Part shown: positions 1-64,000 of the stretch, in pieces | How the letters are laid out: each line of letters begins with the position of its first letter | Numbering within the stretch: the stretch's first letter is position 1 | Notes under the pieces: model-generated | Told to the model about the DNA's origin: nothing | Seen by the model: only the letters and a program-made list of their open reading frames with translations | The model's database searches: none | Translations under genes and position numbers: made by a program | Virus record (IMG/VR): IMGVR_UViG_3300032285_002884 | Origin: a virus | Direction: 5' to 3' (one strand) | DNA: 64,000 bases

Positions 1-1
1 T

Positions 2-349
2 ACCTATGGCGAGGTCGTTAAGTTCTATTCGGACCAGAGACTCGGAAACCTAATAGGTTCTTCTGAGGTCACTCACTCGAACACTTCATTTACGGTCCTT
101 AAGAACAACCAAGGGTTCGCTAACTCGACGACGTACGCCGTCGGCACTACTTCAAACTTAGTCGACACCGTGACCACATACACCTACGTAGCTAACTCGA
201 TCCCAAACAACGGTGAGCAGGTCTACTGGTCTCCGGTCTCATGCTACGACTATGAACTCGAGAAGAACTCTAATCTAACGAACATCAAGATCATCAATTC
301 AGGTCTCTACAACCAAGCCGTAAACATGCTGAAGACGGAGCTGGCATAA
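2..349 (+). CDS. gp53: Baseplate wedge protein gp53-like, C-terminal fragment (5' end outside window)
   Basis: Frame 2 is open to TAA at 347-349 and ends ...VYWSPVSCYDYELEKNSNLTNIKIINSGLYNQAVNMLKTELA. This matches the gp53 C-terminal pattern VSxYDYExxxNxxxxxIKII, and it lies just upstream of the hub/gp5 genes. Confidence 0.7.
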   Translation, partial: TYGEVVKFYSDQRLGNLIGSSEVTHSNTSFTVLKNNQGFANSTTYAVGTTSNLVDTVTTYTYVANSIPNNGEQVYWSPVSCYDYELEKNSNLTNIKIINSGLYNQAVNMLKTELA

Positions 350-350
350 T

Positions 351-1580
351 ATGGCAGCAGTCAATCCGGGCGAAGTAGAGATCAAGACGATAAGCCTTCA
401 TACTCCAAAGGGTACGCTCAACGCGACGGAGTTGACTCTCAGCTTCGACGTCTACGAGAGCGTCTTTATGCCCGGAATCATCGCTGAGCTTATTATCAGG
501 GATGACGGGTCACTGGCAAACTACCTTCCACTGGTCGGAGAAGAGAAAGTAAACATTGAGTTTGCTACTCCTGGAAGGGGCACGGCTAAGTATGAGCTTA
601 TCGTAGTAGAGCTGAAAGACGGTGAGACCGAGAAGAACCTCAGGACAAAGAACTACATCCTCAGGTGCACCTCACCGGAAGTCTACGTTCACAAGACGTC
701 CATCATACAGAAGTCATACAACACCAACATCTCTGACATGATCAAGGACATCTGTACAAAGTATCTCAAGACCAAGAAGAGCGTCGACGTAGAGGACACC
801 AAGGGGATTCAGCCGATCATCGTACCGAGCCTGAAGCCCTACGAGGCGATCGACATGCTTAGACGCAGGAGCGTTTCTGACAGTAATAAGTCGTCGACCT
901 ACTTGTTCTTTGAGAACCAGAAAGGCTTGAACTTCAAGACAATCGAGAAGATGTTCTCGGAAGGCGACGTCGGCGACAGGGTGTTCACCAACGATCACAC
1001 TCCAAAGACCGACTATACTCAGACTGGATACAGAAACGTCTTGTCTTTCAACCAGCCAAAGCAGTATGACAGCGCGTCTAAGCTAGGTGGAGGCGGGCTC
1101 AATGTTCAGACTAAGGTCCTCGACTTTAAAGACCTAAGCTACAAGAAGAACGACAACAAAAACACTGACAACGCTAAGTTCAAGAGCGCAGACGGTAAGT
1201 TTAACCCGACAAACAGCAGTGAGTTCAACGATCAGTTCTCAAAGACTGCGGGACTCCACACCATGATGCCGACCGACGGCTCAAAGCCAAAGACCTTTAT
1301 TCCAGACTCTACAGCTGACCAGAAGTCTTTCGTGTCTCAGCTCGCACAGGGCGCACTTCACCTACAGGTCATGGGCGACTCCGAGATCACTGCTGGAATA
1401 CTGATCCAGAGCAACTTGACCGGACCCTCTTCAGCTAATCAGCCAGGGGAAGACACGCTGTTAGCCGGTAAGTACCTCGTAGCCTCAGTGAGACACATCA
1501 TCGGCGTCGAAGGTAAGAAGCCTAGATATACTTGTGCGATCGAAGCGCTCAAGGGTGGATATAAGGAGAGTCCAGTATGA
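351..1580 (+). CDS. Baseplate hub protein (gp27/late-control-D-like)
   Basis: 409 aa between gp53 and gp5; YESVFxP...LPLVGEEKVNIEF, YLFFENxxGLNFK and LAGKYLVxxVRH motifs are typical of T4-like hub proteins. Confidence 0.65.
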   Translation: MAAVNPGEVEIKTISLHTPKGTLNATELTLSFDVYESVFMPGIIAELIIRDDGSLANYLPLVGEEKVNIEFATPGRGTAKYELIVVELKDGETEKNLRTKNYILRCTSPEVYVHKTSIIQKSYNTNISDMIKDICTKYLKTKKSVDVEDTKGIQPIIVPSLKPYEAIDMLRRRSVSDSNKSSTYLFFENQKGLNFKTIEKMFSEGDVGDRVFTNDHTPKTDYTQTGYRNVLSFNQPKQYDSASKLGGGGLNVQTKVLDFKDLSYKKNDNKNTDNAKFKSADGKFNPTNSSEFNDQFSKTAGLHTMMPTDGSKPKTFIPDSTADQKSFVSQLAQGALHLQVMGDSEITAGILIQSNLTGPSSANQPGEDTLLAGKYLVASVRHIIGVEGKKPRYTCAIEALKGGYKESPV

Positions 1581-1927
1581 CCGAAAGAGATATGGGAAGT
1601 AACTTCCAATGGTTCTTTGGTAAAGTCGTGAATAGAAAAGATGATCCCTCTAAGTCTGGAAAAGTTCAAGTCAGGATCTACGGTATCCACGACAACGAGT
1701 CAGACATCCCGGACACGGACCTTCCTTGGGCATACCCTATGATGCCCATCACCAGTGCTAGCTTCGAGCACGTCGGACAGAGCCCGACCGGAGTCACTGA
1801 GGGTGCTACTGTTTTTGGGTTCTTTGTTGATCATGAGAAACAGATCCCAGTAGTGATGGGAACTATTCACAGGTCAGCGCTTCCCGATAAGAACGATGAG
1901 TCTACAGGAACTACAGTAAACCCATAA
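1577..1927 (+). CDS. gp5: gp5 N-terminal OB-fold domain, encoded as a separate ORF
   Basis: FQWFFGKVVNRKDDPSKSGKVQVRIYGIH...DLPWAYPMMP...GATVFGFFVD...QIPVVMG is the classical gp5 OB-fold. Confidence 0.85.
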   Translation: MTERDMGSNFQWFFGKVVNRKDDPSKSGKVQVRIYGIHDNESDIPDTDLPWAYPMMPITSASFEHVGQSPTGVTEGATVFGFFVDHEKQIPVVMGTIHRSALPDKNDESTGTTVNP

Positions 1928-1937
1928 GGTAAGTATA

Positions 1938-3482
1938 ATGGATCTAGTCAACGACATCAGTTTTATAGCTCGTGAAACCGATAAGATAAAGAACTTCAAT
2001 AGAAGCATTATCGAGGTAGCGGGCGAAGGCATCAAGTCTGGACACCTTCCGACCGTCGGCAACGTCCCGTTTAACAGTGGCGAGAAGCTGCTGAGCCTTA
2101 TGCAGAGGATCGACCCGTGTAACTCTTCTGGAGCCATCTCTGCTGCTCTCAATGCGATGCACTCGATTCAGAGTCTAATGCAGGCCCTGACTTCCGTAGC
2201 GTCTATGGCATCTATCCAGAACTTCCTATCTTCGGGAATAGCCGACGCACTGAATGGAATAGCTGGAGGACTCTTAGGCGGAGCCGCGTCTGTTCTATCT
2301 TCACTTCAGAACGCAGCATCTTTGTTGTCTGGTATCCAGTCAGTTCTCTCTGACGCTGCAGGGTCGGTAGCCGGCCTAGTAAACGACCTCTCTACTTCTA
2401 TTGGGTCAATATCTGGTCTATTGAACGGGCTAGCGCAGGCTGCAGAGTCAGCACTTTTCGCGGCCATCTGCTCTTCGCCGTGCGGTGACTCTATGGGCAG
2501 AGGAGGTGTACTCTCTCCTCTAGCAGCGCTCGCACAGCTGGCAGGCATGTCTCTCACCGAGCTCTCTGGAATAACTGAGATACCTCTTCTCATAGAGGAG
2601 ATAGCTAACACAGCAGCCTACATTCGTACCAATGGTCAGCACAATGGATTCTCACAAGAGTGTCTGAGAAGACTTCTCGATAGACTCATGGGTAATAACA
2701 ATCCCTGTGGTCTTCTCGGAGCCCTCATCGGCGCAATCACGGCTATACTGGGACAAGAATCTTTCGTTGGCGATCCAAATAAACCAGACGGCATCAAGAT
2801 GCCTTCGGGAACCGGATCGTTCAGCTTCATGATGACTATCATGAATATGATAAAGAAGATCAGATCAGTCCTGAGCAACGTTCTAGGTACTCTCGACGCT
2901 TTGGCCGCTCTCGACGAGGCACTCTCCTGTTCAGGATACACTCCCTATGTCCAGCGTGACTATACTCCTCCAGTCTATCTCAGCAACAACTACGTCCCTA
3001 AAGGTGTCAACGGAGGTCCCGGAGGCTCAGGCGGAGACGTCGGGGGTGGTGGAGGCTTTGATGGCGTCATCTCTAATAACTTTATAGCCAATACTGCTAG
3101 AACAATAGCCAATACTGCTAGAATAAATGGATCAGTATTAAGTCCATATAGTACCAATATTTCTACGAATAACCTAGCAAACAACGTTCCTAGAAACATG
3201 GAAGTCGTAGTCAAATTAAACTCGGCGGCGACTCCTCTAGATACAACACAATTTGGAGTCGGTGGAACAGGTACTGGATCAGGTGGTGGAACAATTGGAA
3301 CTGGTACTGGAACAGGTACTGGATCTGGTGGTGGAACAATTGGAACTGGTACTGGATCAGGTGGTAGAATAACTGGAACAGGGATGCCAGTTCAAGTTAC
3401 TTCCAGTAGAGTTGAAATAGTAGATACTATTCAGTTTGGATCAAACATCCTCTTTACCAACATTCCGAGGAAGAATAGATAA
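1938..3482 (+). CDS. Central gp5-locus protein: Ala/Leu/Ser-rich helical region with Gly-Thr repeat tail, unknown function
   Basis: 514-aa ORF between the gp5 N- and C-terminal ORFs; begins NDISFIARE, resembling the gp5 linker motif; no lysozyme motif seen. Confidence 0.6.
   Translation: MDLVNDISFIARETDKIKNFNRSIIEVAGEGIKSGHLPTVGNVPFNSGEKLLSLMQRIDPCNSSGAISAALNAMHSIQSLMQALTSVASMASIQNFLSSGIADALNGIAGGLLGGAASVLSSLQNAASLLSGIQSVLSDAAGSVAGLVNDLSTSIGSISGLLNGLAQAAESALFAAICSSPCGDSMGRGGVLSPLAALAQLAGMSLTELSGITEIPLLIEEIANTAAYIRTNGQHNGFSQECLRRLLDRLMGNNNPCGLLGALIGAITAILGQESFVGDPNKPDGIKMPSGTGSFSFMMTIMNMIKKIRSVLSNVLGTLDALAALDEALSCSGYTPYVQRDYTPPVYLSNNYVPKGVNGGPGGSGGDVGGGGGFDGVISNNFIANTARTIANTARINGSVLSPYSTNISTNNLANNVPRNMEVVVKLNSAATPLDTTQFGVGGTGTGSGGGTIGTGTGTGTGSGGGTIGTGTGSGGRITGTGMPVQVTSSRVEIVDTIQFGSNILFTNIPRKNR
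3261..3380 (+). repeat. Low-complexity tandem repeat encoding GTGTGSGGGTI units
   Basis: Repeated ggaacaggtactggatc(a/t)ggtggtggaacaattggaactggtact. A separate 21-bp-period duplication (atagccaatactgctagaa, IANTART/IANTARI) lies near 3084-3124. Confidence 0.85.
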
Positions 3483-4243
3483 TGGCCGACACTAGACACC
3501 CTAAGACGACTTATAATGCGCAGTATCCCTACAATAAGACATTCACGACTGAGAGCGGTCACTCGACAGAGTACGACGATACTCCTGGACATGAGAGGAT
3601 AAGACACTCTCACAAGTCAGGCACTTACTGGGAAGTATCTTCCGACGGCAAGAAAGTCGAGCTAATCAGGGGCGACAGCTATGAGTACGTTAAAGGCGGC
3701 TTAACTATCTCGGTCGACAACAACGGCGATATCAAGATCTCTGGACATACCAGAATATCAATCGGAGGAGACGCCCACATCGAAGTAAAGGGTGACGTCT
3801 CAGCTGCAATCGGCGGTAACTTGTTCTCGGACGTCAATGGAAACATGGTCTCCTCGATCGCAAAAGACGTCTACCAGTCAGTCGATGGAAACTCATTCTC
3901 GTTGGTCTCTGGAAACATGAACGCCCTAGTAAACGGCGACATGGCATCGACCATCAAGGGCACTCTCAGATCTTACGTCGGCGGTGACTCTATCACTCAG
4001 GTGAACGGCAAGACGAACATCAGGTCTAAGGGTGAGGTAAACCTACTCGCCGAGAGTAACGTCAGTGCTAGGATCTTAGGAAACCTCTCGGCTAAAGTCA
4101 ACGGCAGCGCAAACGTTCAGGTGTTAGGCACTACCAGCGTCTACAGCAAGGGTAACATGAACATCAGCACCGATGGTGCCATGAACATAACTTCTAAGGG
4201 TGCAATGGTTCTAAAAGGTCAGACCATCAATCTGAACCCATAA
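3482..4243 (+). CDS. gp5: gp5 C-terminal beta-helix spike domain, encoded as a separate ORF
   Basis: YPYNKTFTTESGHSTEYDDTPGHERIRHSHKSGTYWE followed by 8-residue VxGN-type repeats and the ending GQTINLN. Confidence 0.85.
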   Translation: MADTRHPKTTYNAQYPYNKTFTTESGHSTEYDDTPGHERIRHSHKSGTYWEVSSDGKKVELIRGDSYEYVKGGLTISVDNNGDIKISGHTRISIGGDAHIEVKGDVSAAIGGNLFSDVNGNMVSSIAKDVYQSVDGNSFSLVSGNMNALVNGDMASTIKGTLRSYVGGDSITQVNGKTNIRSKGEVNLLAESNVSARILGNLSAKVNGSANVQVLGTTSVYSKGNMNISTDGAMNITSKGAMVLKGQTINLNP

Positions 4244-4268
4244 ATACTTTGATAGTGAGGGGGGAGAT

Positions 4269-4613
4269 ATGGCACAGGCGGTGGCTAGAAAAAACAATAC
4301 GGATACCGTGTTCTCTCCTGACGGAACGGTGAGTGGAGAGTGCTCTCCTGGCGTTCCACAGTGTGATGCCCCAAGTATCCAGAGCACTCTAGAAGGTTCT
4401 AGTAATGTGTTCATAAACGGAATAGGTGCAGTGAGAATCGGTGATGCTATGAAAACACATACTCATGGCTGTGGGTGCGTGAATCACAGCCCTACTTTAT
4501 CTACGAGCTCCTCCACCGTATTCGTTAACGGCAAAGGATTAGGAAGACTTGGTGATGCCTACGACGGAAACCATAGAATCTCTTCAGGCTCGTCAAACGT
4601 ATTAGCAGGTTAG
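4269..4613 (+). CDS. gp5.4: PAAR spike-tip protein (gp5.4-like)
   Basis: AVAR, GSSNVFINGIGAVRIGD, SSTVFVNGKGLGRLGD and His/Cys metal ligands. Confidence 0.85.
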   Translation: MAQAVARKNNTDTVFSPDGTVSGECSPGVPQCDAPSIQSTLEGSSNVFINGIGAVRIGDAMKTHTHGCGCVNHSPTLSTSSSTVFVNGKGLGRLGDAYDGNHRISSGSSNVLAG

Positions 4614-4617
4614 TTAG

Positions 4618-5046
4618 ATGTCGATACTTACAAGAGCGGATAGAAATACATCGGTATCAAAGAGAGAAGTCAGGTACTCAGACTTCCTTACTAACTTTGA
4701 TCTCAACCCTATCACGGACGAGCTATCTCGAGCCACCAACGAAGAAGCGGTAAAGCAGTCTATAAGGAACTTAATCCTTACTGCTCCAGGAGAAAGACCT
4801 TATCAGCCCGATATCGGATCTGGAATCAAGAACATCTTATTTGAGCCGATGGATGAGATTACATCTATAGCTCTGACAAATGAGATAAAGAATACTATCA
4901 ATAACCACGAACCGAGAGCAAACCTTGAAGACGTCTCGATCATCGCAAACGAGATCGATCAGTCATACTATGTGAATATCTTGTTCTCCATGATAAATAG
5001 CACGCAAGTCTCACAGATGAGCTTCGTTCTCAACAAAGTAAGATAA
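4618..5046 (+). CDS. gp25: Baseplate wedge subunit gp25
   Basis: NEEAVKQSIRNLILTxPGERPYQPDIGS...HEPR motif. Confidence 0.9.
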   Translation: MSILTRADRNTSVSKREVRYSDFLTNFDLNPITDELSRATNEEAVKQSIRNLILTAPGERPYQPDIGSGIKNILFEPMDEITSIALTNEIKNTINNHEPRANLEDVSIIANEIDQSYYVNILFSMINSTQVSQMSFVLNKVR

Positions 5047-5047
5047 A

Positions 5048-6850
5048 ATGGCAGCAAACTCATCAATAGATCTTACCTCGCTAGATACCGATCTTATCGC
5101 GAGTAGTCTCAAGACTTACTTCAATAATCAGGTCGCGTTTAAGGACTACAACTTCGACGGTTCAAACCTCGGCGTCTTGATCAACCTGCTGTCATATAAC
5201 ACGTTCCTCAACTCTTTCTATCTCAACATGATAGCGTCTGAGTCATTTCTCGACACGGCACAGCTCGACACCAGCACCTACTCACACGCTAAAGCACTAA
5301 ACTATACTCCAAAGAGCGCGACCTCCTCTAAGGCTACCGTTACCCTTAAGTTCTCTACTTCTCCGGTAAGCAACGTCTCGACTATCATCCTGCCAAAGGG
5401 AACCGGCTTTACCGCCAAGGTCGGCACGAACAGCTACAGCTTCTATACAGACGCTACTCAGGTATTCCATTCAAGTAACAATACTTGGACTATCCCGAAC
5501 ATCGACATATATGAAGGCTCATACGTCACTGACACGTTCATTATGAACTACTCTGACACCAATCAGAGATTTATCCTTACAAACGACACAGTCGATATCT
5601 CGACCATAGCAGTCACGCTGATCGAAGACGGATCGACTTATCTCTCATATCTCAAGAAGCAGACCCTTCTCGACGTCACAGATCAGTCCAAAGTATTCTT
5701 CGTACAGGGCTCTGAGAACGGGATGTTTGAAGTAGTCTTTGGCGACGGGATCTCGGGCCGTCGCCCTAAAGACGGCGCCATCATCTCGATCAACTATAGA
5801 ATCTCGAGTGGCACTGGTCCAAACGGAGCTTCTAAGTTTACTCTGAACTCAGACATCACCGGCGGCGCTCTTCTAGGCTCGGCCACGGTCACTACTCAGT
5901 CCTCAGCTATCGGAGGAAGCATTAAAGAGACCGCCAGCTCGGTCAAGTTCAACGCGCCTAGATACTTCCAGACTCAAGAGCGCGCAGTCACGCCGACCGA
6001 CTATGAGACTCTAATAAAGATCCAGTTTCCCGAGATCAAGAACATCGCGATCTACGGCGGTGAGACGGTCAACCCTCCTAGATACGGCAAGGTGTTCGTC
6101 TCAGTAGATATCTCAAACGTGCAAGGCTTTCCGGACTCTAAGAAGACTCTGTACTATAACTTCTTAAAGCCTAAGATGCCGCTCACACACGAGCCTATAT
6201 TCGTATCGCCTACATATATCTATTATAGCATCAACTCTCTAGTGAGATACAACGTTAACTTGACTAACATGACTCCGACAGAGGTCGCCACCATCGTCAA
6301 GAACTCAGTTGTAAACTTTGATTCTACGTATCTTGGAAAGTTTAACTCGATCTTGAGATACAGCCAGCTTACCAAAGCCATCGACGCATCAGATACTTCT
6401 ATTATTGGCAACGAGACCGAAGTATACGCTTACAAGAAGATCTATCCAAAGCTGAACACTTCTCAGAATATCAAGATCAACTTTAACCTACCTATCCTCG
6501 ATACTCTCTTCCCTATTGGAAAAGTTCATCCGATCGCCGACCTTCATGCGATCTACTCTTCCGAGATTTTCTACAATGGCGAGGCCTGCTACCTCGAAGA
6601 CGACGCTAACGGCATCATCAGGATAGTTAAGTCGTCAGGCAATAACCACATTGTAGTCAAAGAAGTTGGAACCATTGACTATGCATCTGGAGTCGTTAAT
6701 CTAGTGAACTTTAGCATCGACTACTACAGTGGCCCAGAGCTCAAGATATACGCGATCACAGCAGAGAAAGACATCTATGCTGGGCAGAACGATATTCTAC
6801 AGCTAGAGCCGAGTGAGATCAACTTAACAATTCAAGCTATAAGGGAGTAA
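5048..6850 (+). CDS. gp6: Baseplate wedge subunit gp6
   Basis: FKDYNFDGSNL..L..LSYNT, ESFLDTAQ, FGDG, QERAVTPTDY and PPRYGKVF motifs. Confidence 0.9.
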   Translation: MAANSSIDLTSLDTDLIASSLKTYFNNQVAFKDYNFDGSNLGVLINLLSYNTFLNSFYLNMIASESFLDTAQLDTSTYSHAKALNYTPKSATSSKATVTLKFSTSPVSNVSTIILPKGTGFTAKVGTNSYSFYTDATQVFHSSNNTWTIPNIDIYEGSYVTDTFIMNYSDTNQRFILTNDTVDISTIAVTLIEDGSTYLSYLKKQTLLDVTDQSKVFFVQGSENGMFEVVFGDGISGRRPKDGAIISINYRISSGTGPNGASKFTLNSDITGGALLGSATVTTQSSAIGGSIKETASSVKFNAPRYFQTQERAVTPTDYETLIKIQFPEIKNIAIYGGETVNPPRYGKVFVSVDISNVQGFPDSKKTLYYNFLKPKMPLTHEPIFVSPTYIYYSINSLVRYNVNLTNMTPTEVATIVKNSVVNFDSTYLGKFNSILRYSQLTKAIDASDTSIIGNETEVYAYKKIYPKLNTSQNIKINFNLPILDTLFPIGKVHPIADLHAIYSSEIFYNGEACYLEDDANGIIRIVKSSGNNHIVVKEVGTIDYASGVVNLVNFSIDYYSGPELKIYAITAEKDIYAGQNDILQLEPSEINLTIQAIRE

Positions 6851-6853
6851 GAC

Positions 6854-9406
6854 ATGGCTGCTCCCAACAGCTACCCTCTGATCTCGACCCTCATCCCTTC
6901 TCAGTTCCCAGCTGTCTATAGGGAAGACGGACCGCTCTTTGTTGAGTTCGTCAAGCAGTACTATGAGTGGATGGAGTCTCAGGGGCCAGTCTACTATTCT
7001 AGAAAACTTCAGAACTTTCAAGACATCGACACGACCGAAGAATCGTTCTTAGTTCACTTCAAAGAGAAGTACCTCAAGAACATCCAGTTCCAGACCGCTA
7101 CCAACACGCGACTCCTCGTCAAGCACAGTCTAGACCTGTATAGATCAAAGGGTACCGAGAGGGCCATCAACTTATTCTTCAGACTCGTGTTCGGTGAAGA
7201 CGCTCAGGTCTACTATCCTGGACTCGACGTCATGAGGTCTTCTGATGCCAAGTGGTACAGCCCGACTTATCTCGAGGTAACGCAGAACGATGGTAACAGG
7301 TTCTTTGTAAACAAAGAGATCATCGGACTAAACTCAGGAGCTACCGCGTTCGTCGACGGCGTGGTTACCAGAAGGTTTCAGGGAAAGTACATCGACGTAT
7401 TCTACATCTCGGGAATAACCAAGGACTTCATCACCGGTGAGACGATTACCCTTGCAACTGCAGACTCTACAGTCAGCTACGTTAACCCGATCGTTGTCGG
7501 CTCGCTTACTTCGGCTATCATATCCGATGGCGGCGCTGGATTTAGTATAGGTGAGATTGTAAACATCTATAGCAGCAGCGGAAGAGGAAAGCAGGGACTT
7601 GGACGAGTATCTTCTCTAGCCTCGATCTCAGGCGCAGCGCAGATCACACTGCTGGACGGCGGATGGGGATACAGCACCAACTCATCGTATAACCTAGTCT
7701 CCTCTAACGTGCTGAGACTTGGTAACGTCAACATCGTTCCAATCGATCTCAATACTTTTACTTTTACCGTCGGCAAAGTAATTCAGCCACTAGCTAATAT
7801 CCAGATGAGCTATGGCAAGTACGTATCAAACTCAGCTTCTGCTATGTTTGCCGTAGGCGACATAATCAGCACTTATTCAGGCGGAGTCGTCAACTCGACC
7901 GGTCGCGTCATCTCGATCTCGCTTTCTGGTACGCCAAACTCAGCCTACATCCTAGCTTCTATACTTACAGGTAACCTTCAATCTAACAGCGTATACTATA
8001 ATCAGAGTAACTCGATAACCGCTAACTCTGCGTCATACGTCGACGTCTCTGCTACGGGTACTGGCGTCGGCTTATCTTCCAACGGTTACGTTAACTACAG
8101 CGGGATTGGTGGGTCTTTCTCGATTGCCGACCAGATATATCAGGTCAACCCACTTGGCGTAGAGACAGCCAACGCTATAGTAAAGTCGGTAGTCGCTAAC
8201 GGTCTAATTGGAAACCTATACGTCACCAACAGCATCGGACTCTTTATCAGCGGATACTCTATCTATAATAGATCAAACACAGCTATCGCTACAGTAAACT
8301 CAATAGCCATCGACGTCGGCATAATCCAGACCAGTAACAGCGGATTTGTAAGCTTTCCTGGCAACTTCGTCTATGAACCGAAGTACGGATCAAACGGTCA
8401 GGTATATAGCGTGTCTTCGGGTTCAGGAGCTAACTTCAACGTCGCTACTATCTCGTATACCGACGACGTCTATCTAGCTGACTTGATACTTCCGTTCAAG
8501 TCAGTAAGTCTCAACTCAGCGACTTACGTTGGTACCGGCGGAGTAACTTTCAAGCTAGCTTCTGCTAATCATGCCACAAAGCTGAGCGACGCTCTAAACA
8601 ATACTGCAATTACAGTCGGTACTATCTCGACTATAACGGCAGTGAATCCAGGAATAAACTACACGTATGCTCCGTTCATCACAACGATCGAGCCGAGAAT
8701 CTATAACTTCAGAAAGAGAGACTTCATCTTTACTCTCTCGAATACTAACGGAAGCTTTATTCCAGGCGAGATAGTGACGCAGGATACGACGAACGGCAGA
8801 GGTATCGTCCAGACCTCGAACAGCACCACGCTGTATGTAAGAAGGACTACCTTCTATGATAAGTTCGTGCAGGCAAACAGCACGGTAGACTATAAGATCA
8901 GAGGGACGACCTCACTCGCAAACTCAAGTCTCTTTACACTGCAGCCTCAGGCAAGTGCTTTTGCTGGATTCAACGACGTCGTTCAGACCAAGGCTGTCAG
9001 CGCTACCGGCTCAGTAGCTTCCATGGACATCGTCGACTCAGGATTTGGATACATCGATGGCGATACAGTCAACTTCTCTTCACTCGACGGCACGAGAACT
9101 GGAACGATCAAAGTAAGCCTTGGAAAGCAAGGCAGAGGCTCAGGTAAGTACTTGACTCAGAGTGGCTTCTTGAGCGCTGATAAATACTTATTCGATGGCG
9201 ACTACTATCAAGACTTCTCGTACGTGATCAACACCGCGGTCTCTTCAGAGAAGTATTCTGACATGATAGACAAGGTCCTTCACTTGTCCGGTACTAAGCA
9301 CTTCTATGGTATCTCAAAGAAGGCTTTCTCAAATACTCAGATGGTAGTGGCAAACGCTAAGATCGTCGTGAGTAACTCTTCATATTCTAACAGTATTCAA
9401 CTATAA
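6854..9406 (+). CDS. Baseplate wedge protein (gp7-like)
   Basis: N-terminal SQFPxVYRE..FVEFVKQYYEWME, LYRSKGTE and C-terminal DYYQDFSYVI...LHLSG; sits between gp6 and gp8. Confidence 0.7.
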   Translation: MAAPNSYPLISTLIPSQFPAVYREDGPLFVEFVKQYYEWMESQGPVYYSRKLQNFQDIDTTEESFLVHFKEKYLKNIQFQTATNTRLLVKHSLDLYRSKGTERAINLFFRLVFGEDAQVYYPGLDVMRSSDAKWYSPTYLEVTQNDGNRFFVNKEIIGLNSGATAFVDGVVTRRFQGKYIDVFYISGITKDFITGETITLATADSTVSYVNPIVVGSLTSAIISDGGAGFSIGEIVNIYSSSGRGKQGLGRVSSLASISGAAQITLLDGGWGYSTNSSYNLVSSNVLRLGNVNIVPIDLNTFTFTVGKVIQPLANIQMSYGKYVSNSASAMFAVGDIISTYSGGVVNSTGRVISISLSGTPNSAYILASILTGNLQSNSVYYNQSNSITANSASYVDVSATGTGVGLSSNGYVNYSGIGGSFSIADQIYQVNPLGVETANAIVKSVVANGLIGNLYVTNSIGLFISGYSIYNRSNTAIATVNSIAIDVGIIQTSNSGFVSFPGNFVYEPKYGSNGQVYSVSSGSGANFNVATISYTDDVYLADLILPFKSVSLNSATYVGTGGVTFKLASANHATKLSDALNNTAITVGTISTITAVNPGINYTYAPFITTIEPRIYNFRKRDFIFTLSNTNGSFIPGEIVTQDTTNGRGIVQTSNSTTLYVRRTTFYDKFVQANSTVDYKIRGTTSLANSSLFTLQPQASAFAGFNDVVQTKAVSATGSVASMDIVDSGFGYIDGDTVNFSSLDGTRTGTIKVSLGKQGRGSGKYLTQSGFLSADKYLFDGDYYQDFSYVINTAVSSEKYSDMIDKVLHLSGTKHFYGISKKAFSNTQMVVANAKIVVSNSSYSNSIQL

Positions 9407-9420
9407 GCTCGGGCATCATA

Positions 9421-11484
9421 ATGGCAAATAGGCTGATAACAACCAACTACAGTATCAACAACGCTAAGTCTTTCTTGGACTCATTTAACTCTTCTGGGGA
9501 GTCATCTGTTTCAGGAGATAACAGATACTACTTCTTCGTTGGATACAGTAATAGGGTCGGCTCTACTCCACCCGTTCCAAACGACGATACGTATGATACT
9601 CTGTCCGATGCATATAGAAACATGTTGTTTGGAAAGAAGATTGCAAATACCGATGTCAGTCTCTGCATTCCTAGATACGACTACACAGCAAACTCGGTGT
9701 ATGCTCAGTATGATGATCGAGACCCACTGCTCTTTACTAAAGCCTTCTTTGTAAACAACGGCGGCAACATCTTCAAGTGTCTCTTCAACAACTCAAACAA
9801 TGCTTCAACAGTCCCTCCCGACGTAGCGCAGATCGACATCAATGATGAGATCTTTATCACCAGTGACGGATATGTATGGAAGTACATGTACTCTATTGAT
9901 TCGGGATCCAACACTAAATTCACGACTTCTCAGTATCTACCGGTAGTCCCAAACAGTTCGGTGATAGCTGTATCAGTTCCAGGCTCTATCGATGTCGTTT
10001 CTGTCGACAGCGGTGGTTCCGGATATAGTAACTACATCGCGAGTGGTACCTTTAAAGTTTTCAGCGACTACGTCGGCGGTACTATTCCGCTCAACTTGAC
10101 AGGAAGCCCGACCTACTACGGCATAACCGGCGGCGTAGCGACTCCTAACTTCTATGTCGGCTGCTATATCCACATCACTGGGAGCACGGCGAGCTCACCA
10201 TCGGTTGGACAGTATAGAAAGATCATAGCCTCTTCTACTACAGGAAGCACGGTATACGTCCAGCTTCAGAGCGCTTTCAATCCAGTTCCGGACAACACCT
10301 GCAGCTTTGAGATCTACCCTTCAGTAGACATCGTCGGAGATTCTACCGAGACGATCACTGCAGTCGCTATCGCCGTCATCAATGCATCGTCGAGCAACAC
10401 GATCAGTCGAGTCAAGATGCTCGAACGCGGCAAGGATTATAAGTATGCTACCGCGACTGTAAACGCTCCTATTATCGTCTCGCAGCAGCCTGGATTCTCA
10501 GCGGCCTCTGTCAGGCCGATTCTCCCTCCAAGAGGGGGTCATGGCGCCAACCCATACGAGGAGCTCGGAGCCAAGTACGTAGGAGTCAGCGTCACTCTAG
10601 CTAACTCTGAAGCTAACTCCATCATAGCCAACAACACGTACTCTCAGTACGGAATACTTAAAGACCCGCTGTTCGCGAACGTCTCGCTCAACGTCAACAA
10701 CAAGATCGGTACCTTTGCTCCTGCAGAGAACATCTATAAGTTCAAGCCTTACGCTCTTTCAGGAACAATCACTACACAGACAGGAAACTCGGTCATAGTG
10801 GGTTTCGGCACCAGCTTTAATAAGTCATATGCTGCGGGCGACTATATCTACATCACAAACAGCTCAAACACAATATATCAGTTCGCAAAAGTCTCAAGCG
10901 TTACGAACTCTGTATATCTCACCCTAAACACTGGAGCTACCTTTACTGACTCTCTAGGCATCTATGGTGAGTCAGACGTAGTCAGCACCGGCGTCGTCGT
11001 AAGTCAGGCCCTCAACAACATTGTCGTGACTAATACATATGGTACCTTTGCTACCAGCGATCAAGTCATCGGACTTACTACGGGAGCTGTAGCTACGGTC
11101 AACTCGGTGTCTAGAAGCAATCAGACTAAGGGTTTCCAGACCTTCGTCCAGATGTTCTCATATGACGGCACCCTTACTTCTGGAACGTTCATCGCTGACG
11201 AGCAAGTAGTACCCTCAGATAATCAGTATGCCAACGCTACGTTCCACTCCCTTGTAGACTATGGTACCTACAAGAGGATATACTTGACAGATCAGACCGG
11301 CGCTATCACTGCTGGTGGTGGATATTTACTTGGTCAGACCAGCGGCGCGAAGTTCACCATGTCTAATAAATACTATCCGGAGCTAGTGTATGGTTCTGGA
11401 CAAGTTCTATACATTGAGAACATAGATCCAATTACTCGAAAGAGTGATCAATCAGAGAATTTTAAGCTCATCCTCGAGTTTTAA
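9421..11484 (+). CDS. gp8: Baseplate wedge subunit gp8-like
   Basis: IFKCLFNN, DGYVWKYMY, GHGANP..ELGA and C-terminal SGQVLYIEN..PITRxxDQSENFKLILEF. Confidence 0.8.
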   Translation: MANRLITTNYSINNAKSFLDSFNSSGESSVSGDNRYYFFVGYSNRVGSTPPVPNDDTYDTLSDAYRNMLFGKKIANTDVSLCIPRYDYTANSVYAQYDDRDPLLFTKAFFVNNGGNIFKCLFNNSNNASTVPPDVAQIDINDEIFITSDGYVWKYMYSIDSGSNTKFTTSQYLPVVPNSSVIAVSVPGSIDVVSVDSGGSGYSNYIASGTFKVFSDYVGGTIPLNLTGSPTYYGITGGVATPNFYVGCYIHITGSTASSPSVGQYRKIIASSTTGSTVYVQLQSAFNPVPDNTCSFEIYPSVDIVGDSTETITAVAIAVINASSSNTISRVKMLERGKDYKYATATVNAPIIVSQQPGFSAASVRPILPPRGGHGANPYEELGAKYVGVSVTLANSEANSIIANNTYSQYGILKDPLFANVSLNVNNKIGTFAPAENIYKFKPYALSGTITTQTGNSVIVGFGTSFNKSYAAGDYIYITNSSNTIYQFAKVSSVTNSVYLTLNTGATFTDSLGIYGESDVVSTGVVVSQALNNIVVTNTYGTFATSDQVIGLTTGAVATVNSVSRSNQTKGFQTFVQMFSYDGTLTSGTFIADEQVVPSDNQYANATFHSLVDYGTYKRIYLTDQTGAITAGGGYLLGQTSGAKFTMSNKYYPELVYGSGQVLYIENIDPITRKSDQSENFKLILEF

Positions 11485-11496
11485 CAGGGATAGAAT

Positions 11497-14400
11497 ATGC
11501 CTATTACCACGAACCTCAGCGTCTCTCCATATTTTGATGACTTCGATCCGGCGAAAGAGTACTACAAGATCTTGTTTAAGCCCTCAGTGGCTGTCCAGAC
11601 TCGAGAGCTCAATCAGCTGCAGACGACTCTTCAGAACCAGATCGAGCGCTTTGGTAACAACATCTACAAGCGCGGCACGATCATCGACGGCTGTAACTTC
11701 GTATTCTACAGCAACTATCCCTATGCTAAGCTCGTCGACCAAGAGCTAGATGGAACTCCTACAAATCCAGCTAACTATCTAAACCACTTCGTTAAGAACA
11801 GCGCCAACCTTATGGCCTATGTTCTCAACTACACCGTAGGCTATGAGTCAACCAATCCAGACCTTAGCACCCTATATGTTCGATACATCAACAGCGGTAC
11901 TTCTGGAAACTCCTCGGCTTTCTCGGTAGGTGACACTCTTACCGTATACGAAAGCAACAACTCGATCGGCAAGACACAGATCGTCAACGGCGGAGGCAAC
12001 TTCAGCAACGCCGACAGTCTCGTCTTTGTCTCGTCTATCTTGGTAACTCCTACGTCGACAGCTGCGTTCACGGTCGGTGAGAAGATCACTCAGTCTACCA
12101 CCGCGAGCAGGGCGACGATCGTCTCGGTAGATACCTCTACGATTCAGGGCAGCGTCATCCTCGGTCTCAAGCCGTTCTCAAACAGCACGCAGAACGACTT
12201 AACAAACTTAGCGACGCCGGTATCTACTTGGCAGTTCTCAAACAACTTTGGCATCACTGGATCGAGCAGCGGCGCTACCGGCACGGTCTCCGACATCATC
12301 GGTTCCGGAGCAGCAGGCTATCTCACGACCGATACGCAGAACGGAACAGTACAGCAGCTGACTATAACCAGTGGCGGATCAAACTACTACTCGGCTCCTT
12401 ACCTGACCATTCGTCAGTCCTCAGCGTCTGCCGCAGGCAACTACTCTGCCCTGAACCTATCTGCGTTCAACTACATCGCACAGGTCAAGGTATCGAGCAA
12501 CATCGACGCCATCGGCAACGGCTACGCCTTCGGCGTCACCAGCGGCATCATCTACAAGAACGGCTACTTCTTAAACGTCGATCCGCAGACCGTAATCGTA
12601 ACCAAGTACAGCAACTCTCCGAATAACATCTCAATCGGCTTCACGGCCGTAGAGTCGATCGTAAACTACAACGTCGACCCTTCTCTGCTAGACAACGCAA
12701 CGGGCACCTTCAACGAGGTAGCTCCTGGCGCCGATCGTCTCAAGATCGTCCCTACCCTTCTAGTAGTAAACACAGACGTGGCTCAGGCAAACGCAGAGTT
12801 TCTAAGCATCGTTTCTTTCTCGGAAGGTTACCCTTACAAGCAGAACCAGCAGACTCAGTTCAACTCGATCTCTGACGAGATGGCTCGCAGGACTGCCGAG
12901 TCAGCTGGCAACTTTGCAACCAATAGGTTCCAGTCTACCTCTAGGTCGCCCCTCAACTCAAGCGTCGAAGCTAATACGTTCTCAGTCATCGTCGATCCAG
13001 GACAGGGATACATCTCAGGCTACAGGGTAGAGACCCTGAGCAACTATTCTGCCGACATTAAAAAAGGTATCGACTACGATTACTCATATGGGGCAGGAAT
13101 CACCGCTACATACGGTAACTACATCGACGTCATACAGCTCGGCGGCGTGTTCCAGTTCAGCACGGGCGATCAGGTAACTCTATACGATACCCCTGCTTAC
13201 TTCGCCAACAGCAGCTACTCTACGGGAACTATATCACCTGTAGGCAACCCGATCGGTACAGCTAACATTCGTCAGCTTATCCACATCTCCGGCGCTCAGG
13301 GAGACCCGCTAGCTAAGTACAGGATGTTCCTTTTCAACGTCAAGATGAATACTGGCATCTCTTTCTCGACAATAAAGAGCGTATACTATAACAACGTATC
13401 AGCCGGTTATAAGGGCATCGCCGACGTAGTGACCGTATCTATCAGCAGCCAAGCTGGTCAGACTCTTGCGAACAGCGCAGTCCTATCTTCTAACAGCAAG
13501 CTTATATTCCAGTCTGGATTCAAGTCACTTCGTGCCGCTAACAACATCACATATCTAGCAAGGTCTCTTTCGAACAGCTCATTAACTATCGGCAACAGCA
13601 GCTCGAGTGTCACGACCATCACTCTGACTAGCCCTGAAAAGTTCCCTTACCAGAACAACTATACCCTGTCGTATGATGATAAGAACGACATCACCATCGT
13701 ACCTCTCAATGCCGGTCTAACAGTCACTCCTTCGCTCGGCGGAACGGTATCGGCTAACAGCTCTAACTTGATCATGGTCGGTACGAGCACTACGTTCACC
13801 GCACAGAATGCAGACGGTCTAGCTACTGGAGACTACGTCTCAATCTCTGCCAACTCAACCGGCGGTGTCTCGATCAGAAAAGTCGTGTCTGTAAACAGCG
13901 ACACGTCTATCACCCTCGACGCTGCCCCTGCCTTCACCAACTCTTCAGCGGTGATCAGCAGGTACTATCCGCGGAACGTTCCTTTCCCTATCGCGAGCGC
14001 TAATGCGCGTGACAACTTCGTAATCAATACGAACTCGACTGCTACTAGCCTCAACATCTATCTAAATATGAACTTTACTGCGACTGGTAGCTCAAACGTC
14101 GTGATTACGTATCCTGTATTCAGGAACGGTGTTCAGCCTACGTCTAAGGTCACTAACCGCGACATCTTCGTTAAGCTGAGCCTCGCAAACAACGTAGCAG
14201 GTGTAGCGGGTCCTTGGTGTCTCGGCATCCCAGATATCTTTAGACTCAAGAAAGTCTACATGAGTGACAACTTCTCAGTGTCAGACTCTGACTCGGACGT
14301 CACTGATCAGTTCTATATCGATCATAACCAGAACACCGACTTCTACGATCATGGATTCTTGTATCTCAAGAGCAAGGCGTCTCTAGCTCTCTCGACCGCT

Positions 14401-16053
14401 AACTGGCTTCTAGTGCAGCTCGACGCGTTCACTGCGTCTGGTGCGTCACTCTACACTGTTTCTTCTTATGTAAATCCTGATCTAGCAACTAGGTTCACCA
14501 ACGACTCACTCCCTCTCTCGAGTCTAGTAAGCGGAAGCGCGCCGAACACACTCGAGATTCCTGAGATGTTCTCGGATACTGGCGGGTACTATGATCTGAT
14601 CGATACTATCGACTTCAGGCCTCGCGTAGTCAACACCGCGGTACTTACTACGATTCAGGCTAACTCGACGATTAACCCAGCCTATACCACTAACTTTGGA
14701 ACGACCAGCGATCCTACTAATGATAAGAAGTTTCCAGTGTCTGGAACTGGCGTCAACTTTGACGCGTCGTTCTTCATGGGAAGAGCCGACCTTGTCTTAG
14801 TAAATACCAATAACCAGATATCGATACTTGCAGGCAAGGCATCATCTGGTGCTACCTATAAAGTCCCATCTACACCGAAGAACAGCATGCCTATCAATGT
14901 CATGGTCGTGCCTCCGTATCCTGGACTTCCATTCCAGAGGTCTCAGCAGATTGCAGACATCTTGTCGACGGGCGTAGCTAGCGAGAAGTTTAGTTTCCAG
15001 AGAAATAACAAGCATACCATCACTACCAAGTACAGCGACTCTGTTATCCAAAGCTATCAGCCGGCTGGATATACGATGGCTAACATCGGAACGCTTGAGA
15101 GGAGGATCTCTGCTCTCGAGTACTACGTCGCGTTGTCTTCTCTTGAAGGAAGCATTAAAGATCTAACGATTCCAAGCTCTGTATCTTTTGGAATCAATAG
15201 GTTCAAGTTCGGCTTCTTTGTCGACGACTTCTCTACTACAAAGTACTCTGATCTAAAGAACCCAGAGTTCTATGCAGCCGTATCCAACAGCTTCGTGACG
15301 CCTCCGGTAGACACTCACATCGTTAAGTGGAAGCCTACCTGGCCAGTCGCTTATACGGAATACAGTCTCGTAAGTCAGTCACTCGCTACCGTGACAAACG
15401 TCGTCTCAAATGTTCAGCCTATCATCTACAACGGGATAGTTACTCTACTTGATCCTGACTATCTTGAAGTAAACACGTACTCTAAGCTACACAAGATGGT
15501 CCAACAGATCTGGCAGGGTAATCGCGTCCACGTCAAGATTAAGGGTCTAAAGCCTTCTACTGTACATTCTATTAAGTTAGATGACAAAGATGTGGCAAAT
15601 AATATAATCGTGGTCAACTCAGGTTTCTACCCTAATACATACAGGTGTGGCGTGCTCGGTGGAACTTTCCTGACAGACACTAAGGGGCAGATTGAGTTCT
15701 ACATGAACATAAAGCTTGATGAGACAGTACTCCTAGCAGACAGCGTTCTAGTGATGCACATGAAGGGAGCTACAGTAGATCCTGGTAACAAGCTGTTCAA
15801 AGTATTCAACACAGACAATACGTCACTCGCATCGTTCTTCTTGAAGCCTAAAAGAGCAGTTGCCCAGCCTGCTGATAGTGACGACAGAGATCGAGGAGGG
15901 GACCGCGACAATCGCGGACCAGAAGTATCTTCTGAACCTAGTTCTGAAAAATCTGAATCTAGCTCTGATAGCTCAAGCGGCTCAAAAAGTACAGGTACGA
16001 AAGAAGCTGGTGGAAACTACGGAGCTACTTCTGATGGTAATGCTTTCGCTTAA
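11497..16053 (+). CDS. Large virion structural protein (DUF4815/VrlC-like), N-terminal part
   Basis: NLSVSPYFDDFD..KEYYKILFKP..AVQTRELNQLQ, APGADRLKI, YTMxxIGxLERRI and RFKFGFFVDDF motifs. Confidence 0.75.
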   Translation: MPITTNLSVSPYFDDFDPAKEYYKILFKPSVAVQTRELNQLQTTLQNQIERFGNNIYKRGTIIDGCNFVFYSNYPYAKLVDQELDGTPTNPANYLNHFVKNSANLMAYVLNYTVGYESTNPDLSTLYVRYINSGTSGNSSAFSVGDTLTVYESNNSIGKTQIVNGGGNFSNADSLVFVSSILVTPTSTAAFTVGEKITQSTTASRATIVSVDTSTIQGSVILGLKPFSNSTQNDLTNLATPVSTWQFSNNFGITGSSSGATGTVSDIIGSGAAGYLTTDTQNGTVQQLTITSGGSNYYSAPYLTIRQSSASAAGNYSALNLSAFNYIAQVKVSSNIDAIGNGYAFGVTSGIIYKNGYFLNVDPQTVIVTKYSNSPNNISIGFTAVESIVNYNVDPSLLDNATGTFNEVAPGADRLKIVPTLLVVNTDVAQANAEFLSIVSFSEGYPYKQNQQTQFNSISDEMARRTAESAGNFATNRFQSTSRSPLNSSVEANTFSVIVDPGQGYISGYRVETLSNYSADIKKGIDYDYSYGAGITATYGNYIDVIQLGGVFQFSTGDQVTLYDTPAYFANSSYSTGTISPVGNPIGTANIRQLIHISGAQGDPLAKYRMFLFNVKMNTGISFSTIKSVYYNNVSAGYKGIADVVTVSISSQAGQTLANSAVLSSNSKLIFQSGFKSLRAANNITYLARSLSNSSLTIGNSSSSVTTITLTSPEKFPYQNNYTLSYDDKNDITIVPLNAGLTVTPSLGGTVSANSSNLIMVGTSTTFTAQNADGLATGDYVSISANSTGGVSIRKVVSVNSDTSITLDAAPAFTNSSAVISRYYPRNVPFPIASANARDNFVINTNSTATSLNIYLNMNFTATGSSNVVITYPVFRNGVQPTSKVTNRDIFVKLSLANNVAGVAGPWCLGIPDIFRLKKVYMSDNFSVSDSDSDVTDQFYIDHNQNTDFYDHGFLYLKSKASLALSTANWLLVQLDAFTASGASLYTVSSYVNPDLATRFTNDSLPLSSLVSGSAPNTLEIPEMFSDTGGYYDLIDTIDFRPRVVNTAVLTTIQANSTINPAYTTNFGTTSDPTNDKKFPVSGTGVNFDASFFMGRADLVLVNTNNQISILAGKASSGATYKVPSTPKNSMPINVMVVPPYPGLPFQRSQQIADILSTGVASEKFSFQRNNKHTITTKYSDSVIQSYQPAGYTMANIGTLERRISALEYYVALSSLEGSIKDLTIPSSVSFGINRFKFGFFVDDFSTTKYSDLKNPEFYAAVSNSFVTPPVDTHIVKWKPTWPVAYTEYSLVSQSLATVTNVVSNVQPIIYNGIVTLLDPDYLEVNTYSKLHKMVQQIWQGNRVHVKIKGLKPSTVHSIKLDDKDVANNIIVVNSGFYPNTYRCGVLGGTFLTDTKGQIEFYMNIKLDETVLLADSVLVMHMKGATVDPGNKLFKVFNTDNTSLASFFLKPKRAVAQPADSDDRDRGGDRDNRGPEVSSEPSSEKSESSSDSSSGSKSTGTKEAGGNYGATSDGNAFA

Positions 16054-16098
16054 TGTGTGAATAAATATACTAAGAATTAAAATTAAAAGGAATCGTTG

Positions 16099-19000
16099 AT
16101 GCTGTTCAATCTGGCTCAGACTTTCTACGTTGATGGTGACGCTGTCGCAAAGTCCGATAACATTGTTCTGACAAGTATAAATCTCTACTTCAAGAGCGTA
16201 CCTAAGGCTACTAACAACAAGTCAGGAATCAACAACCCTGGCGTTACCGTTACCATCTCCAAGGTGCTGCCTGATGGGTCGCCAAACATTAATGGTCTCG
16301 TAGATAGAGCCGTATCGAGACTCGAGTACAGCGATATAGCTGCGTCGACTGATGCTTCTACGGGTACTAAATTCTATTTCTCAAGCTACCCTATCATCCT
16401 CCAGACTAATCAGACCTATGCCATCCTTGTAAAGTACGACGGTGACGAGGACTTCGTGCTCTGGTCGGCTCGTGAGAACGACATCATCGTCGGAACTAAC
16501 CAGACAGCAGCTGGCGCATTTGCAAAGAACGTCGTAGCTTACTATGAGCTAGCAGAAGCCCTTATAAGCTCTGCTCCTCCAAGTTCTTCTAACAGCGGCT
16601 CAATAGGCTACTCGAGCGGTACTCAATCGTACTGGAAGTCACTTAAGAACATGGACTTAAAGTTCACTGTCTTCTGTGCTAGGTTTAATGTCTCTTCTGT
16701 GGTTTCAAACGCTGCTATCTCTGGATACAGCGCTGTCTACAACAACGTCAAGAATCGTCAAGAGTTTATCACCTTCGATAAGCTTAACTCATATGCCATA
16801 TACGGTGGACGCTACAGCAAGCGCGGCGGCTCTTCATCGATCCTTCATACTATCGGCTGGGACGACTATTCAAACAAGGGTGAGCTCGTATATCAAGTCA
16901 CTCCTATGCTCAACGGAACCCTTACCGTAAACTCGAGCTCCACTACCATCAGATCAAATGATACCAGTAAGATCAACTTTACCAATGTGTATAAGCAGAA
17001 CGGTACAGACGACATGTACATCGTTCTCATCTCTAACAACTACATGGACACCGATACCAGAAACTTCCTAGCTCGTCCAAAGATCAAGTACCCTACCGGC
17101 TCGAACCAGTATGATCCGTTCAGAAGCGATACCGACGTCAGAAAGATCGTGTCTATCGTAAACGCGTCGGCAATCATAGTCGATAACAACCCGACTTTCA
17201 GTGATACTACGGCGAGGATGTCGATCTCTCCTGTCGGTGTCTTGTCTCTAATGGATAATAGAAATCATCTTCTTCCTGACTCTGATGGTGACTACGATGA
17301 TACCGACGTTTTCAGGACAAAGAATCAGAACATAGTTCATCTTGATAACTCAAATGCAAACTCGGTAGTTAGATTCGTCAATAACGCCATCGAGTACATT
17401 GCTCTCAACCTGCCACAGGTAAGCTACAACGGGATATTCTCGATCTCAAACAGCTCGATAACTACTCCGATGTACGGAATCACCGTAGGCACTCAAGCCT
17501 CGGTCAATGCGATCGTCTCCGTTGGTGAGAAGCAGACTATTCAGTCGTCTACCGATGCTATCAACTGGACTACAAAGTTCTCGAACTCTTCATCTAATGC
17601 CGCTCTATACTCCGTCATCAGTGGAAACAACATTTTCGTCGCTGTTGGAAACAACTCGCTGGCGCTGTATTCGAACGCTTCTCTAAGCACTTGGTACAAG
17701 TCGGTGACTCCTCAGATCGACGGACAGTATGCTCTCAGAGGCGTAGCATACGGCGGTGGTACGTTTGTCGCGGTCGGCAGGTATAAGTCTGACAAGACCG
17801 GAGCATACATCCTCGTATCTAACAGCACACTTATCACAAACAGCACTGCTGGGTGGACGCAGAAGACTTTCTCCGGTTCAACTTCGAGCGGCGCTCTCAG
17901 GTCCGTGACTTATGGAGCGGCCGGAACGTTCGTTGCCGTCGGTGATAATACGTTCGCCATCTCTACCGACTACGGAGCTACGTGGAGTGCAGTATCGCAG
18001 AACAGTGTAGGCAAGGGCCAGTACTTCGATGTCACATACGGCAACAGCGTCTATGTCGCAGTCGGAAGCTCTGGCGTCCAGACATCTACTGACGGACTGA
18101 ACTGGGTCTACAGACCAATCGACAGCTCCCATGTCGGTCAGTATATCTTCAGCGTATCCTACGGCAATGGAAACTTTGTAGCTGTCGGAGGCAGGGGATC
18201 TAAGAGAGACCACTACATCGCGGTATCTTCGGACAACGGTACGACCTGGACATACAGAGACGCCCCTAAGACTCTCAAGAGATACCTCGACCGTCAGGGC
18301 TCTTTCCGTCAGATCGGATACGGTGTCATCAACTCAACGTTTGACGTCTTCGCTGCCACGTCGATGCCGCGCGATCGCAGGATCGGCGATAGGTTCAACT
18401 ACGGCTACGGTCAGTTCATATACGCTACTTCCGCCACAGTCGCCAGCATGGCTCCGGGTGCCAACGTCGAGAGCTCTACCGGAACTGGCTACTCATCTTC
18501 TGACTACATCGAGATCTCTACTGCAAATACTCAGTATCCAAGCTATGGAAATACTCGATGCTATGCCTATGCTAACATCGCCGTAAACGGCTCGGGCGGC
18601 ATCACCTCGGTCACTATTTCAAATACGGGTTATGGTTTTCCAGGAGTCAACACCCTTAACAATATCAAGTATAGGATCTTAAACTCGGGTGGTTCCCTCT
18701 CTTCTGGTTCAGGCGCCAACTTGAGCTTCTTTGTCGGCTCGACTGTTAGGACTGAGCACAGCGGTCTCGTATTCAGTAACACTACAGTAATCGACATTCC
18801 GATCAGCAAGGTAGTCCCTGCTATTCGCTTAACTAGGTCTATCCACGATAGAAGCTACGATCTCAAGATGGTCTTGAACTGGACTAGGGATGCTTTGACC
18901 GGAAAGTCAAGACTAGCCAGCTCAATAAATGCCGTCCCGCTTGCGATTTATTCAAATACTCATCTTGAATCAAACAGCGTCTATGTGATGATGTCTCGCT

Positions 19001-19896
19001 CAAACGAGGTCCTTGGTTCAAGTTCTAACAGCGTATTGGTAGTAAACGCCGTCTCGAACAGCGACTTCAGCTATCCATACCCCGTCTTTACGGACGTGTT
19101 CAACGAGACCTATGTCATCAACAACGACTACAGCAACGAGAATACTCGTCACGGAAACGCTCTAGCAAAGCATATCTCTACCAAGATCAACTTTGCTCAG
19201 GGTAAGATGGCCGAGGACATCGTAGTATACATCGACGCGTACAGGCCTGTCGGTACCGACATTCAAGTATTTGCTAAGATCTACAACAGCGCAGACTTTG
19301 ACTCGTTTGACGACAAAGACTGGACGAGACTTACATACACCAACGCCGCTATGTCCTCGGTCTATTCTGGACAGGGTAACTACTCGGATGTCAAGGAATA
19401 TACGTATGGGTTCCAAGCGCAGCCGAACACAGTATTCACTTCGACTGGAACGGTTCAGACGACTCTCAGCAACTCGACGATTACTGGCTCCGGAACTACT
19501 TTCTCACTCGACTATAAGCCAGGCGACCTGATCAAGATCCAGAGTCCACTGTTCTCTAACAACTACCAGATCTCGGTAGTCAACAGCGTCGCGAACGACA
19601 CCTCACTTATCTTGACTGACGTCGTCGCAAACAACAACTTAGTCGGAAGCGGTTTCAACATCGCCCTTCTCGGCCGTGCCCCGATCATTCAGTCTTCGGG
19701 TGCGATCATCTCGAGCGGATATCCATATCAGGCATTCAACAACATCACGAACGGAAACGTCATCAGGTACTACAACTCATCTATGGTACCGTTTGATACC
19801 TACGATACTTTCCAGATCAAGATGGTCCTGCTATCTAACAGCGTCGCAGTAGCTCCTATGGTAAACAACATCAGGGCGATCGGTGTGTCTGCATGA
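16099..19896 (+). CDS. Large virion structural protein (LAQTF-type, VrlC C-terminal-like) with beta-propeller insert
   Basis: Starts LAQTFYVD...LTSINLYFKS; DLKF motif; five FVAVG-type blades with SxDxGxTW boxes; ends FQIKMVL...IRAIG. Confidence 0.7.
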   Translation: MLFNLAQTFYVDGDAVAKSDNIVLTSINLYFKSVPKATNNKSGINNPGVTVTISKVLPDGSPNINGLVDRAVSRLEYSDIAASTDASTGTKFYFSSYPIILQTNQTYAILVKYDGDEDFVLWSARENDIIVGTNQTAAGAFAKNVVAYYELAEALISSAPPSSSNSGSIGYSSGTQSYWKSLKNMDLKFTVFCARFNVSSVVSNAAISGYSAVYNNVKNRQEFITFDKLNSYAIYGGRYSKRGGSSSILHTIGWDDYSNKGELVYQVTPMLNGTLTVNSSSTTIRSNDTSKINFTNVYKQNGTDDMYIVLISNNYMDTDTRNFLARPKIKYPTGSNQYDPFRSDTDVRKIVSIVNASAIIVDNNPTFSDTTARMSISPVGVLSLMDNRNHLLPDSDGDYDDTDVFRTKNQNIVHLDNSNANSVVRFVNNAIEYIALNLPQVSYNGIFSISNSSITTPMYGITVGTQASVNAIVSVGEKQTIQSSTDAINWTTKFSNSSSNAALYSVISGNNIFVAVGNNSLALYSNASLSTWYKSVTPQIDGQYALRGVAYGGGTFVAVGRYKSDKTGAYILVSNSTLITNSTAGWTQKTFSGSTSSGALRSVTYGAAGTFVAVGDNTFAISTDYGATWSAVSQNSVGKGQYFDVTYGNSVYVAVGSSGVQTSTDGLNWVYRPIDSSHVGQYIFSVSYGNGNFVAVGGRGSKRDHYIAVSSDNGTTWTYRDAPKTLKRYLDRQGSFRQIGYGVINSTFDVFAATSMPRDRRIGDRFNYGYGQFIYATSATVASMAPGANVESSTGTGYSSSDYIEISTANTQYPSYGNTRCYAYANIAVNGSGGITSVTISNTGYGFPGVNTLNNIKYRILNSGGSLSSGSGANLSFFVGSTVRTEHSGLVFSNTTVIDIPISKVVPAIRLTRSIHDRSYDLKMVLNWTRDALTGKSRLASSINAVPLAIYSNTHLESNSVYVMMSRSNEVLGSSSNSVLVVNAVSNSDFSYPYPVFTDVFNETYVINNDYSNENTRHGNALAKHISTKINFAQGKMAEDIVVYIDAYRPVGTDIQVFAKIYNSADFDSFDDKDWTRLTYTNAAMSSVYSGQGNYSDVKEYTYGFQAQPNTVFTSTGTVQTTLSNSTITGSGTTFSLDYKPGDLIKIQSPLFSNNYQISVVNSVANDTSLILTDVVANNNLVGSGFNIALLGRAPIIQSSGAIISSGYPYQAFNNITNGNVIRYYNSSMVPFDTYDTFQIKMVLLSNSVAVAPMVNNIRAIGVSA

Positions 19897-20114
19897 TTGA
19901 TCTAGAAAAGACAAACGCTGCTGGACTGATGCGAGACAAGTCTACAGGCGCAATTATAAATACGAATGAGTCAGAGTATCTCACGTATAGAGAACAGGTC
20001 GCTAGGGCTAAAGAGGTAAACTCTCTTAAGAACCAAGTCGACGATATAAGAGGCGAAGTAAGTGAGATCAAAGACATGCTCAAGTCAATCCTGCAGGCGG
20101 TAAAGAATGGCTAA
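19893..20114 (+). CDS. Small conserved T4-like hypothetical protein with coiled coil
   Basis: GLMRDKSTGAIINTN...EVSEIKDML; translationally coupled on both sides. Confidence 0.65.
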   Translation: MIDLEKTNAAGLMRDKSTGAIINTNESEYLTYREQVARAKEVNSLKNQVDDIRGEVSEIKDMLKSILQAVKNG

Positions 20115-20736
20115 TACATATCTACCAACGGTCAACGTCTCTTCAGATACTTTCGACTCATGGATAGCCGCGACCAACAGCGCCATCTATGCGCTGCAGA
20201 GCATAGTAGTTACCGCTTCCCCTACCGGCGCCGGTGACTACACTTACGGCAACGGCTACGTTCAGGGCATCCTCGGTGCAAACACCCTAGTCGCTACCAA
20301 CATCAGGTCGGGTAACGTACAGGGAGCAAACTCTACTCTGTACATCCAGTCAAACACCGCTTTCTCTGGTAACTCGGTCAGCGTAAACGGTTACGTCTCA
20401 GTTGGACAGGGACTCTCGGTATATCAGTCAGCTAACTTAGTCGTCAACTCTTCTGCTGGACAAGTCATCGACACGTTCTCGAACTCGTCTTTCAGGACCG
20501 TCAAGTACGTCATAAGCATCAAGGACAACAACGCCAACAACTATCAGGCTACCGAGATAATGCTCCTCCAGAGCGGAGGCAACGTGTACGTGACGGAGTA
20601 CGCCACGCTCATCAGCAACAGCTCACTCGCTCAGTTCTCGGCCAACGTCGCTTCGGGTAACGTAAACCTTCTCTATACTCCTGGCGTCTCTACGAATAGC
20701 ACCATCAACATCGTCAAGACAATGGTATCGGTGTAA
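20107..20736 (+). CDS. Virion structural/fibre-associated protein
   Basis: DTFDSW N-terminus and an IDTFS..SFRTVKYVISI..YQATEI..TEYA domain seen in myovirus fibre proteins. Confidence 0.6.
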   Translation: MANTYLPTVNVSSDTFDSWIAATNSAIYALQSIVVTASPTGAGDYTYGNGYVQGILGANTLVATNIRSGNVQGANSTLYIQSNTAFSGNSVSVNGYVSVGQGLSVYQSANLVVNSSAGQVIDTFSNSSFRTVKYVISIKDNNANNYQATEIMLLQSGGNVYVTEYATLISNSSLAQFSANVASGNVNLLYTPGVSTNSTINIVKTMVSV

Positions 20737-20737
20737 C

Positions 20738-21070
20738 ATGGCCGTCAAGTCGAACCTAGTCATAGATCAGGGAAGTACCTTCAGCGCTACCCTCACCGTG
20801 ACCGACGTAAACAACGACCCGATCGACCTCACCAACTACACCGCGTCGGCTAAGCTCAGGAAGTGGTACACGTCTAACAGCTCAGTCTCTTTCTCGACCT
20901 CTTCAGGAAACAGTTCGGGTCTGATCACCCTCTCACTCGACTACGTCACTACTGGATCTCTTGACTCAGGAAGGTACGTCTACGACGTCGAGCTTACCGA
21001 CACTGTAGCCAACTCGGTCTACAGGGTAATCGAGGGCATAGCTACCGTGACTCCACAGGTCACTAGGTAG
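20738..21070 (+). CDS. Ig-like baseplate/fibre adaptor (BppU-like)
   Basis: NLVIDQGSTF...DLTNYTA..LRK...GRYVYDVEL..RVIEG..TVTPQVT. Confidence 0.65.
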   Translation: MAVKSNLVIDQGSTFSATLTVTDVNNDPIDLTNYTASAKLRKWYTSNSSVSFSTSSGNSSGLITLSLDYVTTGSLDSGRYVYDVELTDTVANSVYRVIEGIATVTPQVTR

Positions 21071-21273
21071 TGGTCAACAACAGCATAGTACAGTCGAGCT
21101 TCGACTCAAGTTCTTCTATAAAGACTTCGGTCTCGGCTAGGTCTTCTAACCTCACTTCTCGAGTATTCCCACACTCGGTATCTATCGCTGCGTCTAGCCC
21201 GTTTAGGTCTTCTATAACCGTCTCAAATACTTCTTCTAAGACAACAATTTCTCAGAAATCCATACCCGTCTGA
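21070..21273 (+). CDS. Small Ser-rich hypothetical protein
   Basis: GTG start overlapping the upstream stop; fills the gap before a late promoter; no recognisable motif. Confidence 0.35.
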   Translation: MVNNSIVQSSFDSSSSIKTSVSARSSNLTSRVFPHSVSIAASSPFRSSITVSNTSSKTTISQKSIPV

Positions 21274-21284
21274 TCTCTTCTTTT

Positions 21285-21292
21285 TATAAATA
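21285..21292 (+). promoter_or_regulatory. T4-type late promoter
   Basis: TATAAATA 36 nt upstream of the fibre gene start. Confidence 0.8.
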
Positions 21293-21327
21293 AAAGAAAA
21301 AGAGCCAACCGGGAAAGGGAACGGAGA

Positions 21328-24300
21328 ATGGCGGATAAAGACTTTGTCGTCAAGAACGGCATCGTGGTCAATTCCACACTCATTGTTGCGACTGCTGGAT
21401 CAGTAGGTATCAACAGCGCGTCTGCCGACGCGACCCTCGCCGTAGTAGGCACAGCCAACGTCTCCGGCAACGTCAAGTTCGCTTCCAATCTCACAGTCAT
21501 CGGTACGTCGAACTCTGCTAACTTAAACGTCAGTGGACTCGCTAACGTCGCCAACCTAAACACCAACGTCGCCAACTCGGTGTCGGTAATTACCTCGACG
21601 GTCAACTCGATCTCGGTAAACTCCGCGACGGTAAACGCTACCACCTCGGTAGTAGTCGGCGCTAACTCTACGCTGAACACCTCTGCCATTCAAGTCGGCA
21701 CCGCCGCTCAGCAGTTCACGGCGAACGCCTCGACGATCTCGGTCGGTAACTCTACCGTCAACACATATTCAAACTCGACTCACTTCTTCTCGGGTAACTC
21801 TACCTACTACGGCTTCGGTAACAACACCGCAGAAGTAGTAGTGAACCCGCTCGGCAACACGGCTATATTCGCTACCGGCGTCACCGTCAACTCGACGTCT
21901 GGTCTGGTCATCGTCGGTACCGCAGCCAACGCTACTGCTATAAACACCACTGCGATCTCGGTAGGTAACTCTACCGTCAACTCGGTAGTAGGAAGCGGCG
22001 TAGTCAATACGGTAACGATCAATACGACTACCATGTATGGTAACTCGGTCGGCCTACATACCGGTAACGTCTTAGCTGTAATCGTCAACGCCGTTACGGT
22101 CAATACCTCGACTGTAAATGCTGTCTCGGTCAACTCTACTTCGTTTACCTCTACCGGTCTAGCAAACGTAGCCAACCTCAACACGAACGTGGCCAACTCG
22201 TCTACGCTGAACGTGACTGGTCTAGCGAACGTTGGCAACCTTAATACCAGCGTCGTAAACTCTTCTTCGCTCAACGTCACGGGTCTGGCTACGCTAGGTA
22301 ACTCGACTGCCAACGTATCAAACTCTACTACTCTGAACGTTACCGGACTCGCAAACGTCGGTAACCTCAACACGTCAGTAGCGAACTCTTCTTCGCTCAA
22401 CGTTACCGGACTCGCAAACGTCGGCAACGTCAATACGACTACGGTCAACTCGACGTCGATCAACGTCACTGGGACGGTAAATGCCGTAACCGTCAACACG
22501 TCTACAGTAAACGCAGCGTCGGTCAACTCCGCTACCGTGAACGCTACTACGAGCGCGGTAGTCGGCTCAAACGTCACAGTAAACACCTCGGCGGTGTTCA
22601 TCGGCAACAGCACTCAGCAGCTGATAGCAAACAGCTTCGCTGTATCGGTCGGTAACACTACCGTCAATACTTTCTCGAACTCGACTCACTTCTTCTCTGG
22701 TAACTCTACGGTATACGGCTTTGTCAATAACGTATCAGAGGTAATAGCGAGCCCTTCGGGTAACACGACGGTAAACTCTACTGCGATCTCTGTCAACTCT
22801 ACTTCTGGACAGATCATCGTCGGTACAGCTGCTAACGCTTCCGTTATCAATACAACCGCCATCTCTGTCGGCAACTCTACTGTAAACTCAGTAGTAGGAA
22901 GTGGCGTCGTCAACACCGTCACGATCAACGTCACCACAGTCAACGGCAACACCGTCGGCCTACATACCGGTAACGTCAACTCGACAGTCGTCAACTCGAC
23001 CTCGATCAACACGACCGGTCTAGTCACCGCGGCCAACCTCAACACCAACGTCGCCAACACTACCAACGTAAACGCGACTACGGTTAACGCCCTAGCGAAC
23101 GTCCAGACGAACACGGTCTTTGCGACTAACGTCTACGCGACCTTCGCCAACGCCGCTACAGTAAACTCGGTCACCATCAACACGTCGACGGTCAACGCGG
23201 TATCTGTCAACTCGACTACGGTGAACGCGGCTACCTCGGTCGTGGTCGGCTCGAACGTTACCCTGAACACCTCTACACTGTCTATCGGCAACAGCACGGT
23301 CAACTCGGTCATCAACAACGGTAACTTGGTAGTTACAGGTCTAGCCAACGTAGGAAGTGCGAACATCGTCGGCAACCTGTTTGTCGGCGGTAACTTCACG
23401 GTCACCGGTACCTTGTCATATAACGGTACGGGCAACTCGTCGATCTTCCCGTCAAGTAACAGCCTGCAGCTAGGTAACTCTACCGCAAGGTGGATCGTGT
23501 ACGGCATGACCGGCGACTTTGCAAACGGCTTGAACGTAACCAGCGCCGGCATGATCTCGACGTTCGGTAACACGATCAACGTGACTTCCGGTAACGTCAA
23601 CATCCTTGCGGGTAACTTCAGCGTCTCTAACTCAGCTTCTGCCAACAGCATATCGGTCGGCAACAGCACGGTCAACGCGTCCATCAACAGCACGTCGTTC
23701 TCCGGCACCGCTGCCAACGCTGCTTTGCTCAACGCAAAGACTGAAGGTAACCTAAACGTCAACTCGGCAGCGTATCTCGGCTCGATCGCTGCTTCTGGAT
23801 ACCAGACGACCGCTGGCTTGTCGGGCAACGTAGCTACCCTTACGTCGAACTCGACTACGTACTTCGGTGGTCAGCTCGCCGCATACTTCGCTGCCAACTC
23901 GGTAGTCTACTCGACGTTCGCCACGAACACTTACGTCAATCAGACGTTCGCGAACATCACTACCCCTATAGTCGCAACCTCAGTGACCGTAGGCAACTCG
24001 ACAGTCAACTCGGTAGTGAACAGTACGGCCTTCACCGGCACCGCGAACAACGCTACCTACGCTTTCGGTAAGACTGAGGGTAACTTAAACGCTAACTCAT
24101 CTAACTATCTCGGCGGCGTGTCAGCTGCGGGATACCAGCTGACGAGTACACTATCTTCTAACGTGGCTACCCTAGCGTCAAACTCTGCATCGTACTTTGG
24201 CGGACAGCTTCCTACTTACTTCGCATCTAACTCCGCTGTATACTCTACGTTTGCGCAGAACTCTGCAGTATACTCGATATTCGCTCAGAACTCTGCAGTG

Positions 24301-25953
24301 TATGCTACTTTTGCTCAGAACACCGCTGTCTACACTACGTTCGCTCAGAACTCTGCTGTCTACGCTGCTTTTGCTCAGAACACCAGCGTCTACTCAACGT
24401 TTGCACAGAATACCGCAATCTATGGATACGCTGCCTCCAATGCCTATGTCAACTCGACATTTGCTCAGAACACCGCTGTCTACACTACGTTCGCTCAGAA
24501 CTCTGCTGTCTACGCTACCTTCGCTCAGAACTCAGCGATATATGCGTATGCCGCTTCAAATACATACGTTAACAGCACATTTGCACAGAACACTAGCGTC
24601 TATGCTACCTTTGCCCAGAACTCAGCGATCTATGCATACGCTGCTTCTAACACTTATGTAAACGGTAACTTCGCAAACATTACTACCCCTATTATCTCGA
24701 CTTCTGTCACAGTCGGCAACAGCACAGTCAACTCGGTCATCAACTCGACCTCGTTCGTAGGCACGCACACGGGTAACGTCGTCGGAGCTACCTCGGTCAA
24801 CACCGTATCTCTCAACACGACCGGTCTGGCTAACGTAGCCAACCTCAACACAAACGTGGCTAACTCGACTACTCTTAACGTTACGGGTCTCGCTACAGTA
24901 GGTAACTTGACCGCCAATGTCGCCAACGCCGTCACAGTAAACGCGTCGACAATCAATGCTGCATCGGTCAACTCCGCTAGCGTCAACGCTACTACTTCAG
25001 TCATAGTCGGCGCCAACGTCTATATCAACACTTCATCGATTGCAGTCGGTAACTCTACCGTCAACTCAGTCATCGGCAGCGGTACGCTTACAGTCAACAG
25101 TCTAGCGATCGTCGGTAACCTCAATACCAACGTAGCTAACTCAATCAACTTAAACGTGACTGGTACGACCAACGTAGCGACATTTAACACTTCTGGACTT
25201 GCAAACGTAGCCAACTTGAACACCAACGTGGCCAACTCGACCACGCTGAACGTCACAGGCCTCGCTACGGTAGGTAACGTCAACGCCAACGTAGCGAACG
25301 CGGTCACCGTTAACGCGTCTACCGTGAACGCTATCTCTGTCAACTCAGCTAGCGTCAACGCTACTACGTCGATAGTAGTCGGTGCCAACGTATTCATCAA
25401 TACCTCAGCGATAGCAGTAGGTAACTCTACAGTCAACTCGGTAATTGGTAGTGGTACGCTTACAGTCAACAGTCTAGCGATCGTCGGTAACCTCAATACC
25501 AACGTCGCCAACTCGACCACTCTTAACGTGACTGGTCTGGCTACCATAGGTAACGTCAACGCCAACGTAGCAAACGTTACATCCCTGAACGCTAATAGCA
25601 CCGGTACCATCGCGGTATTCTCGAACTCGACGGTTAGGTCTGTAACGATCAACTCGTCTGCCGTATTCCTAGCTAACTCGACGGGTATTGTAGCCAACAG
25701 CTCTCTCGGCAACGCTGGTCAGGTACTGACGTCGAACGGTTCTGGTCTATACTGGGCCAACTCGACGGCGGTCGGCAGCAGCGGTACGGGTACGGGTAAC
25801 TCGAGCGGTACCGACACAGCGTTCTTCATCAACGGCCAGACGGTCAACAGCGACTATACCACGGTAGCTACATCTAACTACCTTTCGGCTGGTCCAATTA
25901 CCGTCAACGGCAACGTAGTCATCACGACCGGCTCACGCTGGGCCATCGTCTAA
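21328..25953 (+). CDS. Long tail fibre-like protein, extremely N/S/T/V/A-rich and repetitive
   Basis: 1541 aa; N-terminal DKDFVVKNG; C-terminal FFINGQTVNSDYT..NYLSAGPITV..GSRWAIV motif typical of aquatic myovirus fibres; almost no charged residues. Confidence 0.75.
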   Translation: MADKDFVVKNGIVVNSTLIVATAGSVGINSASADATLAVVGTANVSGNVKFASNLTVIGTSNSANLNVSGLANVANLNTNVANSVSVITSTVNSISVNSATVNATTSVVVGANSTLNTSAIQVGTAAQQFTANASTISVGNSTVNTYSNSTHFFSGNSTYYGFGNNTAEVVVNPLGNTAIFATGVTVNSTSGLVIVGTAANATAINTTAISVGNSTVNSVVGSGVVNTVTINTTTMYGNSVGLHTGNVLAVIVNAVTVNTSTVNAVSVNSTSFTSTGLANVANLNTNVANSSTLNVTGLANVGNLNTSVVNSSSLNVTGLATLGNSTANVSNSTTLNVTGLANVGNLNTSVANSSSLNVTGLANVGNVNTTTVNSTSINVTGTVNAVTVNTSTVNAASVNSATVNATTSAVVGSNVTVNTSAVFIGNSTQQLIANSFAVSVGNTTVNTFSNSTHFFSGNSTVYGFVNNVSEVIASPSGNTTVNSTAISVNSTSGQIIVGTAANASVINTTAISVGNSTVNSVVGSGVVNTVTINVTTVNGNTVGLHTGNVNSTVVNSTSINTTGLVTAANLNTNVANTTNVNATTVNALANVQTNTVFATNVYATFANAATVNSVTINTSTVNAVSVNSTTVNAATSVVVGSNVTLNTSTLSIGNSTVNSVINNGNLVVTGLANVGSANIVGNLFVGGNFTVTGTLSYNGTGNSSIFPSSNSLQLGNSTARWIVYGMTGDFANGLNVTSAGMISTFGNTINVTSGNVNILAGNFSVSNSASANSISVGNSTVNASINSTSFSGTAANAALLNAKTEGNLNVNSAAYLGSIAASGYQTTAGLSGNVATLTSNSTTYFGGQLAAYFAANSVVYSTFATNTYVNQTFANITTPIVATSVTVGNSTVNSVVNSTAFTGTANNATYAFGKTEGNLNANSSNYLGGVSAAGYQLTSTLSSNVATLASNSASYFGGQLPTYFASNSAVYSTFAQNSAVYSIFAQNSAVYATFAQNTAVYTTFAQNSAVYAAFAQNTSVYSTFAQNTAIYGYAASNAYVNSTFAQNTAVYTTFAQNSAVYATFAQNSAIYAYAASNTYVNSTFAQNTSVYATFAQNSAIYAYAASNTYVNGNFANITTPIISTSVTVGNSTVNSVINSTSFVGTHTGNVVGATSVNTVSLNTTGLANVANLNTNVANSTTLNVTGLATVGNLTANVANAVTVNASTINAASVNSASVNATTSVIVGANVYINTSSIAVGNSTVNSVIGSGTLTVNSLAIVGNLNTNVANSINLNVTGTTNVATFNTSGLANVANLNTNVANSTTLNVTGLATVGNVNANVANAVTVNASTVNAISVNSASVNATTSIVVGANVFINTSAIAVGNSTVNSVIGSGTLTVNSLAIVGNLNTNVANSTTLNVTGLATIGNVNANVANVTSLNANSTGTIAVFSNSTVRSVTINSSAVFLANSTGIVANSSLGNAGQVLTSNGSGLYWANSTAVGSSGTGTGNSSGTDTAFFINGQTVNSDYTTVATSNYLSAGPITVNGNVVITTGSRWAIV
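24231..24680 (+). repeat. 30-bp (10-aa) tandem repeat, about 15 copies, consensus SAVYATFAQN
   Basis: Period-30 units such as ctctgctgtc tacgctacct tcgctcagaa, in frame within the fibre gene. Confidence 0.9.
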
Positions 25954-25967
25954 GGAGCATCTAGAAT

Positions 25968-26714
25968 ATGTCAGTCTTAAGCGTAACTACAATTCAAACC
26001 GCAAACGGAACTACAGACCTTACGATCACTACCGGCAACAGCTCAGGACCGTCTATTGTAATGTCTTCTACTACCGGTGTAACTACTTTTGGCAATACAA
26101 ATTTTACTAATACTGCTGTTCGAGGATTTTCTAGTACCTCAAATGGTGTCTATGGACTATCTAATTCAGGAATTGGTGTTCTTGGATCTTCAAACTCTTC
26201 TGCTGGTGTACAAGGCAACGCAAACAATGGTTATGCAGTACTTGGATATGGTGGTTTATCTGGCGGAACTGGTATCGGCGGAGCATTTTATTCAAACTCA
26301 AGCACAGGTATCTATGCTCAGTCAAACACGGGTACAATAGCACAGTTCGCTAACTCTACAGCTACGATCGCGACCGTAACGCAGGCTGGCATGAACGTGC
26401 AGACTAACACGTTCAACCTCGGCACCTCGTCAGTCGTGGCAAACGGCTACTCTCGCCTACCGAACGGCCTGCTGATGCAGTGGGGAACACAGACGGCAAC
26501 TGTAAATAACGCGTCTGCAGCTACAGCTACTTTCTCTGTCCCGTTTACTTCTCTCTATTCGGTAACTGTTACTCTGCTGCAAGCAAACGCAACAGCCGCG
26601 ACCGCGCTAGTAGCTGTCGCTAATACTTCAAACAGCACTTCGGTTACTTGGAAGACTACTGCAGCAGCGGCTGCTTCTTCACAGACCATGAACTATCTGG
26701 CAATAGGAGTCTAA
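25968..26714 (+). CDS. Tail fibre tip/receptor-binding protein
   Basis: NGYSRLPNGLLMQWG...F..PF...YLAIG C-terminal fibre domain; N-terminal MSVLSVTTIQ motif. Confidence 0.7.
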   Translation: MSVLSVTTIQTANGTTDLTITTGNSSGPSIVMSSTTGVTTFGNTNFTNTAVRGFSSTSNGVYGLSNSGIGVLGSSNSSAGVQGNANNGYAVLGYGGLSGGTGIGGAFYSNSSTGIYAQSNTGTIAQFANSTATIATVTQAGMNVQTNTFNLGTSSVVANGYSRLPNGLLMQWGTQTATVNNASAATATFSVPFTSLYSVTVTLLQANATAATALVAVANTSNSTSVTWKTTAAAAASSQTMNYLAIGV

Positions 26715-26717
26715 TTC

Positions 26718-27467
26718 ATGTCAACACTACAGGTTGCAAACGTCTGGCTCGAGTCTACTGCCAACAACCGTATCCAGATGGGTGCGAGCAACAACTACGT
26801 ATTTTATGCCGGCGGCCAGTCGGTCATGTCGGTCAACAGCTCATCGGTCGTTGCTGGCGCTCTAGTCGCCAACGCTACCGGCGTCGTACTTCCTCCGATC
26901 TACGCCAACGGCTCTATAGGCACGGCAGGTCAGGCACTGCTGTCGAACAGCTCGGGTACTTTCTGGGGATCTCCAAGCTACACCGGCGCGAACGTCTTTA
27001 CTTCCAACAGCACCTTCACGGTCCCAGCGGGCGTCACTAGGGTCAGGGCACAGGTGCTCGGTGGCGCCGGCGGCACCGGCAGCGCCATGTCTAACTATAT
27101 TACTACTTCTTTTGGAGCGTATATAACCGGTACGGTCGGCTCTGTGGGCGCTACGGGCACAGCCTCTGGCGCATCCGGAGGCGCAGGCGGTACCGGTACC
27201 AGTGGAGACGTAAATATCTCCGGAGGAGCTGGCACTCGTACCTTCGGCACTCAGGGCAGCGTAGGACAGGGAGGTCAGCCGGCATACTTCGGTGGAGTCT
27301 ATGCTGGAGAAGTTGGGAGTTGGTCGGCTGCGGGCTGTATGTGTACCGGTAGTTCACAGGGTGGTGGTGGCGCGGGCGGTTATGCCATGAAGGTCATCAC
27401 GGGCCTCACGCCCGGATCTACTATCGCCGTCACGGTCAGGGGCGGCATCTGTGTCGTTGAATGGTAA
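26718..27467 (+). CDS. Gly-rich fibre/adhesin-like protein
   Basis: MSTLQVANV start, FTSNSTFTVPAGVTRV, GGGGAGGYA..K..GLTPGSTIAVTV, ending GICVVEW. Confidence 0.65.
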   Translation: MSTLQVANVWLESTANNRIQMGASNNYVFYAGGQSVMSVNSSSVVAGALVANATGVVLPPIYANGSIGTAGQALLSNSSGTFWGSPSYTGANVFTSNSTFTVPAGVTRVRAQVLGGAGGTGSAMSNYITTSFGAYITGTVGSVGATGTASGASGGAGGTGTSGDVNISGGAGTRTFGTQGSVGQGGQPAYFGGVYAGEVGSWSAAGCMCTGSSQGGGGAGGYAMKVITGLTPGSTIAVTVRGGICVVEW

Positions 27468-27482
27468 CAAGGAGAGTATAAG

Positions 27483-27740
27483 ATGAGATGGGCTTTAATT
27501 TCACCTAATGAAGAGATCTATGACCTTGACGAGACTACAGTTCTCGGTTCTAGGATATGCGACGTCGTCGACGAGAAGTTCGACGTAGCCGAGCCTCTGT
27601 TCTGGGAGCAGGTCGGGACCGATATATTCCGTGATATATACTACTGGGATGGTACCGGCCCTGCCGAGAATCCAGTGTACAAGAAAGTGACTTCTGTCAC
27701 GGTAAACGCTATGCCCGGAGGACCTACAATTGTTAATTGA
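27483..27740 (+). CDS. Small acidic protein, probable fibre chaperone
   Basis: Good SD (aaggag); ALISPNE...RICDV..FDVAEPLFW; follows a Gly-rich fibre gene. Confidence 0.55.
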   Translation: MRWALISPNEEIYDLDETTVLGSRICDVVDEKFDVAEPLFWEQVGTDIFRDIYYWDGTGPAENPVYKKVTSVTVNAMPGGPTIVN

Positions 27741-28032
27741 TAATGAATTTCTATATGGAAAGCTAAAGGGCGTCATCTATGACTTCAAGGAAGTAGGCGA
27801 CGTTCTGAACCGCCACGCACACGACGCGGACACAGTACACATCAGCATCATAGCGAAGGGAAGCTTCAAGGTGTCTGGGGACGGCTGGGAGTACACACTT
27901 AACTCCGGCGCGCTCCTAGACTGGGAGCCTGGAGTATATCATGAGTTCGAGGCTCTCGAGCCTGACTCTAGACTCTATAACATCTTGAAGAACTATACTC
28001 CTCGACAAGTACTAGGTAACACCGTTGAATGA
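27730..28032 (+). CDS. Cupin-fold protein
   Basis: HAH..HISIIAKG and GVYHEFEALE cupin metal motifs. Confidence 0.7.
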   Translation: MLIDNEFLYGKLKGVIYDFKEVGDVLNRHAHDADTVHISIIAKGSFKVSGDGWEYTLNSGALLDWEPGVYHEFEALEPDSRLYNILKNYTPRQVLGNTVE

Positions 28033-28618
28033 TCTGTTTGATGAGATAAAGAGGCTTACAGTTATAAAGTCTCCGATATTCGTACCGGAGATCAAGCTCT
28101 ACAGCGTGCAGCCGTTCGCTATAAAGTATCCGTACGACGTAGACGACTTTAACGCGATGTTCGGCTACCCTACCTGGAGCGGTATAGCACTCTCTAGGTT
28201 CATACTCGACAACCCGTCGATGCTGAAGGACAGGGTAGTCGCTGACATAGGCTGTGGATCTGGGGTCGTCGGAATCGCGGCAGCGAAGACTGGGGCTAAG
28301 GTGACGTGCATTGATAGGGACGTCTCCTCTCTGTACTTTACCGAGCTCAACTTCAAGCTGAACGGTACCGAGGCCGATATAATGTGGGGTAACTTCAACG
28401 ATGCTCTGAACTACGACGTCGTCCTGATGTCTTCTCTGTTCTATAGGTCTGCAAACTTTACATCTATAAAGACTGTGATGGAGACCAAGAAGTTCATGAT
28501 AGGTTCTATCGACGACAACGTCGAAGAGTATCTTGAGAAAGAATACGTCAGGGGCCTCACTAAGGTCTCGCTGGGAAGAGACGACACAAGAAGGTATTAT
28601 GTATATCATAATATGTAG
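28025..28618 (+). CDS. SAM-dependent protein methyltransferase (PrmA/METTL20-like)
   Basis: WSGIALSRFILDNP...VADIGCGSGVVGIAAAKTGA..VTCIDRD. Confidence 0.75.
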   Translation: MNDLFDEIKRLTVIKSPIFVPEIKLYSVQPFAIKYPYDVDDFNAMFGYPTWSGIALSRFILDNPSMLKDRVVADIGCGSGVVGIAAAKTGAKVTCIDRDVSSLYFTELNFKLNGTEADIMWGNFNDALNYDVVLMSSLFYRSANFTSIKTVMETKKFMIGSIDDNVEEYLEKEYVRGLTKVSLGRDDTRRYYVYHNM

Positions 28619-28631
28619 GAGAGACTAGAAT

Positions 28632-29603
28632 ATGTCGACTATCAAGGTAACGGGTCTGCAGGTCAACGGTACGCTGACTGCGAATACCATAACGAACAGC
28701 AGGACAGGGACGTCGATCAACTCGACGATGCTGGTGTTCGGTAACAGCTCACTCACAGCCAACTACGCGGTCGTCAACTCCTCGTCTGTATCGGTCGGGA
28801 CTTCCGGCGCCAACACTATCTTGCAGGCAACCATCAGCGAGGGAAACATAACGGTCGGCGGCAACACCGTTACTTCTCTTCCGACAGGCAGCAGTGAGAT
28901 CTGCAACGTTCAGATCTTCACCGCGAACGGTACATGGACTAAGCCTTCATGGGCCACTACCGGCTACGAGCTGGTGTTCGTTCACATGTGGGGCGGCGGT
29001 GGCGGTAGCAATACTGGTGGTACTACTCTGAATGGTGGCGGAGGCGGGGCGTTCGTATACGGCATCTATATGGGAAGTCAGGTCAACTCAACCGCTAACG
29101 TAGTAGTAGGTCTTGGTGGAACTTTAGGCGTAAACGGTGGTAACAGCTCTTTCGCTAATAGCACTGGCGGTTTGCTAACCGCATACGGCGGAGGCGCTGC
29201 TAACACAACATCCAGCGGTGGCGGTGGCGGTTGGCTTGGCGTAGGAGCTCCTATTAATGGCGGTGGCCCGCTCGGTGGAAACTCTACAATCAATGCTTCC
29301 ACTTTTGGAGGAGGCGGAATGGGCGTTAACAGTCAAAATCCAGGATCTTCGATATATGGTGGTGGGGCAGGTGGTTATTTTAACAATACTGCGGGATCTT
29401 CAATATATGGTGGCGGTGGAGGTGGAGGTGCTAATGCATCAGGTAATGCTGGAATATCAATTTATGGTGGATTTGGAGCTAATTCTACAGTAGCTGCTGG
29501 TATTCCAGGTGGAGGAGGAGCTTTGGCAAATAGTACATTTGCAAACAACACAGCGGGTGCTCGCGGTGAAGTAAGAGTCTACACACTAAGGAAGACCGCA
29601 TGA
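28632..29603 (+). CDS. Gly-rich adhesin-like protein, paralogue 1
   Basis: FTANGTWTKP, MWGGGGG, polyglycine tracts, ending GARGEVRV. Confidence 0.7.
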   Translation: MSTIKVTGLQVNGTLTANTITNSRTGTSINSTMLVFGNSSLTANYAVVNSSSVSVGTSGANTILQATISEGNITVGGNTVTSLPTGSSEICNVQIFTANGTWTKPSWATTGYELVFVHMWGGGGGSNTGGTTLNGGGGGAFVYGIYMGSQVNSTANVVVGLGGTLGVNGGNSSFANSTGGLLTAYGGGAANTTSSGGGGGWLGVGAPINGGGPLGGNSTINASTFGGGGMGVNSQNPGSSIYGGGAGGYFNNTAGSSIYGGGGGGGANASGNAGISIYGGFGANSTVAAGIPGGGGALANSTFANNTAGARGEVRVYTLRKTA

Positions 29604-29615
29604 AAATATACTTTT

Positions 29616-29643
29616 TATAAATACTCTCAAATATAGGAGTATT
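29616..29643 (+). promoter_or_regulatory. Late promoter overlapping an RBS-sequestering hairpin
   Basis: TATAAATA at 29616-29623; AATACTC (29620-26) pairs with GAGTATT (29637-43), covering the GGAG SD. Confidence 0.75.
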
Positions 29644-29647
29644 ATCT

Positions 29648-30370
29648 ATGGAAAGTTACGGTTTCATTTATCTTTGGTATGATAGAAAACATAAAAGATA
29701 TTATGTCGGATGTCATTGGGGAAGAGAAGATGATGGGTATGTATGTAGCTCATACTGGATGATGCAAGCTTATAAACGTAGACCTGAAGACTTCAAACGT
29801 CGTATGCTAAAAACAAACATCTTAGACAGAACATGTCTTTTAGATGAAGAGTATAAGTTTCTGTCTCTTATAAAAAAAGAAGAGTTAGGTAAAAAATACT
29901 ATAACATACAAAATAATCACTTCGGTCATTGGTCAAATGATCCAAATAATAGAGACAACGCTATAGAAAAGATGAGACAAAAGCTCATCGGCAAGAGTCT
30001 ATCAGAAGAACACAAAAAGAAGATCAGTAAAAGTAATAAAGGAAAGAAGAAAGCTCCATTTACTGAAGATCATCGAAAGAATATAAGTATATCAGCTATT
30101 GGAAGAGTTCCAACGGAAGAGACACTTAAGAAAAGATCTATAGCTATGAAAGGTGAAAATAACCCTAATTGGGGTAAGAAGTTTACTGAAGAGCATAGAC
30201 ATAAGTTGTCTATAGCTAGAAGAAAAAGAGTCATCAGCGAAGAGACCAAACAAAAGACCAGAGAATCTATGAAGAAAGTAGTTCCTAGACGTGGTCATAA
30301 ACTGACTGAAGAACACAAGGCCAAGATTAGTCTTGGAATGAAGAAGAACAAAGAAAGTCTGAGTAACTAA
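29648..30370 (+). mobile_element. Free-standing GIY-YIG (Seg-like) homing endonuclease with NUMOD3 repeats
   Basis: YGFIYLW..RYYVGCH..YYN; repeats of SEEHKKKIS / GENNPNWGK; AT-rich compared with neighbours. Confidence 0.85.
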
Positions 30371-31366
30371 ATGGGAACGATCAACGCAACTACCGTCTTC
30401 GCAGACGACTACCTAGTAGCAAACTCAATAGTAGTCGGTAACTCGACTAGCAACCAGACGATCTCTGCTAACTCGACTCGCTTCTCTGTAGGCTCTAACG
30501 TCGTCATCAACTCGACCGCGATCTCTGTAGGCAACTCGACTGTCAACTCGGTACTCACGTCTACTGGTCTGACCACTAACAGCATCACGATCAATGGTAC
30601 TACCTACACCACCTTAACCAAATATGGTAACGTATACAACTATCAGGTGTTTACTGCTAACGGCACTTGGACTAAACCCGCAGGTGCTGGTCCTAACGAC
30701 CTCGTCACAGTCATAGCTTGGGGCGGCGGTGGCGGTGGAACTAACATTCCGGCGCTTGACGCCGGCGGCGGGGGAGGTGGTGCCTGCGTTATAGTTAACT
30801 TACTGGCCTCACAGTGCAACTCGGTCTGCAACGTAGTGGTCGGACTCGGCGGGACAGGTGGCGCTTCGAGCGCCAACGGAGCGAACGGAACTTCCTCTAT
30901 ATTCTATGCAAACTCAACCGTTCCAATTACGATAACATCATACGGTGGAGGTGGGTCTTTTGCTAACGCTTCTCTAGCAGTTGGTGGTCCAGGTGGAGGC
31001 TGGTTTGGACAAGGAGTCTTAAACGGCAACGGCGGCGGTCCCCTAGGCGGCACGATCGGCAATCCTGGATCTAGTTCTACTTTCGGCGGCGGCGGCGGGG
31101 CTAACTCAGCAGCTGGCGGTGATGCATGGGGCGGTTCTTCGGTATACGGAGGTGGTGGAGGCGGTAAGTTTACCTTTGGAGGCGGTGGAAACAGCGTCTT
31201 CGGGGGCGGTGGCGGTAGCTACCAAGGCTTAGGCGGGGTCTCTATCTTTGGTGGACAGGGAGGAAACGCAACTAATAGCTCAACTGCTCCTGGCGGCGGA
31301 GGCGGCGCTGGTTCGGGAAATGGTGCTCGCGGAGAAGTACGCGTCTGGGTTCAGAAGGTAGGCTAA
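30371..31366 (+). CDS. Gly-rich adhesin-like protein, paralogue 2
   Basis: FTANGTWTKP, WGGGGGG, ending GARGEVRVW. Confidence 0.7.
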   Translation: MGTINATTVFADDYLVANSIVVGNSTSNQTISANSTRFSVGSNVVINSTAISVGNSTVNSVLTSTGLTTNSITINGTTYTTLTKYGNVYNYQVFTANGTWTKPAGAGPNDLVTVIAWGGGGGGTNIPALDAGGGGGGACVIVNLLASQCNSVCNVVVGLGGTGGASSANGANGTSSIFYANSTVPITITSYGGGGSFANASLAVGGPGGGWFGQGVLNGNGGGPLGGTIGNPGSSSTFGGGGGANSAAGGDAWGGSSVYGGGGGGKFTFGGGGNSVFGGGGGSYQGLGGVSIFGGQGGNATNSSTAPGGGGGAGSGNGARGEVRVWVQKVG

Positions 31367-31367
31367 C

Positions 31368-32306
31368 ATGATAAACTTAAATGTAAGCAACTCAAGCGTA
31401 TCAAACGCGATAGTGACTCAGTCAGTCACCGTCAACAGCGTATACATCGACGACTCGCTAACGGTAGGCGCAGTCTCAGTCAACTCTTCACAGATCACCG
31501 TAGGTTCTTCGGTCGCTAACTCTTCTGTGTTCTCTGTACCACAGCTGACTCTAGGTGGAGTCGCTTGGATTGGTAGTTCATATGGTGCGATCGTCAACAC
31601 TCAGATCTTCACGGCCAACGGTACGTGGACAAACCCAATATCAAACTCTTCACTGGGTCTTACTGGCAGTGAGCAGGTCTTAGTCATGATGTGGGGTGGC
31701 GGCGGAGGTGGCTATAACGCAAGTGGTCCTGCAGGTGCTGCGGGCGCCGGCGGTGCGTGTGTTGTTGTAAACTTACTGGCGTCTCAGTGTAATTCCGTGT
31801 GTAACGTCGTAGTTGGAGCTGGAGGTGGCGCCAATACAAATGGAAGTAATAGTATATTTTACGCTAATAGCAGTGTTCCAATAACTATAACCGCTTACGG
31901 TGGTGGTGCTGCTATAAGTGGCGTTGGCGGTGGCGGCGGAGGATGGTTTGGTGTCGGATCTGCTGGAACTGGCGGTGGACCTCTAGGCGGAGCTACTGGA
32001 AGTCCTGGCGGTGTATCTACGTTTGGAGGCGGCGGAGGAGGTGGATCTACTGGAGCTGTTGCAGGGGGGAGTTCAGTGTATGGAGGCGGAGGTGGCGCGA
32101 GAGACTCTGCTGCTGGTGGTTCATCAATATATGGCGGTGCTGGCGGTACAAGAGCATTAGCAGTAGCTAATTCTGTTTTTGGCGGAAATGGTGCTAATAA
32201 CACAACAGCTGCAACTGCACCAGGAGGCGGTGGCGGTGCGGGCGCAGACGTAACCACTTACATTGCAGGAGCGCGCGGTGAGGTCCGCGTCTGGGTGATC
32301 AAGTGA
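31368..32306 (+). CDS. Gly-rich adhesin-like protein, paralogue 3
   Basis: FTANGTWTNP, MWGGGGGG, ending GARGEVRVW; shares NLLASQCNSVCNVVVG and IFYANSxVPITIT with paralogue 2. Confidence 0.7.
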   Translation: MINLNVSNSSVSNAIVTQSVTVNSVYIDDSLTVGAVSVNSSQITVGSSVANSSVFSVPQLTLGGVAWIGSSYGAIVNTQIFTANGTWTNPISNSSLGLTGSEQVLVMMWGGGGGGYNASGPAGAAGAGGACVVVNLLASQCNSVCNVVVGAGGGANTNGSNSIFYANSSVPITITAYGGGAAISGVGGGGGGWFGVGSAGTGGGPLGGATGSPGGVSTFGGGGGGGSTGAVAGGSSVYGGGGGARDSAAGGSSIYGGAGGTRALAVANSVFGGNGANNTTAATAPGGGGGAGADVTTYIAGARGEVRVWVIK

Positions 32307-32369
32307 AATATATACTTTAAATGAAAATTGCAGGCTCTTTGAAACAGTATTTTGCTAACCAAGTAAGCC

Positions 32370-32377
32370 TATAAATA
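32370..32377 (+). promoter_or_regulatory. T4-type late promoter for the neck/tail operon
   Basis: TATAAATA upstream of the gp13 SD (ggag). Confidence 0.8.
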
Positions 32378-32396
32378 GCTAAAATAGGAGTTACCC

Positions 32397-33137
32397 ATGG
32401 CGATACCCAACAGCCGCTCGTCTTTCAAGGAGTACTGCCTGCGCAAGCTAGGTAAGCCCGTCATCGAGATCAACGTCGACGACGACCAAGTAGACGACCG
32501 CATCGACGAGGCGCTGCTGTACTTTGCCGACTACCACTTCGATGGTACAGACAAGACGTACTACAAGTACCCGATCACGCAGCAGGACATGGCTAACAAG
32601 TACATCCAGCTGCCGGACAACATCATCGGTGCCGTGAACATCTTCGACGTCGGCGACGCCATGAACACCAACAACCTGTTCAACATCCGCTACCAGATCG
32701 CCCTCAACGACCTCTACACGCTCACGTCGGTCTCGATGGTGCCCTACGTCATGGCCCTCACCCACGTCCAGTTCCTTGAGCAGATCCTCGTCGGCAAGCA
32801 GCCCATCCGCTACAACCGCCACGTCAACAAGCTCTACATCGACATGGACTGGACCAAGCTACAGGTAGGCAACTACCTAATCGTCGAGTGCTATCAGGTA
32901 ATCGACCCCGACGTCTACACAAAGACATGGGGCGACCGCTGGCTCGCTCGCTACGCCACCTGCATCATCAAGCAGCAGTGGGGCGAGAACATCAAGAAGT
33001 ATCAGGGCATGCAGCTTCCAGGCGGAATGACATTCAACGGTCAGAAGATCTACGACGAGGCCATCGAGGAGAGGGCGGCGCTCGAGAAGGAGATGATCGA
33101 GAGCTACAGCATCCCAGTCTCAGACATGATCTACTGA
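32397..33137 (+). CDS. gp13: Neck protein gp13
   Basis: YCLRKLGKPVIEINVDDDQ..DRIDEA...KQQWGxN..K..LPGG..NG. Confidence 0.92.
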   Translation: MAIPNSRSSFKEYCLRKLGKPVIEINVDDDQVDDRIDEALLYFADYHFDGTDKTYYKYPITQQDMANKYIQLPDNIIGAVNIFDVGDAMNTNNLFNIRYQIALNDLYTLTSVSMVPYVMALTHVQFLEQILVGKQPIRYNRHVNKLYIDMDWTKLQVGNYLIVECYQVIDPDVYTKTWGDRWLARYATCIIKQQWGENIKKYQGMQLPGGMTFNGQKIYDEAIEERAALEKEMIESYSIPVSDMIY

Positions 33138-33138
33138 C

Positions 33139-33864
33139 ATGGCAACTAACTTCTTCTTCAACAACTTTAAGTCGTCTCAGGAACAGCTTCTCATCGAGAA
33201 TTTGATCATCGAGGCTATAAAAATTTACGGAGAAGACATGTACTATCTGCCTAGGACGCTAGGCAACCTAGACAAGATCTACGGCGCCGACGACTCTTCA
33301 AGCTATGACAAGGCAGTCTTGATCGAGATGTACATCAAGTCAGTCGACGGCTTCGGCGGCGACGGAAACTTCATGTCGAAGTTCGGTCTCGAGATCAGGG
33401 ACCAAGTGGTGTTCTCGGTCGCCAGAAGGGTGTTCAATGAGGAGGTCGCATCCCTCACCGCTCAGATCAGGCCTAACGAAGGCGACCTCATATACTTCCC
33501 ACTGAACAGCAAGTGCTTCCAGATCAAGTACGTCAACAAGTTCGAGATGTTCTACCAGCTCGGTGGACTCCAGACTTGGGAGCTTACGTGTGAGCTCTTT
33601 GAGTACTCAGGCGAGGTGTTCAACACCGGCATCTCTGAGATCGACAGCATCCAGGTCAAGTACAGCGAGAACATCTTTGACTACGAGATCCTCGACGAGG
33701 ACGGCGTGGCACTGGCTACTGAGGACCTCGACTACCTCGTCGTCGAGTCGTTCAATCCAGCTACCATCGACCCTCTCGCAGAAAATGACGAGATACAGAC
33801 ACAGTCAGATAAGTTCGTTGACTTCTCCGAACACGACCCATTCTCTGAGACAGGAACCTTCTGA
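33139..33864 (+). CDS. gp14: Neck protein gp14
   Basis: EQxLIENLIIEAIKIYG.DMYYLPR, SKFG, RPNEGDLIYFP, FYQLG. Confidence 0.92.
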   Translation: MATNFFFNNFKSSQEQLLIENLIIEAIKIYGEDMYYLPRTLGNLDKIYGADDSSSYDKAVLIEMYIKSVDGFGGDGNFMSKFGLEIRDQVVFSVARRVFNEEVASLTAQIRPNEGDLIYFPLNSKCFQIKYVNKFEMFYQLGGLQTWELTCELFEYSGEVFNTGISEIDSIQVKYSENIFDYEILDEDGVALATEDLDYLVVESFNPATIDPLAENDEIQTQSDKFVDFSEHDPFSETGTF

Positions 33865-34694
33865 TGTTCGGACAGTCATTCTACTTCAGCAGCATCAAGA
33901 AGTACGTCGTGCTATTCGGCACGCTCTTCAACGACATATACATCATCAGGACCAACAGCAGCACCGGAGACGAGACAGCGATACTCAAGGTCCCTCTGAC
34001 CTACGGACCACGCGACAAGATGCTCGCCCGAGTCGAGGCAGACCCCGACATCAGCCGTCCTACTGCCATCTCTCTTCCTACTATGACTTTCGAGCTCAAG
34101 AGGCTGAGCTACGACGGCAACAGGAAGCTGCCTACCATCAACACACGAGTCACCGCAAACAGCACGACTGCCGACTCAGTAAACTACCAGTACAATCCGG
34201 TAGCCTATAACTTTGACTTCGAGCTGACTATCCTAGTAAAGAACGCTGAGGACGGGTCTAAGATAATCGAGCAGATCCTTCCGTTCTTTACTCCTGACTG
34301 GACAAGTACTGTTAAGCTCATCCCTGAAATGAACGTAGTCGTCGACATCCCAGTGATCCTGAACAACGTCACCCTCAACGACGTATACGACGGCGACTTC
34401 AAGCAGAGGAGGACTCTGACTTGGACCCTCGACTTCACGATGAAGGGCTACATCTATGGGCCTGTCAAGCAGCACAAGACCATCAAGTTCGCCAACACGA
34501 ACTTCTACATCGCGAACACCGCAAATATAGCGGACGCGGTCGGTAAGGTAGTCAGTCAAGTCTTTATCCAGACACAGCCTGGACTCACCGCCGACGGCAA
34601 GCCTACTTCTAACACCGCCAACTCAGTCGACCCTCACACGATCTTAGCGACCGACGACTTTGGATACGTCATCAGCGTGACGGAGGAACAATGA
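33864..34694 (+). CDS. gp15: Tail sheath stabiliser/terminator gp15
   Basis: FGTLFNDI, KVPLTYGP, QILPFF.P and WTLDFTMKGYIYGP motifs. Confidence 0.92.
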   Translation: MFGQSFYFSSIKKYVVLFGTLFNDIYIIRTNSSTGDETAILKVPLTYGPRDKMLARVEADPDISRPTAISLPTMTFELKRLSYDGNRKLPTINTRVTANSTTADSVNYQYNPVAYNFDFELTILVKNAEDGSKIIEQILPFFTPDWTSTVKLIPEMNVVVDIPVILNNVTLNDVYDGDFKQRRTLTWTLDFTMKGYIYGPVKQHKTIKFANTNFYIANTANIADAVGKVVSQVFIQTQPGLTADGKPTSNTANSVDPHTILATDDFGYVISVTEEQ

Positions 34695-35113
34695 GTGATG
34701 AGAAGAAAGACCCAATAGCAGACGCCTTTGGAATGATTCCAATGTCTACTTCGAGTCAGGTCTCTGAGATAATCGCCAAGGCACACAGCGACAGCGCCAA
34801 GGATGACTTTGAGACGGCGCGAGCAAACATCTACAAGGTGATCGAGGGTGGAGTCGAGGCTCTAGACCAGCTCGGTCAGATCGCCGACCAGTCACAGAAC
34901 CCTAGGGCGTACGAGGTCTACTCTACCCTGATGAAGACCATCGTCGACGCCAACAAGGACCTGCTCGACATACAGAAGAAGATCCGAGACCTCAGCGGCG
35001 CGGACACGCCCATCAACGCCGCGGCCAAGACCATAAACAATAACCTGTTCGTCGGCTCGACTGCCGAGCTTCAAAAAGTGATTGAGAACTTAAAGAATGG
35101 CGGAGCAGAGTAA
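34691..35113 (+). CDS. gp16: Terminase small subunit
   Basis: DDFETARAN...PRAYEV...NNNLFVGSTAELQK. Confidence 0.9.
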   Translation: MSDEKKDPIADAFGMIPMSTSSQVSEIIAKAHSDSAKDDFETARANIYKVIEGGVEALDQLGQIADQSQNPRAYEVYSTLMKTIVDANKDLLDIQKKIRDLSGADTPINAAAKTINNNLFVGSTAELQKVIENLKNGGAE

Positions 35114-36737
35114 CATAACCTCGTTCAAGGGGTACAACGGCAACCCGAACATCAAGCGCTCGGGCATAGCCGTCGACTGGACTCCAGACCTAGTCAGCGA
35201 GTACATGAAGTGCTCACAGGACGTGGTGTACTTCACCGAGAAGTACATGAAGATCATCAACGTCGACAAGGGTCTCATCAGCTTCAAGCTATATCCTTAT
35301 CAAAAAGAAATGCTCAAGTCGATGGCCGACAACCGATACACGGTAATCGGTACGGCTCGTCAGGCCGGCAAGTCGACTACTACCTGCGCGTTCATCCTGT
35401 GGTACATCATCTTCCATGCAGAGAAGACCGTAGCCCTACTGGCCAACAAGGGCGATACCGCCCGAGAGATCCTAGGCAGGATCCAGCTGGCCTACCAGCA
35501 CCTTCCTAAGTGGCTCCAGCAGGGCGTCGTGGAGTGGAACAAGGGATCGTTTGAGCTTGAGAACAACTCGCGAGTCATCGCAGGAGCTACCTCTGCCGAC
35601 TCCATCCGCGGCTACTCCATCAACATGCTGTTCATCGACGAGGCAGCATTCATCGACAACTGGGATGAGTTCTTCACCTCGGTATTCCCGACCGTGTCTT
35701 CTGGTCAGACGACAAAGATCGTGCTCGTGTCTACTCCAAACGGGCTGAATCACTTCTACAAGACTTGGGTCGGAGCTGAGGAGGGCAGGAACGGATACAA
35801 CCCGATCAAGGTCGTGTGGCAGGACGTTCCGGGGCGCGACGAAGAGTGGATGAAGAACACCCTCGCCGCTATGAACAACGACACCGAGAAGTTCGCACAG
35901 GAATACTGTGTCGAGTTCCTTGGTTCTTCCGGTACTCTAATCGACGGATGGAAGCTCAAGGAGCTGGTGTACCAGCAGCCCGTAGCATACCACGAGGGTC
36001 TGTACCAGTACAAGAGACCCGAACGAGGCAGGAACTACGTACTAGTAGTCGACGTCTCAAGGGGCAAGGGTCTCGACTACTCGGCTTTTCAAGTGATCGA
36101 CATCACAGGGATGCCCTATGAGCAGGTCTGCACCTACAGAAGCAACACCATCACTCCTATGGACTACGCCGACGTCGTCAACAGGATAGGTAAGATCTAC
36201 AACTCAGCTGGCGTGCTCGTCGAGATCAACGACATCGGAGAACAGGTATCCACCTCTCTGCAGTACGACTTTGAGTACGACAACCTCCTCTATACCGAGA
36301 GCTTCGGTAGGTCTGGAAAGAGGATCACTACCGGCTTCGGCGGAGGCAACGCCGACCGAGGAGTCAGGACCACTAAGTCGGTCAAGGCCATCGGCTGCTC
36401 GATGCTCAAGATGCTGGTAGAGCAGAACCAGCTCATCATCAACGACTTCAACACCATCAACGAGCTGTCCACTTTCTCGAGAAAGGCACAGTCCTACGAG
36501 GCCGAGGCAGGCTGTCACGACGACTTAGTCATGCCTCTGGTCTTGTTTGGATGGATGTCTGACCAGAACTACTTTAAAGACTTCACCAACATAAATACAC
36601 TGATGAAGCTTAGAGAAAAGTCTGATGAAGATCTCTTAAGTGAGCTGATGCCTTTTGGATTCATGGACTTTGGCTCTGAAGAGATTGACTCGAGAGAAGT
36701 CATCGACGGTGACGAAGGCAATTGGCTCCTCAGATAA
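35097..36737 (+). CDS. gp17: Terminase large subunit
   Basis: YNGNPN, RQAGKST Walker A, FIDEAAF Walker B, STPNG, DVSRG and HDDLVM. Confidence 0.96.
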   Translation: MAEQSNITSFKGYNGNPNIKRSGIAVDWTPDLVSEYMKCSQDVVYFTEKYMKIINVDKGLISFKLYPYQKEMLKSMADNRYTVIGTARQAGKSTTTCAFILWYIIFHAEKTVALLANKGDTAREILGRIQLAYQHLPKWLQQGVVEWNKGSFELENNSRVIAGATSADSIRGYSINMLFIDEAAFIDNWDEFFTSVFPTVSSGQTTKIVLVSTPNGLNHFYKTWVGAEEGRNGYNPIKVVWQDVPGRDEEWMKNTLAAMNNDTEKFAQEYCVEFLGSSGTLIDGWKLKELVYQQPVAYHEGLYQYKRPERGRNYVLVVDVSRGKGLDYSAFQVIDITGMPYEQVCTYRSNTITPMDYADVVNRIGKIYNSAGVLVEINDIGEQVSTSLQYDFEYDNLLYTESFGRSGKRITTGFGGGNADRGVRTTKSVKAIGCSMLKMLVEQNQLIINDFNTINELSTFSRKAQSYEAEAGCHDDLVMPLVLFGWMSDQNYFKDFTNINTLMKLREKSDEDLLSELMPFGFMDFGSEEIDSREVIDGDEGNWLLR

Positions 36738-36808
36738 GAAGCACAAACCCATAAATACATCAAAGCTTCTCGCAATAATATCTTTCGGAGTCATGAAAGG
36801 AGACAAAC

Positions 36809-38899
36809 ATGGGATTCCAAGTCAGTCCAGGAGTAAGTGTTACTGAGATCGATCTAACGACGATCGTCCCTGCAGTAGCGACTACTCAAGGCGCCGTCGC
36901 TGGCGTTTTCCGCTGGGGTCCGGTCGAACAGCGCGTTCTCGTAGACACAGAGGCAACCCTAGCAGCACGCTTCGGTAAGCCTAATTCAAATACCGCCGAG
37001 ACTTGGTTCACAGCAGCCAACTTCCTCGGATACGGTAACATCCTCTACGTGACCCGTGCAGCTAACACGACCGACGCCAATACCGCTAACAACAACGCTT
37101 CTTACAACGCCCTCGCACTAGCGAACACTCTCGCTGTCAACTCGAGCTCGGCTAACCTCCTCCTTTCGGTGGTAAAGAACCAAGACGACTATAACTCAAA
37201 GAGTTCCTTCCCAGCCGACGTAAACTTCGTCGCTAAGTATCCTGGAGCCATCGGTAACTCACTCAGGATCTCGATGTGCTTGAGCCCTAACGCGTTCAGC
37301 AACACGATCTCGCTTACATCGAACTCAACCGGTGCACTCGGTAACTCGTCTGTCTGCGCCATCGCTTTCTCGCTTAACACGAACACCGCTACCGTCACGA
37401 TCCAGTCGGCTGACGGTACACAGGGTGTCACGAACTCAATCTCTGACTTCATTAAGTCAAAGCTCACACTCGGTGACTACATCACCGCAGGTAACAACCT
37501 CATCGGCACACAGAACCTAAAGATCTCGAGTTTCAGCAACACGACATATCCTGGATCTGCTGGTAACCCTGCCACATTCACCATTAACTTCTATGACACT
37601 TATCGTCTCTCTACCGCTTACTCTTCAAACTCTGTAAGCCGTAAGTGGGAGTACTTCAACATCGTCGACTCGGCTCCGACTCAGTCGAGCTACGTCAACC
37701 AGTTCGGCAACTCGGCTGCGATCGACGAAGTACACTTAGTAGTCGTCGACGAGAACGGCGACTTCTCAGGCGTTCCTGGAACGGTACTCGAGCGCTTCGC
37801 TCACCTCTCACGCGCTACAGACGCCAAGTCGCCCGACGGCGCTACACTCTACTACAAGACTGTCCTAAACAACCAGTCCCAGTACGTATGGTACGCGAAC
37901 GACGGTCAGGCGACCTCGGCTAACTCGCAGACAATCGCGAGCGTCTCTTCTACGATCGCACCTTACACGGTGTCTTTCTATCAGGGCGCAGACGGTCAGT
38001 CTGAGTCGAATATAGCTATCGGTGATCTAACCCGCGCATACAACAAGTACGCCTCAGTAGAAGACATCGACGTATCGATGATCCTTGCAGGTAAGTCAAA
38101 CGGCTATACCCTAGTCAACTGGCTCATCGACAACATCGCCGAGCAGAGAAAAGACTGCATGGTGTTCTTCTCGCCTCAGTACACTGACGTCGTCAACAAC
38201 GTCGGTAACGAGCGCGACGCGATCCTTGCTTTCCGCAACAACATGAACAGGTCGTCTTCTTACGCCGTGATGGATTCAGGCTACAAGCAGATGTACGACC
38301 GCTACAACGACTTGTATCGCTTCATACCTCTCAACGGCGACGTTGCAGGCCTCTGTGTCCGCACAGAAGTCCAGCGCGACGCTTGGTTCTCACCAGCCGG
38401 CTTCAACCGTGGTCAGATCAAGAACATCGTCAAGCTCGCCTACAACCCAACCAAGTCAGATCGCGACATTCTCTATCCACAGGGTGTCAACCCAGTCGTA
38501 TCGTTCCCAGGACAGGGCACGGTCCTCTACGGAGACAAGACCCTTCTCTCCAAGCCATCTGCCTTCGACCGCATCAACGTTCGCAGGCTCTTCATCGTCC
38601 TTGAGAAGGCCATCTCGACTGCGTCGAAGTTCACGCTATTCGAACTCAACGATCAGTTCACTCGTGCACAGTTCGTCAGTCTCGTCACTCCTTTCCTGAG
38701 AGACATCAAGGGTCGCCGTGGAATCACTGACTTCCTCGTAGTCTGCGACGACACAAATAATACTCCTGAGAGGATTGACCGTAACGAGTTCTGGGGTGAC
38801 ATCTACATCAAGCCAGCTCGCTCGATCAACTTCATCCAGCTTAACTTCGTGGCTGTCAGGACTGGCGTTCAGTTCTCAACGGTCGTCGGCCAGTTCTAA
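36809..38899 (+). CDS. gp18: Tail sheath protein
   Basis: SPGVSVTEIDLT, WFSPAGFNRG, SAFDRINVRRLF, KPARSINFI. Confidence 0.96.
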   Translation: MGFQVSPGVSVTEIDLTTIVPAVATTQGAVAGVFRWGPVEQRVLVDTEATLAARFGKPNSNTAETWFTAANFLGYGNILYVTRAANTTDANTANNNASYNALALANTLAVNSSSANLLLSVVKNQDDYNSKSSFPADVNFVAKYPGAIGNSLRISMCLSPNAFSNTISLTSNSTGALGNSSVCAIAFSLNTNTATVTIQSADGTQGVTNSISDFIKSKLTLGDYITAGNNLIGTQNLKISSFSNTTYPGSAGNPATFTINFYDTYRLSTAYSSNSVSRKWEYFNIVDSAPTQSSYVNQFGNSAAIDEVHLVVVDENGDFSGVPGTVLERFAHLSRATDAKSPDGATLYYKTVLNNQSQYVWYANDGQATSANSQTIASVSSTIAPYTVSFYQGADGQSESNIAIGDLTRAYNKYASVEDIDVSMILAGKSNGYTLVNWLIDNIAEQRKDCMVFFSPQYTDVVNNVGNERDAILAFRNNMNRSSSYAVMDSGYKQMYDRYNDLYRFIPLNGDVAGLCVRTEVQRDAWFSPAGFNRGQIKNIVKLAYNPTKSDRDILYPQGVNPVVSFPGQGTVLYGDKTLLSKPSAFDRINVRRLFIVLEKAISTASKFTLFELNDQFTRAQFVSLVTPFLRDIKGRRGITDFLVVCDDTNNTPERIDRNEFWGDIYIKPARSINFIQLNFVAVRTGVQFSTVVGQF

Positions 38900-38930
38900 T
38901 AAATAGAAGAAAAGCACAGGAGTAACTTAG

Positions 38931-39533
38931 ATGGCTTTTAATATCGACAACTTCAAGAGCTACGGCCTAACTAAGGGGGGAGCTCGTCCTTCCCTCTTCG
39001 AGATCCAGTTCGCCGCACCTCCTTCTATCTCTCTCAACAACTTGGCAGTGGGTAACAAGTTTACCCTACTCGCCGAGGCTGCTGAGCTACCAGCATCATC
39101 GGTCGCCGCCGTCCAGGTTCCCTACTTCGGTAGGAACATCAAGGTCGCCGGCGATCGTACCTTCGCCGACTGGACCGTAACGATCCTGAACGACGAAGAC
39201 TTCGCGATCCGCGCCATGCTTGAAAAGTGGCACAACGATCTCAACACTATAGTCTCGAACGTTCGTCTCCATAGCCGTCCATTCGCCTACAAGGCTGACA
39301 ACGTCATCGTTACTCAGTTCGCTAAGAGTGGTCAGAGACTTAGGTCTTACGAGTTCGTTGGTCTATTCCCAACTGAGATCTCAGCTATCCAGCTCGCTTG
39401 GGACACTACTAACCAGATCGAGCGCTTTACCTGCACGTTCTCGTACGACTACTGGAAGCCGGTAGGCGCAGACGAGAACTCAAACTTCGATACGTACGCA
39501 CAGGACGTCGAGAAGTTCCCAGGAACGATCTAA
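38931..39533 (+). CDS. gp19: Tail tube protein
   Basis: GGARPSLF, GRNIKVAGDRTFADWTVTILNDEDF, FPTEISAI.L. Confidence 0.95.
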   Translation: MAFNIDNFKSYGLTKGGARPSLFEIQFAAPPSISLNNLAVGNKFTLLAEAAELPASSVAAVQVPYFGRNIKVAGDRTFADWTVTILNDEDFAIRAMLEKWHNDLNTIVSNVRLHSRPFAYKADNVIVTQFAKSGQRLRSYEFVGLFPTEISAIQLAWDTTNQIERFTCTFSYDYWKPVGADENSNFDTYAQDVEKFPGTI

Positions 39534-39583
39534 TCAGTCTCAATATATAGTATGATGCCTCAACTATAGTGAATGTAATTATG

Positions 39584-39616
39584 AAGGGGGCTCATGATAG
39601 GGCCCCCTTTTATTTT
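39584..39616 (+). terminator. Rho-independent terminator after gp19
   Basis: AAGGGGGCTC-ATGATA-GGGCCCCCTT followed by a T-rich tract. Confidence 0.8.
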
Positions 39617-39628
39617 AGAGAGAGACAG

Positions 39629-41353
39629 ATGGCCGAACTATTCGGATTTGAGTTTAAGAGAACAGCTCCAAAAGAAGCTACCACCTCCTTCGTCCCTCGC
39701 CAAGAAGACGATGGGGCCGCGGTCGTCTCGGCTACCGGTTCATATGGAACCTACCTCGACCTCGACGGCACCGTAAGGACAGAGGCAGAGCTGGTCACCA
39801 AGTACCGCGAGATGTCGCTTCAACCAGAGATCGACACCGCGTGCGACGAGATCGTCAACGAGATGATGTCGATCGACGAGGACCAGATCGTAAAGATCGA
39901 CCTCGACAATCTAGATCTATCCGACAACATCAAGAAGACTATCGAGTCAGAGTTCAAGAACTGCTTGAACATCCTCGACTTCAACCGTCACGCCTACGAG
40001 ATCGCTCGCAGGTGGTACGTCGACGGCAGGATGTACTACCACGTCATCATCGACGAGAAGAGTCCTAGAGACGGAATCAAGGAACTCAGGTACATCGACC
40101 CGCGTAAGATCAGAAAGATCCGCGAAGTAAACAAGAAGAGAGTAAAGGGTGGTGAGCAGGGCGACGCCGTCATCCAGAGAGTACAGAACGAGTACTTCAT
40201 CTTCAACGACCGTGGGTTCAACTACGGTAACAAGTCGGTAGGTCCGTCGACCACCGGCCTAAAGATCGCCAAGGACGCCATCGTATACATTACCTCAGGT
40301 CTTACAGACACTCAGGGCACGATGGTCCTGTCATACCTTCACAAGGGAATCAAGGCTCTCAACCAGCTTCGCACCCTCGAAGACTCACTCGTCATCTATC
40401 GACTAGCGCGCGCTCCAGAGCGTCGTATCTGGTACATCGACATCGGCAACCTTCCTAAGATGAAGGCTGAGCAGTACGTCCGCGAGATCATGGTCAAGCA
40501 CAAGAATCGCCTGATCTACGACGGCAGCACCGGTGAGGTCAAGGACGACCGTAAGTTCATGACGATGATGGAAGACTACTGGATCCCACGCCGCGAGGGA
40601 GGCAAGGGTACCGAGGTCACCACACTTCCAGGTGGTCAGAACCTTGGACAGATGGACGACGTCCTCTACTTCCAGAAGAAGCTCTATCAGACCCTGAACG
40701 TGCCGGTAAATAGACTCAACAGCGACGCACTCTTCTCGCTCGGTCGCGCCACAGAAGTCACCCGTGACGAGATCAAGTTCAGCCGCTTCATCTCTCGCCT
40801 CCGCGGCAGGTTCTCTTCTCTGTTCATCGAGGTACTCGGTAAGCAGATGGTGCTCAAGGGTATGCTGTCGATCGAGGACTGGAACAACATCAGCCCAGAC
40901 ATCAAGTTCGACTTCTCTCGTGACAACCACTTCACCGAGCTCAAGGACGCAGAGCTGCTGATGAACAGGATTCAGGTCCTCAACAGCATCCAGCCGATGG
41001 TCGGCACCTACTACTCACACGAGTGGGTGATGAAGAACGTCCTCATGCAGTCTGACGACGACATCGAGGAGATGCGCGAGCAGATCGAGGAAGAGATGAG
41101 CGACCCTATCTTCAACCCTCCGATGCCGGAAGACGGTAGTCAGCCAGCAGACGGTACCGAAGAAGACTCATCACAGGGTGCGCCCCCGCCTACCGATGGC
41201 GGAGACCAACCAGATGACCCAAGGGCAGAGAAGATCAAGAAGATCGCTCAGGCTAGGGCAGAGTATAACTTAATAATGAAGAAGGCAGTCAAGACTAAGT
41301 CCGACGAGGCTAAGCTTAAGTCGGTCTCTCAGATCGTGGCAAAGAACAAGTAA
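39629..41353 (+). CDS. gp20: Portal vertex protein
   Basis: MAELFGF start; RRWYVDGR, YRLARAPERRI, EDYWIPRREGGKGTE, ITRDE-like motif. Confidence 0.96.
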   Translation: MAELFGFEFKRTAPKEATTSFVPRQEDDGAAVVSATGSYGTYLDLDGTVRTEAELVTKYREMSLQPEIDTACDEIVNEMMSIDEDQIVKIDLDNLDLSDNIKKTIESEFKNCLNILDFNRHAYEIARRWYVDGRMYYHVIIDEKSPRDGIKELRYIDPRKIRKIREVNKKRVKGGEQGDAVIQRVQNEYFIFNDRGFNYGNKSVGPSTTGLKIAKDAIVYITSGLTDTQGTMVLSYLHKGIKALNQLRTLEDSLVIYRLARAPERRIWYIDIGNLPKMKAEQYVREIMVKHKNRLIYDGSTGEVKDDRKFMTMMEDYWIPRREGGKGTEVTTLPGGQNLGQMDDVLYFQKKLYQTLNVPVNRLNSDALFSLGRATEVTRDEIKFSRFISRLRGRFSSLFIEVLGKQMVLKGMLSIEDWNNISPDIKFDFSRDNHFTELKDAELLMNRIQVLNSIQPMVGTYYSHEWVMKNVLMQSDDDIEEMREQIEEEMSDPIFNPPMPEDGSQPADGTEEDSSQGAPPPTDGGDQPDDPRAEKIKKIAQARAEYNLIMKKAVKTKSDEAKLKSVSQIVAKNK

Positions 41354-41365
41354 GGAGAGTTTAAG

Positions 41366-41602
41366 ATGAGTGATGATAATAAATACACTATAGGCGATTT
41401 AATCTATCACACGGCAACTCAGGAACCAGTCGACTTCGCTAACGCATTCAATTCATTGATGCTCGACCGCGTCAACGCGGCGATTGAAGTCAGAAAGAAC
41501 GAGATCGCGCAGGGCATGTTTGACCAGCCAGATGATCCTGAAGAATCTGACGATGAAGATGACGTTGTGTGGGAAGACGACGAGGAAGAAGAAGGGGAGT
41601 AA
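41366..41602 (+). CDS. Small acidic prohead core protein (gp67-like position)
   Basis: Acidic tail; sits immediately after the portal gene with SD aaggag. Confidence 0.55.
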   Translation: MSDDNKYTIGDLIYHTATQEPVDFANAFNSLMLDRVNAAIEVRKNEIAQGMFDQPDDPEESDDEDDVVWEDDEEEEGE

Positions 41603-41603
41603 C

Positions 41604-42620
41604 ATGGCTAAGAGTCTCAAGGACATCCTGAACGGTGTCAAGTCTAGTAAGGTAGTTCCGGGCTCTACCGGTAAAGACCCATATGTTGACTATGAACAGA
41701 AGGGCGGAGACGCTCAGCGAGCTGTTGCTAAGCACAAGACAGAGAAGCACTCCGACAGGGTTGGAAACGCCGACAACATCGGAACCAAGACCAAGGAAGC
41801 TAAGTTCCCTAAGCAGAAAGAAGCTGCCTACGAGGAAGTCGTCGCCAAGAAGACTAAGAATACCAAGGACAGCTGGGAACTAAACTCTCCAGAAAAGCGC
41901 AGGAAAGATGCTAGAGACCTCGCTAAGTCTCAGCAGACTCCAGGCCACGTCACCGTCGGTGAGTCACATGACGACCGCGACGAAGAGACCAGCATGGTCA
42001 GGGCAGAGCTCAAGGCCCTCGCCGACAAGGCAACCGCCCTAGCAAAGAGCATGCCTTCTTCGATGCACATCGAGCCATGGGTTCAGTCAAAGATCGCCGT
42101 CGCCAAGGATCAGGTATCCGCAGTACACGACTACATGATGTACGGCGACCACGACGATGACAAGAAGACCACCAAGGAAGAAGTCGAGCAGGTCGACGAG
42201 GCTACTAGGGCTGCGATCGCACTCAAAGCTGCACGCGACGCTGCATCAAAGGCTGGCGTCAAGTCTACTCCTCCAAAGAAGCCAAGCAAAGAGAACCCTA
42301 TCAAGCTTAGGGAGACCGAGCAGGTAGACGAGGTCCTCTCAAAGAAGGCTGATGCAGGCGAGTGGATCAAGGACTTCGTAAAGTCTGACAATCCAAAGTT
42401 TGCTGGTAAGTCTAAAGAGAAGCGTAAGCAGATGGCCATTGCAGCATACTACGCTAAGCAGAGAAACGAAGAGCACCTCCATGAAGAGAAGTGCAACAAG
42501 TCCGCCAAGGGCAAGTCATGCAGCGTTCATGGAATGGATGAGTGTCCTGGATATAAGAGCGAGTCCACTGAGCCGGCACCTACTCTGCCAGCCTATAACC
42601 TTGACGCAGCGAGGGTATAA
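41604..42620 (+). CDS. Highly charged internal head/prohead core protein
   Basis: K/E-rich; repeated [VIL]xE motifs (EQVDE, EHLHE); KSDNPKFAGKSKEKRKQMAIAAY segment; start taken at ATG 41604 after an SD. Confidence 0.55.
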   Translation: MAKSLKDILNGVKSSKVVPGSTGKDPYVDYEQKGGDAQRAVAKHKTEKHSDRVGNADNIGTKTKEAKFPKQKEAAYEEVVAKKTKNTKDSWELNSPEKRRKDARDLAKSQQTPGHVTVGESHDDRDEETSMVRAELKALADKATALAKSMPSSMHIEPWVQSKIAVAKDQVSAVHDYMMYGDHDDDKKTTKEEVEQVDEATRAAIALKAARDAASKAGVKSTPPKKPSKENPIKLRETEQVDEVLSKKADAGEWIKDFVKSDNPKFAGKSKEKRKQMAIAAYYAKQRNEEHLHEEKCNKSAKGKSCSVHGMDECPGYKSESTEPAPTLPAYNLDAARV

Positions 42621-42622
42621 AG

Positions 42623-42868
42623 ATGATAATTAAGCCACTTGGTCTTGAGATATCAATCAATTCTCAAAACAGCGTAAGCAACGCCTATGCAGTCAGAGTA
42701 GTCAATCCTACCAGCTCAAACGTGTTGGTTACCATAGCTTCTAACTCAACGACAAACAGCGCGTCCTTTACGGTCCTTGGAAATTCCGCTATAATCGTTG
42801 AAAAGACTCCTTCTTACTTAATTCAGGGTACAGGTATTCTTGCAACGCCAGTAGCGCGTAAGGGATAA
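42623..42868 (+). CDS. Small beta-rich hypothetical virion protein
   Basis: 81 aa directly before gp21; MIIKPLG..AVRVVN..IIVEK pattern. Confidence 0.6.
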   Translation: MIIKPLGLEISINSQNSVSNAYAVRVVNPTSSNVLVTIASNSTTNSASFTVLGNSAIIVEKTPSYLIQGTGILATPVARKG

Positions 42869-42872
42869 AGAG

Positions 42873-43541
42873 ATGAAACTCATCACGGAACTCACCGAAC
42901 AGGTAGAATACATAACCGAGACGTCTGAGTCGGGTGTAAAGAGTCACTACATCACTGGTCCTTTCCTCGTCGCTGAAGAGAAGAACAAGAACGGCCGCAT
43001 GTATCCCATGAAAGTCATGGAAGCGGAAGTGAATCGCTACCTTAAAGAAGTAGTGAAGAACAACCGCGGATACGGCGAGCTGGGACATCCAATGGGTCCG
43101 CAGATCAACCTCGATCGCGTATCCCACATCATTACCGAGCTGACCAGAGATGGCAACAGGTTCATCGGCAAGGCAAAGCTTACCGAGACTCCTATGGGCA
43201 ACATCGCCAAGGGACTCCTAAACTCAGGAGCCAACCTAGGCGTCTCGTCTCGCGGAATGGGATCTCTCAATCCGAGCAAGGACGGCGTCATGGTCGTTGG
43301 ACCTGACTTCAGACTGGCGACGGCAGCGGACATCGTAGCAGAGCCATCTGCGCCGGGAGCTTTCGTTCAAGGCATCATGGAAAACGTCGAGTGGATATTT
43401 GATCCGGTCAGGGGAACTTGGCTTGAAGAGAAGCTATCTAATACTAAGAAGTCTATCCGCAAGATGACTATGAGTGAGATCGAGCAGAAGAAGCTCGCTA
43501 TCTTCGAGAGCTACCTCACCGATCTTGCTAAGAACATCTAA
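42873..43541 (+). CDS. gp21: Prohead protease
   Basis: MKLITE, NKNGRMYP, GELGHP, GVSSRGMGS, ADIVAEPSAPGA. Confidence 0.95.
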   Translation: MKLITELTEQVEYITETSESGVKSHYITGPFLVAEEKNKNGRMYPMKVMEAEVNRYLKEVVKNNRGYGELGHPMGPQINLDRVSHIITELTRDGNRFIGKAKLTETPMGNIAKGLLNSGANLGVSSRGMGSLNPSKDGVMVVGPDFRLATAADIVAEPSAPGAFVQGIMENVEWIFDPVRGTWLEEKLSNTKKSIRKMTMSEIEQKKLAIFESYLTDLAKNI

Positions 43542-43553
43542 ATTCCACTTGAT

Positions 43554-43561
43554 TATAAATA
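43554..43561 (+). promoter_or_regulatory. T4-type late promoter
   Basis: TATAAATA upstream of gp22. Variants AATAAATA at 16060, 38898 and 44643, CATAAATA at 4239 and 36750, and TATAAATA at 19955 precede other late genes. Confidence 0.8.
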
Positions 43562-43587
43562 GTTCAAATTCTAACGAGGAGACCCCT

Positions 43588-44637
43588 ATGTCTGACCTAA
43601 ACAATACAGAAGTTGAGATCGTCGCGGAAGACACCGAAGCCGCTTCTTCTCTTCAGCCAGCTGCTCGCAGCGTAAGTGATCCAAAAGCTATCGACGCTTC
43701 TAAGGTCGTAATGATGCAGAACATGCTCCATGTAATGGGCGGCATGAACAAGCAGGACCTTACCGACTGGTTCGCAAAGACCATGGCCATCTATGGTCCA
43801 AACAAAGACCACGGCGTCGGCGACAACTCTGACCAGAACAAGGCCTCTATCTCGATGAAGCCTTCACACGCTGGCACTGCAGGTCCAGACCGCAAGGATC
43901 CAACTCCTAAGATCGGCGTCCGCGAAGACGTCGAAGAGATGTTTGCCGGCGAGGAGCTCTCAGAAGAGTTCAAAGAAAAGACCGTCACTCTCTTTGAAGC
44001 AGCTATCAATGCTCGCCTCATGATTGAGCAGGCCCGTCTCGAAGAAGAGTACGAGGCAAAGCTCGAAGAAGAGGTCAAGCAGATCGACGAAGAGATCACC
44101 AAGAACGTAGATTCATATCTCGACTACGTAGTCGAGCAGTGGATGGAAGACAATGCAGTCGAGATTGAGTCCTCGCTCCGCAACGAGCTAATGGACGACT
44201 TCATCGACGGCATGAAGAACCTATTCAGCGAGCACTACATCAACCTTCCACGTGAGAAGGTAAACGTTGTAGAGTCTCTAGCTGGCAAGGTTGAAGAGCT
44301 CGAGACTCGCATGAGCGGTCTCATCAACGAGAACGTTGAGCTCAAGAGGAACCTAGCTGAGAGTGCAAAGTCCGAAGTCTTCACAGAGATGAAGAGCGGC
44401 CTTACACTGACTCAGCAGGAAAAGTTTCAGGCTCTCGCAGAGGGCGTGGACCTAGACGTCGATGTTGAGACCTATGCAAAGAAGCTCAAGATCATCAAGG
44501 AGAAGTACTTCAGCACCGAGAAGTCCGAATCCAACATCATCACCGAGAGCTTCGAAGAACAAGCTGAGAGCACGGTCCATGTGGACCCGAGCGTAAACAA
44601 GTACGTTCAGGCTATCTCACGCACAGTTAAGAGATGA
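43588..44637 (+). CDS. gp22: Prohead scaffold/core protein
   Basis: LSEEFKEK..TLFEAA, VDSYLDYVVEQWMEDN; start after SD gaggag. Confidence 0.9.
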   Translation: MSDLNNTEVEIVAEDTEAASSLQPAARSVSDPKAIDASKVVMMQNMLHVMGGMNKQDLTDWFAKTMAIYGPNKDHGVGDNSDQNKASISMKPSHAGTAGPDRKDPTPKIGVREDVEEMFAGEELSEEFKEKTVTLFEAAINARLMIEQARLEEEYEAKLEEEVKQIDEEITKNVDSYLDYVVEQWMEDNAVEIESSLRNELMDDFIDGMKNLFSEHYINLPREKVNVVESLAGKVEELETRMSGLINENVELKRNLAESAKSEVFTEMKSGLTLTQQEKFQALAEGVDLDVDVETYAKKLKIIKEKYFSTEKSESNIITESFEEQAESTVHVDPSVNKYVQAISRTVKR

Positions 44638-44683
44638 TCTCTAATAAATAACTTTAGTTCCTACTCAGATAAGGGAGACGACA

Positions 44684-46087
44684 ATGTATCTAGCTGAGGA
44701 AATTCAGAATAAGTGGGCTCCAATCCTGGAGCACGCTGACCTAAATCCAATCAAGGATGCTCATCGCCGTTCGGTGACTGCAGTCATGCTTGAGAACACC
44801 GAGAAGGCTCTTCGCGAGTCGGCTGCTCACGGTGACTACCAGACTCTTACGGAAACGGCTTCCACTATTCCTGCCAACCTCATGGGCGCTTCAAGCTCAA
44901 CGGCTGGCGCTGGTGGCATCGACACCTTCGACCCAGTCCTTATCTCGCTCGTTCGTCGCGCAATGCCTAACCTCATGGCATACGACGTCTGCGGCGTTCA
45001 GCCAATGACTGGTCCTACCGGACTCATCTTCGCGATGCGTTCACGTTACGCAAACAGCACCAACTCACAGACCGGCGCAGAAACCTTCTACAACGAAGTC
45101 AACACCGCCTTCTCGTCAGTCACTGCTGGTAACAGCACCTTCGGTCAGGCAGCCGGCAACGGTCCTTCTGGCTCGATCCCAGGAAACAGCAACACCACTG
45201 CGATGACCAACGTCGGTAACGCAATCGGTGGTTCTGGCTTCTACAACGACGCGTTCGGCATGTCGACTGCACAGGGTGAAGCCCTCGGCGCCGACTCAAA
45301 CGCAGCGTTCGCTCAGATGGCATTCTCGATCGAGAAGGTCACCGTCACCGCTCAGACTCGCGCCCTCAAGGCAGAGTACACAATGGAACTCGCTCAGGAC
45401 CTCAAGGCAATTCACGGCCTTGACGCTGAGACCGAGCTCTCGAACATCCTCTCGGCTGAAATCCTTGCAGAAATCAACCGCGAAATCATCCGCTCAATCA
45501 ACATCTCGGGTGTTGTTGGTGCACAGGACAATACCACGACTGCTGGCGTGTTCGACCTCGACACCGACTCAAACGGTCGTTGGTCGGTTGAGAAGTTCAA
45601 GGGCCTCATGTTCCAGCTCGAGCGCGAAGCCAACCAGATTGCTAAGACGACACGTCGCGGCAAGGGTAACATCGTCATCTGCTCTTCAGACGTCGCGTCT
45701 GCTCTTCAGATGGCCGGTGTTCTCGACTACGCACCTGCTCTCAACAGCAACAACCTACAGGTTGATGATACCGGCAATACCTTCGCCGGCATTCTAAACG
45801 GCCGCCTCCGCGTCTACATCGACCCATATGCAACCGGTGGTAACTACCTCACCGTCGGCTACAAGGGTTCGAGCGCATTCGACGCAGGTCTCTTCTACTG
45901 CCCATACGTTCCACTCCAGATGGTTCGTGCAGTCGACCAGAGCTCTTTCCAGCCTAAGATTGGCTTCAAGACACGTTACGGCGTCGTCGCGAACCCATTC
46001 GCACAGGGCCTCACAAAGGGTAACGGTACGCTGAACGTCAACAGCAACTACTACTACCGCAAGGTGATTGTAAATAACTTGATGTAG
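44684..46087 (+). CDS. gp23: Major capsid protein
   Basis: LISLVRRAMPNL.AYDVCGVQPMTGPTGLIFAMR, ALKAEYT.ELAQDLKAIHGLDAE, FYCPYVPL, FQPKIGFKTRYG. Confidence 0.98.
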   Translation: MYLAEEIQNKWAPILEHADLNPIKDAHRRSVTAVMLENTEKALRESAAHGDYQTLTETASTIPANLMGASSSTAGAGGIDTFDPVLISLVRRAMPNLMAYDVCGVQPMTGPTGLIFAMRSRYANSTNSQTGAETFYNEVNTAFSSVTAGNSTFGQAAGNGPSGSIPGNSNTTAMTNVGNAIGGSGFYNDAFGMSTAQGEALGADSNAAFAQMAFSIEKVTVTAQTRALKAEYTMELAQDLKAIHGLDAETELSNILSAEILAEINREIIRSINISGVVGAQDNTTTAGVFDLDTDSNGRWSVEKFKGLMFQLEREANQIAKTTRRGKGNIVICSSDVASALQMAGVLDYAPALNSNNLQVDDTGNTFAGILNGRLRVYIDPYATGGNYLTVGYKGSSAFDAGLFYCPYVPLQMVRAVDQSSFQPKIGFKTRYGVVANPFAQGLTKGNGTLNVNSNYYYRKVIVNNLM

Positions 46088-46124
46088 TGACATCTTTGTC
46101 ACAGTTCGTGACAAAGTTCTACAT
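46082..46124. repeat. Inverted repeat right after the gp23 stop
   Basis: CTTTGTCAC-agttc-GTGACAAAG (46094-46116), flanked by ATGTAG/CTACAT. Confidence 0.7.
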
Positions 46125-46149
46125 TAAGTCACAAGGTAAGCTTGTTAGA

Positions 46150-46188
46150 TATAAATACTCCCGAGGGCAACTTCGGGAGTATTTTTTT
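46150..46188 (+). terminator. Combined late promoter, terminator and RBS-sequestering hairpin
   Basis: TATAAATA at 46150-57; stem AAATACTCCCGAGG-GCAA-CTTCGGGAGTATTT with a T7 run, immediately followed by ATG at 46189. Confidence 0.85.
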
Positions 46189-46818
46189 ATGAAGCAAGAA
46201 AAGTATGGTTTCGTCTATATCTGGTATGATAAGAGAAATAAGATGTTCTATATTGGTTCTCACTGGGGAACCGAAGATGATGAGTATATTTGCTCATCTC
46301 CAAAGATGCTGAGAGCTTATGCACGTAGACCACAAGACTTTAAGAGACGAATAATTAAGAGAGGTTTTGACAATCGTCCTGAACTTCTTAAAGAAGAAGA
46401 TAGATGGTTAAAGATGATAGATCCATCTAAAACACTCAACAATAATAAACGTCTTCGCGATAGAGAAGAAAATGTTCGCTACTATAACATTAACTTAAGC
46501 GCATGGGAATCTTGGCATGCAGATAGCGAACTAAAGAAGACAGTAGGTCAGAAGATCTCAGCTTCTAAGAAAGGCAAGTCTACCGGTCCCTGCTCGGAGG
46601 AGACCAAGGCTAAGATAGGGAATGCCAATCGTGGTAGAAAGTTCACCGAGGAGCACCGACAGAAGCTCAGGGAAGCTAAGCTCGGAAGAACACTATCAGA
46701 AGAGCACAAGAGAAAGATTGGACAGTCAGGTATGGGTAGGGTCGGTGCATGGGCAGGTAAGACCTTTACGGAAGAGCACAGGGCTAATATCAGCAGAGGG
46801 ATGACTCTGAATAAATAA
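46189..46818 (+). mobile_element. Free-standing GIY-YIG homing endonuclease downstream of gp23
   Basis: YGFVYIWYD..MFYIGSH..YYN; NUMOD3-like SEETKAKIG/TEEHRQKL repeats; true start inferred at 46189. Confidence 0.85.
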
Positions 46819-46847
46819 CAGTAAGAGCAGGAATAATCTGCCAGACT

Positions 46848-46870
46848 GGGAGCTTCGGCTCCCCTTTTTT
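46848..46870 (+). terminator. Rho-independent terminator with cUUCGg tetraloop
   Basis: GGGAGC-TTCG-GCTCCC followed by C and a T6 run. Confidence 0.9.
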
Positions 46871-46902
46871 ATTTGGATAAATAGTGTCAGTGGAGGTATA
46901 AT

Positions 46903-47427
46903 ATGTCAGCTATAAAAGACCTACCGAGCAACCCGAATTTCCTATCGCCTCTTAACTTTACGTTCAAGGTCAGGCGAGCACCTCACCTGAACTTCTTTAT
47001 CCAAGAAGCAAAGATTCCGGGCATCGCTATCCAGCCTACTATGATCGCAAATCCACTTATCCGAGTTCCCTACTCAGGAGATCACATCGACTACGATCCC
47101 CTAGTGATCTCGTACAAGGTCGACGAGGACCTTCAGAACTACCTTGAGATCTACAACTGGCTCGTCGGTCTCGGTACTCCCGAGAGCCTACAGCAGTACG
47201 CTGATCTTGAAGCCCAGCCCTCCATGCTCGGTGGTGGTATCAAGTCAGACCTTGATCTGGTAATTTTGTCATCATCAAAGAATCCAAACTACTCGATAAC
47301 CTACGTGGACGCGTTCCCTATCTCTATCGACGGCTTGAGCTTCGACACCACCAGGACCGACGTGGACTACATATCCACTACCGTTACTTTCAAATATACC
47401 TCATATAAGATCAACAAATTGTATTGA
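46903..47427 (+). CDS. gp3: Tail completion/tube terminator protein gp3-like
   Basis: NFLSPLNF, FFIQEAKIPG, VDEDLQNYLEIYNW, DAFPISI; T4-like synteny. Confidence 0.85.
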   Translation: MSAIKDLPSNPNFLSPLNFTFKVRRAPHLNFFIQEAKIPGIAIQPTMIANPLIRVPYSGDHIDYDPLVISYKVDEDLQNYLEIYNWLVGLGTPESLQQYADLEAQPSMLGGGIKSDLDLVILSSSKNPNYSITYVDAFPISIDGLSFDTTRTDVDYISTTVTFKYTSYKINKLY

Positions 47428-47451
47428 CAAAATCTCCTACTGGTGTATAAT
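47424..47451 (+). promoter_or_regulatory. Sigma70-type early promoter upstream of uvsY
   Basis: TTGACA-16 nt-TATAAT. Confidence 0.75.
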
Positions 47452-47487
47452 AAGTCTATACCAAATCAACAGTAGCATGGAGTCAGT

Positions 47488-47922
47488 ATGACGCTTGATG
47501 AGATCATGTAGATGTGGTCCAAGGACTGCGACATCGACAGGACTGAGCTGGCTGAGGAGAGTCTTAGGATCCCTCAGCTTCACAGTAAGTACTACAAGAT
47601 GTACTCGCAGGAGCGACTTAGGCTCAAGAAGCTTGAGTCAGAGTTCAAGGTGCTCAAGCTCGAGAAGCACGAGTTCTATACTCAGGGACCCAGTCAGGAG
47701 ACCAAGGACCGCGGGTGGGAGATGCCTGCTCGAGGTCTCATCCTCAAGGCTGACGTACCCATGTACATGGAGGCAGACCCGCACATCGTCGAGCTCAGCC
47801 TGAAGATCGGCTACCAGCAGGAGAAGGTCGACTACCTGGAGAGCGCCATCAAGTCCCTGCTAAATAGAGGGTACGCTATCAAGAACGCCATCGACTGGCA
47901 TAGGTTTACTAATGGGGCATAG
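47488..47922 (+). CDS. uvsY: Recombination mediator UvsY, with an in-frame TAG at codon 8
   Basis: SD ggag plus ATG 47488 reads MTLDEIM*MWSKDCDID..ESLRIPQLHSKY..RGYAIKNAIDWHRF; the TAG is at 47509-47511. Confidence 0.85.
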
Positions 47923-49377
47923 ATGAGTGAAGTAGTCAGGATCGAGTACCACGACGAGACGCACATGAAGGTAGTGTGCGATCCGGGAGTGGCCTATGAG
48001 CTCAACGACTACTTCACCTTCGACGTCCCCGGCGCCAAGTTCATGCCGGCCTACAGGAACAAGATGTGGGACGGCAAGATCCGCCTGTTCAACGTCATGT
48101 CCTGCCTGCTCTACGTGGGACTGATCGGCTACGTAGAGAAGTTCTGCAGCGACAGGGACTACGAGTTCGAGCTCGACGCTCCTCAGTACGAGCCCGAGGA
48201 GTTCTCCCTCAAGGAGGCAAACGACTTCATAGAGAAGCTCGGCCCCAAGATGAAGCCGAGGGACTACCAGATGGACGCGTTCGTCCACGCGGTCAGGAGC
48301 AAGAGAGCGCTGCTGCTCTCACCCACCGCCTCCGGCAAGTCGTTCATCATCTACCTGATCATGAGGTACTACAGCGCAAAGACCCTCATCATCGTGCCGA
48401 CTACCTCTCTCGTCAGCCAGCTCGCCAGCGACTTCGCCGACTACGGCTTCGACTCCGACGCTAACGTCCATCGCATCTTCGGTGGACAGGATAAGCAGAC
48501 AGACAGGCCGGTCACCATCTCGACTTGGCAGAGCATATACAAGCTTCCTAAGAGCTACTTCGACCAGTTCGACGTCGTGATCGGAGACGAGGCCCACCTG
48601 TTCAAGGCCAAGTCGATGCAGTCGATCATGTCGAAGCTCACAGGCTGCGCCTTCAGGTTCGGATTCACGGGCACGCTCGACGGCACCCAGACCCACAAGC
48701 TCGTCCTGGAGGGTCTGTTCGGTCCGGTCAGGAAGGTCACCACCACCGCCGAGCTTATCGAGAAGGGAACCATCGCCGAGCTTACTATCAAGGCGATAGT
48801 CCTGAAGTACCCCGACGACATCAGGAAGCTGATGACCAAGGCCGACTACAAGAACGAGATGGACTACCTAGTCAACTGTCGAGCGAGAAACAAGTTCATC
48901 AGGAATCTGGTCTTATCGCTGGAGGGTAACACTCTCCTCTTATTCCAGCTTGTTGACAAACACGGAAAAGTATTGTATAATGACATCAAGAATGAAGCTG
49001 GTGATAGACCGGTCTTCTTCGTTTCGGGAGCAGTAGATGCTGAGGCGCGTGAGGAAATTCGTAGAATCGTTGAGTCTGAGAAGTCCGCGATTGTGGTTGC
49101 TAGCTACGGTACTTTTAGTACCGGAGTTAATATTCGTAATCTGCATAACGTTGTATTCGCTAGTCCTTCGAAGTCAAGGGTGAGAAACCTCCAGTCCATC
49201 GGCCGCGGGCTTCGTAAGTCTGAGACCAAGTCGTCTGTCACACTGTACGACATCGCCGACGACCTGACGTGGAAGAGTCGCAAGAACTTCACACTGCTCC
49301 ACTTCGTCGAGCGCGTAAAGATCTACAATGAAGAGAAGTTTAACTACAAGGTGTATAGCGTGGGAATTAAAGCATGA
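47923..49377 (+). CDS. uvsW: SF2 DNA helicase UvsW
   Basis: WDGKIRLF, SPTASGKS, GDEAH, GFTGT, QSIGRGLR. Confidence 0.95.
   Translation: MSEVVRIEYHDETHMKVVCDPGVAYELNDYFTFDVPGAKFMPAYRNKMWDGKIRLFNVMSCLLYVGLIGYVEKFCSDRDYEFELDAPQYEPEEFSLKEANDFIEKLGPKMKPRDYQMDAFVHAVRSKRALLLSPTASGKSFIIYLIMRYYSAKTLIIVPTTSLVSQLASDFADYGFDSDANVHRIFGGQDKQTDRPVTISTWQSIYKLPKSYFDQFDVVIGDEAHLFKAKSMQSIMSKLTGCAFRFGFTGTLDGTQTHKLVLEGLFGPVRKVTTTAELIEKGTIAELTIKAIVLKYPDDIRKLMTKADYKNEMDYLVNCRARNKFIRNLVLSLEGNTLLLFQLVDKHGKVLYNDIKNEAGDRPVFFVSGAVDAEAREEIRRIVESEKSAIVVASYGTFSTGVNIRNLHNVVFASPSKSRVRNLQSIGRGLRKSETKSSVTLYDIADDLTWKSRKNFTLLHFVERVKIYNEEKFNYKVYSVGIKA
48953..48981 (+). promoter_or_regulatory. Intragenic sigma70-type promoter in uvsW, upstream of gp55
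   Basis: TTGACA-17-TATAAT, perfect consensus. Confidence 0.7.
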
Positions 49378-49955
49378 TATCGAAGCCTAGGGCCAAGAGG
49401 CACTACGTCAACAATCGAGACTTCTTCGAGGCCATGGTCAAGTACAAGGCCGACTGCAAGGTAGCAGACGAGGCGGGCAAGGGTAAGCCGCAGGTGCCGA
49501 GGTACGTCGGAGAGTGTCTCATGATGATCTGTGAGAAGCTGTCTACGAAGCCGAACTTCATGAGCTACTCGTACCGCGACGAGATGATCGCCGACGGCAT
49601 CGAGAACTGTCTGGCGTCGGTCGACAACTTCAACCCCGACAGGTCCACCAACCCGTTCGCGTACTTTACTCAGATCGCTTGGAACGCCTTCATTCGAAGG
49701 ATCACCAAGGAGAAGAAGCAGTCCTATATCAAGCACAAGAACTTCGAGAACTCCGGCATCATGGACGAGCTGTGGGACTCGGGCGTAGACGGCGGGTCTC
49801 ACTCGATCCAGTCTAAGCACAACCACTACTCGGACGACATCATTCGAAACTTTGAGTCAAAGCTGACTAAGAGTAAGAAGCGTACTAAGACCGGTATTGA
49901 GAAGTTCCTGGAACCAACTGAAGAGCTCGTAAATGAAGATAGCGCTGATATTTGA
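49374..49955 (+). CDS. gp55: Late-transcription sigma factor
   Basis: HYVNNRDF, KPNFMSYSYRDEMIADGIENCL, NPFAYFTQI..AFIRRI.KEKKQ. Confidence 0.95.
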   Translation: MISKPRAKRHYVNNRDFFEAMVKYKADCKVADEAGKGKPQVPRYVGECLMMICEKLSTKPNFMSYSYRDEMIADGIENCLASVDNFNPDRSTNPFAYFTQIAWNAFIRRITKEKKQSYIKHKNFENSGIMDELWDSGVDGGSHSIQSKHNHYSDDIIRNFESKLTKSKKRTKTGIEKFLEPTEELVNEDSADI

Positions 49956-49973
49956 CAACTGTAAGGATTATTC

Positions 49974-51035
49974 ATGCGTATAGCTTTGATCACAGATACT
50001 CACTGGGGAGTCCGCAACGACAACGCGATCTTCTACGACTACACCAAGCAGTTCCTCGACAAGGTATTCTTTCCACTCATCGATGCAGAGGGGATCGACA
50101 CCGTCATCCACCTAGGCGACCTAGTCGACCGCAGAAAGTACATAAACTTCTTGACGGCTAAGCGTCTCAGGGAAGACTTCATGCAGCCGATCAAGGACCG
50201 CGGCATCGACTTCCACCTGATCCTCGGCAACCACGACGTCTACTACAAGAACACCAACGACGTCAACGCCATCGCCGAGCTGTACGGCGAGGTCAAGCGT
50301 TACGAGCGCGCCGAAGAGGTCACCATCGGCGACTCCAAGATGCTGTTCATCCCATGGATCACAGCGGACAACCGCGAGCACTCAATCGACATGATCAAGA
50401 AGTCAAGCGCCCCGATCGCCCTAGGACATCTCGAGCTCAATGGCTTTGAGATGTTCAGGGGCAGCATCAGCACGCACGGCGAGGACGCGTCGATGTTCGA
50501 CAAGTTCGACATGGTATGCTCCGGTCACTTCCATCACAAGTCTACTACCGGCAACATCAACTACCTAGGAAGCCACAGCGAGTTCACATGGTCAGACTTC
50601 GACGACGATCGCGGGTTTCATATCTTAGATACCAAGACGAGAAGCCTAGGCTTCGTCCGCAACCCGTACACCGTCTTCAAGAAGATCTGGTACAACGACG
50701 AGGACACTAAGTTCTCCATCGACTTCATCACTAACTACGACTACGCGTCGTTTACCAAGAAGATCGTCAAGGTCATAGTCCAGAACAAGTCCAACCCCTA
50801 CCTCTTCGACATGTTCATCGACAACATCGAGAAAGCTGGTCCAAGTCAGCTTCAGATCGTCGAAGACCACCTCAACCTGAACATTGAGGACGAGGGCGAC
50901 ATCGTCAAGGAAGCCGAGGATACCATGACGATCTTCAAGAAGTACATTGAGCAGATCAACACCACCAAGGTCGACAAGCCTAGACTTGAGATGGTGATCC
51001 AGAATCTTTATAATGAGGCTCTAAGCGTAGAATGA
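49974..51035 (+). CDS. gp47: Recombination endonuclease subunit (Mre11/SbcD-like)
   Basis: TDTHWG, HLGD, GNHD, GHLE and SGHFH metallophosphoesterase motifs. Confidence 0.95.
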   Translation: MRIALITDTHWGVRNDNAIFYDYTKQFLDKVFFPLIDAEGIDTVIHLGDLVDRRKYINFLTAKRLREDFMQPIKDRGIDFHLILGNHDVYYKNTNDVNAIAELYGEVKRYERAEEVTIGDSKMLFIPWITADNREHSIDMIKKSSAPIALGHLELNGFEMFRGSISTHGEDASMFDKFDMVCSGHFHHKSTTGNINYLGSHSEFTWSDFDDDRGFHILDTKTRSLGFVRNPYTVFKKIWYNDEDTKFSIDFITNYDYASFTKKIVKVIVQNKSNPYLFDMFIDNIEKAGPSQLQIVEDHLNLNIEDEGDIVKEAEDTMTIFKKYIEQINTTKVDKPRLEMVIQNLYNEALSVE

Positions 51036-51100
51036 TTACCTTCCATGATATAAAGATTGTATTTTAATAAATATAATCAAATTTTATTGTGGAGGATAAT

Positions 51101-51697
51101 ATGCCAGCAGGAGTCTATGAGAGAACAGAAGAAATAAAGCAGAGACAAAGTAAAAAAATGAAAGAGAAGATCAAAGAATATAACTTCTCTGAAATTAACT
51201 TGAAGAGAAAAAAGACTATTGAAGAAAAAGGAATAAAAATCGGCAGGCCGGAAACCAAAGTGCTTCAGATAAAATTATGTAGTGTATGTGATAAAGAATA
51301 TAGTACAAAAAATGATTCTAAGTTTTGCTGCAAAGAATGTTATTGGAAATCTAGAAAAGGTAAGCCTGTATGTGATTCTGAAATTCTTAAGAATATGGAT
51401 AGATCGTATCAAAAGAATGATGACTGGTCACAATGGCTTAAAAAAGATGATCTTCCTGAGTTTAAGAAATATTCGGGAAAAGTGAGAAGGTTGAGTGAGA
51501 AAAATTACGCAATGAACGCAGATAAAATAAATCCAAATAACTATCCTAGAACTATATGCGGAGTTGAAGGCGGTTATCAATTAGACCATATAAAATCTCT
51601 AAGACATTGCTTTGATGAAAATATATCCATAGAACAAGCTGCAAGTGTTGATAATTTACAGCTTTTACCATGGAAAGAAAACTTGAGAAAGAGATAG
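51101..51697 (+). mobile_element. Free-standing HNH endonuclease-like gene with Cys zinc-finger
   Basis: AT-rich; CSVC...CCKEC; YQLDHIKS...NLQLLPWKENLRK; SD ggagg before ATG 51101. Confidence 0.7.
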
Positions 51698-51701
51698 ACA
51701 A

Positions 51702-53414
51702 GTGGCTATAGTTTTTCATCATATACGCTATAAGAACTTCCTTTCCACCGGCAACGCGTTTACTGAGCTCGAGCTCGACAAGTCCAGCACCACGCTCATC
51801 ATCGGTGAGAACGGTGCAGGCAAGAGCACGATCCTCGACGCGCTGTCGTTCGTGCTGTTCAACAAGCCGTTCAGGAAAGTGAATAAGGGACAGCTCATCA
51901 ACTCTATCACTCGCAAGGACCTGCAGGTAGAGGTAGAGTTCACCATCGGACAGAACAGGTACCACGTCATCCGCGGCGTGAAGCCTAACCTGTTCGAGGT
52001 CTACATGAACGGTAAGCTGCTCAACCAGTCTTCCGATGTCCGCGACTACCAAGAGATCCTCGAGAAGCAGATCCTCAAGATCAACCACAAGTCGTTCTGT
52101 CAGGTGGTCGTGCTGGGCTCTGCCTCGTTCGTCCCATTCATGCAGCTGCCTACCGGCCAGCGCCGTGAGATCATCGAGGACCTTCTCGACCTGCAGATCT
52201 TCACGACCATGAACATGATCCTCAAGCAGAAGGCAGCCGAGAACGTCAACGACATCTGGAAAGCAGAGAAGGACAAGGACCTCGTCGAGGAGAAGATCAA
52301 GCTCGTCAGGGAGCACATGGCCGAGATCCAGAAGAACAGTGAGAAGCTCATCAAGGAAAAGAAAGAGCGTCTCAAGTCTACCGACTTCGAGATCTCTAAG
52401 TTCATCGAGAAGAAGTTTGAGATCGACCGCGACATCGAGAAGCTGAGTGAGAAGATCCTTGACGAAGACGCCATGAGTAAGAGAGTAAACAAGGTCTCAA
52501 AGCTCAAGCACCAGCTCGAGGCAAAGATCGCCAACTTAAACAACGACATCGAGTTCTTAAACAACCACGAGAACTGCCCTACCTGTCAGCGCAACATCGA
52601 TGAGGGCTTCAAGGCCGAGTCTATCGACAAGAAGAACGAGAACATCGCTGAGGTCAGCGCTGGACTGTCTCAGTTGACTGCCGAGTACGATAAGGTCAAC
52701 TCTCGTATCTCTGAGATCATGGAGATCCATTCAGACATCAACGCCAAGAGGATGGAGCTGCATCGAGTACTCACGAAGATCAGCAGCCTCGAGGAGTATA
52801 AGGCTCAGATCCAAGAAGAGATCGACTCGATCAAGGTGACCGAGAAAGACAAGGACACCAGCAAGCTCGACGAGCTGGTATTGGATCTTGAGAACAGCAA
52901 GCAGCTCATCGTCAGACTATCGGAAGATCAAGTACTCTATCAAGCTGCTGGCGTGCTGTTGAAAGACGGCGGCATCAAGTCGCGCATCATCAAGCAGTAC
53001 ATCCCTATCATCAACAAGCTCATCAGCAAGTACCTGAGCGCCATGGACTTCTTCGTCCAGTTCGAGCTCGACGAGAACTTCAACGAGACGATCAAGTCCC
53101 GCTACAGGGACGAGTTCAGCTATGCTTCGTTCTCGGAGGGTGAGAAGATGAGGATCAACTTGGCAGTACTGTTCACGTGGCGAGCAGTAGCCAAGCTTCG
53201 CAACTCGGTCAACACCAACATCCTTATCATGGACGAGGTCTTCGACAGCTCACTTGATGCCAGCGGTACCGAGGAGTTCATGAAGATATTAAACCAGTTG
53301 ACAAACGACGCAAACGTGTATATAATAAGCCATAAGACGGACCAGATCGTTGACAAGTTCGACAACGTTATTAGGTTCGAGAAGCACAAGAACTTTAGCA
53401 AGATGGTGGCGTGA
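51702..53414 (+). CDS. gp46: Recombination ATPase subunit (Rad50/SbcC-like)
   Basis: KNFLSTGN, GENGAGKST, CPTC zinc hook, FSEGEK signature, MDEVFD, ISH. Confidence 0.95.
   Translation: MAIVFHHIRYKNFLSTGNAFTELELDKSSTTLIIGENGAGKSTILDALSFVLFNKPFRKVNKGQLINSITRKDLQVEVEFTIGQNRYHVIRGVKPNLFEVYMNGKLLNQSSDVRDYQEILEKQILKINHKSFCQVVVLGSASFVPFMQLPTGQRREIIEDLLDLQIFTTMNMILKQKAAENVNDIWKAEKDKDLVEEKIKLVREHMAEIQKNSEKLIKEKKERLKSTDFEISKFIEKKFEIDRDIEKLSEKILDEDAMSKRVNKVSKLKHQLEAKIANLNNDIEFLNNHENCPTCQRNIDEGFKAESIDKKNENIAEVSAGLSQLTAEYDKVNSRISEIMEIHSDINAKRMELHRVLTKISSLEEYKAQIQEEIDSIKVTEKDKDTSKLDELVLDLENSKQLIVRLSEDQVLYQAAGVLLKDGGIKSRIIKQYIPIINKLISKYLSAMDFFVQFELDENFNETIKSRYRDEFSYASFSEGEKMRINLAVLFTWRAVAKLRNSVNTNILIMDEVFDSSLDASGTEEFMKILNQLTNDANVYIISHKTDQIVDKFDNVIRFEKHKNFSKMVA
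53298..53326 (+). promoter_or_regulatory. Intragenic sigma70-type promoter at the end of gp46
   Basis: TTGACA-17-TATAAT. Confidence 0.7.
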
Positions 53415-53890
53415 TGGAACTAATCTCGAGTAGCAACCCAATACTGACTAAGCCGTGTATCCCGTTTGACTTCAGCAACCCTCCGTTTGATCCGATTGAG
53501 TTCTCAGTCGAGCTGGTAAAGACCATGATCGACAGCAACGGAGTCGGTCTGGCAGCCAACCAAGTAGGTACCGGCTACCGCGTCTTCGCTATGAGGGCTC
53601 AGCCGCAGAACTTGGTGTGCTTCAACCCTAAGATCGTCCACCACAGCGTGGAGGAGGTACTCCTTGAAGAGAGCTGCCTATCCTATCCTGGACTGATCGT
53701 CAAGGTCAAGCGACCGCAGCACATCCGAGTACGGTTCACTCAGCCGAACGGCGACACCCGTACCGAGACCTACACGGGTATGACCGCTCGCATCTTCCAG
53801 CACGAGCTCGACCACCTCGACGGTGTCTTGTTCTACAACCGCGCCAACCTCTACCACCGCGAGCAAGCTTTTAGAAAGTGGAAACGATGA
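53414..53890 (+). CDS. def: Peptide deformylase
   Basis: GVGLAANQVG, ESCLS (variant of EGCLS), QHELDHLDG. Confidence 0.92.
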   Translation: MELISSSNPILTKPCIPFDFSNPPFDPIEFSVELVKTMIDSNGVGLAANQVGTGYRVFAMRAQPQNLVCFNPKIVHHSVEEVLLEESCLSYPGLIVKVKRPQHIRVRFTQPNGDTRTETYTGMTARIFQHELDHLDGVLFYNRANLYHREQAFRKWKR

Positions 53891-54423
53891 ACATCTTCTA
53901 CATCGACGAGGACCCAATCAAGGCTGCTCAGATGATGGTCGACAAGCACGTCGTCAAGATGATCCTTGAGTCGGCTCAGCTACTCTCTACCGCGCATCGC
54001 GTACTCGACGGCAATGTCATCGCTAGCAAGACAAAGACTGGCAGAAATGCTAAGTACTGGGTATTACCAGACGAGCGTCAAGTAAAGATGTATAATGCCA
54101 CACACGTCAATCACCCATCCGCAGTATGGTGTCGAACGTCAGTAGAGAATTATCTCTGGCTAGTTGAGCACTTCTTCGCGCTCTGCGAAGAGTACACGTA
54201 TCGCTACGGCAAGCAGCACAAGTGTCAAGCCATGGGCTACTACTTACAGTCACCGCCCATGAACCTTCGCAAGCTCGGCCTAACTCCTATGCCGTCCGCG
54301 ATGGCCGACGAGTACAAGATCAGCGATGACCCGTTGACAAATTATCGTAACTATTATAAGATGGGTAAGTCTAGAATGCATAGCTGGAAGAAACGTCAAG
54401 CACCGGAGTGGATACATGTCTAA
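53887..54423 (+). CDS. Pyrimidine-dimer DNA glycosylase-like protein (DenV-related family)
   Basis: MNIFYID...DKHVVKMILESAQLLSTAH, THVNHPSAVW, EYTYRYGKQHK. Confidence 0.7.
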   Translation: MNIFYIDEDPIKAAQMMVDKHVVKMILESAQLLSTAHRVLDGNVIASKTKTGRNAKYWVLPDERQVKMYNATHVNHPSAVWCRTSVENYLWLVEHFFALCEEYTYRYGKQHKCQAMGYYLQSPPMNLRKLGLTPMPSAMADEYKISDDPLTNYRNYYKMGKSRMHSWKKRQAPEWIHV

Positions 54424-54450
54424 AGATTGGGTACAATAAAGAACACTTTA

Positions 54451-54476
54451 TATAAATACTTCTATCAGGAGGTATT
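54451..54476 (+). promoter_or_regulatory. Late promoter overlapping an RBS-sequestering hairpin
   Basis: TATAAATA at 54451-58; AATACTTCT-ATCA-GGAGGTATT stem. Confidence 0.75.
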
Positions 54477-54479
54477 CAT

Positions 54480-55052
54480 GTGTTTGGATTTGTTTACATA
54501 TGGTATGATAAAAAACATACAAGATATTATATTGGTTCTCATAAAGGTCATTTAGATGATGGATATATCTCAAGTTCAACTTGGATGAAAAATGCTTATA
54601 AGAGACGACCATTAGACTTTAGAAGAAAGCTCTTATCAATTATTATGACTAATAAAGAAGATCTTTTACAAGAAGAACAAAAATGGCTTAACTTTATAAA
54701 AGATGATGAGCTTGGAAAGAAATACTATAATCTAAAGAAAAAAGCTGCAGGTGGTTTTTCAAAGTGTGCTATTCAAAAAAGTATAGAATCAAGAAAAGGA
54801 AAATCTTTACCATTAGAATGGAAACAAAATCAAAGTAAAGCATTGAAAGATAAGTCTTGGACAGATAAACGAAGAGAATCTCAAGTTGGATCTTACACAA
54901 AAAGATTGACATATGAACACAATGGTGTTATAATTGGAAATATAGATCAAGCTATCGAGTATTCCGGAAAATCTAGAAAAACTATTGATAGATGGTGCAC
55001 TGAAAATTCTAGTTATTCCAAAAAAGAATGGAGAAAATATTATGAGTCGTGA
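54480..55052 (+). mobile_element. Free-standing GIY-YIG homing endonuclease
   Basis: FGFVYIWYD..RYYIGSH..YYN; AT-rich; paralogue of the genes at 29648 and 46189. Confidence 0.82.
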
Positions 55053-55446
55053 CTGGGCAAAAGATATATGGAGGATGCATAAGCACTATGGAGTACATCC
55101 CGTTATCGATAAGATGGATGATGAGACCCTTGCAAAGTTTCTCGAGTTTCGCATCAATTTTCTTCAAGAAGAACTCGACGAGCTCCGTAGAGCTGAAGGG
55201 GCCGAGGACGTAGTAGACGCCCTCATCGACCTCTGCGTCGTGGCCATCGGTACACTCGACGGCTTCGGCGTCGACTCGCACAGGGCTTGGGACGAGGTAC
55301 TCGATGCCAACATGAAGAAAGAGACAGGAGTCAAGGCGTCTCGCCCTAACCCTCTCGGCCTTCCCGACCTCATCAAGCCAGAAGGCTGGACTGCCCCGTC
55401 CCACGAGGGTAACCATGGTCTCTTTGCACGGGTGAAGTATGACTAG
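55042..55446 (+). CDS. MazG-like all-alpha NTP pyrophosphohydrolase (candidate dCTPase/dUTPase)
   Basis: FLQEELDEL..EDVVDALIDL..V..ANMKK..LIKPEGW. Confidence 0.75.
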   Translation: MSRDWAKDIWRMHKHYGVHPVIDKMDDETLAKFLEFRINFLQEELDELRRAEGAEDVVDALIDLCVVAIGTLDGFGVDSHRAWDEVLDANMKKETGVKASRPNPLGLPDLIKPEGWTAPSHEGNHGLFARVKYD

Positions 55447-55939
55447 GAGCGAGCAGATCGAACAGCTCGGCGCGCTCGGCGAGGAGGTCGTAAGACGTCT
55501 CTTGGTCGAGAAGCACGTCGTCGAGATGAGCGACTATAAGTACGACGCCGTCAAGGACATGAAGGCCGATGACAAGACCGTAGAGGTAAAGACTCTCGTC
55601 CTGATCAAGAAGTTCGAGTCCTTCTGTCTAGGCAAGAAGCAGTGGAAGAAGTGCGACGAGGTTGACCGTCTTTTCTTCGTTCGAGTACCCGAGAGTGAGA
55701 CCGACCCGATCGTGGTCTATGAGTCCGAGAACCCACGAAGCTTCCGCTCGATGCAGTACAACGGCGACTGGTGCAGAATGTATCCGTTGACAAATATGAA
55801 GATCTATGGTACTATAAACAATAACGAATTATCTAAGCAGATGTGTGACCTCTCACCCTCAAAGTACAAGGGATTTAAGTATGACAGAACGCGAATCGAT
55901 CAAGGTACTGCAGGAATGCATCGACCTGCAGCGTCGTAA
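55439..55939 (+). CDS. Hypothetical protein, possible PD-(D/E)XK nuclease fold
   Basis: LGALGEEVV...D...VEVKT pattern. Confidence 0.45.
   Translation: MTRSEQIEQLGALGEEVVRRLLVEKHVVEMSDYKYDAVKDMKADDKTVEVKTLVLIKKFESFCLGKKQWKKCDEVDRLFFVRVPESETDPIVVYESENPRSFRSMQYNGDWCRMYPLTNMKIYGTINNNELSKQMCDLSPSKYKGFKYDRTRIDQGTAGMHRPAAS
55787..55815 (+). promoter_or_regulatory. Intragenic sigma70-type promoter upstream of the hydroxymethylase genes
   Basis: TTGACA-17-TACTAT with a TG extended -10. Confidence 0.6.
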
Positions 55940-56285
55940 GTCCAACGACTACCAGAACCCACACTCGACTATCAAGCAGGCCGACTACTACCCATCCGGC
56001 TGCGCTACCATCCTCGACGTCATGCAGGCCAAGGTGCTTCGCATGCGCTCGGTCATCGAGGCCATGCAGCACGACCCCAACTACAGCCCTAACTTTGAGT
56101 CGCTCGAAGACTCAGCTAAAGACTTGGCAAACTATGCCTCGTTCTTCGTCGCGTACTCTCGCAGCAAGGTCGACGGCCAAGACCCGTCGCGTGACTTCTT
56201 GAACCGCAAGAAACTTGAAGCCGGTGGCCCGACCGGCGCTCCAGGCTTCGGCGTTAACTACATCAAGACTCCGGGAAACCTCTGA
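55881..56285 (+). CDS. Nucleotide-modification-associated helical protein (DUF1599-like)
   Basis: KSNDY...KVLR...ESLEDSAKDLANYA. Confidence 0.6.
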   Translation: MTERESIKVLQECIDLQRRKSNDYQNPHSTIKQADYYPSGCATILDVMQAKVLRMRSVIEAMQHDPNYSPNFESLEDSAKDLANYASFFVAYSRSKVDGQDPSRDFLNRKKLEAGGPTGAPGFGVNYIKTPGNL

Positions 56286-56947
56286 TGGCTCAGAACTACG
56301 CATTCACAGTCAATACGATTCGTCGCGTGTTCAAGGACATGCTCGCTCGCGAGGACTTCGTCACCGATAAGACCGGCGTAAAGATGCTCGAGATGGTCGG
56401 TGCTCAGTTCAATGCAAACGAGCCAGCTATCTTTGGCGAGCCTAACCAAGACTACATCGAGCGCGAGCTTCAGTGGTATCGCTCGATGTCTCTCAACGTC
56501 AACAGCATTCCTGGCGGCCCTCCAGCTATCTGGAAACAGGTGGCGACTCCCGACGGTATGATCAACTCGAACTACGGCTACCTCATCTGGTCGTATGAGA
56601 ACGAGATGCAGTACGAGAGCGTCTTGACTGAGCTGATGAAGAACCCTAACTCTCGTCGAGCCGTCATGATCTACACTCGTCCCACCATGCACAGGGACTA
56701 CAACACCGATGGCATGTCTGACTTCATCTGCACCAACGCCGTGCAGTACATGATCCGCGATGATAAGTTACAGGTGGTAGTCCAGATGCGGTCCAACGAC
56801 GTAGTCTACGGCTACCGCAACGACTGGGCATGGCAGCGCTACGTGCAGAACATGTTGGCGACCGACCTAGACGTCGGACTCGGTGACATCTTCTGGCAGG
56901 TCGGATCACTCCACGTCTACGAGAGGCACTTTGACCTTGTCAAGTAA
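56285..56947 (+). CDS. gp42: dCMP hydroxymethylase (T4 gp42 orthologue)
   Basis: Colinear with T4 gp42 as recalled: DKTGVK, RELxWY, INSNYG, SRRxxMIYTRP, DGMSDFxCTN (catalytic Cys), MRSNDVVxGxRND (cytosine-specifying Asp), GSLHVY. Confidence 0.92.
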   Translation: MAQNYAFTVNTIRRVFKDMLAREDFVTDKTGVKMLEMVGAQFNANEPAIFGEPNQDYIERELQWYRSMSLNVNSIPGGPPAIWKQVATPDGMINSNYGYLIWSYENEMQYESVLTELMKNPNSRRAVMIYTRPTMHRDYNTDGMSDFICTNAVQYMIRDDKLQVVVQMRSNDVVYGYRNDWAWQRYVQNMLATDLDVGLGDIFWQVGSLHVYERHFDLVK

Positions 56948-57437
56948 GTCATGGCGATGGACGCAGAACTACCTCAAGCTAGCCCAACACATCTCGACTT
57001 GGTCAAAGGACCCGAGCACCAAGATCGGCGCAGTCGCCGTCGGCGGTCAAGGTCAGATCCTAGCACAGGGGTACAACGGGTTCCCTCGTGGAGTCGACGA
57101 CAGCGAGCGTCGACTCAGCGACAGAGAAGTCAAGTATAAGTTTGTAGTCCACGCTGAACAGAACTGTATCTACAATGCCACACTCAATGGAACTAGTCTC
57201 AACGGCGCAGATCTTTACGTTCATGGTCTTCCTGTATGCTCTGAATGCGCTAAGGGGATCATCCAAGTAGGTATCAAGAACGTCTTTATCTGTCATCCAG
57301 CGGACATCGCACCCATCTGGCAGGACGCATATAAGTTCACCAAGCAGATGTTCAAGGAAGCTGGCGTATCAGCGGTCAGACACGACTTTCACACCGGAGA
57401 GATCATCGATGTCGTCAGTAAGCCAGAAGCGTGGTAA
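56931..57437 (+). CDS. cd: dCMP deaminase (start uncertain)
   Basis: SKDPSTKIGA, GYNGFP, HAEQN, PVCSECAK. Confidence 0.9.
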   Translation: MTLSSKSWRWTQNYLKLAQHISTWSKDPSTKIGAVAVGGQGQILAQGYNGFPRGVDDSERRLSDREVKYKFVVHAEQNCIYNATLNGTSLNGADLYVHGLPVCSECAKGIIQVGIKNVFICHPADIAPIWQDAYKFTKQMFKEAGVSAVRHDFHTGEIIDVVSKPEAW

Positions 57438-57795
57438 GGTACTCATCGTAGGTATCAACCCTTCCAGCTCCACTAAAGTAAAGCCCTGCATCACTCTCAA
57501 GCGACTCTACGGCTGGGCAGACTATCTCGGTCTTAAGCACTTCTCGTTCGTCAACTGCATCGGTCGTCCGGGCAGCTACTCGTTCAAAGACGTCGAGTTC
57601 GACATGCTCAGTGAGTGTGCAGCTGGCTACGATCGGGTACTCGCCCTCGGTGGCTTTCCATCCAAGGCTCTCAAGAAGCTCGGCATCGAGCACTTCACTT
57701 TACCCCATCCTTCAGGTCTAAATAGGAAGCTGAACGATAGAGAGTATGAACTGAGTGTCTTGAAGGAGTGCAGTGACTATGTTTTCCAAGGGTAG
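57409..57795 (+). CDS. Minimal uracil-DNA-glycosylase-superfamily protein
   Basis: VLIVGINPS and LPHPSGLNR motifs. Confidence 0.7.
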   Translation: MSSVSQKRGKVLIVGINPSSSTKVKPCITLKRLYGWADYLGLKHFSFVNCIGRPGSYSFKDVEFDMLSECAAGYDRVLALGGFPSKALKKLGIEHFTLPHPSGLNRKLNDREYELSVLKECSDYVFQG

Positions 57796-58663
57796 AGTTC
57801 TCGTAACTGGATGTACAGGCTACATCGGTTCCCATACCGTGAAGGCTCTGAAGCGAGAGGGCTTTGAGGTCCACGGGATCGACTTAGACCGTAGGTCACC
57901 AAACAACGTCCGCAAGTACGTCGACAAGCTCATGTTCGGTGACGTCTACGACTTCACGTGGGCATACAGATACGACGCGGTAGTACACCTGGCAGCCTTC
58001 ATCTCGGTAGAGGAGTCGGTCAACAAGCCACTCGACTACTTCTATAACAACACTATAGGTACTCAGTGGCAGCTGCACTTCAACGGCACGAACGGCTGTG
58101 AGAACTTCGTCTTCGCTTCTACAGCCGCTGCCTTCGACCCAGTGTCTCCCTATGCTCAGTCCAAGCTCATGGCCGAGAGCCTAGTGAAGAACATGGCAAA
58201 GAACTACACTATCTTGCGGTTCTTCAATGTGGCCGGAAACGACGGCGAGTTCAGACAGACCGGCAACGCGACACACCTCATCCGCATAGCAGCCGAGACA
58301 GCGGCCGGCAAGAGACCGTTCATGAACCTGTACGGCACCGACTGGGATACTCCAGACGGAACCTGCGTACGGGACTATATCCATGTGATGGATCTAGTTG
58401 ACGCAATTGTGAAATCGGTATATAATCCTAAGAATACTCCGTATGAGTGCATCGGCAGCGGCTCCGGCTACAGCTGTCGAGAGGTCATAGACACCATGAA
58501 GCGTGTCAGCGGTAGAGACTTTATAGTGAACGACGCGCCTAGACGTGCTGGTGATCCAGCGATCATCTCGATCCCTGTTGGACAGAAGAAGTCAGGCTAT
58601 ATAGATTGCAAGAGGACACTTGAGGACATGTGTCTCAGCGCTTATAATATGGAGCTAAAATGA
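57773..58663 (+). CDS. galE: UDP-sugar 4-epimerase (GalE-like)
   Basis: VLVTGCTGYIGSH, HLAA.ISVEESV..PLDY, YAQSK, LRFFN, DGTCVRDYIHV.DL, RRAGDP. Confidence 0.9.
   Translation: MTMFSKGRVLVTGCTGYIGSHTVKALKREGFEVHGIDLDRRSPNNVRKYVDKLMFGDVYDFTWAYRYDAVVHLAAFISVEESVNKPLDYFYNNTIGTQWQLHFNGTNGCENFVFASTAAAFDPVSPYAQSKLMAESLVKNMAKNYTILRFFNVAGNDGEFRQTGNATHLIRIAAETAAGKRPFMNLYGTDWDTPDGTCVRDYIHVMDLVDAIVKSVYNPKNTPYECIGSGSGYSCREVIDTMKRVSGRDFIVNDAPRRAGDPAIISIPVGQKKSGYIDCKRTLEDMCLSAYNMELK
58398..58426 (+). promoter_or_regulatory. Intragenic sigma70-type promoter upstream of the glycosyltransferase
   Basis: TTGACG-17-TATAAT. Confidence 0.65.
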
Positions 58664-59769
58664 AGAAGATTCTAATCACGGGAATGAACGCAGCTCAGTG
58701 CAAGAAAGACTACTTCTTGGTACAAGAACTTCAGGTAGTCCCATCACACTACTCACTCATCCGCTGTCTCGAAGACATGGGATACGAGGTAGAGCAGAGG
58801 GCCGTGGACCTCGGTGAGAACCTCGACCACTACGACGACGTCATCGTCTACATCCACAGTATTCAGTCGTTCTGTCAACGTCTGTACGGTGGTCTCTATG
58901 CCATCTCACAGCGTCCCAACTGCATCATCGCGTTCGACGACTGGCAAGTAGACCAGATCTACTCGAGCTTTGGTCAGTACCTCAAGGACCTCGAGAACGT
59001 CGACAACGGCAAGGCCTTTCGTGAGTACCTGCTTGAGTTGTATCAGGGTGCAGAAGACAAGGAGACCATCTCCTCTTATGCCAGCGAGTACATCGACGCG
59101 GTTCATACTGTCTTGTCAAAAAACAACCGTCTGCTCGTCTCGGCGTTCGACCGAGGCGACCTAGACCGACTCGACCTCGGCTGGGACAAGAGTCGAGTGT
59201 TCCGCTTCAACCCCAACCCATACCACCTCAACCGCACACCCGAAAACAACTACGGTGAGCATGCTTCCATCATGAGCTTCGCCGACAACGACGTGAATCC
59301 CGCGAGCAAGATCCGAGCATGGAACTTCGCCTCGCTGGTACAGAAGAAGACTCGCAAGTGGCTTACTCAGCAGAACGACGGGAGCTGGAGCTGGGAGATC
59401 AACTTCTACGGAGCTCGTCGAGGAGAAGAAGTCAAGCAGACTCGTCTCACTGAGCCCGACATGTGCCGCATCTACAACTCACAGTGGGGTTGCCTGATGC
59501 CTGGATACTTCCACTCCGGTTCTGGCTGGTGGCGCGCTCGCCCGCTTCAGGTAGCAGACGCGGGCTCGATCTTGATCTGCGACGACAAGGAAGGTGCTGT
59601 CTACGGCGAAGCCTATGTCGGACTTAGGACCAAGGACGTCGAGCAGATGTCGCTTGATGAGCTCATCAAGACTGCACGACTCCAGAAAGAGTGTCTGTAT
59701 GATAACCACCCACTCGACAAGGCAGTCGAGCGGGCAGAGCTCAGCGCGATCTTGGAGGCGTCTAAGTGA
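58660..59769 (+). CDS. GT-B DNA glycosyltransferase, distant T4 beta-glucosyltransferase-like
   Basis: By-eye alignment to the T4 BGT N-terminus: VPS..L...EDMGYEV, LDHYDDVIVY..SI..F, and AFDD at the position of the BGT catalytic Asp. It is 369 aa and lies between galE and glf. Confidence 0.6.
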   Translation: MKKILITGMNAAQCKKDYFLVQELQVVPSHYSLIRCLEDMGYEVEQRAVDLGENLDHYDDVIVYIHSIQSFCQRLYGGLYAISQRPNCIIAFDDWQVDQIYSSFGQYLKDLENVDNGKAFREYLLELYQGAEDKETISSYASEYIDAVHTVLSKNNRLLVSAFDRGDLDRLDLGWDKSRVFRFNPNPYHLNRTPENNYGEHASIMSFADNDVNPASKIRAWNFASLVQKKTRKWLTQQNDGSWSWEINFYGARRGEEVKQTRLTEPDMCRIYNSQWGCLMPGYFHSGSGWWRARPLQVADAGSILICDDKEGAVYGEAYVGLRTKDVEQMSLDELIKTARLQKECLYDNHPLDKAVERAELSAILEASK

Positions 59770-60764
59770 AGTACCTAGTAGTAGGAGCAGGACTCTCGGG
59801 ACTCACCATCGCCCGTGAGCTAGCAGAGGCTGGTCACGACATCACGGTGATCGACAAGCGCCACCACGTAGCCGGCAACGCGTACGACTACACCGGTCAG
59901 CACGGGATTCGCGTCCACGAGTACGGCCCTCACCTCTTCCATACCAACAACGAGACCGTGTTCAACTACCTGAGTCGCTTCACCGAGTGGCTGCCATACG
60001 AGCACAAGGTCAAGGCCCTGCTCAAGAGCGGTGAGTTCGTCGACTTCCCTCCCAATAGACTCACCAAGGAGATCGTCGGACCTGAGAACGTCATCGACAC
60101 CTTCTATCGTCCCTATACGAAGAAGATGTGGGGCAAGACGATCGAGGAGCTGAACCCCGAGATCCTCAATCGAGTTCCAGGACGCGATGACGACGAGGAC
60201 AGGTACTTTCCTAATGATAAGTATCAGTTCTTGCCTAAAGACGGCTATACCCAGATGGCCAATAACATGCTCGATCATCCCAATATACGTCTCCGTCTTC
60301 GTACTCACTTCTTGAAGAGAATGCAGGAAGACTACGACCACGTATTCAACAGTCAGCCGATCGACGAGTACTTTGACTTCATGCTCGGTCACCTCGACTA
60401 CCGTTCTATCAAGTTCCACACCAAAGTAGTCGAGGTACCTCGAGCGTTTCCAGTGACCACTGTTAACTTCACACACGACGGACCATATACTAGGATCACC
60501 GAGTGGAAGAACCTTCCTGGACACGGCGACAACCCATACGCTACAGTCTTGACTGCAGAAGAGCCCTGCGACTACAAACATAATAAGTTCGAGCGCTACT
60601 ATCCAGTAAACGATGACATAAATAAAGAACGATATGAGTCATACAAGAAGATGAGCTCATTGAACCCGAAGATCACCTTCATCGGCCGCTGTGGCATGTA
60701 CGTCTACATAAATATGGATCAAGCGGTCAACTCAGCACTCCGAATTGCAATGGATTATAAGTGA
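59766..60764 (+). CDS. glf: UDP-galactopyranose mutase
   Basis: GAGLSG FAD motif, AGNAYD, HEYGPHLFHT, YTKKMWG, DRYF, YTRITEWK, YYPV, GRCGMYVYINMDQ. Confidence 0.92.
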   Translation: MKYLVVGAGLSGLTIARELAEAGHDITVIDKRHHVAGNAYDYTGQHGIRVHEYGPHLFHTNNETVFNYLSRFTEWLPYEHKVKALLKSGEFVDFPPNRLTKEIVGPENVIDTFYRPYTKKMWGKTIEELNPEILNRVPGRDDDEDRYFPNDKYQFLPKDGYTQMANNMLDHPNIRLRLRTHFLKRMQEDYDHVFNSQPIDEYFDFMLGHLDYRSIKFHTKVVEVPRAFPVTTVNFTHDGPYTRITEWKNLPGHGDNPYATVLTAEEPCDYKHNKFERYYPVNDDINKERYESYKKMSSLNPKITFIGRCGMYVYINMDQAVNSALRIAMDYK

Positions 60765-61964
60765 ATGGATATTAAGCACGCGACCATTGTGCCGCTCATC
60801 GGCGGCGAGACACTAGGTCAAGAGCAGGCCTTTGGTAGTCGACCAGACTACCTCATGTCCTACGAGGCCTTCTGGGCCAACGACAAGCACATCGTGAACC
60901 ACTACGACAACGAGGTTCCGTATTTAGTGCTTGACAAGAATATGAAACCGAGTTATAATGTAGATGTGGTCGGCTCTGTCTGTCCATGCGCCGGCCTGTC
61001 TCAGCTGTCTCATGGGTACGGCGACCACAATCAGAATAACAAGTGGATGATCGACACTACTCGATACGTCCTCGAAGACCTTCAGCCTAAGGTACTGTGG
61101 GGAGAGAACGCTCCTGGATTTGCTGGTAAGATCGGTGACAACATCCGCAACCAGCTTCGTCAGATCGGTAAGGACAACGGCTACACGATGTCGGTCTATC
61201 GTACCAAGACTCTGCTCCATGGAGGACCTCAGGTACGTAACCGCTCGTTCTACTTCTTCTGGAAGAGTGACAAGACCCCGATGTTCTCGTACTTCAACCG
61301 CCCACACTCAAAGATCGAGGACGTCATCCTCGGCGCCAAGGGCAACACGCAGCGCGACGTCATCAACAAGAAGACGCCTACCGACGACCCATACTATCGC
61401 TACGTACTCGAGAAGATCCACGGGGGCATCAGCCACCGTCAGTTCTTCGACACCATGGACTCTATGAAGGTGCGTGAGAACGACACTCAGGCGTACATCG
61501 AGCGCCACGGCGATACCTACATGCAGGTAGCTGAGTGGATGTTAGCCAACGGCTTTCCTAAAGAGGCTGAGAAGTGCAAGTACAAGCACGACAAGCTCGC
61601 CGCTGGAGGGTCGATCATGCGTCGTGGGACGATCATACCTAAGGACTACATCGGCGCCTTCGTAGGCCACTATCCGACTAACCTGACACATCCCTACGAG
61701 GATCGCTATATAAACTATCGTGAGGCCATGACGATCATGGGCTTGCCAGACAACTTCGAGCTTCTCGACCCCACCAAGAGCGCAAACCATATCTGTCAGA
61801 ACGTTCCAGTACAGACGGCTGCAGACATGGCCGGTGAGATCAAGAAGTGGCTCCATGGGGAGCTCGAGGAGGTAGATACCGACTACCTATATCAGAACAA
61901 CCTGTCAAGGACATATGAGATTGAAGCAAAGAGTGGAGGAGACATTTCGCAATGGGTAATGTGA
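60765..61964 (+). CDS. C5-cytosine methyltransferase-like protein with degenerate motif I
   Basis: CPCAGLS (IV), GENAP (VI), PQVRNR (VIII), RYINYREAMTIMGLPDNF (IX) and QNVP (X); motif I reads VPLIGG. Confidence 0.75.
   Translation: MDIKHATIVPLIGGETLGQEQAFGSRPDYLMSYEAFWANDKHIVNHYDNEVPYLVLDKNMKPSYNVDVVGSVCPCAGLSQLSHGYGDHNQNNKWMIDTTRYVLEDLQPKVLWGENAPGFAGKIGDNIRNQLRQIGKDNGYTMSVYRTKTLLHGGPQVRNRSFYFFWKSDKTPMFSYFNRPHSKIEDVILGAKGNTQRDVINKKTPTDDPYYRYVLEKIHGGISHRQFFDTMDSMKVRENDTQAYIERHGDTYMQVAEWMLANGFPKEAEKCKYKHDKLAAGGSIMRRGTIIPKDYIGAFVGHYPTNLTHPYEDRYINYREAMTIMGLPDNFELLDPTKSANHICQNVPVQTAADMAGEIKKWLHGELEEVDTDYLYQNNLSRTYEIEAKSGGDISQWVM
60931..60959 (+). promoter_or_regulatory. Intragenic sigma70-type promoter
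   Basis: TTGACA-17-TATAAT. Confidence 0.65.
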
Positions 61965-62392
61965 ATAATAGATGGGAAATGATACACGACAGAGACAGCT
62001 GGCCTGTAACCGGCGCAGTCGGTCCGGTCACTGACTATTCTGCTTACCTCAAGAGCATCGAAGGCGCAAACGGACCAGCTGGTCCTGCCAACGTCAGCAC
62101 GGGTACTGCTATCAGGTACAAGTACGACGAGGGACGATATATAAAAGAGATCACCGAGTACGTCAACGACACGTACGGTGAGCACTACTCACGAAATAAG
62201 TTTCAGGCCACCGAGTTCATCATGGACTCAGGCCACGGCACGGGATTCTGCATGGGCAACGTAATGAAGTACGCCCAGCGATACGGCCGCAAGGGATCGC
62301 GCGAAGACTGGCGCAAGGACCTCATGAAGGTCATCCACTACGCGATGATGCAGTTATACGTTCACGATGTTATTGACAAGGAGAAGAAATAA
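61952..62392 (+). CDS. DUF3310/T7 gp1.7-like putative nucleotide kinase
   Basis: TYGEHY...GFCMGNVMKYAQRYGRKG...DLMKVIHYA. Confidence 0.7.
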   Translation: MGNVNNRWEMIHDRDSWPVTGAVGPVTDYSAYLKSIEGANGPAGPANVSTGTAIRYKYDEGRYIKEITEYVNDTYGEHYSRNKFQATEFIMDSGHGTGFCMGNVMKYAQRYGRKGSREDWRKDLMKVIHYAMMQLYVHDVIDKEKK

Positions 62393-62394
62393 TC

Positions 62395-63366
62395 ATGGAG
62401 ATCAACGTTCCAGTCGAGGAGCTTCGCAAGTACAAGCTCTTCATCGCTACGCCGATGTATGGCGGCCAGTGCGCGGGTATGTTTTCCCGCTCAATCGCCG
62501 ACCTATCGGCACTCTGCACACACTACGGCATCCCGCTTCAGTTCTACTTTCTGTTCAACGAGTCGCTGATTACCCGCGCACGCAACTACTGCTGTGACGA
62601 GTTCATGCGCTCGGACGCTACTCACTTGATGTTCATCGACTCGGACATCGGGTTCAACCCACACGACGTCATCGCCCTCTTGGCAATGTCTGTCATGGAA
62701 GGTAATGAGTATGACGTCATCGGCGGTCCCTACCCTAAGAAGTGCATCAGCTGGGAGAAGATCAAGCTCGCAGTCGACAAGGGCATCGCGGACCAAGACC
62801 CGAACGTCCTCGAGAACTTCGTCGGCGACTACGTCTTCAACCCGAAGGGTAACCAGCAGTCCATCTCTATCTCGGAACCGGTCGAGGTCCTTGAGATCGG
62901 TACGGGCTTCATGATGGTCAAGAAAGAGACCATGCAGCGCTTTGCCGACGCCTTCCCACAGTACAACTATCGTCCTGACCACGTCCGCACCGCTCAGTTC
63001 GACGGCTCGCGCGAGATCATGATGTACTTCCAGGCCGAGGTTGACAAATTAGACTTTGGGGTATATTATGAGAACCAGATGAAGCGCATCAGCGAGCTTC
63101 GTCTGAACGATCCAGATAAGGTCAAGGCTGAGGTCGATAAGGTAATCGCCGCAGCCAACGAGATCAACAGCAAGAAGTCTAAGCGCTACCTCTCGGAAGA
63201 CTACTGGTTCTGCCAGAAGATCCAAGAGCTCGGCATGAAGACTTGGTTCTGCCCATGGATGAAGATGCAGCACGTCGGCACCTACATCTTCGGTGGATCT
63301 CTTGCAGATCTCGCAATGATCGGCGCGGCAGCTACTGCCGACCCAGCTGCCCTAAGCAAGAAATAA
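62395..63366 (+). CDS. GT-A-fold glycosyltransferase-like protein
   Basis: IATPMYGG, NESLITRARN, HLMFIDSDI (DxD), GGPYPKK, GTGFMM, YLSEDYWFC, HVG. Confidence 0.75.
   Translation: MEINVPVEELRKYKLFIATPMYGGQCAGMFSRSIADLSALCTHYGIPLQFYFLFNESLITRARNYCCDEFMRSDATHLMFIDSDIGFNPHDVIALLAMSVMEGNEYDVIGGPYPKKCISWEKIKLAVDKGIADQDPNVLENFVGDYVFNPKGNQQSISISEPVEVLEIGTGFMMVKKETMQRFADAFPQYNYRPDHVRTAQFDGSREIMMYFQAEVDKLDFGVYYENQMKRISELRLNDPDKVKAEVDKVIAAANEINSKKSKRYLSEDYWFCQKIQELGMKTWFCPWMKMQHVGTYIFGGSLADLAMIGAAATADPAALSKK
63041..63069 (+). promoter_or_regulatory. Intragenic sigma70-type promoter upstream of gp45
   Basis: TTGACA-17-TATTAT. Confidence 0.6.
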
Positions 63367-63385
63367 TTGAAAGGAAGACTATATT

Positions 63386-64000
63386 ATGCAAAAGATCAAG
63401 CTTGAACCAAAGACCATCAACGTTCTCAAGAACTTCTCGACGATCAACGGATCGCTGCTCTTCAAGCCAGGAAACGTCCTCGCGACGTTCTCGACGACGA
63501 AGACCGTGATGGCCAAGGCAACCATCGAGCAGACCTTTGAGAAGCAGTTTGCGATCTATGACCTGTCTCGCTTTCTCAGCACCCTGTCACTCTTCACCGA
63601 CCCTACACTTGAGATCGGCGAGAAGTACTTGACGATCGCGGGTACTGGTAAGTCGATGCGCTATGGGTACGCAGACGAGAAGTTGATCATCGTACCTCCT
63701 GAGAAGGGCATTAAGCTTCCGGAAGTCGACGTGTCTTTCAGGCTGACCAACGATGCATTGGTTGACGTAATGAAGGGTCTCGGGGTGCTTCGCCTCCCCG
63801 AGATCGCGGTAGTCGGTGACGGTACGGACATCAACCTCCAAGCCATCGACTCTAAGAACCCATTCTCTGACGTGTACTCCGTCAACGTGGGTAAGACTGA
63901 CAAGACCTTCCGCATGGTGTTCAAGTCTGAGAACATCAAGGTGCTTCCCGGAGACTACGACGTCGAGATCTCGAGCAAGGGTATCTCACACTTCACTGGA
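63386..64000 (+). CDS. gp45: Sliding clamp (partial; runs off the window end)
   Basis: MQKIKLEPKTINVLKNFSTINGSLLFKPG..FAIYDLSRFL..FKSENIKVLPGDYDVEISSKGISHF; SD aaagga. Confidence 0.9.
   Translation, partial: MQKIKLEPKTINVLKNFSTINGSLLFKPGNVLATFSTTKTVMAKATIEQTFEKQFAIYDLSRFLSTLSLFTDPTLEIGEKYLTIAGTGKSMRYGYADEKLIIVPPEKGIKLPEVDVSFRLTNDALVDVMKGLGVLRLPEIAVVGDGTDINLQAIDSKNPFSDVYSVNVGKTDKTFRMVFKSENIKVLPGDYDVEISSKGISHFTG

Follow-up and report, generated by a model that had tools for sequence, protein, structure and literature searches.

Glycosylated hydroxymethylcytosine is a classic phage defense against restriction and CRISPR, to which bacteria respond with modification-dependent nucleases, and the identity of the sugar settles the outcome.

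Arabinofuranosyl cytosines are established in phages RB69 and DLP3, in the form of arabinofuranosyl-5-hydroxycytosine (PMC13326640). The Rhizobium phage RL38J1 (Pootjesviridae) has hexosylated 5-hydroxycytosine (5hoC) and encodes a UDP-galactopyranose mutase (Glf), which was proposed in 2026 to supply UDP-galactofuranose (UDP-Galf) for the base-proximal galactose on the cytosine derivative (PMC13326640). In the TET/5mYOX clusters of phages, the activity of the glycosyltransferase (GT) on 5-hydroxymethylcytosine (5hmC) depends on a partner epimerase, and the survey of these clusters describes GT-B enzymes beside ThyS, methyltransferase, dCMP deaminase and gp45 in metaviromes (bioRxiv 10.1101/2023.12.21.572611; PMC8256090). 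The synthases of 5hmC and 5hoC are told apart by residue D169, which is kept in the former and replaced (D169N) in the latter, while an Asp at the position of ThyA N177 is the criterion for dCMP selectivity (PMC13326640).

The window, that is, the whole 64,000-nucleotide stretch of DNA that was analyzed, comes from a 150.6-kb T4-like uncultured phage of IMG/VR, the genome of which is 91% complete. The block of genes at 55042-63366 is best read as making galactofuranosyl-5hmC DNA, a reading that we favor with modest confidence; we infer that the sugar on 5hmC is galactose and that it is in the furanose form (Galf). All open reading frames of the block are encoded on the + strand. Their coordinates agree exactly or closely with those of a preliminary description, and they were found as described there with the exception of two labels (DUF3310 kinase-like and DUF1599):

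55042-55446, + strand: MazG/PRA-PH-type all-alpha NTP pyrophosphatase (PF01503, E = 1e-6)
55439-55939, + strand: 166-residue protein, possibly PD-(D/E)xK nuclease-like (weak NOV_C match, E = 0.026)
55881-56285 (start at 55845 or 55881), + strand: phrog_1485 / DUF1599-like protein (phrog_1485, E = 1.3e-11)
56285-56947, + strand: T4 gp42-type dCMP hydroxymethylase (PDB code 1b49, 58% identity)
56883-57437, + strand: dCMP deaminase (PF00383, E = 2.4e-18)
57409-57795, + strand: small UDG-superfamily protein (PF03167, E = 0.0017; GINPS and HPSGLNR motifs)
57773-58663, + strand: GalE-like UDP-hexose 4-epimerase, short form of 296 residues (TIGR01179, E = 1.6e-67)
58660-59769, + strand: GT-B glycosyltransferase, predicted DNA 5hmC O-glycosyl (galactofuranosyl) transferase
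59766-60764, + strand: UDP-galactopyranose mutase (Glf), short form of 332 residues (PF03275, E = 8e-57)
60765-61964, + strand: C5-cytosine DNA methyltransferase family protein (PF00145, E = 3.5e-17)
61952-62392, + strand: DUF3310 protein (PF11753, E = 3.2e-10)
62395-63366, + strand: GT-A fold glycosyltransferase with a DSD motif (AF2 model and Foldseek)
63386 (start), directly after the GT-A gene: gp45 clamp gene

The stop/start overlaps claimed for galE, the GT gene and glf are present and amount to 4 nt each (58660-58663 and 59766-59769), and the glf and methyltransferase genes abut (60764/60765). The identical gene order is seen in dozens of independent viral contigs, and the block is therefore not due to chance. 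Among 50,697 phage records, megablast gave zero matches to the block.

The thymidylate-synthase homolog is, as judged from its sequence, a true T4 gp42-type dCMP hydroxymethylase, which makes 5hm-dCMP. It shows 58% identity to T4 gp42 (tblastn) and aligns over residues 7-219 with PDB 1b49 (E = 7.8e-82), with both SDFICTN and MRSNDVVYGYRND present. The catalytic Cys is located in DFICTN, Asp residues occupy the ThyA-169 and ThyA-177 positions (RSND...RND), and the residue at the L143 position is acidic. The neighboring gp42 genes of the relatives all carry the RSND...(R/K)ND signature. The protein had been called gp42-type on account of its catalytic Cys and the RND Asp, which is borne out by the 1b49 alignment and by the 5hmC signature in the relatives. 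A function as a 5-hydroxycytosine maker is rejected on account of the Asp at the D169 position.

The GT has a GT-B fold and the size of T4 β-glucosyltransferase (BGT), which is also its best solved structural match. The proposal that it is BGT-like thus holds at the level of the fold but not of the sequence: the BGT Pfam model PF09198 finds nothing in the genome at E ≤ 10, and the match to T4 BGT by hhalign is weak (E = 0.027). A broader profile aligned by hhalign reaches T4 BGT with 38% probability (E = 3.4e-4), over the N-terminal 80 residues only. A profile search of PDB sequences gave nothing relevant and did not retrieve BGT, and family scans (Pfam, NCBIfam, PHROG) found only phrog_14998. 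The residues D93-D94, which follow strand 89-92, and W290-W291-R292 are invariant. BGT reads LFTD at the place that probably corresponds to D93-D94 of the GT; in BGT, Asp100 after β4 is the catalytic Asp, with Arg residues binding the phosphate. The GT shows ten clade-specific residues, among them position 224 and those at 293-296, which adjoin the invariant WWR motif.

Glf matches PF03275 (E = 8.2e-57), the N-terminal FAD-binding Rossmann domain PF13450 (E = 8.6e-20) and TIGR00031 (E = 5e-87), the last with 292.3 bits, under the equivalog cut-off of 303.75. It aligns with solved UDP-galactopyranose mutases across both domains (3hdq, E = 4e-70; 1wam, E = 7e-62), the alignment covering the GPH.FHT, Y..K.WG, PYTR, YYP and GR...Y.Y segments, and contains a deletion of ~40 residues in the helical domain. 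The GalE-like protein is also short, with 296 residues versus about 330, and possesses the SDR motifs GCTGYIG (GxxGxxG) and YAQSK (YxxxK). Its best family is TIGR01179, with 227.7 bits and thus under the equivalog cut-off of 262.3, and its top 30 PDB matches are all UDP-glucose 4-epimerases.

Linkage was counted in 80 related viral loci, the denominators being the informative cases. The gp42 gene is upstream of the GT in 54/55 loci and Glf is downstream of it in 41/76, while ~40% of the loci have the GT without Glf. The linkage of Glf to gp42 and to the GT in relatives, set beforehand as a test that could refute the pathway, is found, and GalE is likewise restricted to Glf-positive loci (13/31, as against 0/20 of the Glf-negative ones). 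The Glf-linked GTs form one branch of the GT tree (1 change, support 100), whereas the Glf label requires 7 changes on the tree of the adjacent methyltransferase and 5 on that of gp42. Since the label fits the GT tree and not the trees of the flanking genes, the GT and Glf travel as a cassette, and with Glf and GalE present only alongside one GT clade, the sugar seems to pass between phages by way of a GT+Glf(+GalE) unit. In Aeromonas phage 25 the order is reversed (Glf-GT) and a 5hmC-type gp42 is encoded, while phage C48C1 has a TET/JBP oxygenase, the GT and Glf in a row and no gp42. Stenotrophomonas phage IME13, Erwinia phage FBB1 and the other Aeromonas records also have adjacent GT and Glf matches, and Morganella phage Rgz1 carries a member of the GT family within its arabinofuranose/5hoC cluster. 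The gp42, TET/JBP and 5hoC synthase enzymes are three distinct routes to a hydroxyl on a DNA pyrimidine.

The block would form a DNA hypermodification module that a T4-like phage expresses early. The gp42 enzyme would convert dCMP to 5-hydroxymethyl-dCMP, as indicated by the strong homology and the active-site signatures; the hm-dCMP would then be phosphorylated by some kinase and incorporated at replication, and the dCTP pool may be depleted by the MazG-type pyrophosphatase. From their family membership, the GalE-like epimerase is expected to transform host UDP-Glc to UDP-Galp and Glf to contract the latter to UDP-Galf. Fold, gene order and co-inheritance suggest that the GT-B enzyme then links the furanose to the hydroxymethyl group of DNA 5hmC, in the way that T4 BGT attaches glucose, to yield galactofuranosyl-5hmC. 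Those sister phages that have a GT of the other clade and lack Glf and GalE presumably use another donor, e.g. UDP-Glc. Against this, the relatives without Glf could still draw on host UDP-Galf. Exchange of the cassette would fit diversification against modification-dependent nucleases.

It is unlikely that the GT-B enzyme instead adds a pyranose (glucose or galactose) to 5hmC in the manner of T4 BGT, its best structural match, with Glf and GalE serving a second sugar added by another enzyme or a non-DNA glycan. While the ~40% of loci that have the GT without Glf indicate that this family can work without a phage Glf, three divergent lineages have Glf directly beside the GT, with both gene orders represented, and it is the GT clade that tracks Glf and not the flanking genes. 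The nearby GT-A enzyme could be counted in favor of a pyranose, but its gene is independent of the presence of Glf and tracks the phage backbone.

The AF2 model of this GT-A enzyme has a pLDDT of 85, and its Foldseek matches at E ≤ 1e-3 are GT-A enzymes without exception, the best being STIV A197 (E = 8.6e-7), with LH3 and GlfT2 also present. Both Asp residues of the DxD motif (D82 and D84) are invariant, and the family profile gave zero matches among PDB sequences. The gene is likewise located between gp46 and gp45 in phiM12 and DLP_6, in the latter of which a search for gp42 found none; it occurs with or without Glf, and its sequence follows the backbone rather than Glf. It is thus probably a backbone gene outside the hmC module and gives no evidence for sugar extension. 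A role in extending the DNA sugar, suggested in the preliminary description, is rejected on account of the positional conservation in phiM12 and DLP_6 and of the backbone-tracking sequence.

Some Glf homologs accept UDP-Arap or UDP-GalNAc, and the furanose on 5hmC could therefore be other than Galf, either arabinofuranose (via a UDP-xylose/UDP-arabinose epimerase) or N-acetylgalactofuranose (via an epimerase and a mutase accepting UDP-HexNAc). This is quite doubtful. The GT-family member in the arabinofuranose-type cluster of phage Rgz1 and the arabinofuranosyl cytosines established in RB69 and DLP3 (PMC13326640) are in line with such a sugar, but UDP-glucose 4-epimerases are both the best family of the epimerase of the block and all of its top solved matches, and the families recognized in the block include none of the different enzymes used by the known phage arabinofuranose route. 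Moreover, most Glf-positive loci contain no phage epimerase and must rely on a widespread host pool, most obviously UDP-Galp. That GalE, the GT and Glf have a target other than DNA, either the proteins of the virion or a glycan of the host envelope (e.g. for superinfection exclusion), their location among nucleotide-metabolism genes being incidental, is very improbable: Glf does occur in temperate Streptococcus and Lactobacillus phages unlinked to DNA modification, and the structural matches of the GT-A enzyme include capsid-glycosylating enzymes, but the GT follows gp42 in 54/55 loci and elsewhere comes after a TET/JBP oxygenase or within a 5hoC/arabinose cluster.

The MazG/PRA-PH-like protein (55042-55446) is a candidate dCTPase, with no similarity to T4 gp56; its gene is 5′ of gp42 in most relatives, and MazG-type genes are also found in relatives without gp42. 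T4 gp1 dNMP kinase, gp56 dCTPase and Thymidylate_kin (Tmk) are not detectable in the 91%-complete genome, so that full replacement of C is not assured. The AAA_18 matches in the genome belong to the clamp loader and to PhoH. The DUF3310 protein had been labeled kinase-like, but this label derives solely from the PHROG names of fusion proteins; the protein has no kinase similarity and zero matches in the PDB, and its similarity to the dGTP_diPhyd_N domain that holds its position in one relative (L087) is not significant.

The phrog_1485 gene is directly 5′ of gp42 and occurs in most relatives. Its DUF1599-like label is marginal, as the window protein matches phrog_1485 only, while Pfam DUF1599 (PF07659) gives a weak match in the orthologue of another relative (L006) and none for the window protein. 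The 166-residue reading frame at 55439-55939 belongs to no Pfam, PHROG or NCBIfam family and is patchily conserved among the relatives. The true start of the dCMP deaminase is probably downstream of 56883, the orthologue in relatives having 155 residues. The UDG-like protein scores 18.9 bits for PF03167, under the cut-off of 24.3; 14 of the 18 members of its family match PF03167 (best E = 4.6e-6), the atlas neighbors of the gene carry UDG, and the family profile found zero matches among PDB sequences.

The C5-methyltransferase, the gene of which is present in 62/63 loci, matches PF00145 with 63.3 bits (cut-off 22) as well as HaeIII and HhaI in the PDB. It contains the motifs PC (IV), ENA (VI, with ENV as the family form), QxRxR (VIII) and QNVP (X), and the 22 homologs compared all keep C73-P74-C75, E114-N115, Q156/R158/R160 and Q345-N346-V347-P348. 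The AdoMet motif I reads PLIGG versus FxGxG, the first Gly being replaced, and the N-terminal 60 residues lie outside the Pfam match. An intact C5-methyltransferase in an hmC block suggests that some C may stay unmodified.

If correct, furanosyl-5hmC would enlarge the set of natural DNA bases, to which arabinofuranosyl- and hexosyl-5-hydroxycytosine were added very recently. The GT clade moves with Glf across backbones, and phages may thus switch their DNA sugar via a small cassette. The GT-Glf pair is present in cultured Aeromonas phages, which makes the prediction testable without isolating the uncultured phage. A wider reading, plausible but still tentative, is that the GT represents a large nameless family of 594 representative clusters that transfers furanoses to DNA bases and is joined to gp42, TET/JBP or 5-hydroxycytosine synthase and to the Glf or arabinose routes to a UDP-furanose. 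Its product would be galactofuranosyl-5hmC in the window phage, in many freshwater T4-like phages and in the cultured Aeromonas phages, with the GT and Glf swapped together.

Searches of the literature gave no account of galactofuranosyl- or galactosyl-hmC, or of Glf in Aeromonas T4-like phages. The novelty suggested earlier would hold for galactofuranosyl-5hmC but not for the use of a phage Glf in DNA glycosylation, which was proposed in RL38J1 (PMC13326640), and 5hmC GTs that depend on a partner are in part anticipated by the published epimerase-dependent enzymes (bioRxiv 10.1101/2023.12.21.572611). Like the window, RL38J1 combines a phage Glf with a thymidylate-synthase homolog that makes the acceptor nucleotide. 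However, its acceptor is 5hoC, made by a D169N synthase and joined through an ether bond at C5 itself, while the window synthase has the 5hmC signature. The Glf of RL38J1 is far from the GT genes, whereas the GT gene and glf overlap in the window, and its transferases are not among the tblastn matches of the window GT.

RB69 and DLP3 resemble the proposed pathway in placing a furanose on a C5-oxygenated cytosine from a phage-made UDP-furanose, and Morganella phage Rgz1 has a homolog of the window GT in its corresponding cluster. Their base differs from that of the window, the sugar route consists of A5P isomerase, phosphatase and kinase/uridylyltransferase, and no similarity of their characterized transferases to the window GT was detected by tblastn. 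In the TET/5mYOX systems, 5hmC is made after replication from 5mC, and a mutase or furanose is not reported there; C48C1 represents the TET-GT-Glf form of the window cassette.

The window shares with T4 the gene order 42→GT (42→b-gt in T4), the dCMP deaminase, the clamp/gp46 replication region and the hydroxymethylase (58% identity and the same active-site signature). T4 BGT has the GT-B fold of the window GT, which falls outside the BGT sequence family. Unlike T4, the window has no detected gp1 or gp56 homologs and contains additional C5-methyltransferase, UDG-like and DUF3310 genes, and its phage encodes its own donor-making enzymes, GalE and Glf.

The predicted pathway to galactofuranosyl-5-hydroxymethylcytosine (galactofuranosyl-5hmC) in the phage DNA is supported by comparative genomics. 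The gene block observed in the preliminary description is confirmed and its central inference supported, while its proposals of sugar extension by a GT-A enzyme and of a DUF3310 kinase are not. The features concerned are:

55042-63366, + strand, the whole block, from a MazG-like gene to a GT-A gene
55439-55939, + strand, 166-aa ORF upstream of gp42
56285-56947, + strand, gp42 homologue
57409-57795, + strand, UDG-like protein
57773-58663, + strand, GalE-like epimerase
58660-59769, + strand, GT-B glycosyltransferase (GT)
59766-60764, + strand, UDP-galactopyranose mutase (Glf)
60765-61964, + strand, C5-MTase
62395-63366, + strand, GT-A glycosyltransferase in a conserved gp46-gp45 position, shared with related loci of DLP_6 and phiM12-like phages (L091, 9001-9858; L093, 7001-7978)

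All ORFs described earlier are found on the + strand, with 4-base overlaps at galE/GT and at GT/glf. Nearly all family assignments stand, Pfam confirming MazG/PRA-PH, the thymidylate-synthase (TS) family, dCMP deaminase, NAD-epimerase, GLF, C5 DNA methylase, DUF3310 and gp45, while the DUF1599 label is marginal in the window. The “kinase-like” reading of DUF3310 has as its sole source the PHROG names of multidomain families, and no support for it was found.

The IMG/VR record of 150,648 bp, of which the window is the final 64 kb, is rated 91% complete. Among named phages the nearest is Phage C48C1 (Kyanoviridae), and the closest protein relatives are metagenomic, “uncultured Caudovirales phage UFOVP247” among them. 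The T4-type replication genes keep a T4-like order, the block being preceded by a gp46-like SMC_N ATPase and followed by the gp45 clamp; in relatives gp44, gp62 and regA come after the clamp. A homing-endonuclease-like ORF (54480-55052; phrog_314, E 7e-20), detected among relatives in the two nearest only (L010 and L011), is inserted between the denV-like and MazG-like genes.

Perfect TTGACA-17-TATAAT matches occur on the + strand at 53298, 54906 and 60931, and two 11/12 matches at 58398 and 63041; several promoter matches lie within coding sequence. The total of 20 promoter-like sites against 9.3 ± 3.3 expected fits T4-style early promoters, which may drive the block.

The gp42 homologue matches solved T4 gp42 with an E-value of 8e-82 and is 58% identical to the T4 protein (tblastn). 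Many phage TS homologues formerly presumed to make 5hmC in fact produce 5-hydroxycytosine (5hoC), and in these Asn replaces the residue corresponding to E. coli ThyA Asp169 (2026 paper, PMC13326640). The window protein has RSND...RND, identical to T4, with Asp169 kept and the dCMP-selecting Asp present, and the same RSND-type signature is found in every gp42 adjoining a related GT. From this signature the acceptor base is predicted to be 5hmC. No homologue of T4 gp1 (hm-dCMP kinase), thymidylate kinase (Tmk) or gp56 (dCTPase) was found in the 91%-complete genome, and therefore no gene is assigned to the conversion of hm-dCMP into hm-dCTP or to keeping dCTP out; a dCTPase role for the MazG-like protein is no more than a guess. 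The 166-aa ORF contains a D...EVK motif and weakly matches NOV_C (restriction-endonuclease-like, E 0.026), which makes it a speculative candidate for a nuclease against cytosine-containing DNA.

Glf aligns with solved UDP-galactopyranose mutases (E 4e-70) along the FAD-binding and substrate-binding segments; its helical domain is around 40 residues short and its score is slightly below the NCBIfam equivalog cut-off. The epimerase is likewise short and sub-threshold for the NCBIfam equivalog; UDP-glucose 4-epimerases account for its best family and for every one of its top solved matches.

The GT has no Pfam or NCBIfam family and matches only phrog_14998. Its relatives form a large family, with 594 representative clusters at E ≤ 1e-3. 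Its AlphaFold model, built from 30 homologues, is confident (pLDDT 87). T4 beta-glucosyltransferase (BGT) is the best solved structural match, by fold, with other GT-B enzymes trailing closely (glycogen synthase 17.3, T4 alpha-glucosyltransferase about 16). Homology to BGT is not established by sequence methods. An invariant Asp-Asp follows strand 4, presumably at the counterpart of the BGT Asp100 site. In summary, the GT is predicted to be BGT-like in action, while membership in the BGT family is not demonstrated.

A pattern scan of IMG/VR yielded 80 loci, among which 56 different GT sequences are represented; the gene content of the loci was determined by tblastn with the window proteins. 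Of the 55 loci that extend 2.5 kb or more upstream of the GT, 54 have gp42 on that side; the C5-MTase was found on the downstream side in 62 of 63, and 41 of 76 contain Glf. Glf is indeed linked to gp42 in relatives: the 51 loci informative on both sides comprise 20 with gp42 only, 18 with gp42 and Glf, 12 with gp42, Glf and GalE, and one with Glf and GalE; GalE is never found without Glf. In loci lacking Glf, GalE and the deaminase, gp42 is followed directly by the GT (e.g. locus L009), the same arrangement as the 42 to b-gt order of T4. The single Glf and GalE locus without gp42 within 10 kb, L087, also lacks the MTase; its epimerase (13506-14942) carries a fused dATP/dGTP diphosphohydrolase N-terminal domain (PF18909, E 8.5e-24), and a 264-aa ORF of no assigned family stands between GT and Glf.

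In the maximum-likelihood GT tree one branch separates all Glf-linked GTs from the rest. In a second analysis of 46 non-redundant loci and the window, the Glf label changes once on the GT tree (support 100), as opposed to 7 times on that of the neighbouring MTase (well-supported branches force at least 5 of these) and 5 times on the gp42 tree. Because of this difference, GT type and Glf appear to be co-inherited and swapped between backbones, which is expected if the Glf-linked GT clade requires the Glf product. The flanking genes of locus L022 (73–89% identity) are the closest to those of the window after the near-identical L010 and L011, yet it has no Glf, and for the GT identity drops to 59%. 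Ten residues cleanly split the Glf-linked from the Glf-less clade (22, 27, 28, 161, 189, 224, 284, 293, 295 and 296), several of them beside invariant motifs (224; 293–296 adjoining WWR), and A224 and P295 recur in two distant Glf-linked GTs, those of C48C1 and Aeromonas phage 25. We infer that the clade-specific residues are located in the sugar pocket.

The GT family is also found in independent lineages. In Phage C48C1 (L001, OQ984149.1; 7580-11027) a 472-aa TET/JBP dioxygenase (PF12851, E 3e-17) is followed by GT and Glf, and gp42 was not found in the genome; here the same predicted sugar cassette would take a post-replicative form. Aeromonas phage 25 has the reversed pair, Glf then GT, with a 5hmC-type gp42 elsewhere in the genome. 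GT and Glf matches are also adjacent in other Aeromonas records, Stenotrophomonas phage IME13 and Erwinia phage FBB1, and gp42 is also matched in phiAS4 and 60AhydR15PP. Cultured phages with both gp42 and the Glf-GT pair include Aeromonas phage 25, phiAS4 and Aes508, and phage 44RR2.8t has neither Glf nor GT according to its annotation.

In Morganella phage vB_MmoM_Rgz1 (L100) and two Providencia phages, a family member with 25–27% identity to Glf-linked GTs (E down to 1e-26) lies within an RB69-arabinose-type cluster. This cluster (3869-10722 in Rgz1) encodes a SIS arabinose-5-phosphate isomerase, a 549-aa nucleotidyltransferase, a U32 peptidase-like protein and a TS homologue with RSQN, that is D169N, the 5hoC signature. 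In Rgz1 the GT gene has the isomerase gene on one side and the nucleotidyltransferase/kinase genes on the other, and its product is a candidate for the arabinosyltransferase that Morganellaceae T4-like phages were reported to lack (PMC8056088). Across these lineages the family is thus coupled to three pyrimidine-hydroxyl sources and two UDP-furanose routes. This argues strongly that its acceptor is DNA, and furanosyl donors may be the preferred ones.

The C5-MTase retains all catalytic motifs, with PC, ENA, QxRxR and QNVP invariant among 22 homologues and motif I altered to PLIGG. Its homologues in cultured phages are limited to cyanophage S-TIM5-like phages, Pseudoalteromonas phage XG4 and Bacillus phage G. 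A near-constant, apparently intact C5-MTase is an odd component of a 5hmC module, as such a phage is expected to have no unmodified cytosine.

The UDG-like protein, 118–130 aa long in its family, is marked by invariant GINP(S) and HPSGLNR motifs that resemble those of the MUG/TDG family. In many loci, with and without Glf, its gene is positioned between those for dCMP deaminase and GT, and the protein could serve to remove 5hmU:G or U:G lesions from hmC DNA.

The GT-A fold is borne out by predicted-structure matches; the proposed addition of a second sugar is not. The gene is held in the gp46-gp45 interval of Sinorhizobium phage phiM12 and Stenotrophomonas phage DLP_6, in the latter of which gp42 was not found, and its sequence tracks the backbone, not Glf, so it provides no evidence for a second DNA sugar. 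Synechococcus and Pelagibacter phages have weaker homologues, and the target is possibly other than DNA.

Glucosyl-5hmC of T4 is the classical sugar modification. Arabinofuranosyl-5hoC is found in RB69 and DLP3 and hexosyl-5hoC in RL38J1, whose Glf was proposed to supply UDP-Galf (PMC13326640). No description of galactofuranosyl- or galactosyl-5hmC, or of a role for Glf in Aeromonas phages, was found in the literature, and the prediction is directly testable in cultured phages. GT-B enzymes beside ThyS, methyltransferase, dCMP deaminase and gp45 have been recorded in bulk, and some phage GTs acting on 5hmC require a partner epimerase (2023 preprint, bioRxiv 10.1101/2023.12.21.572611); the preprint mentions neither a mutase nor a furanose.
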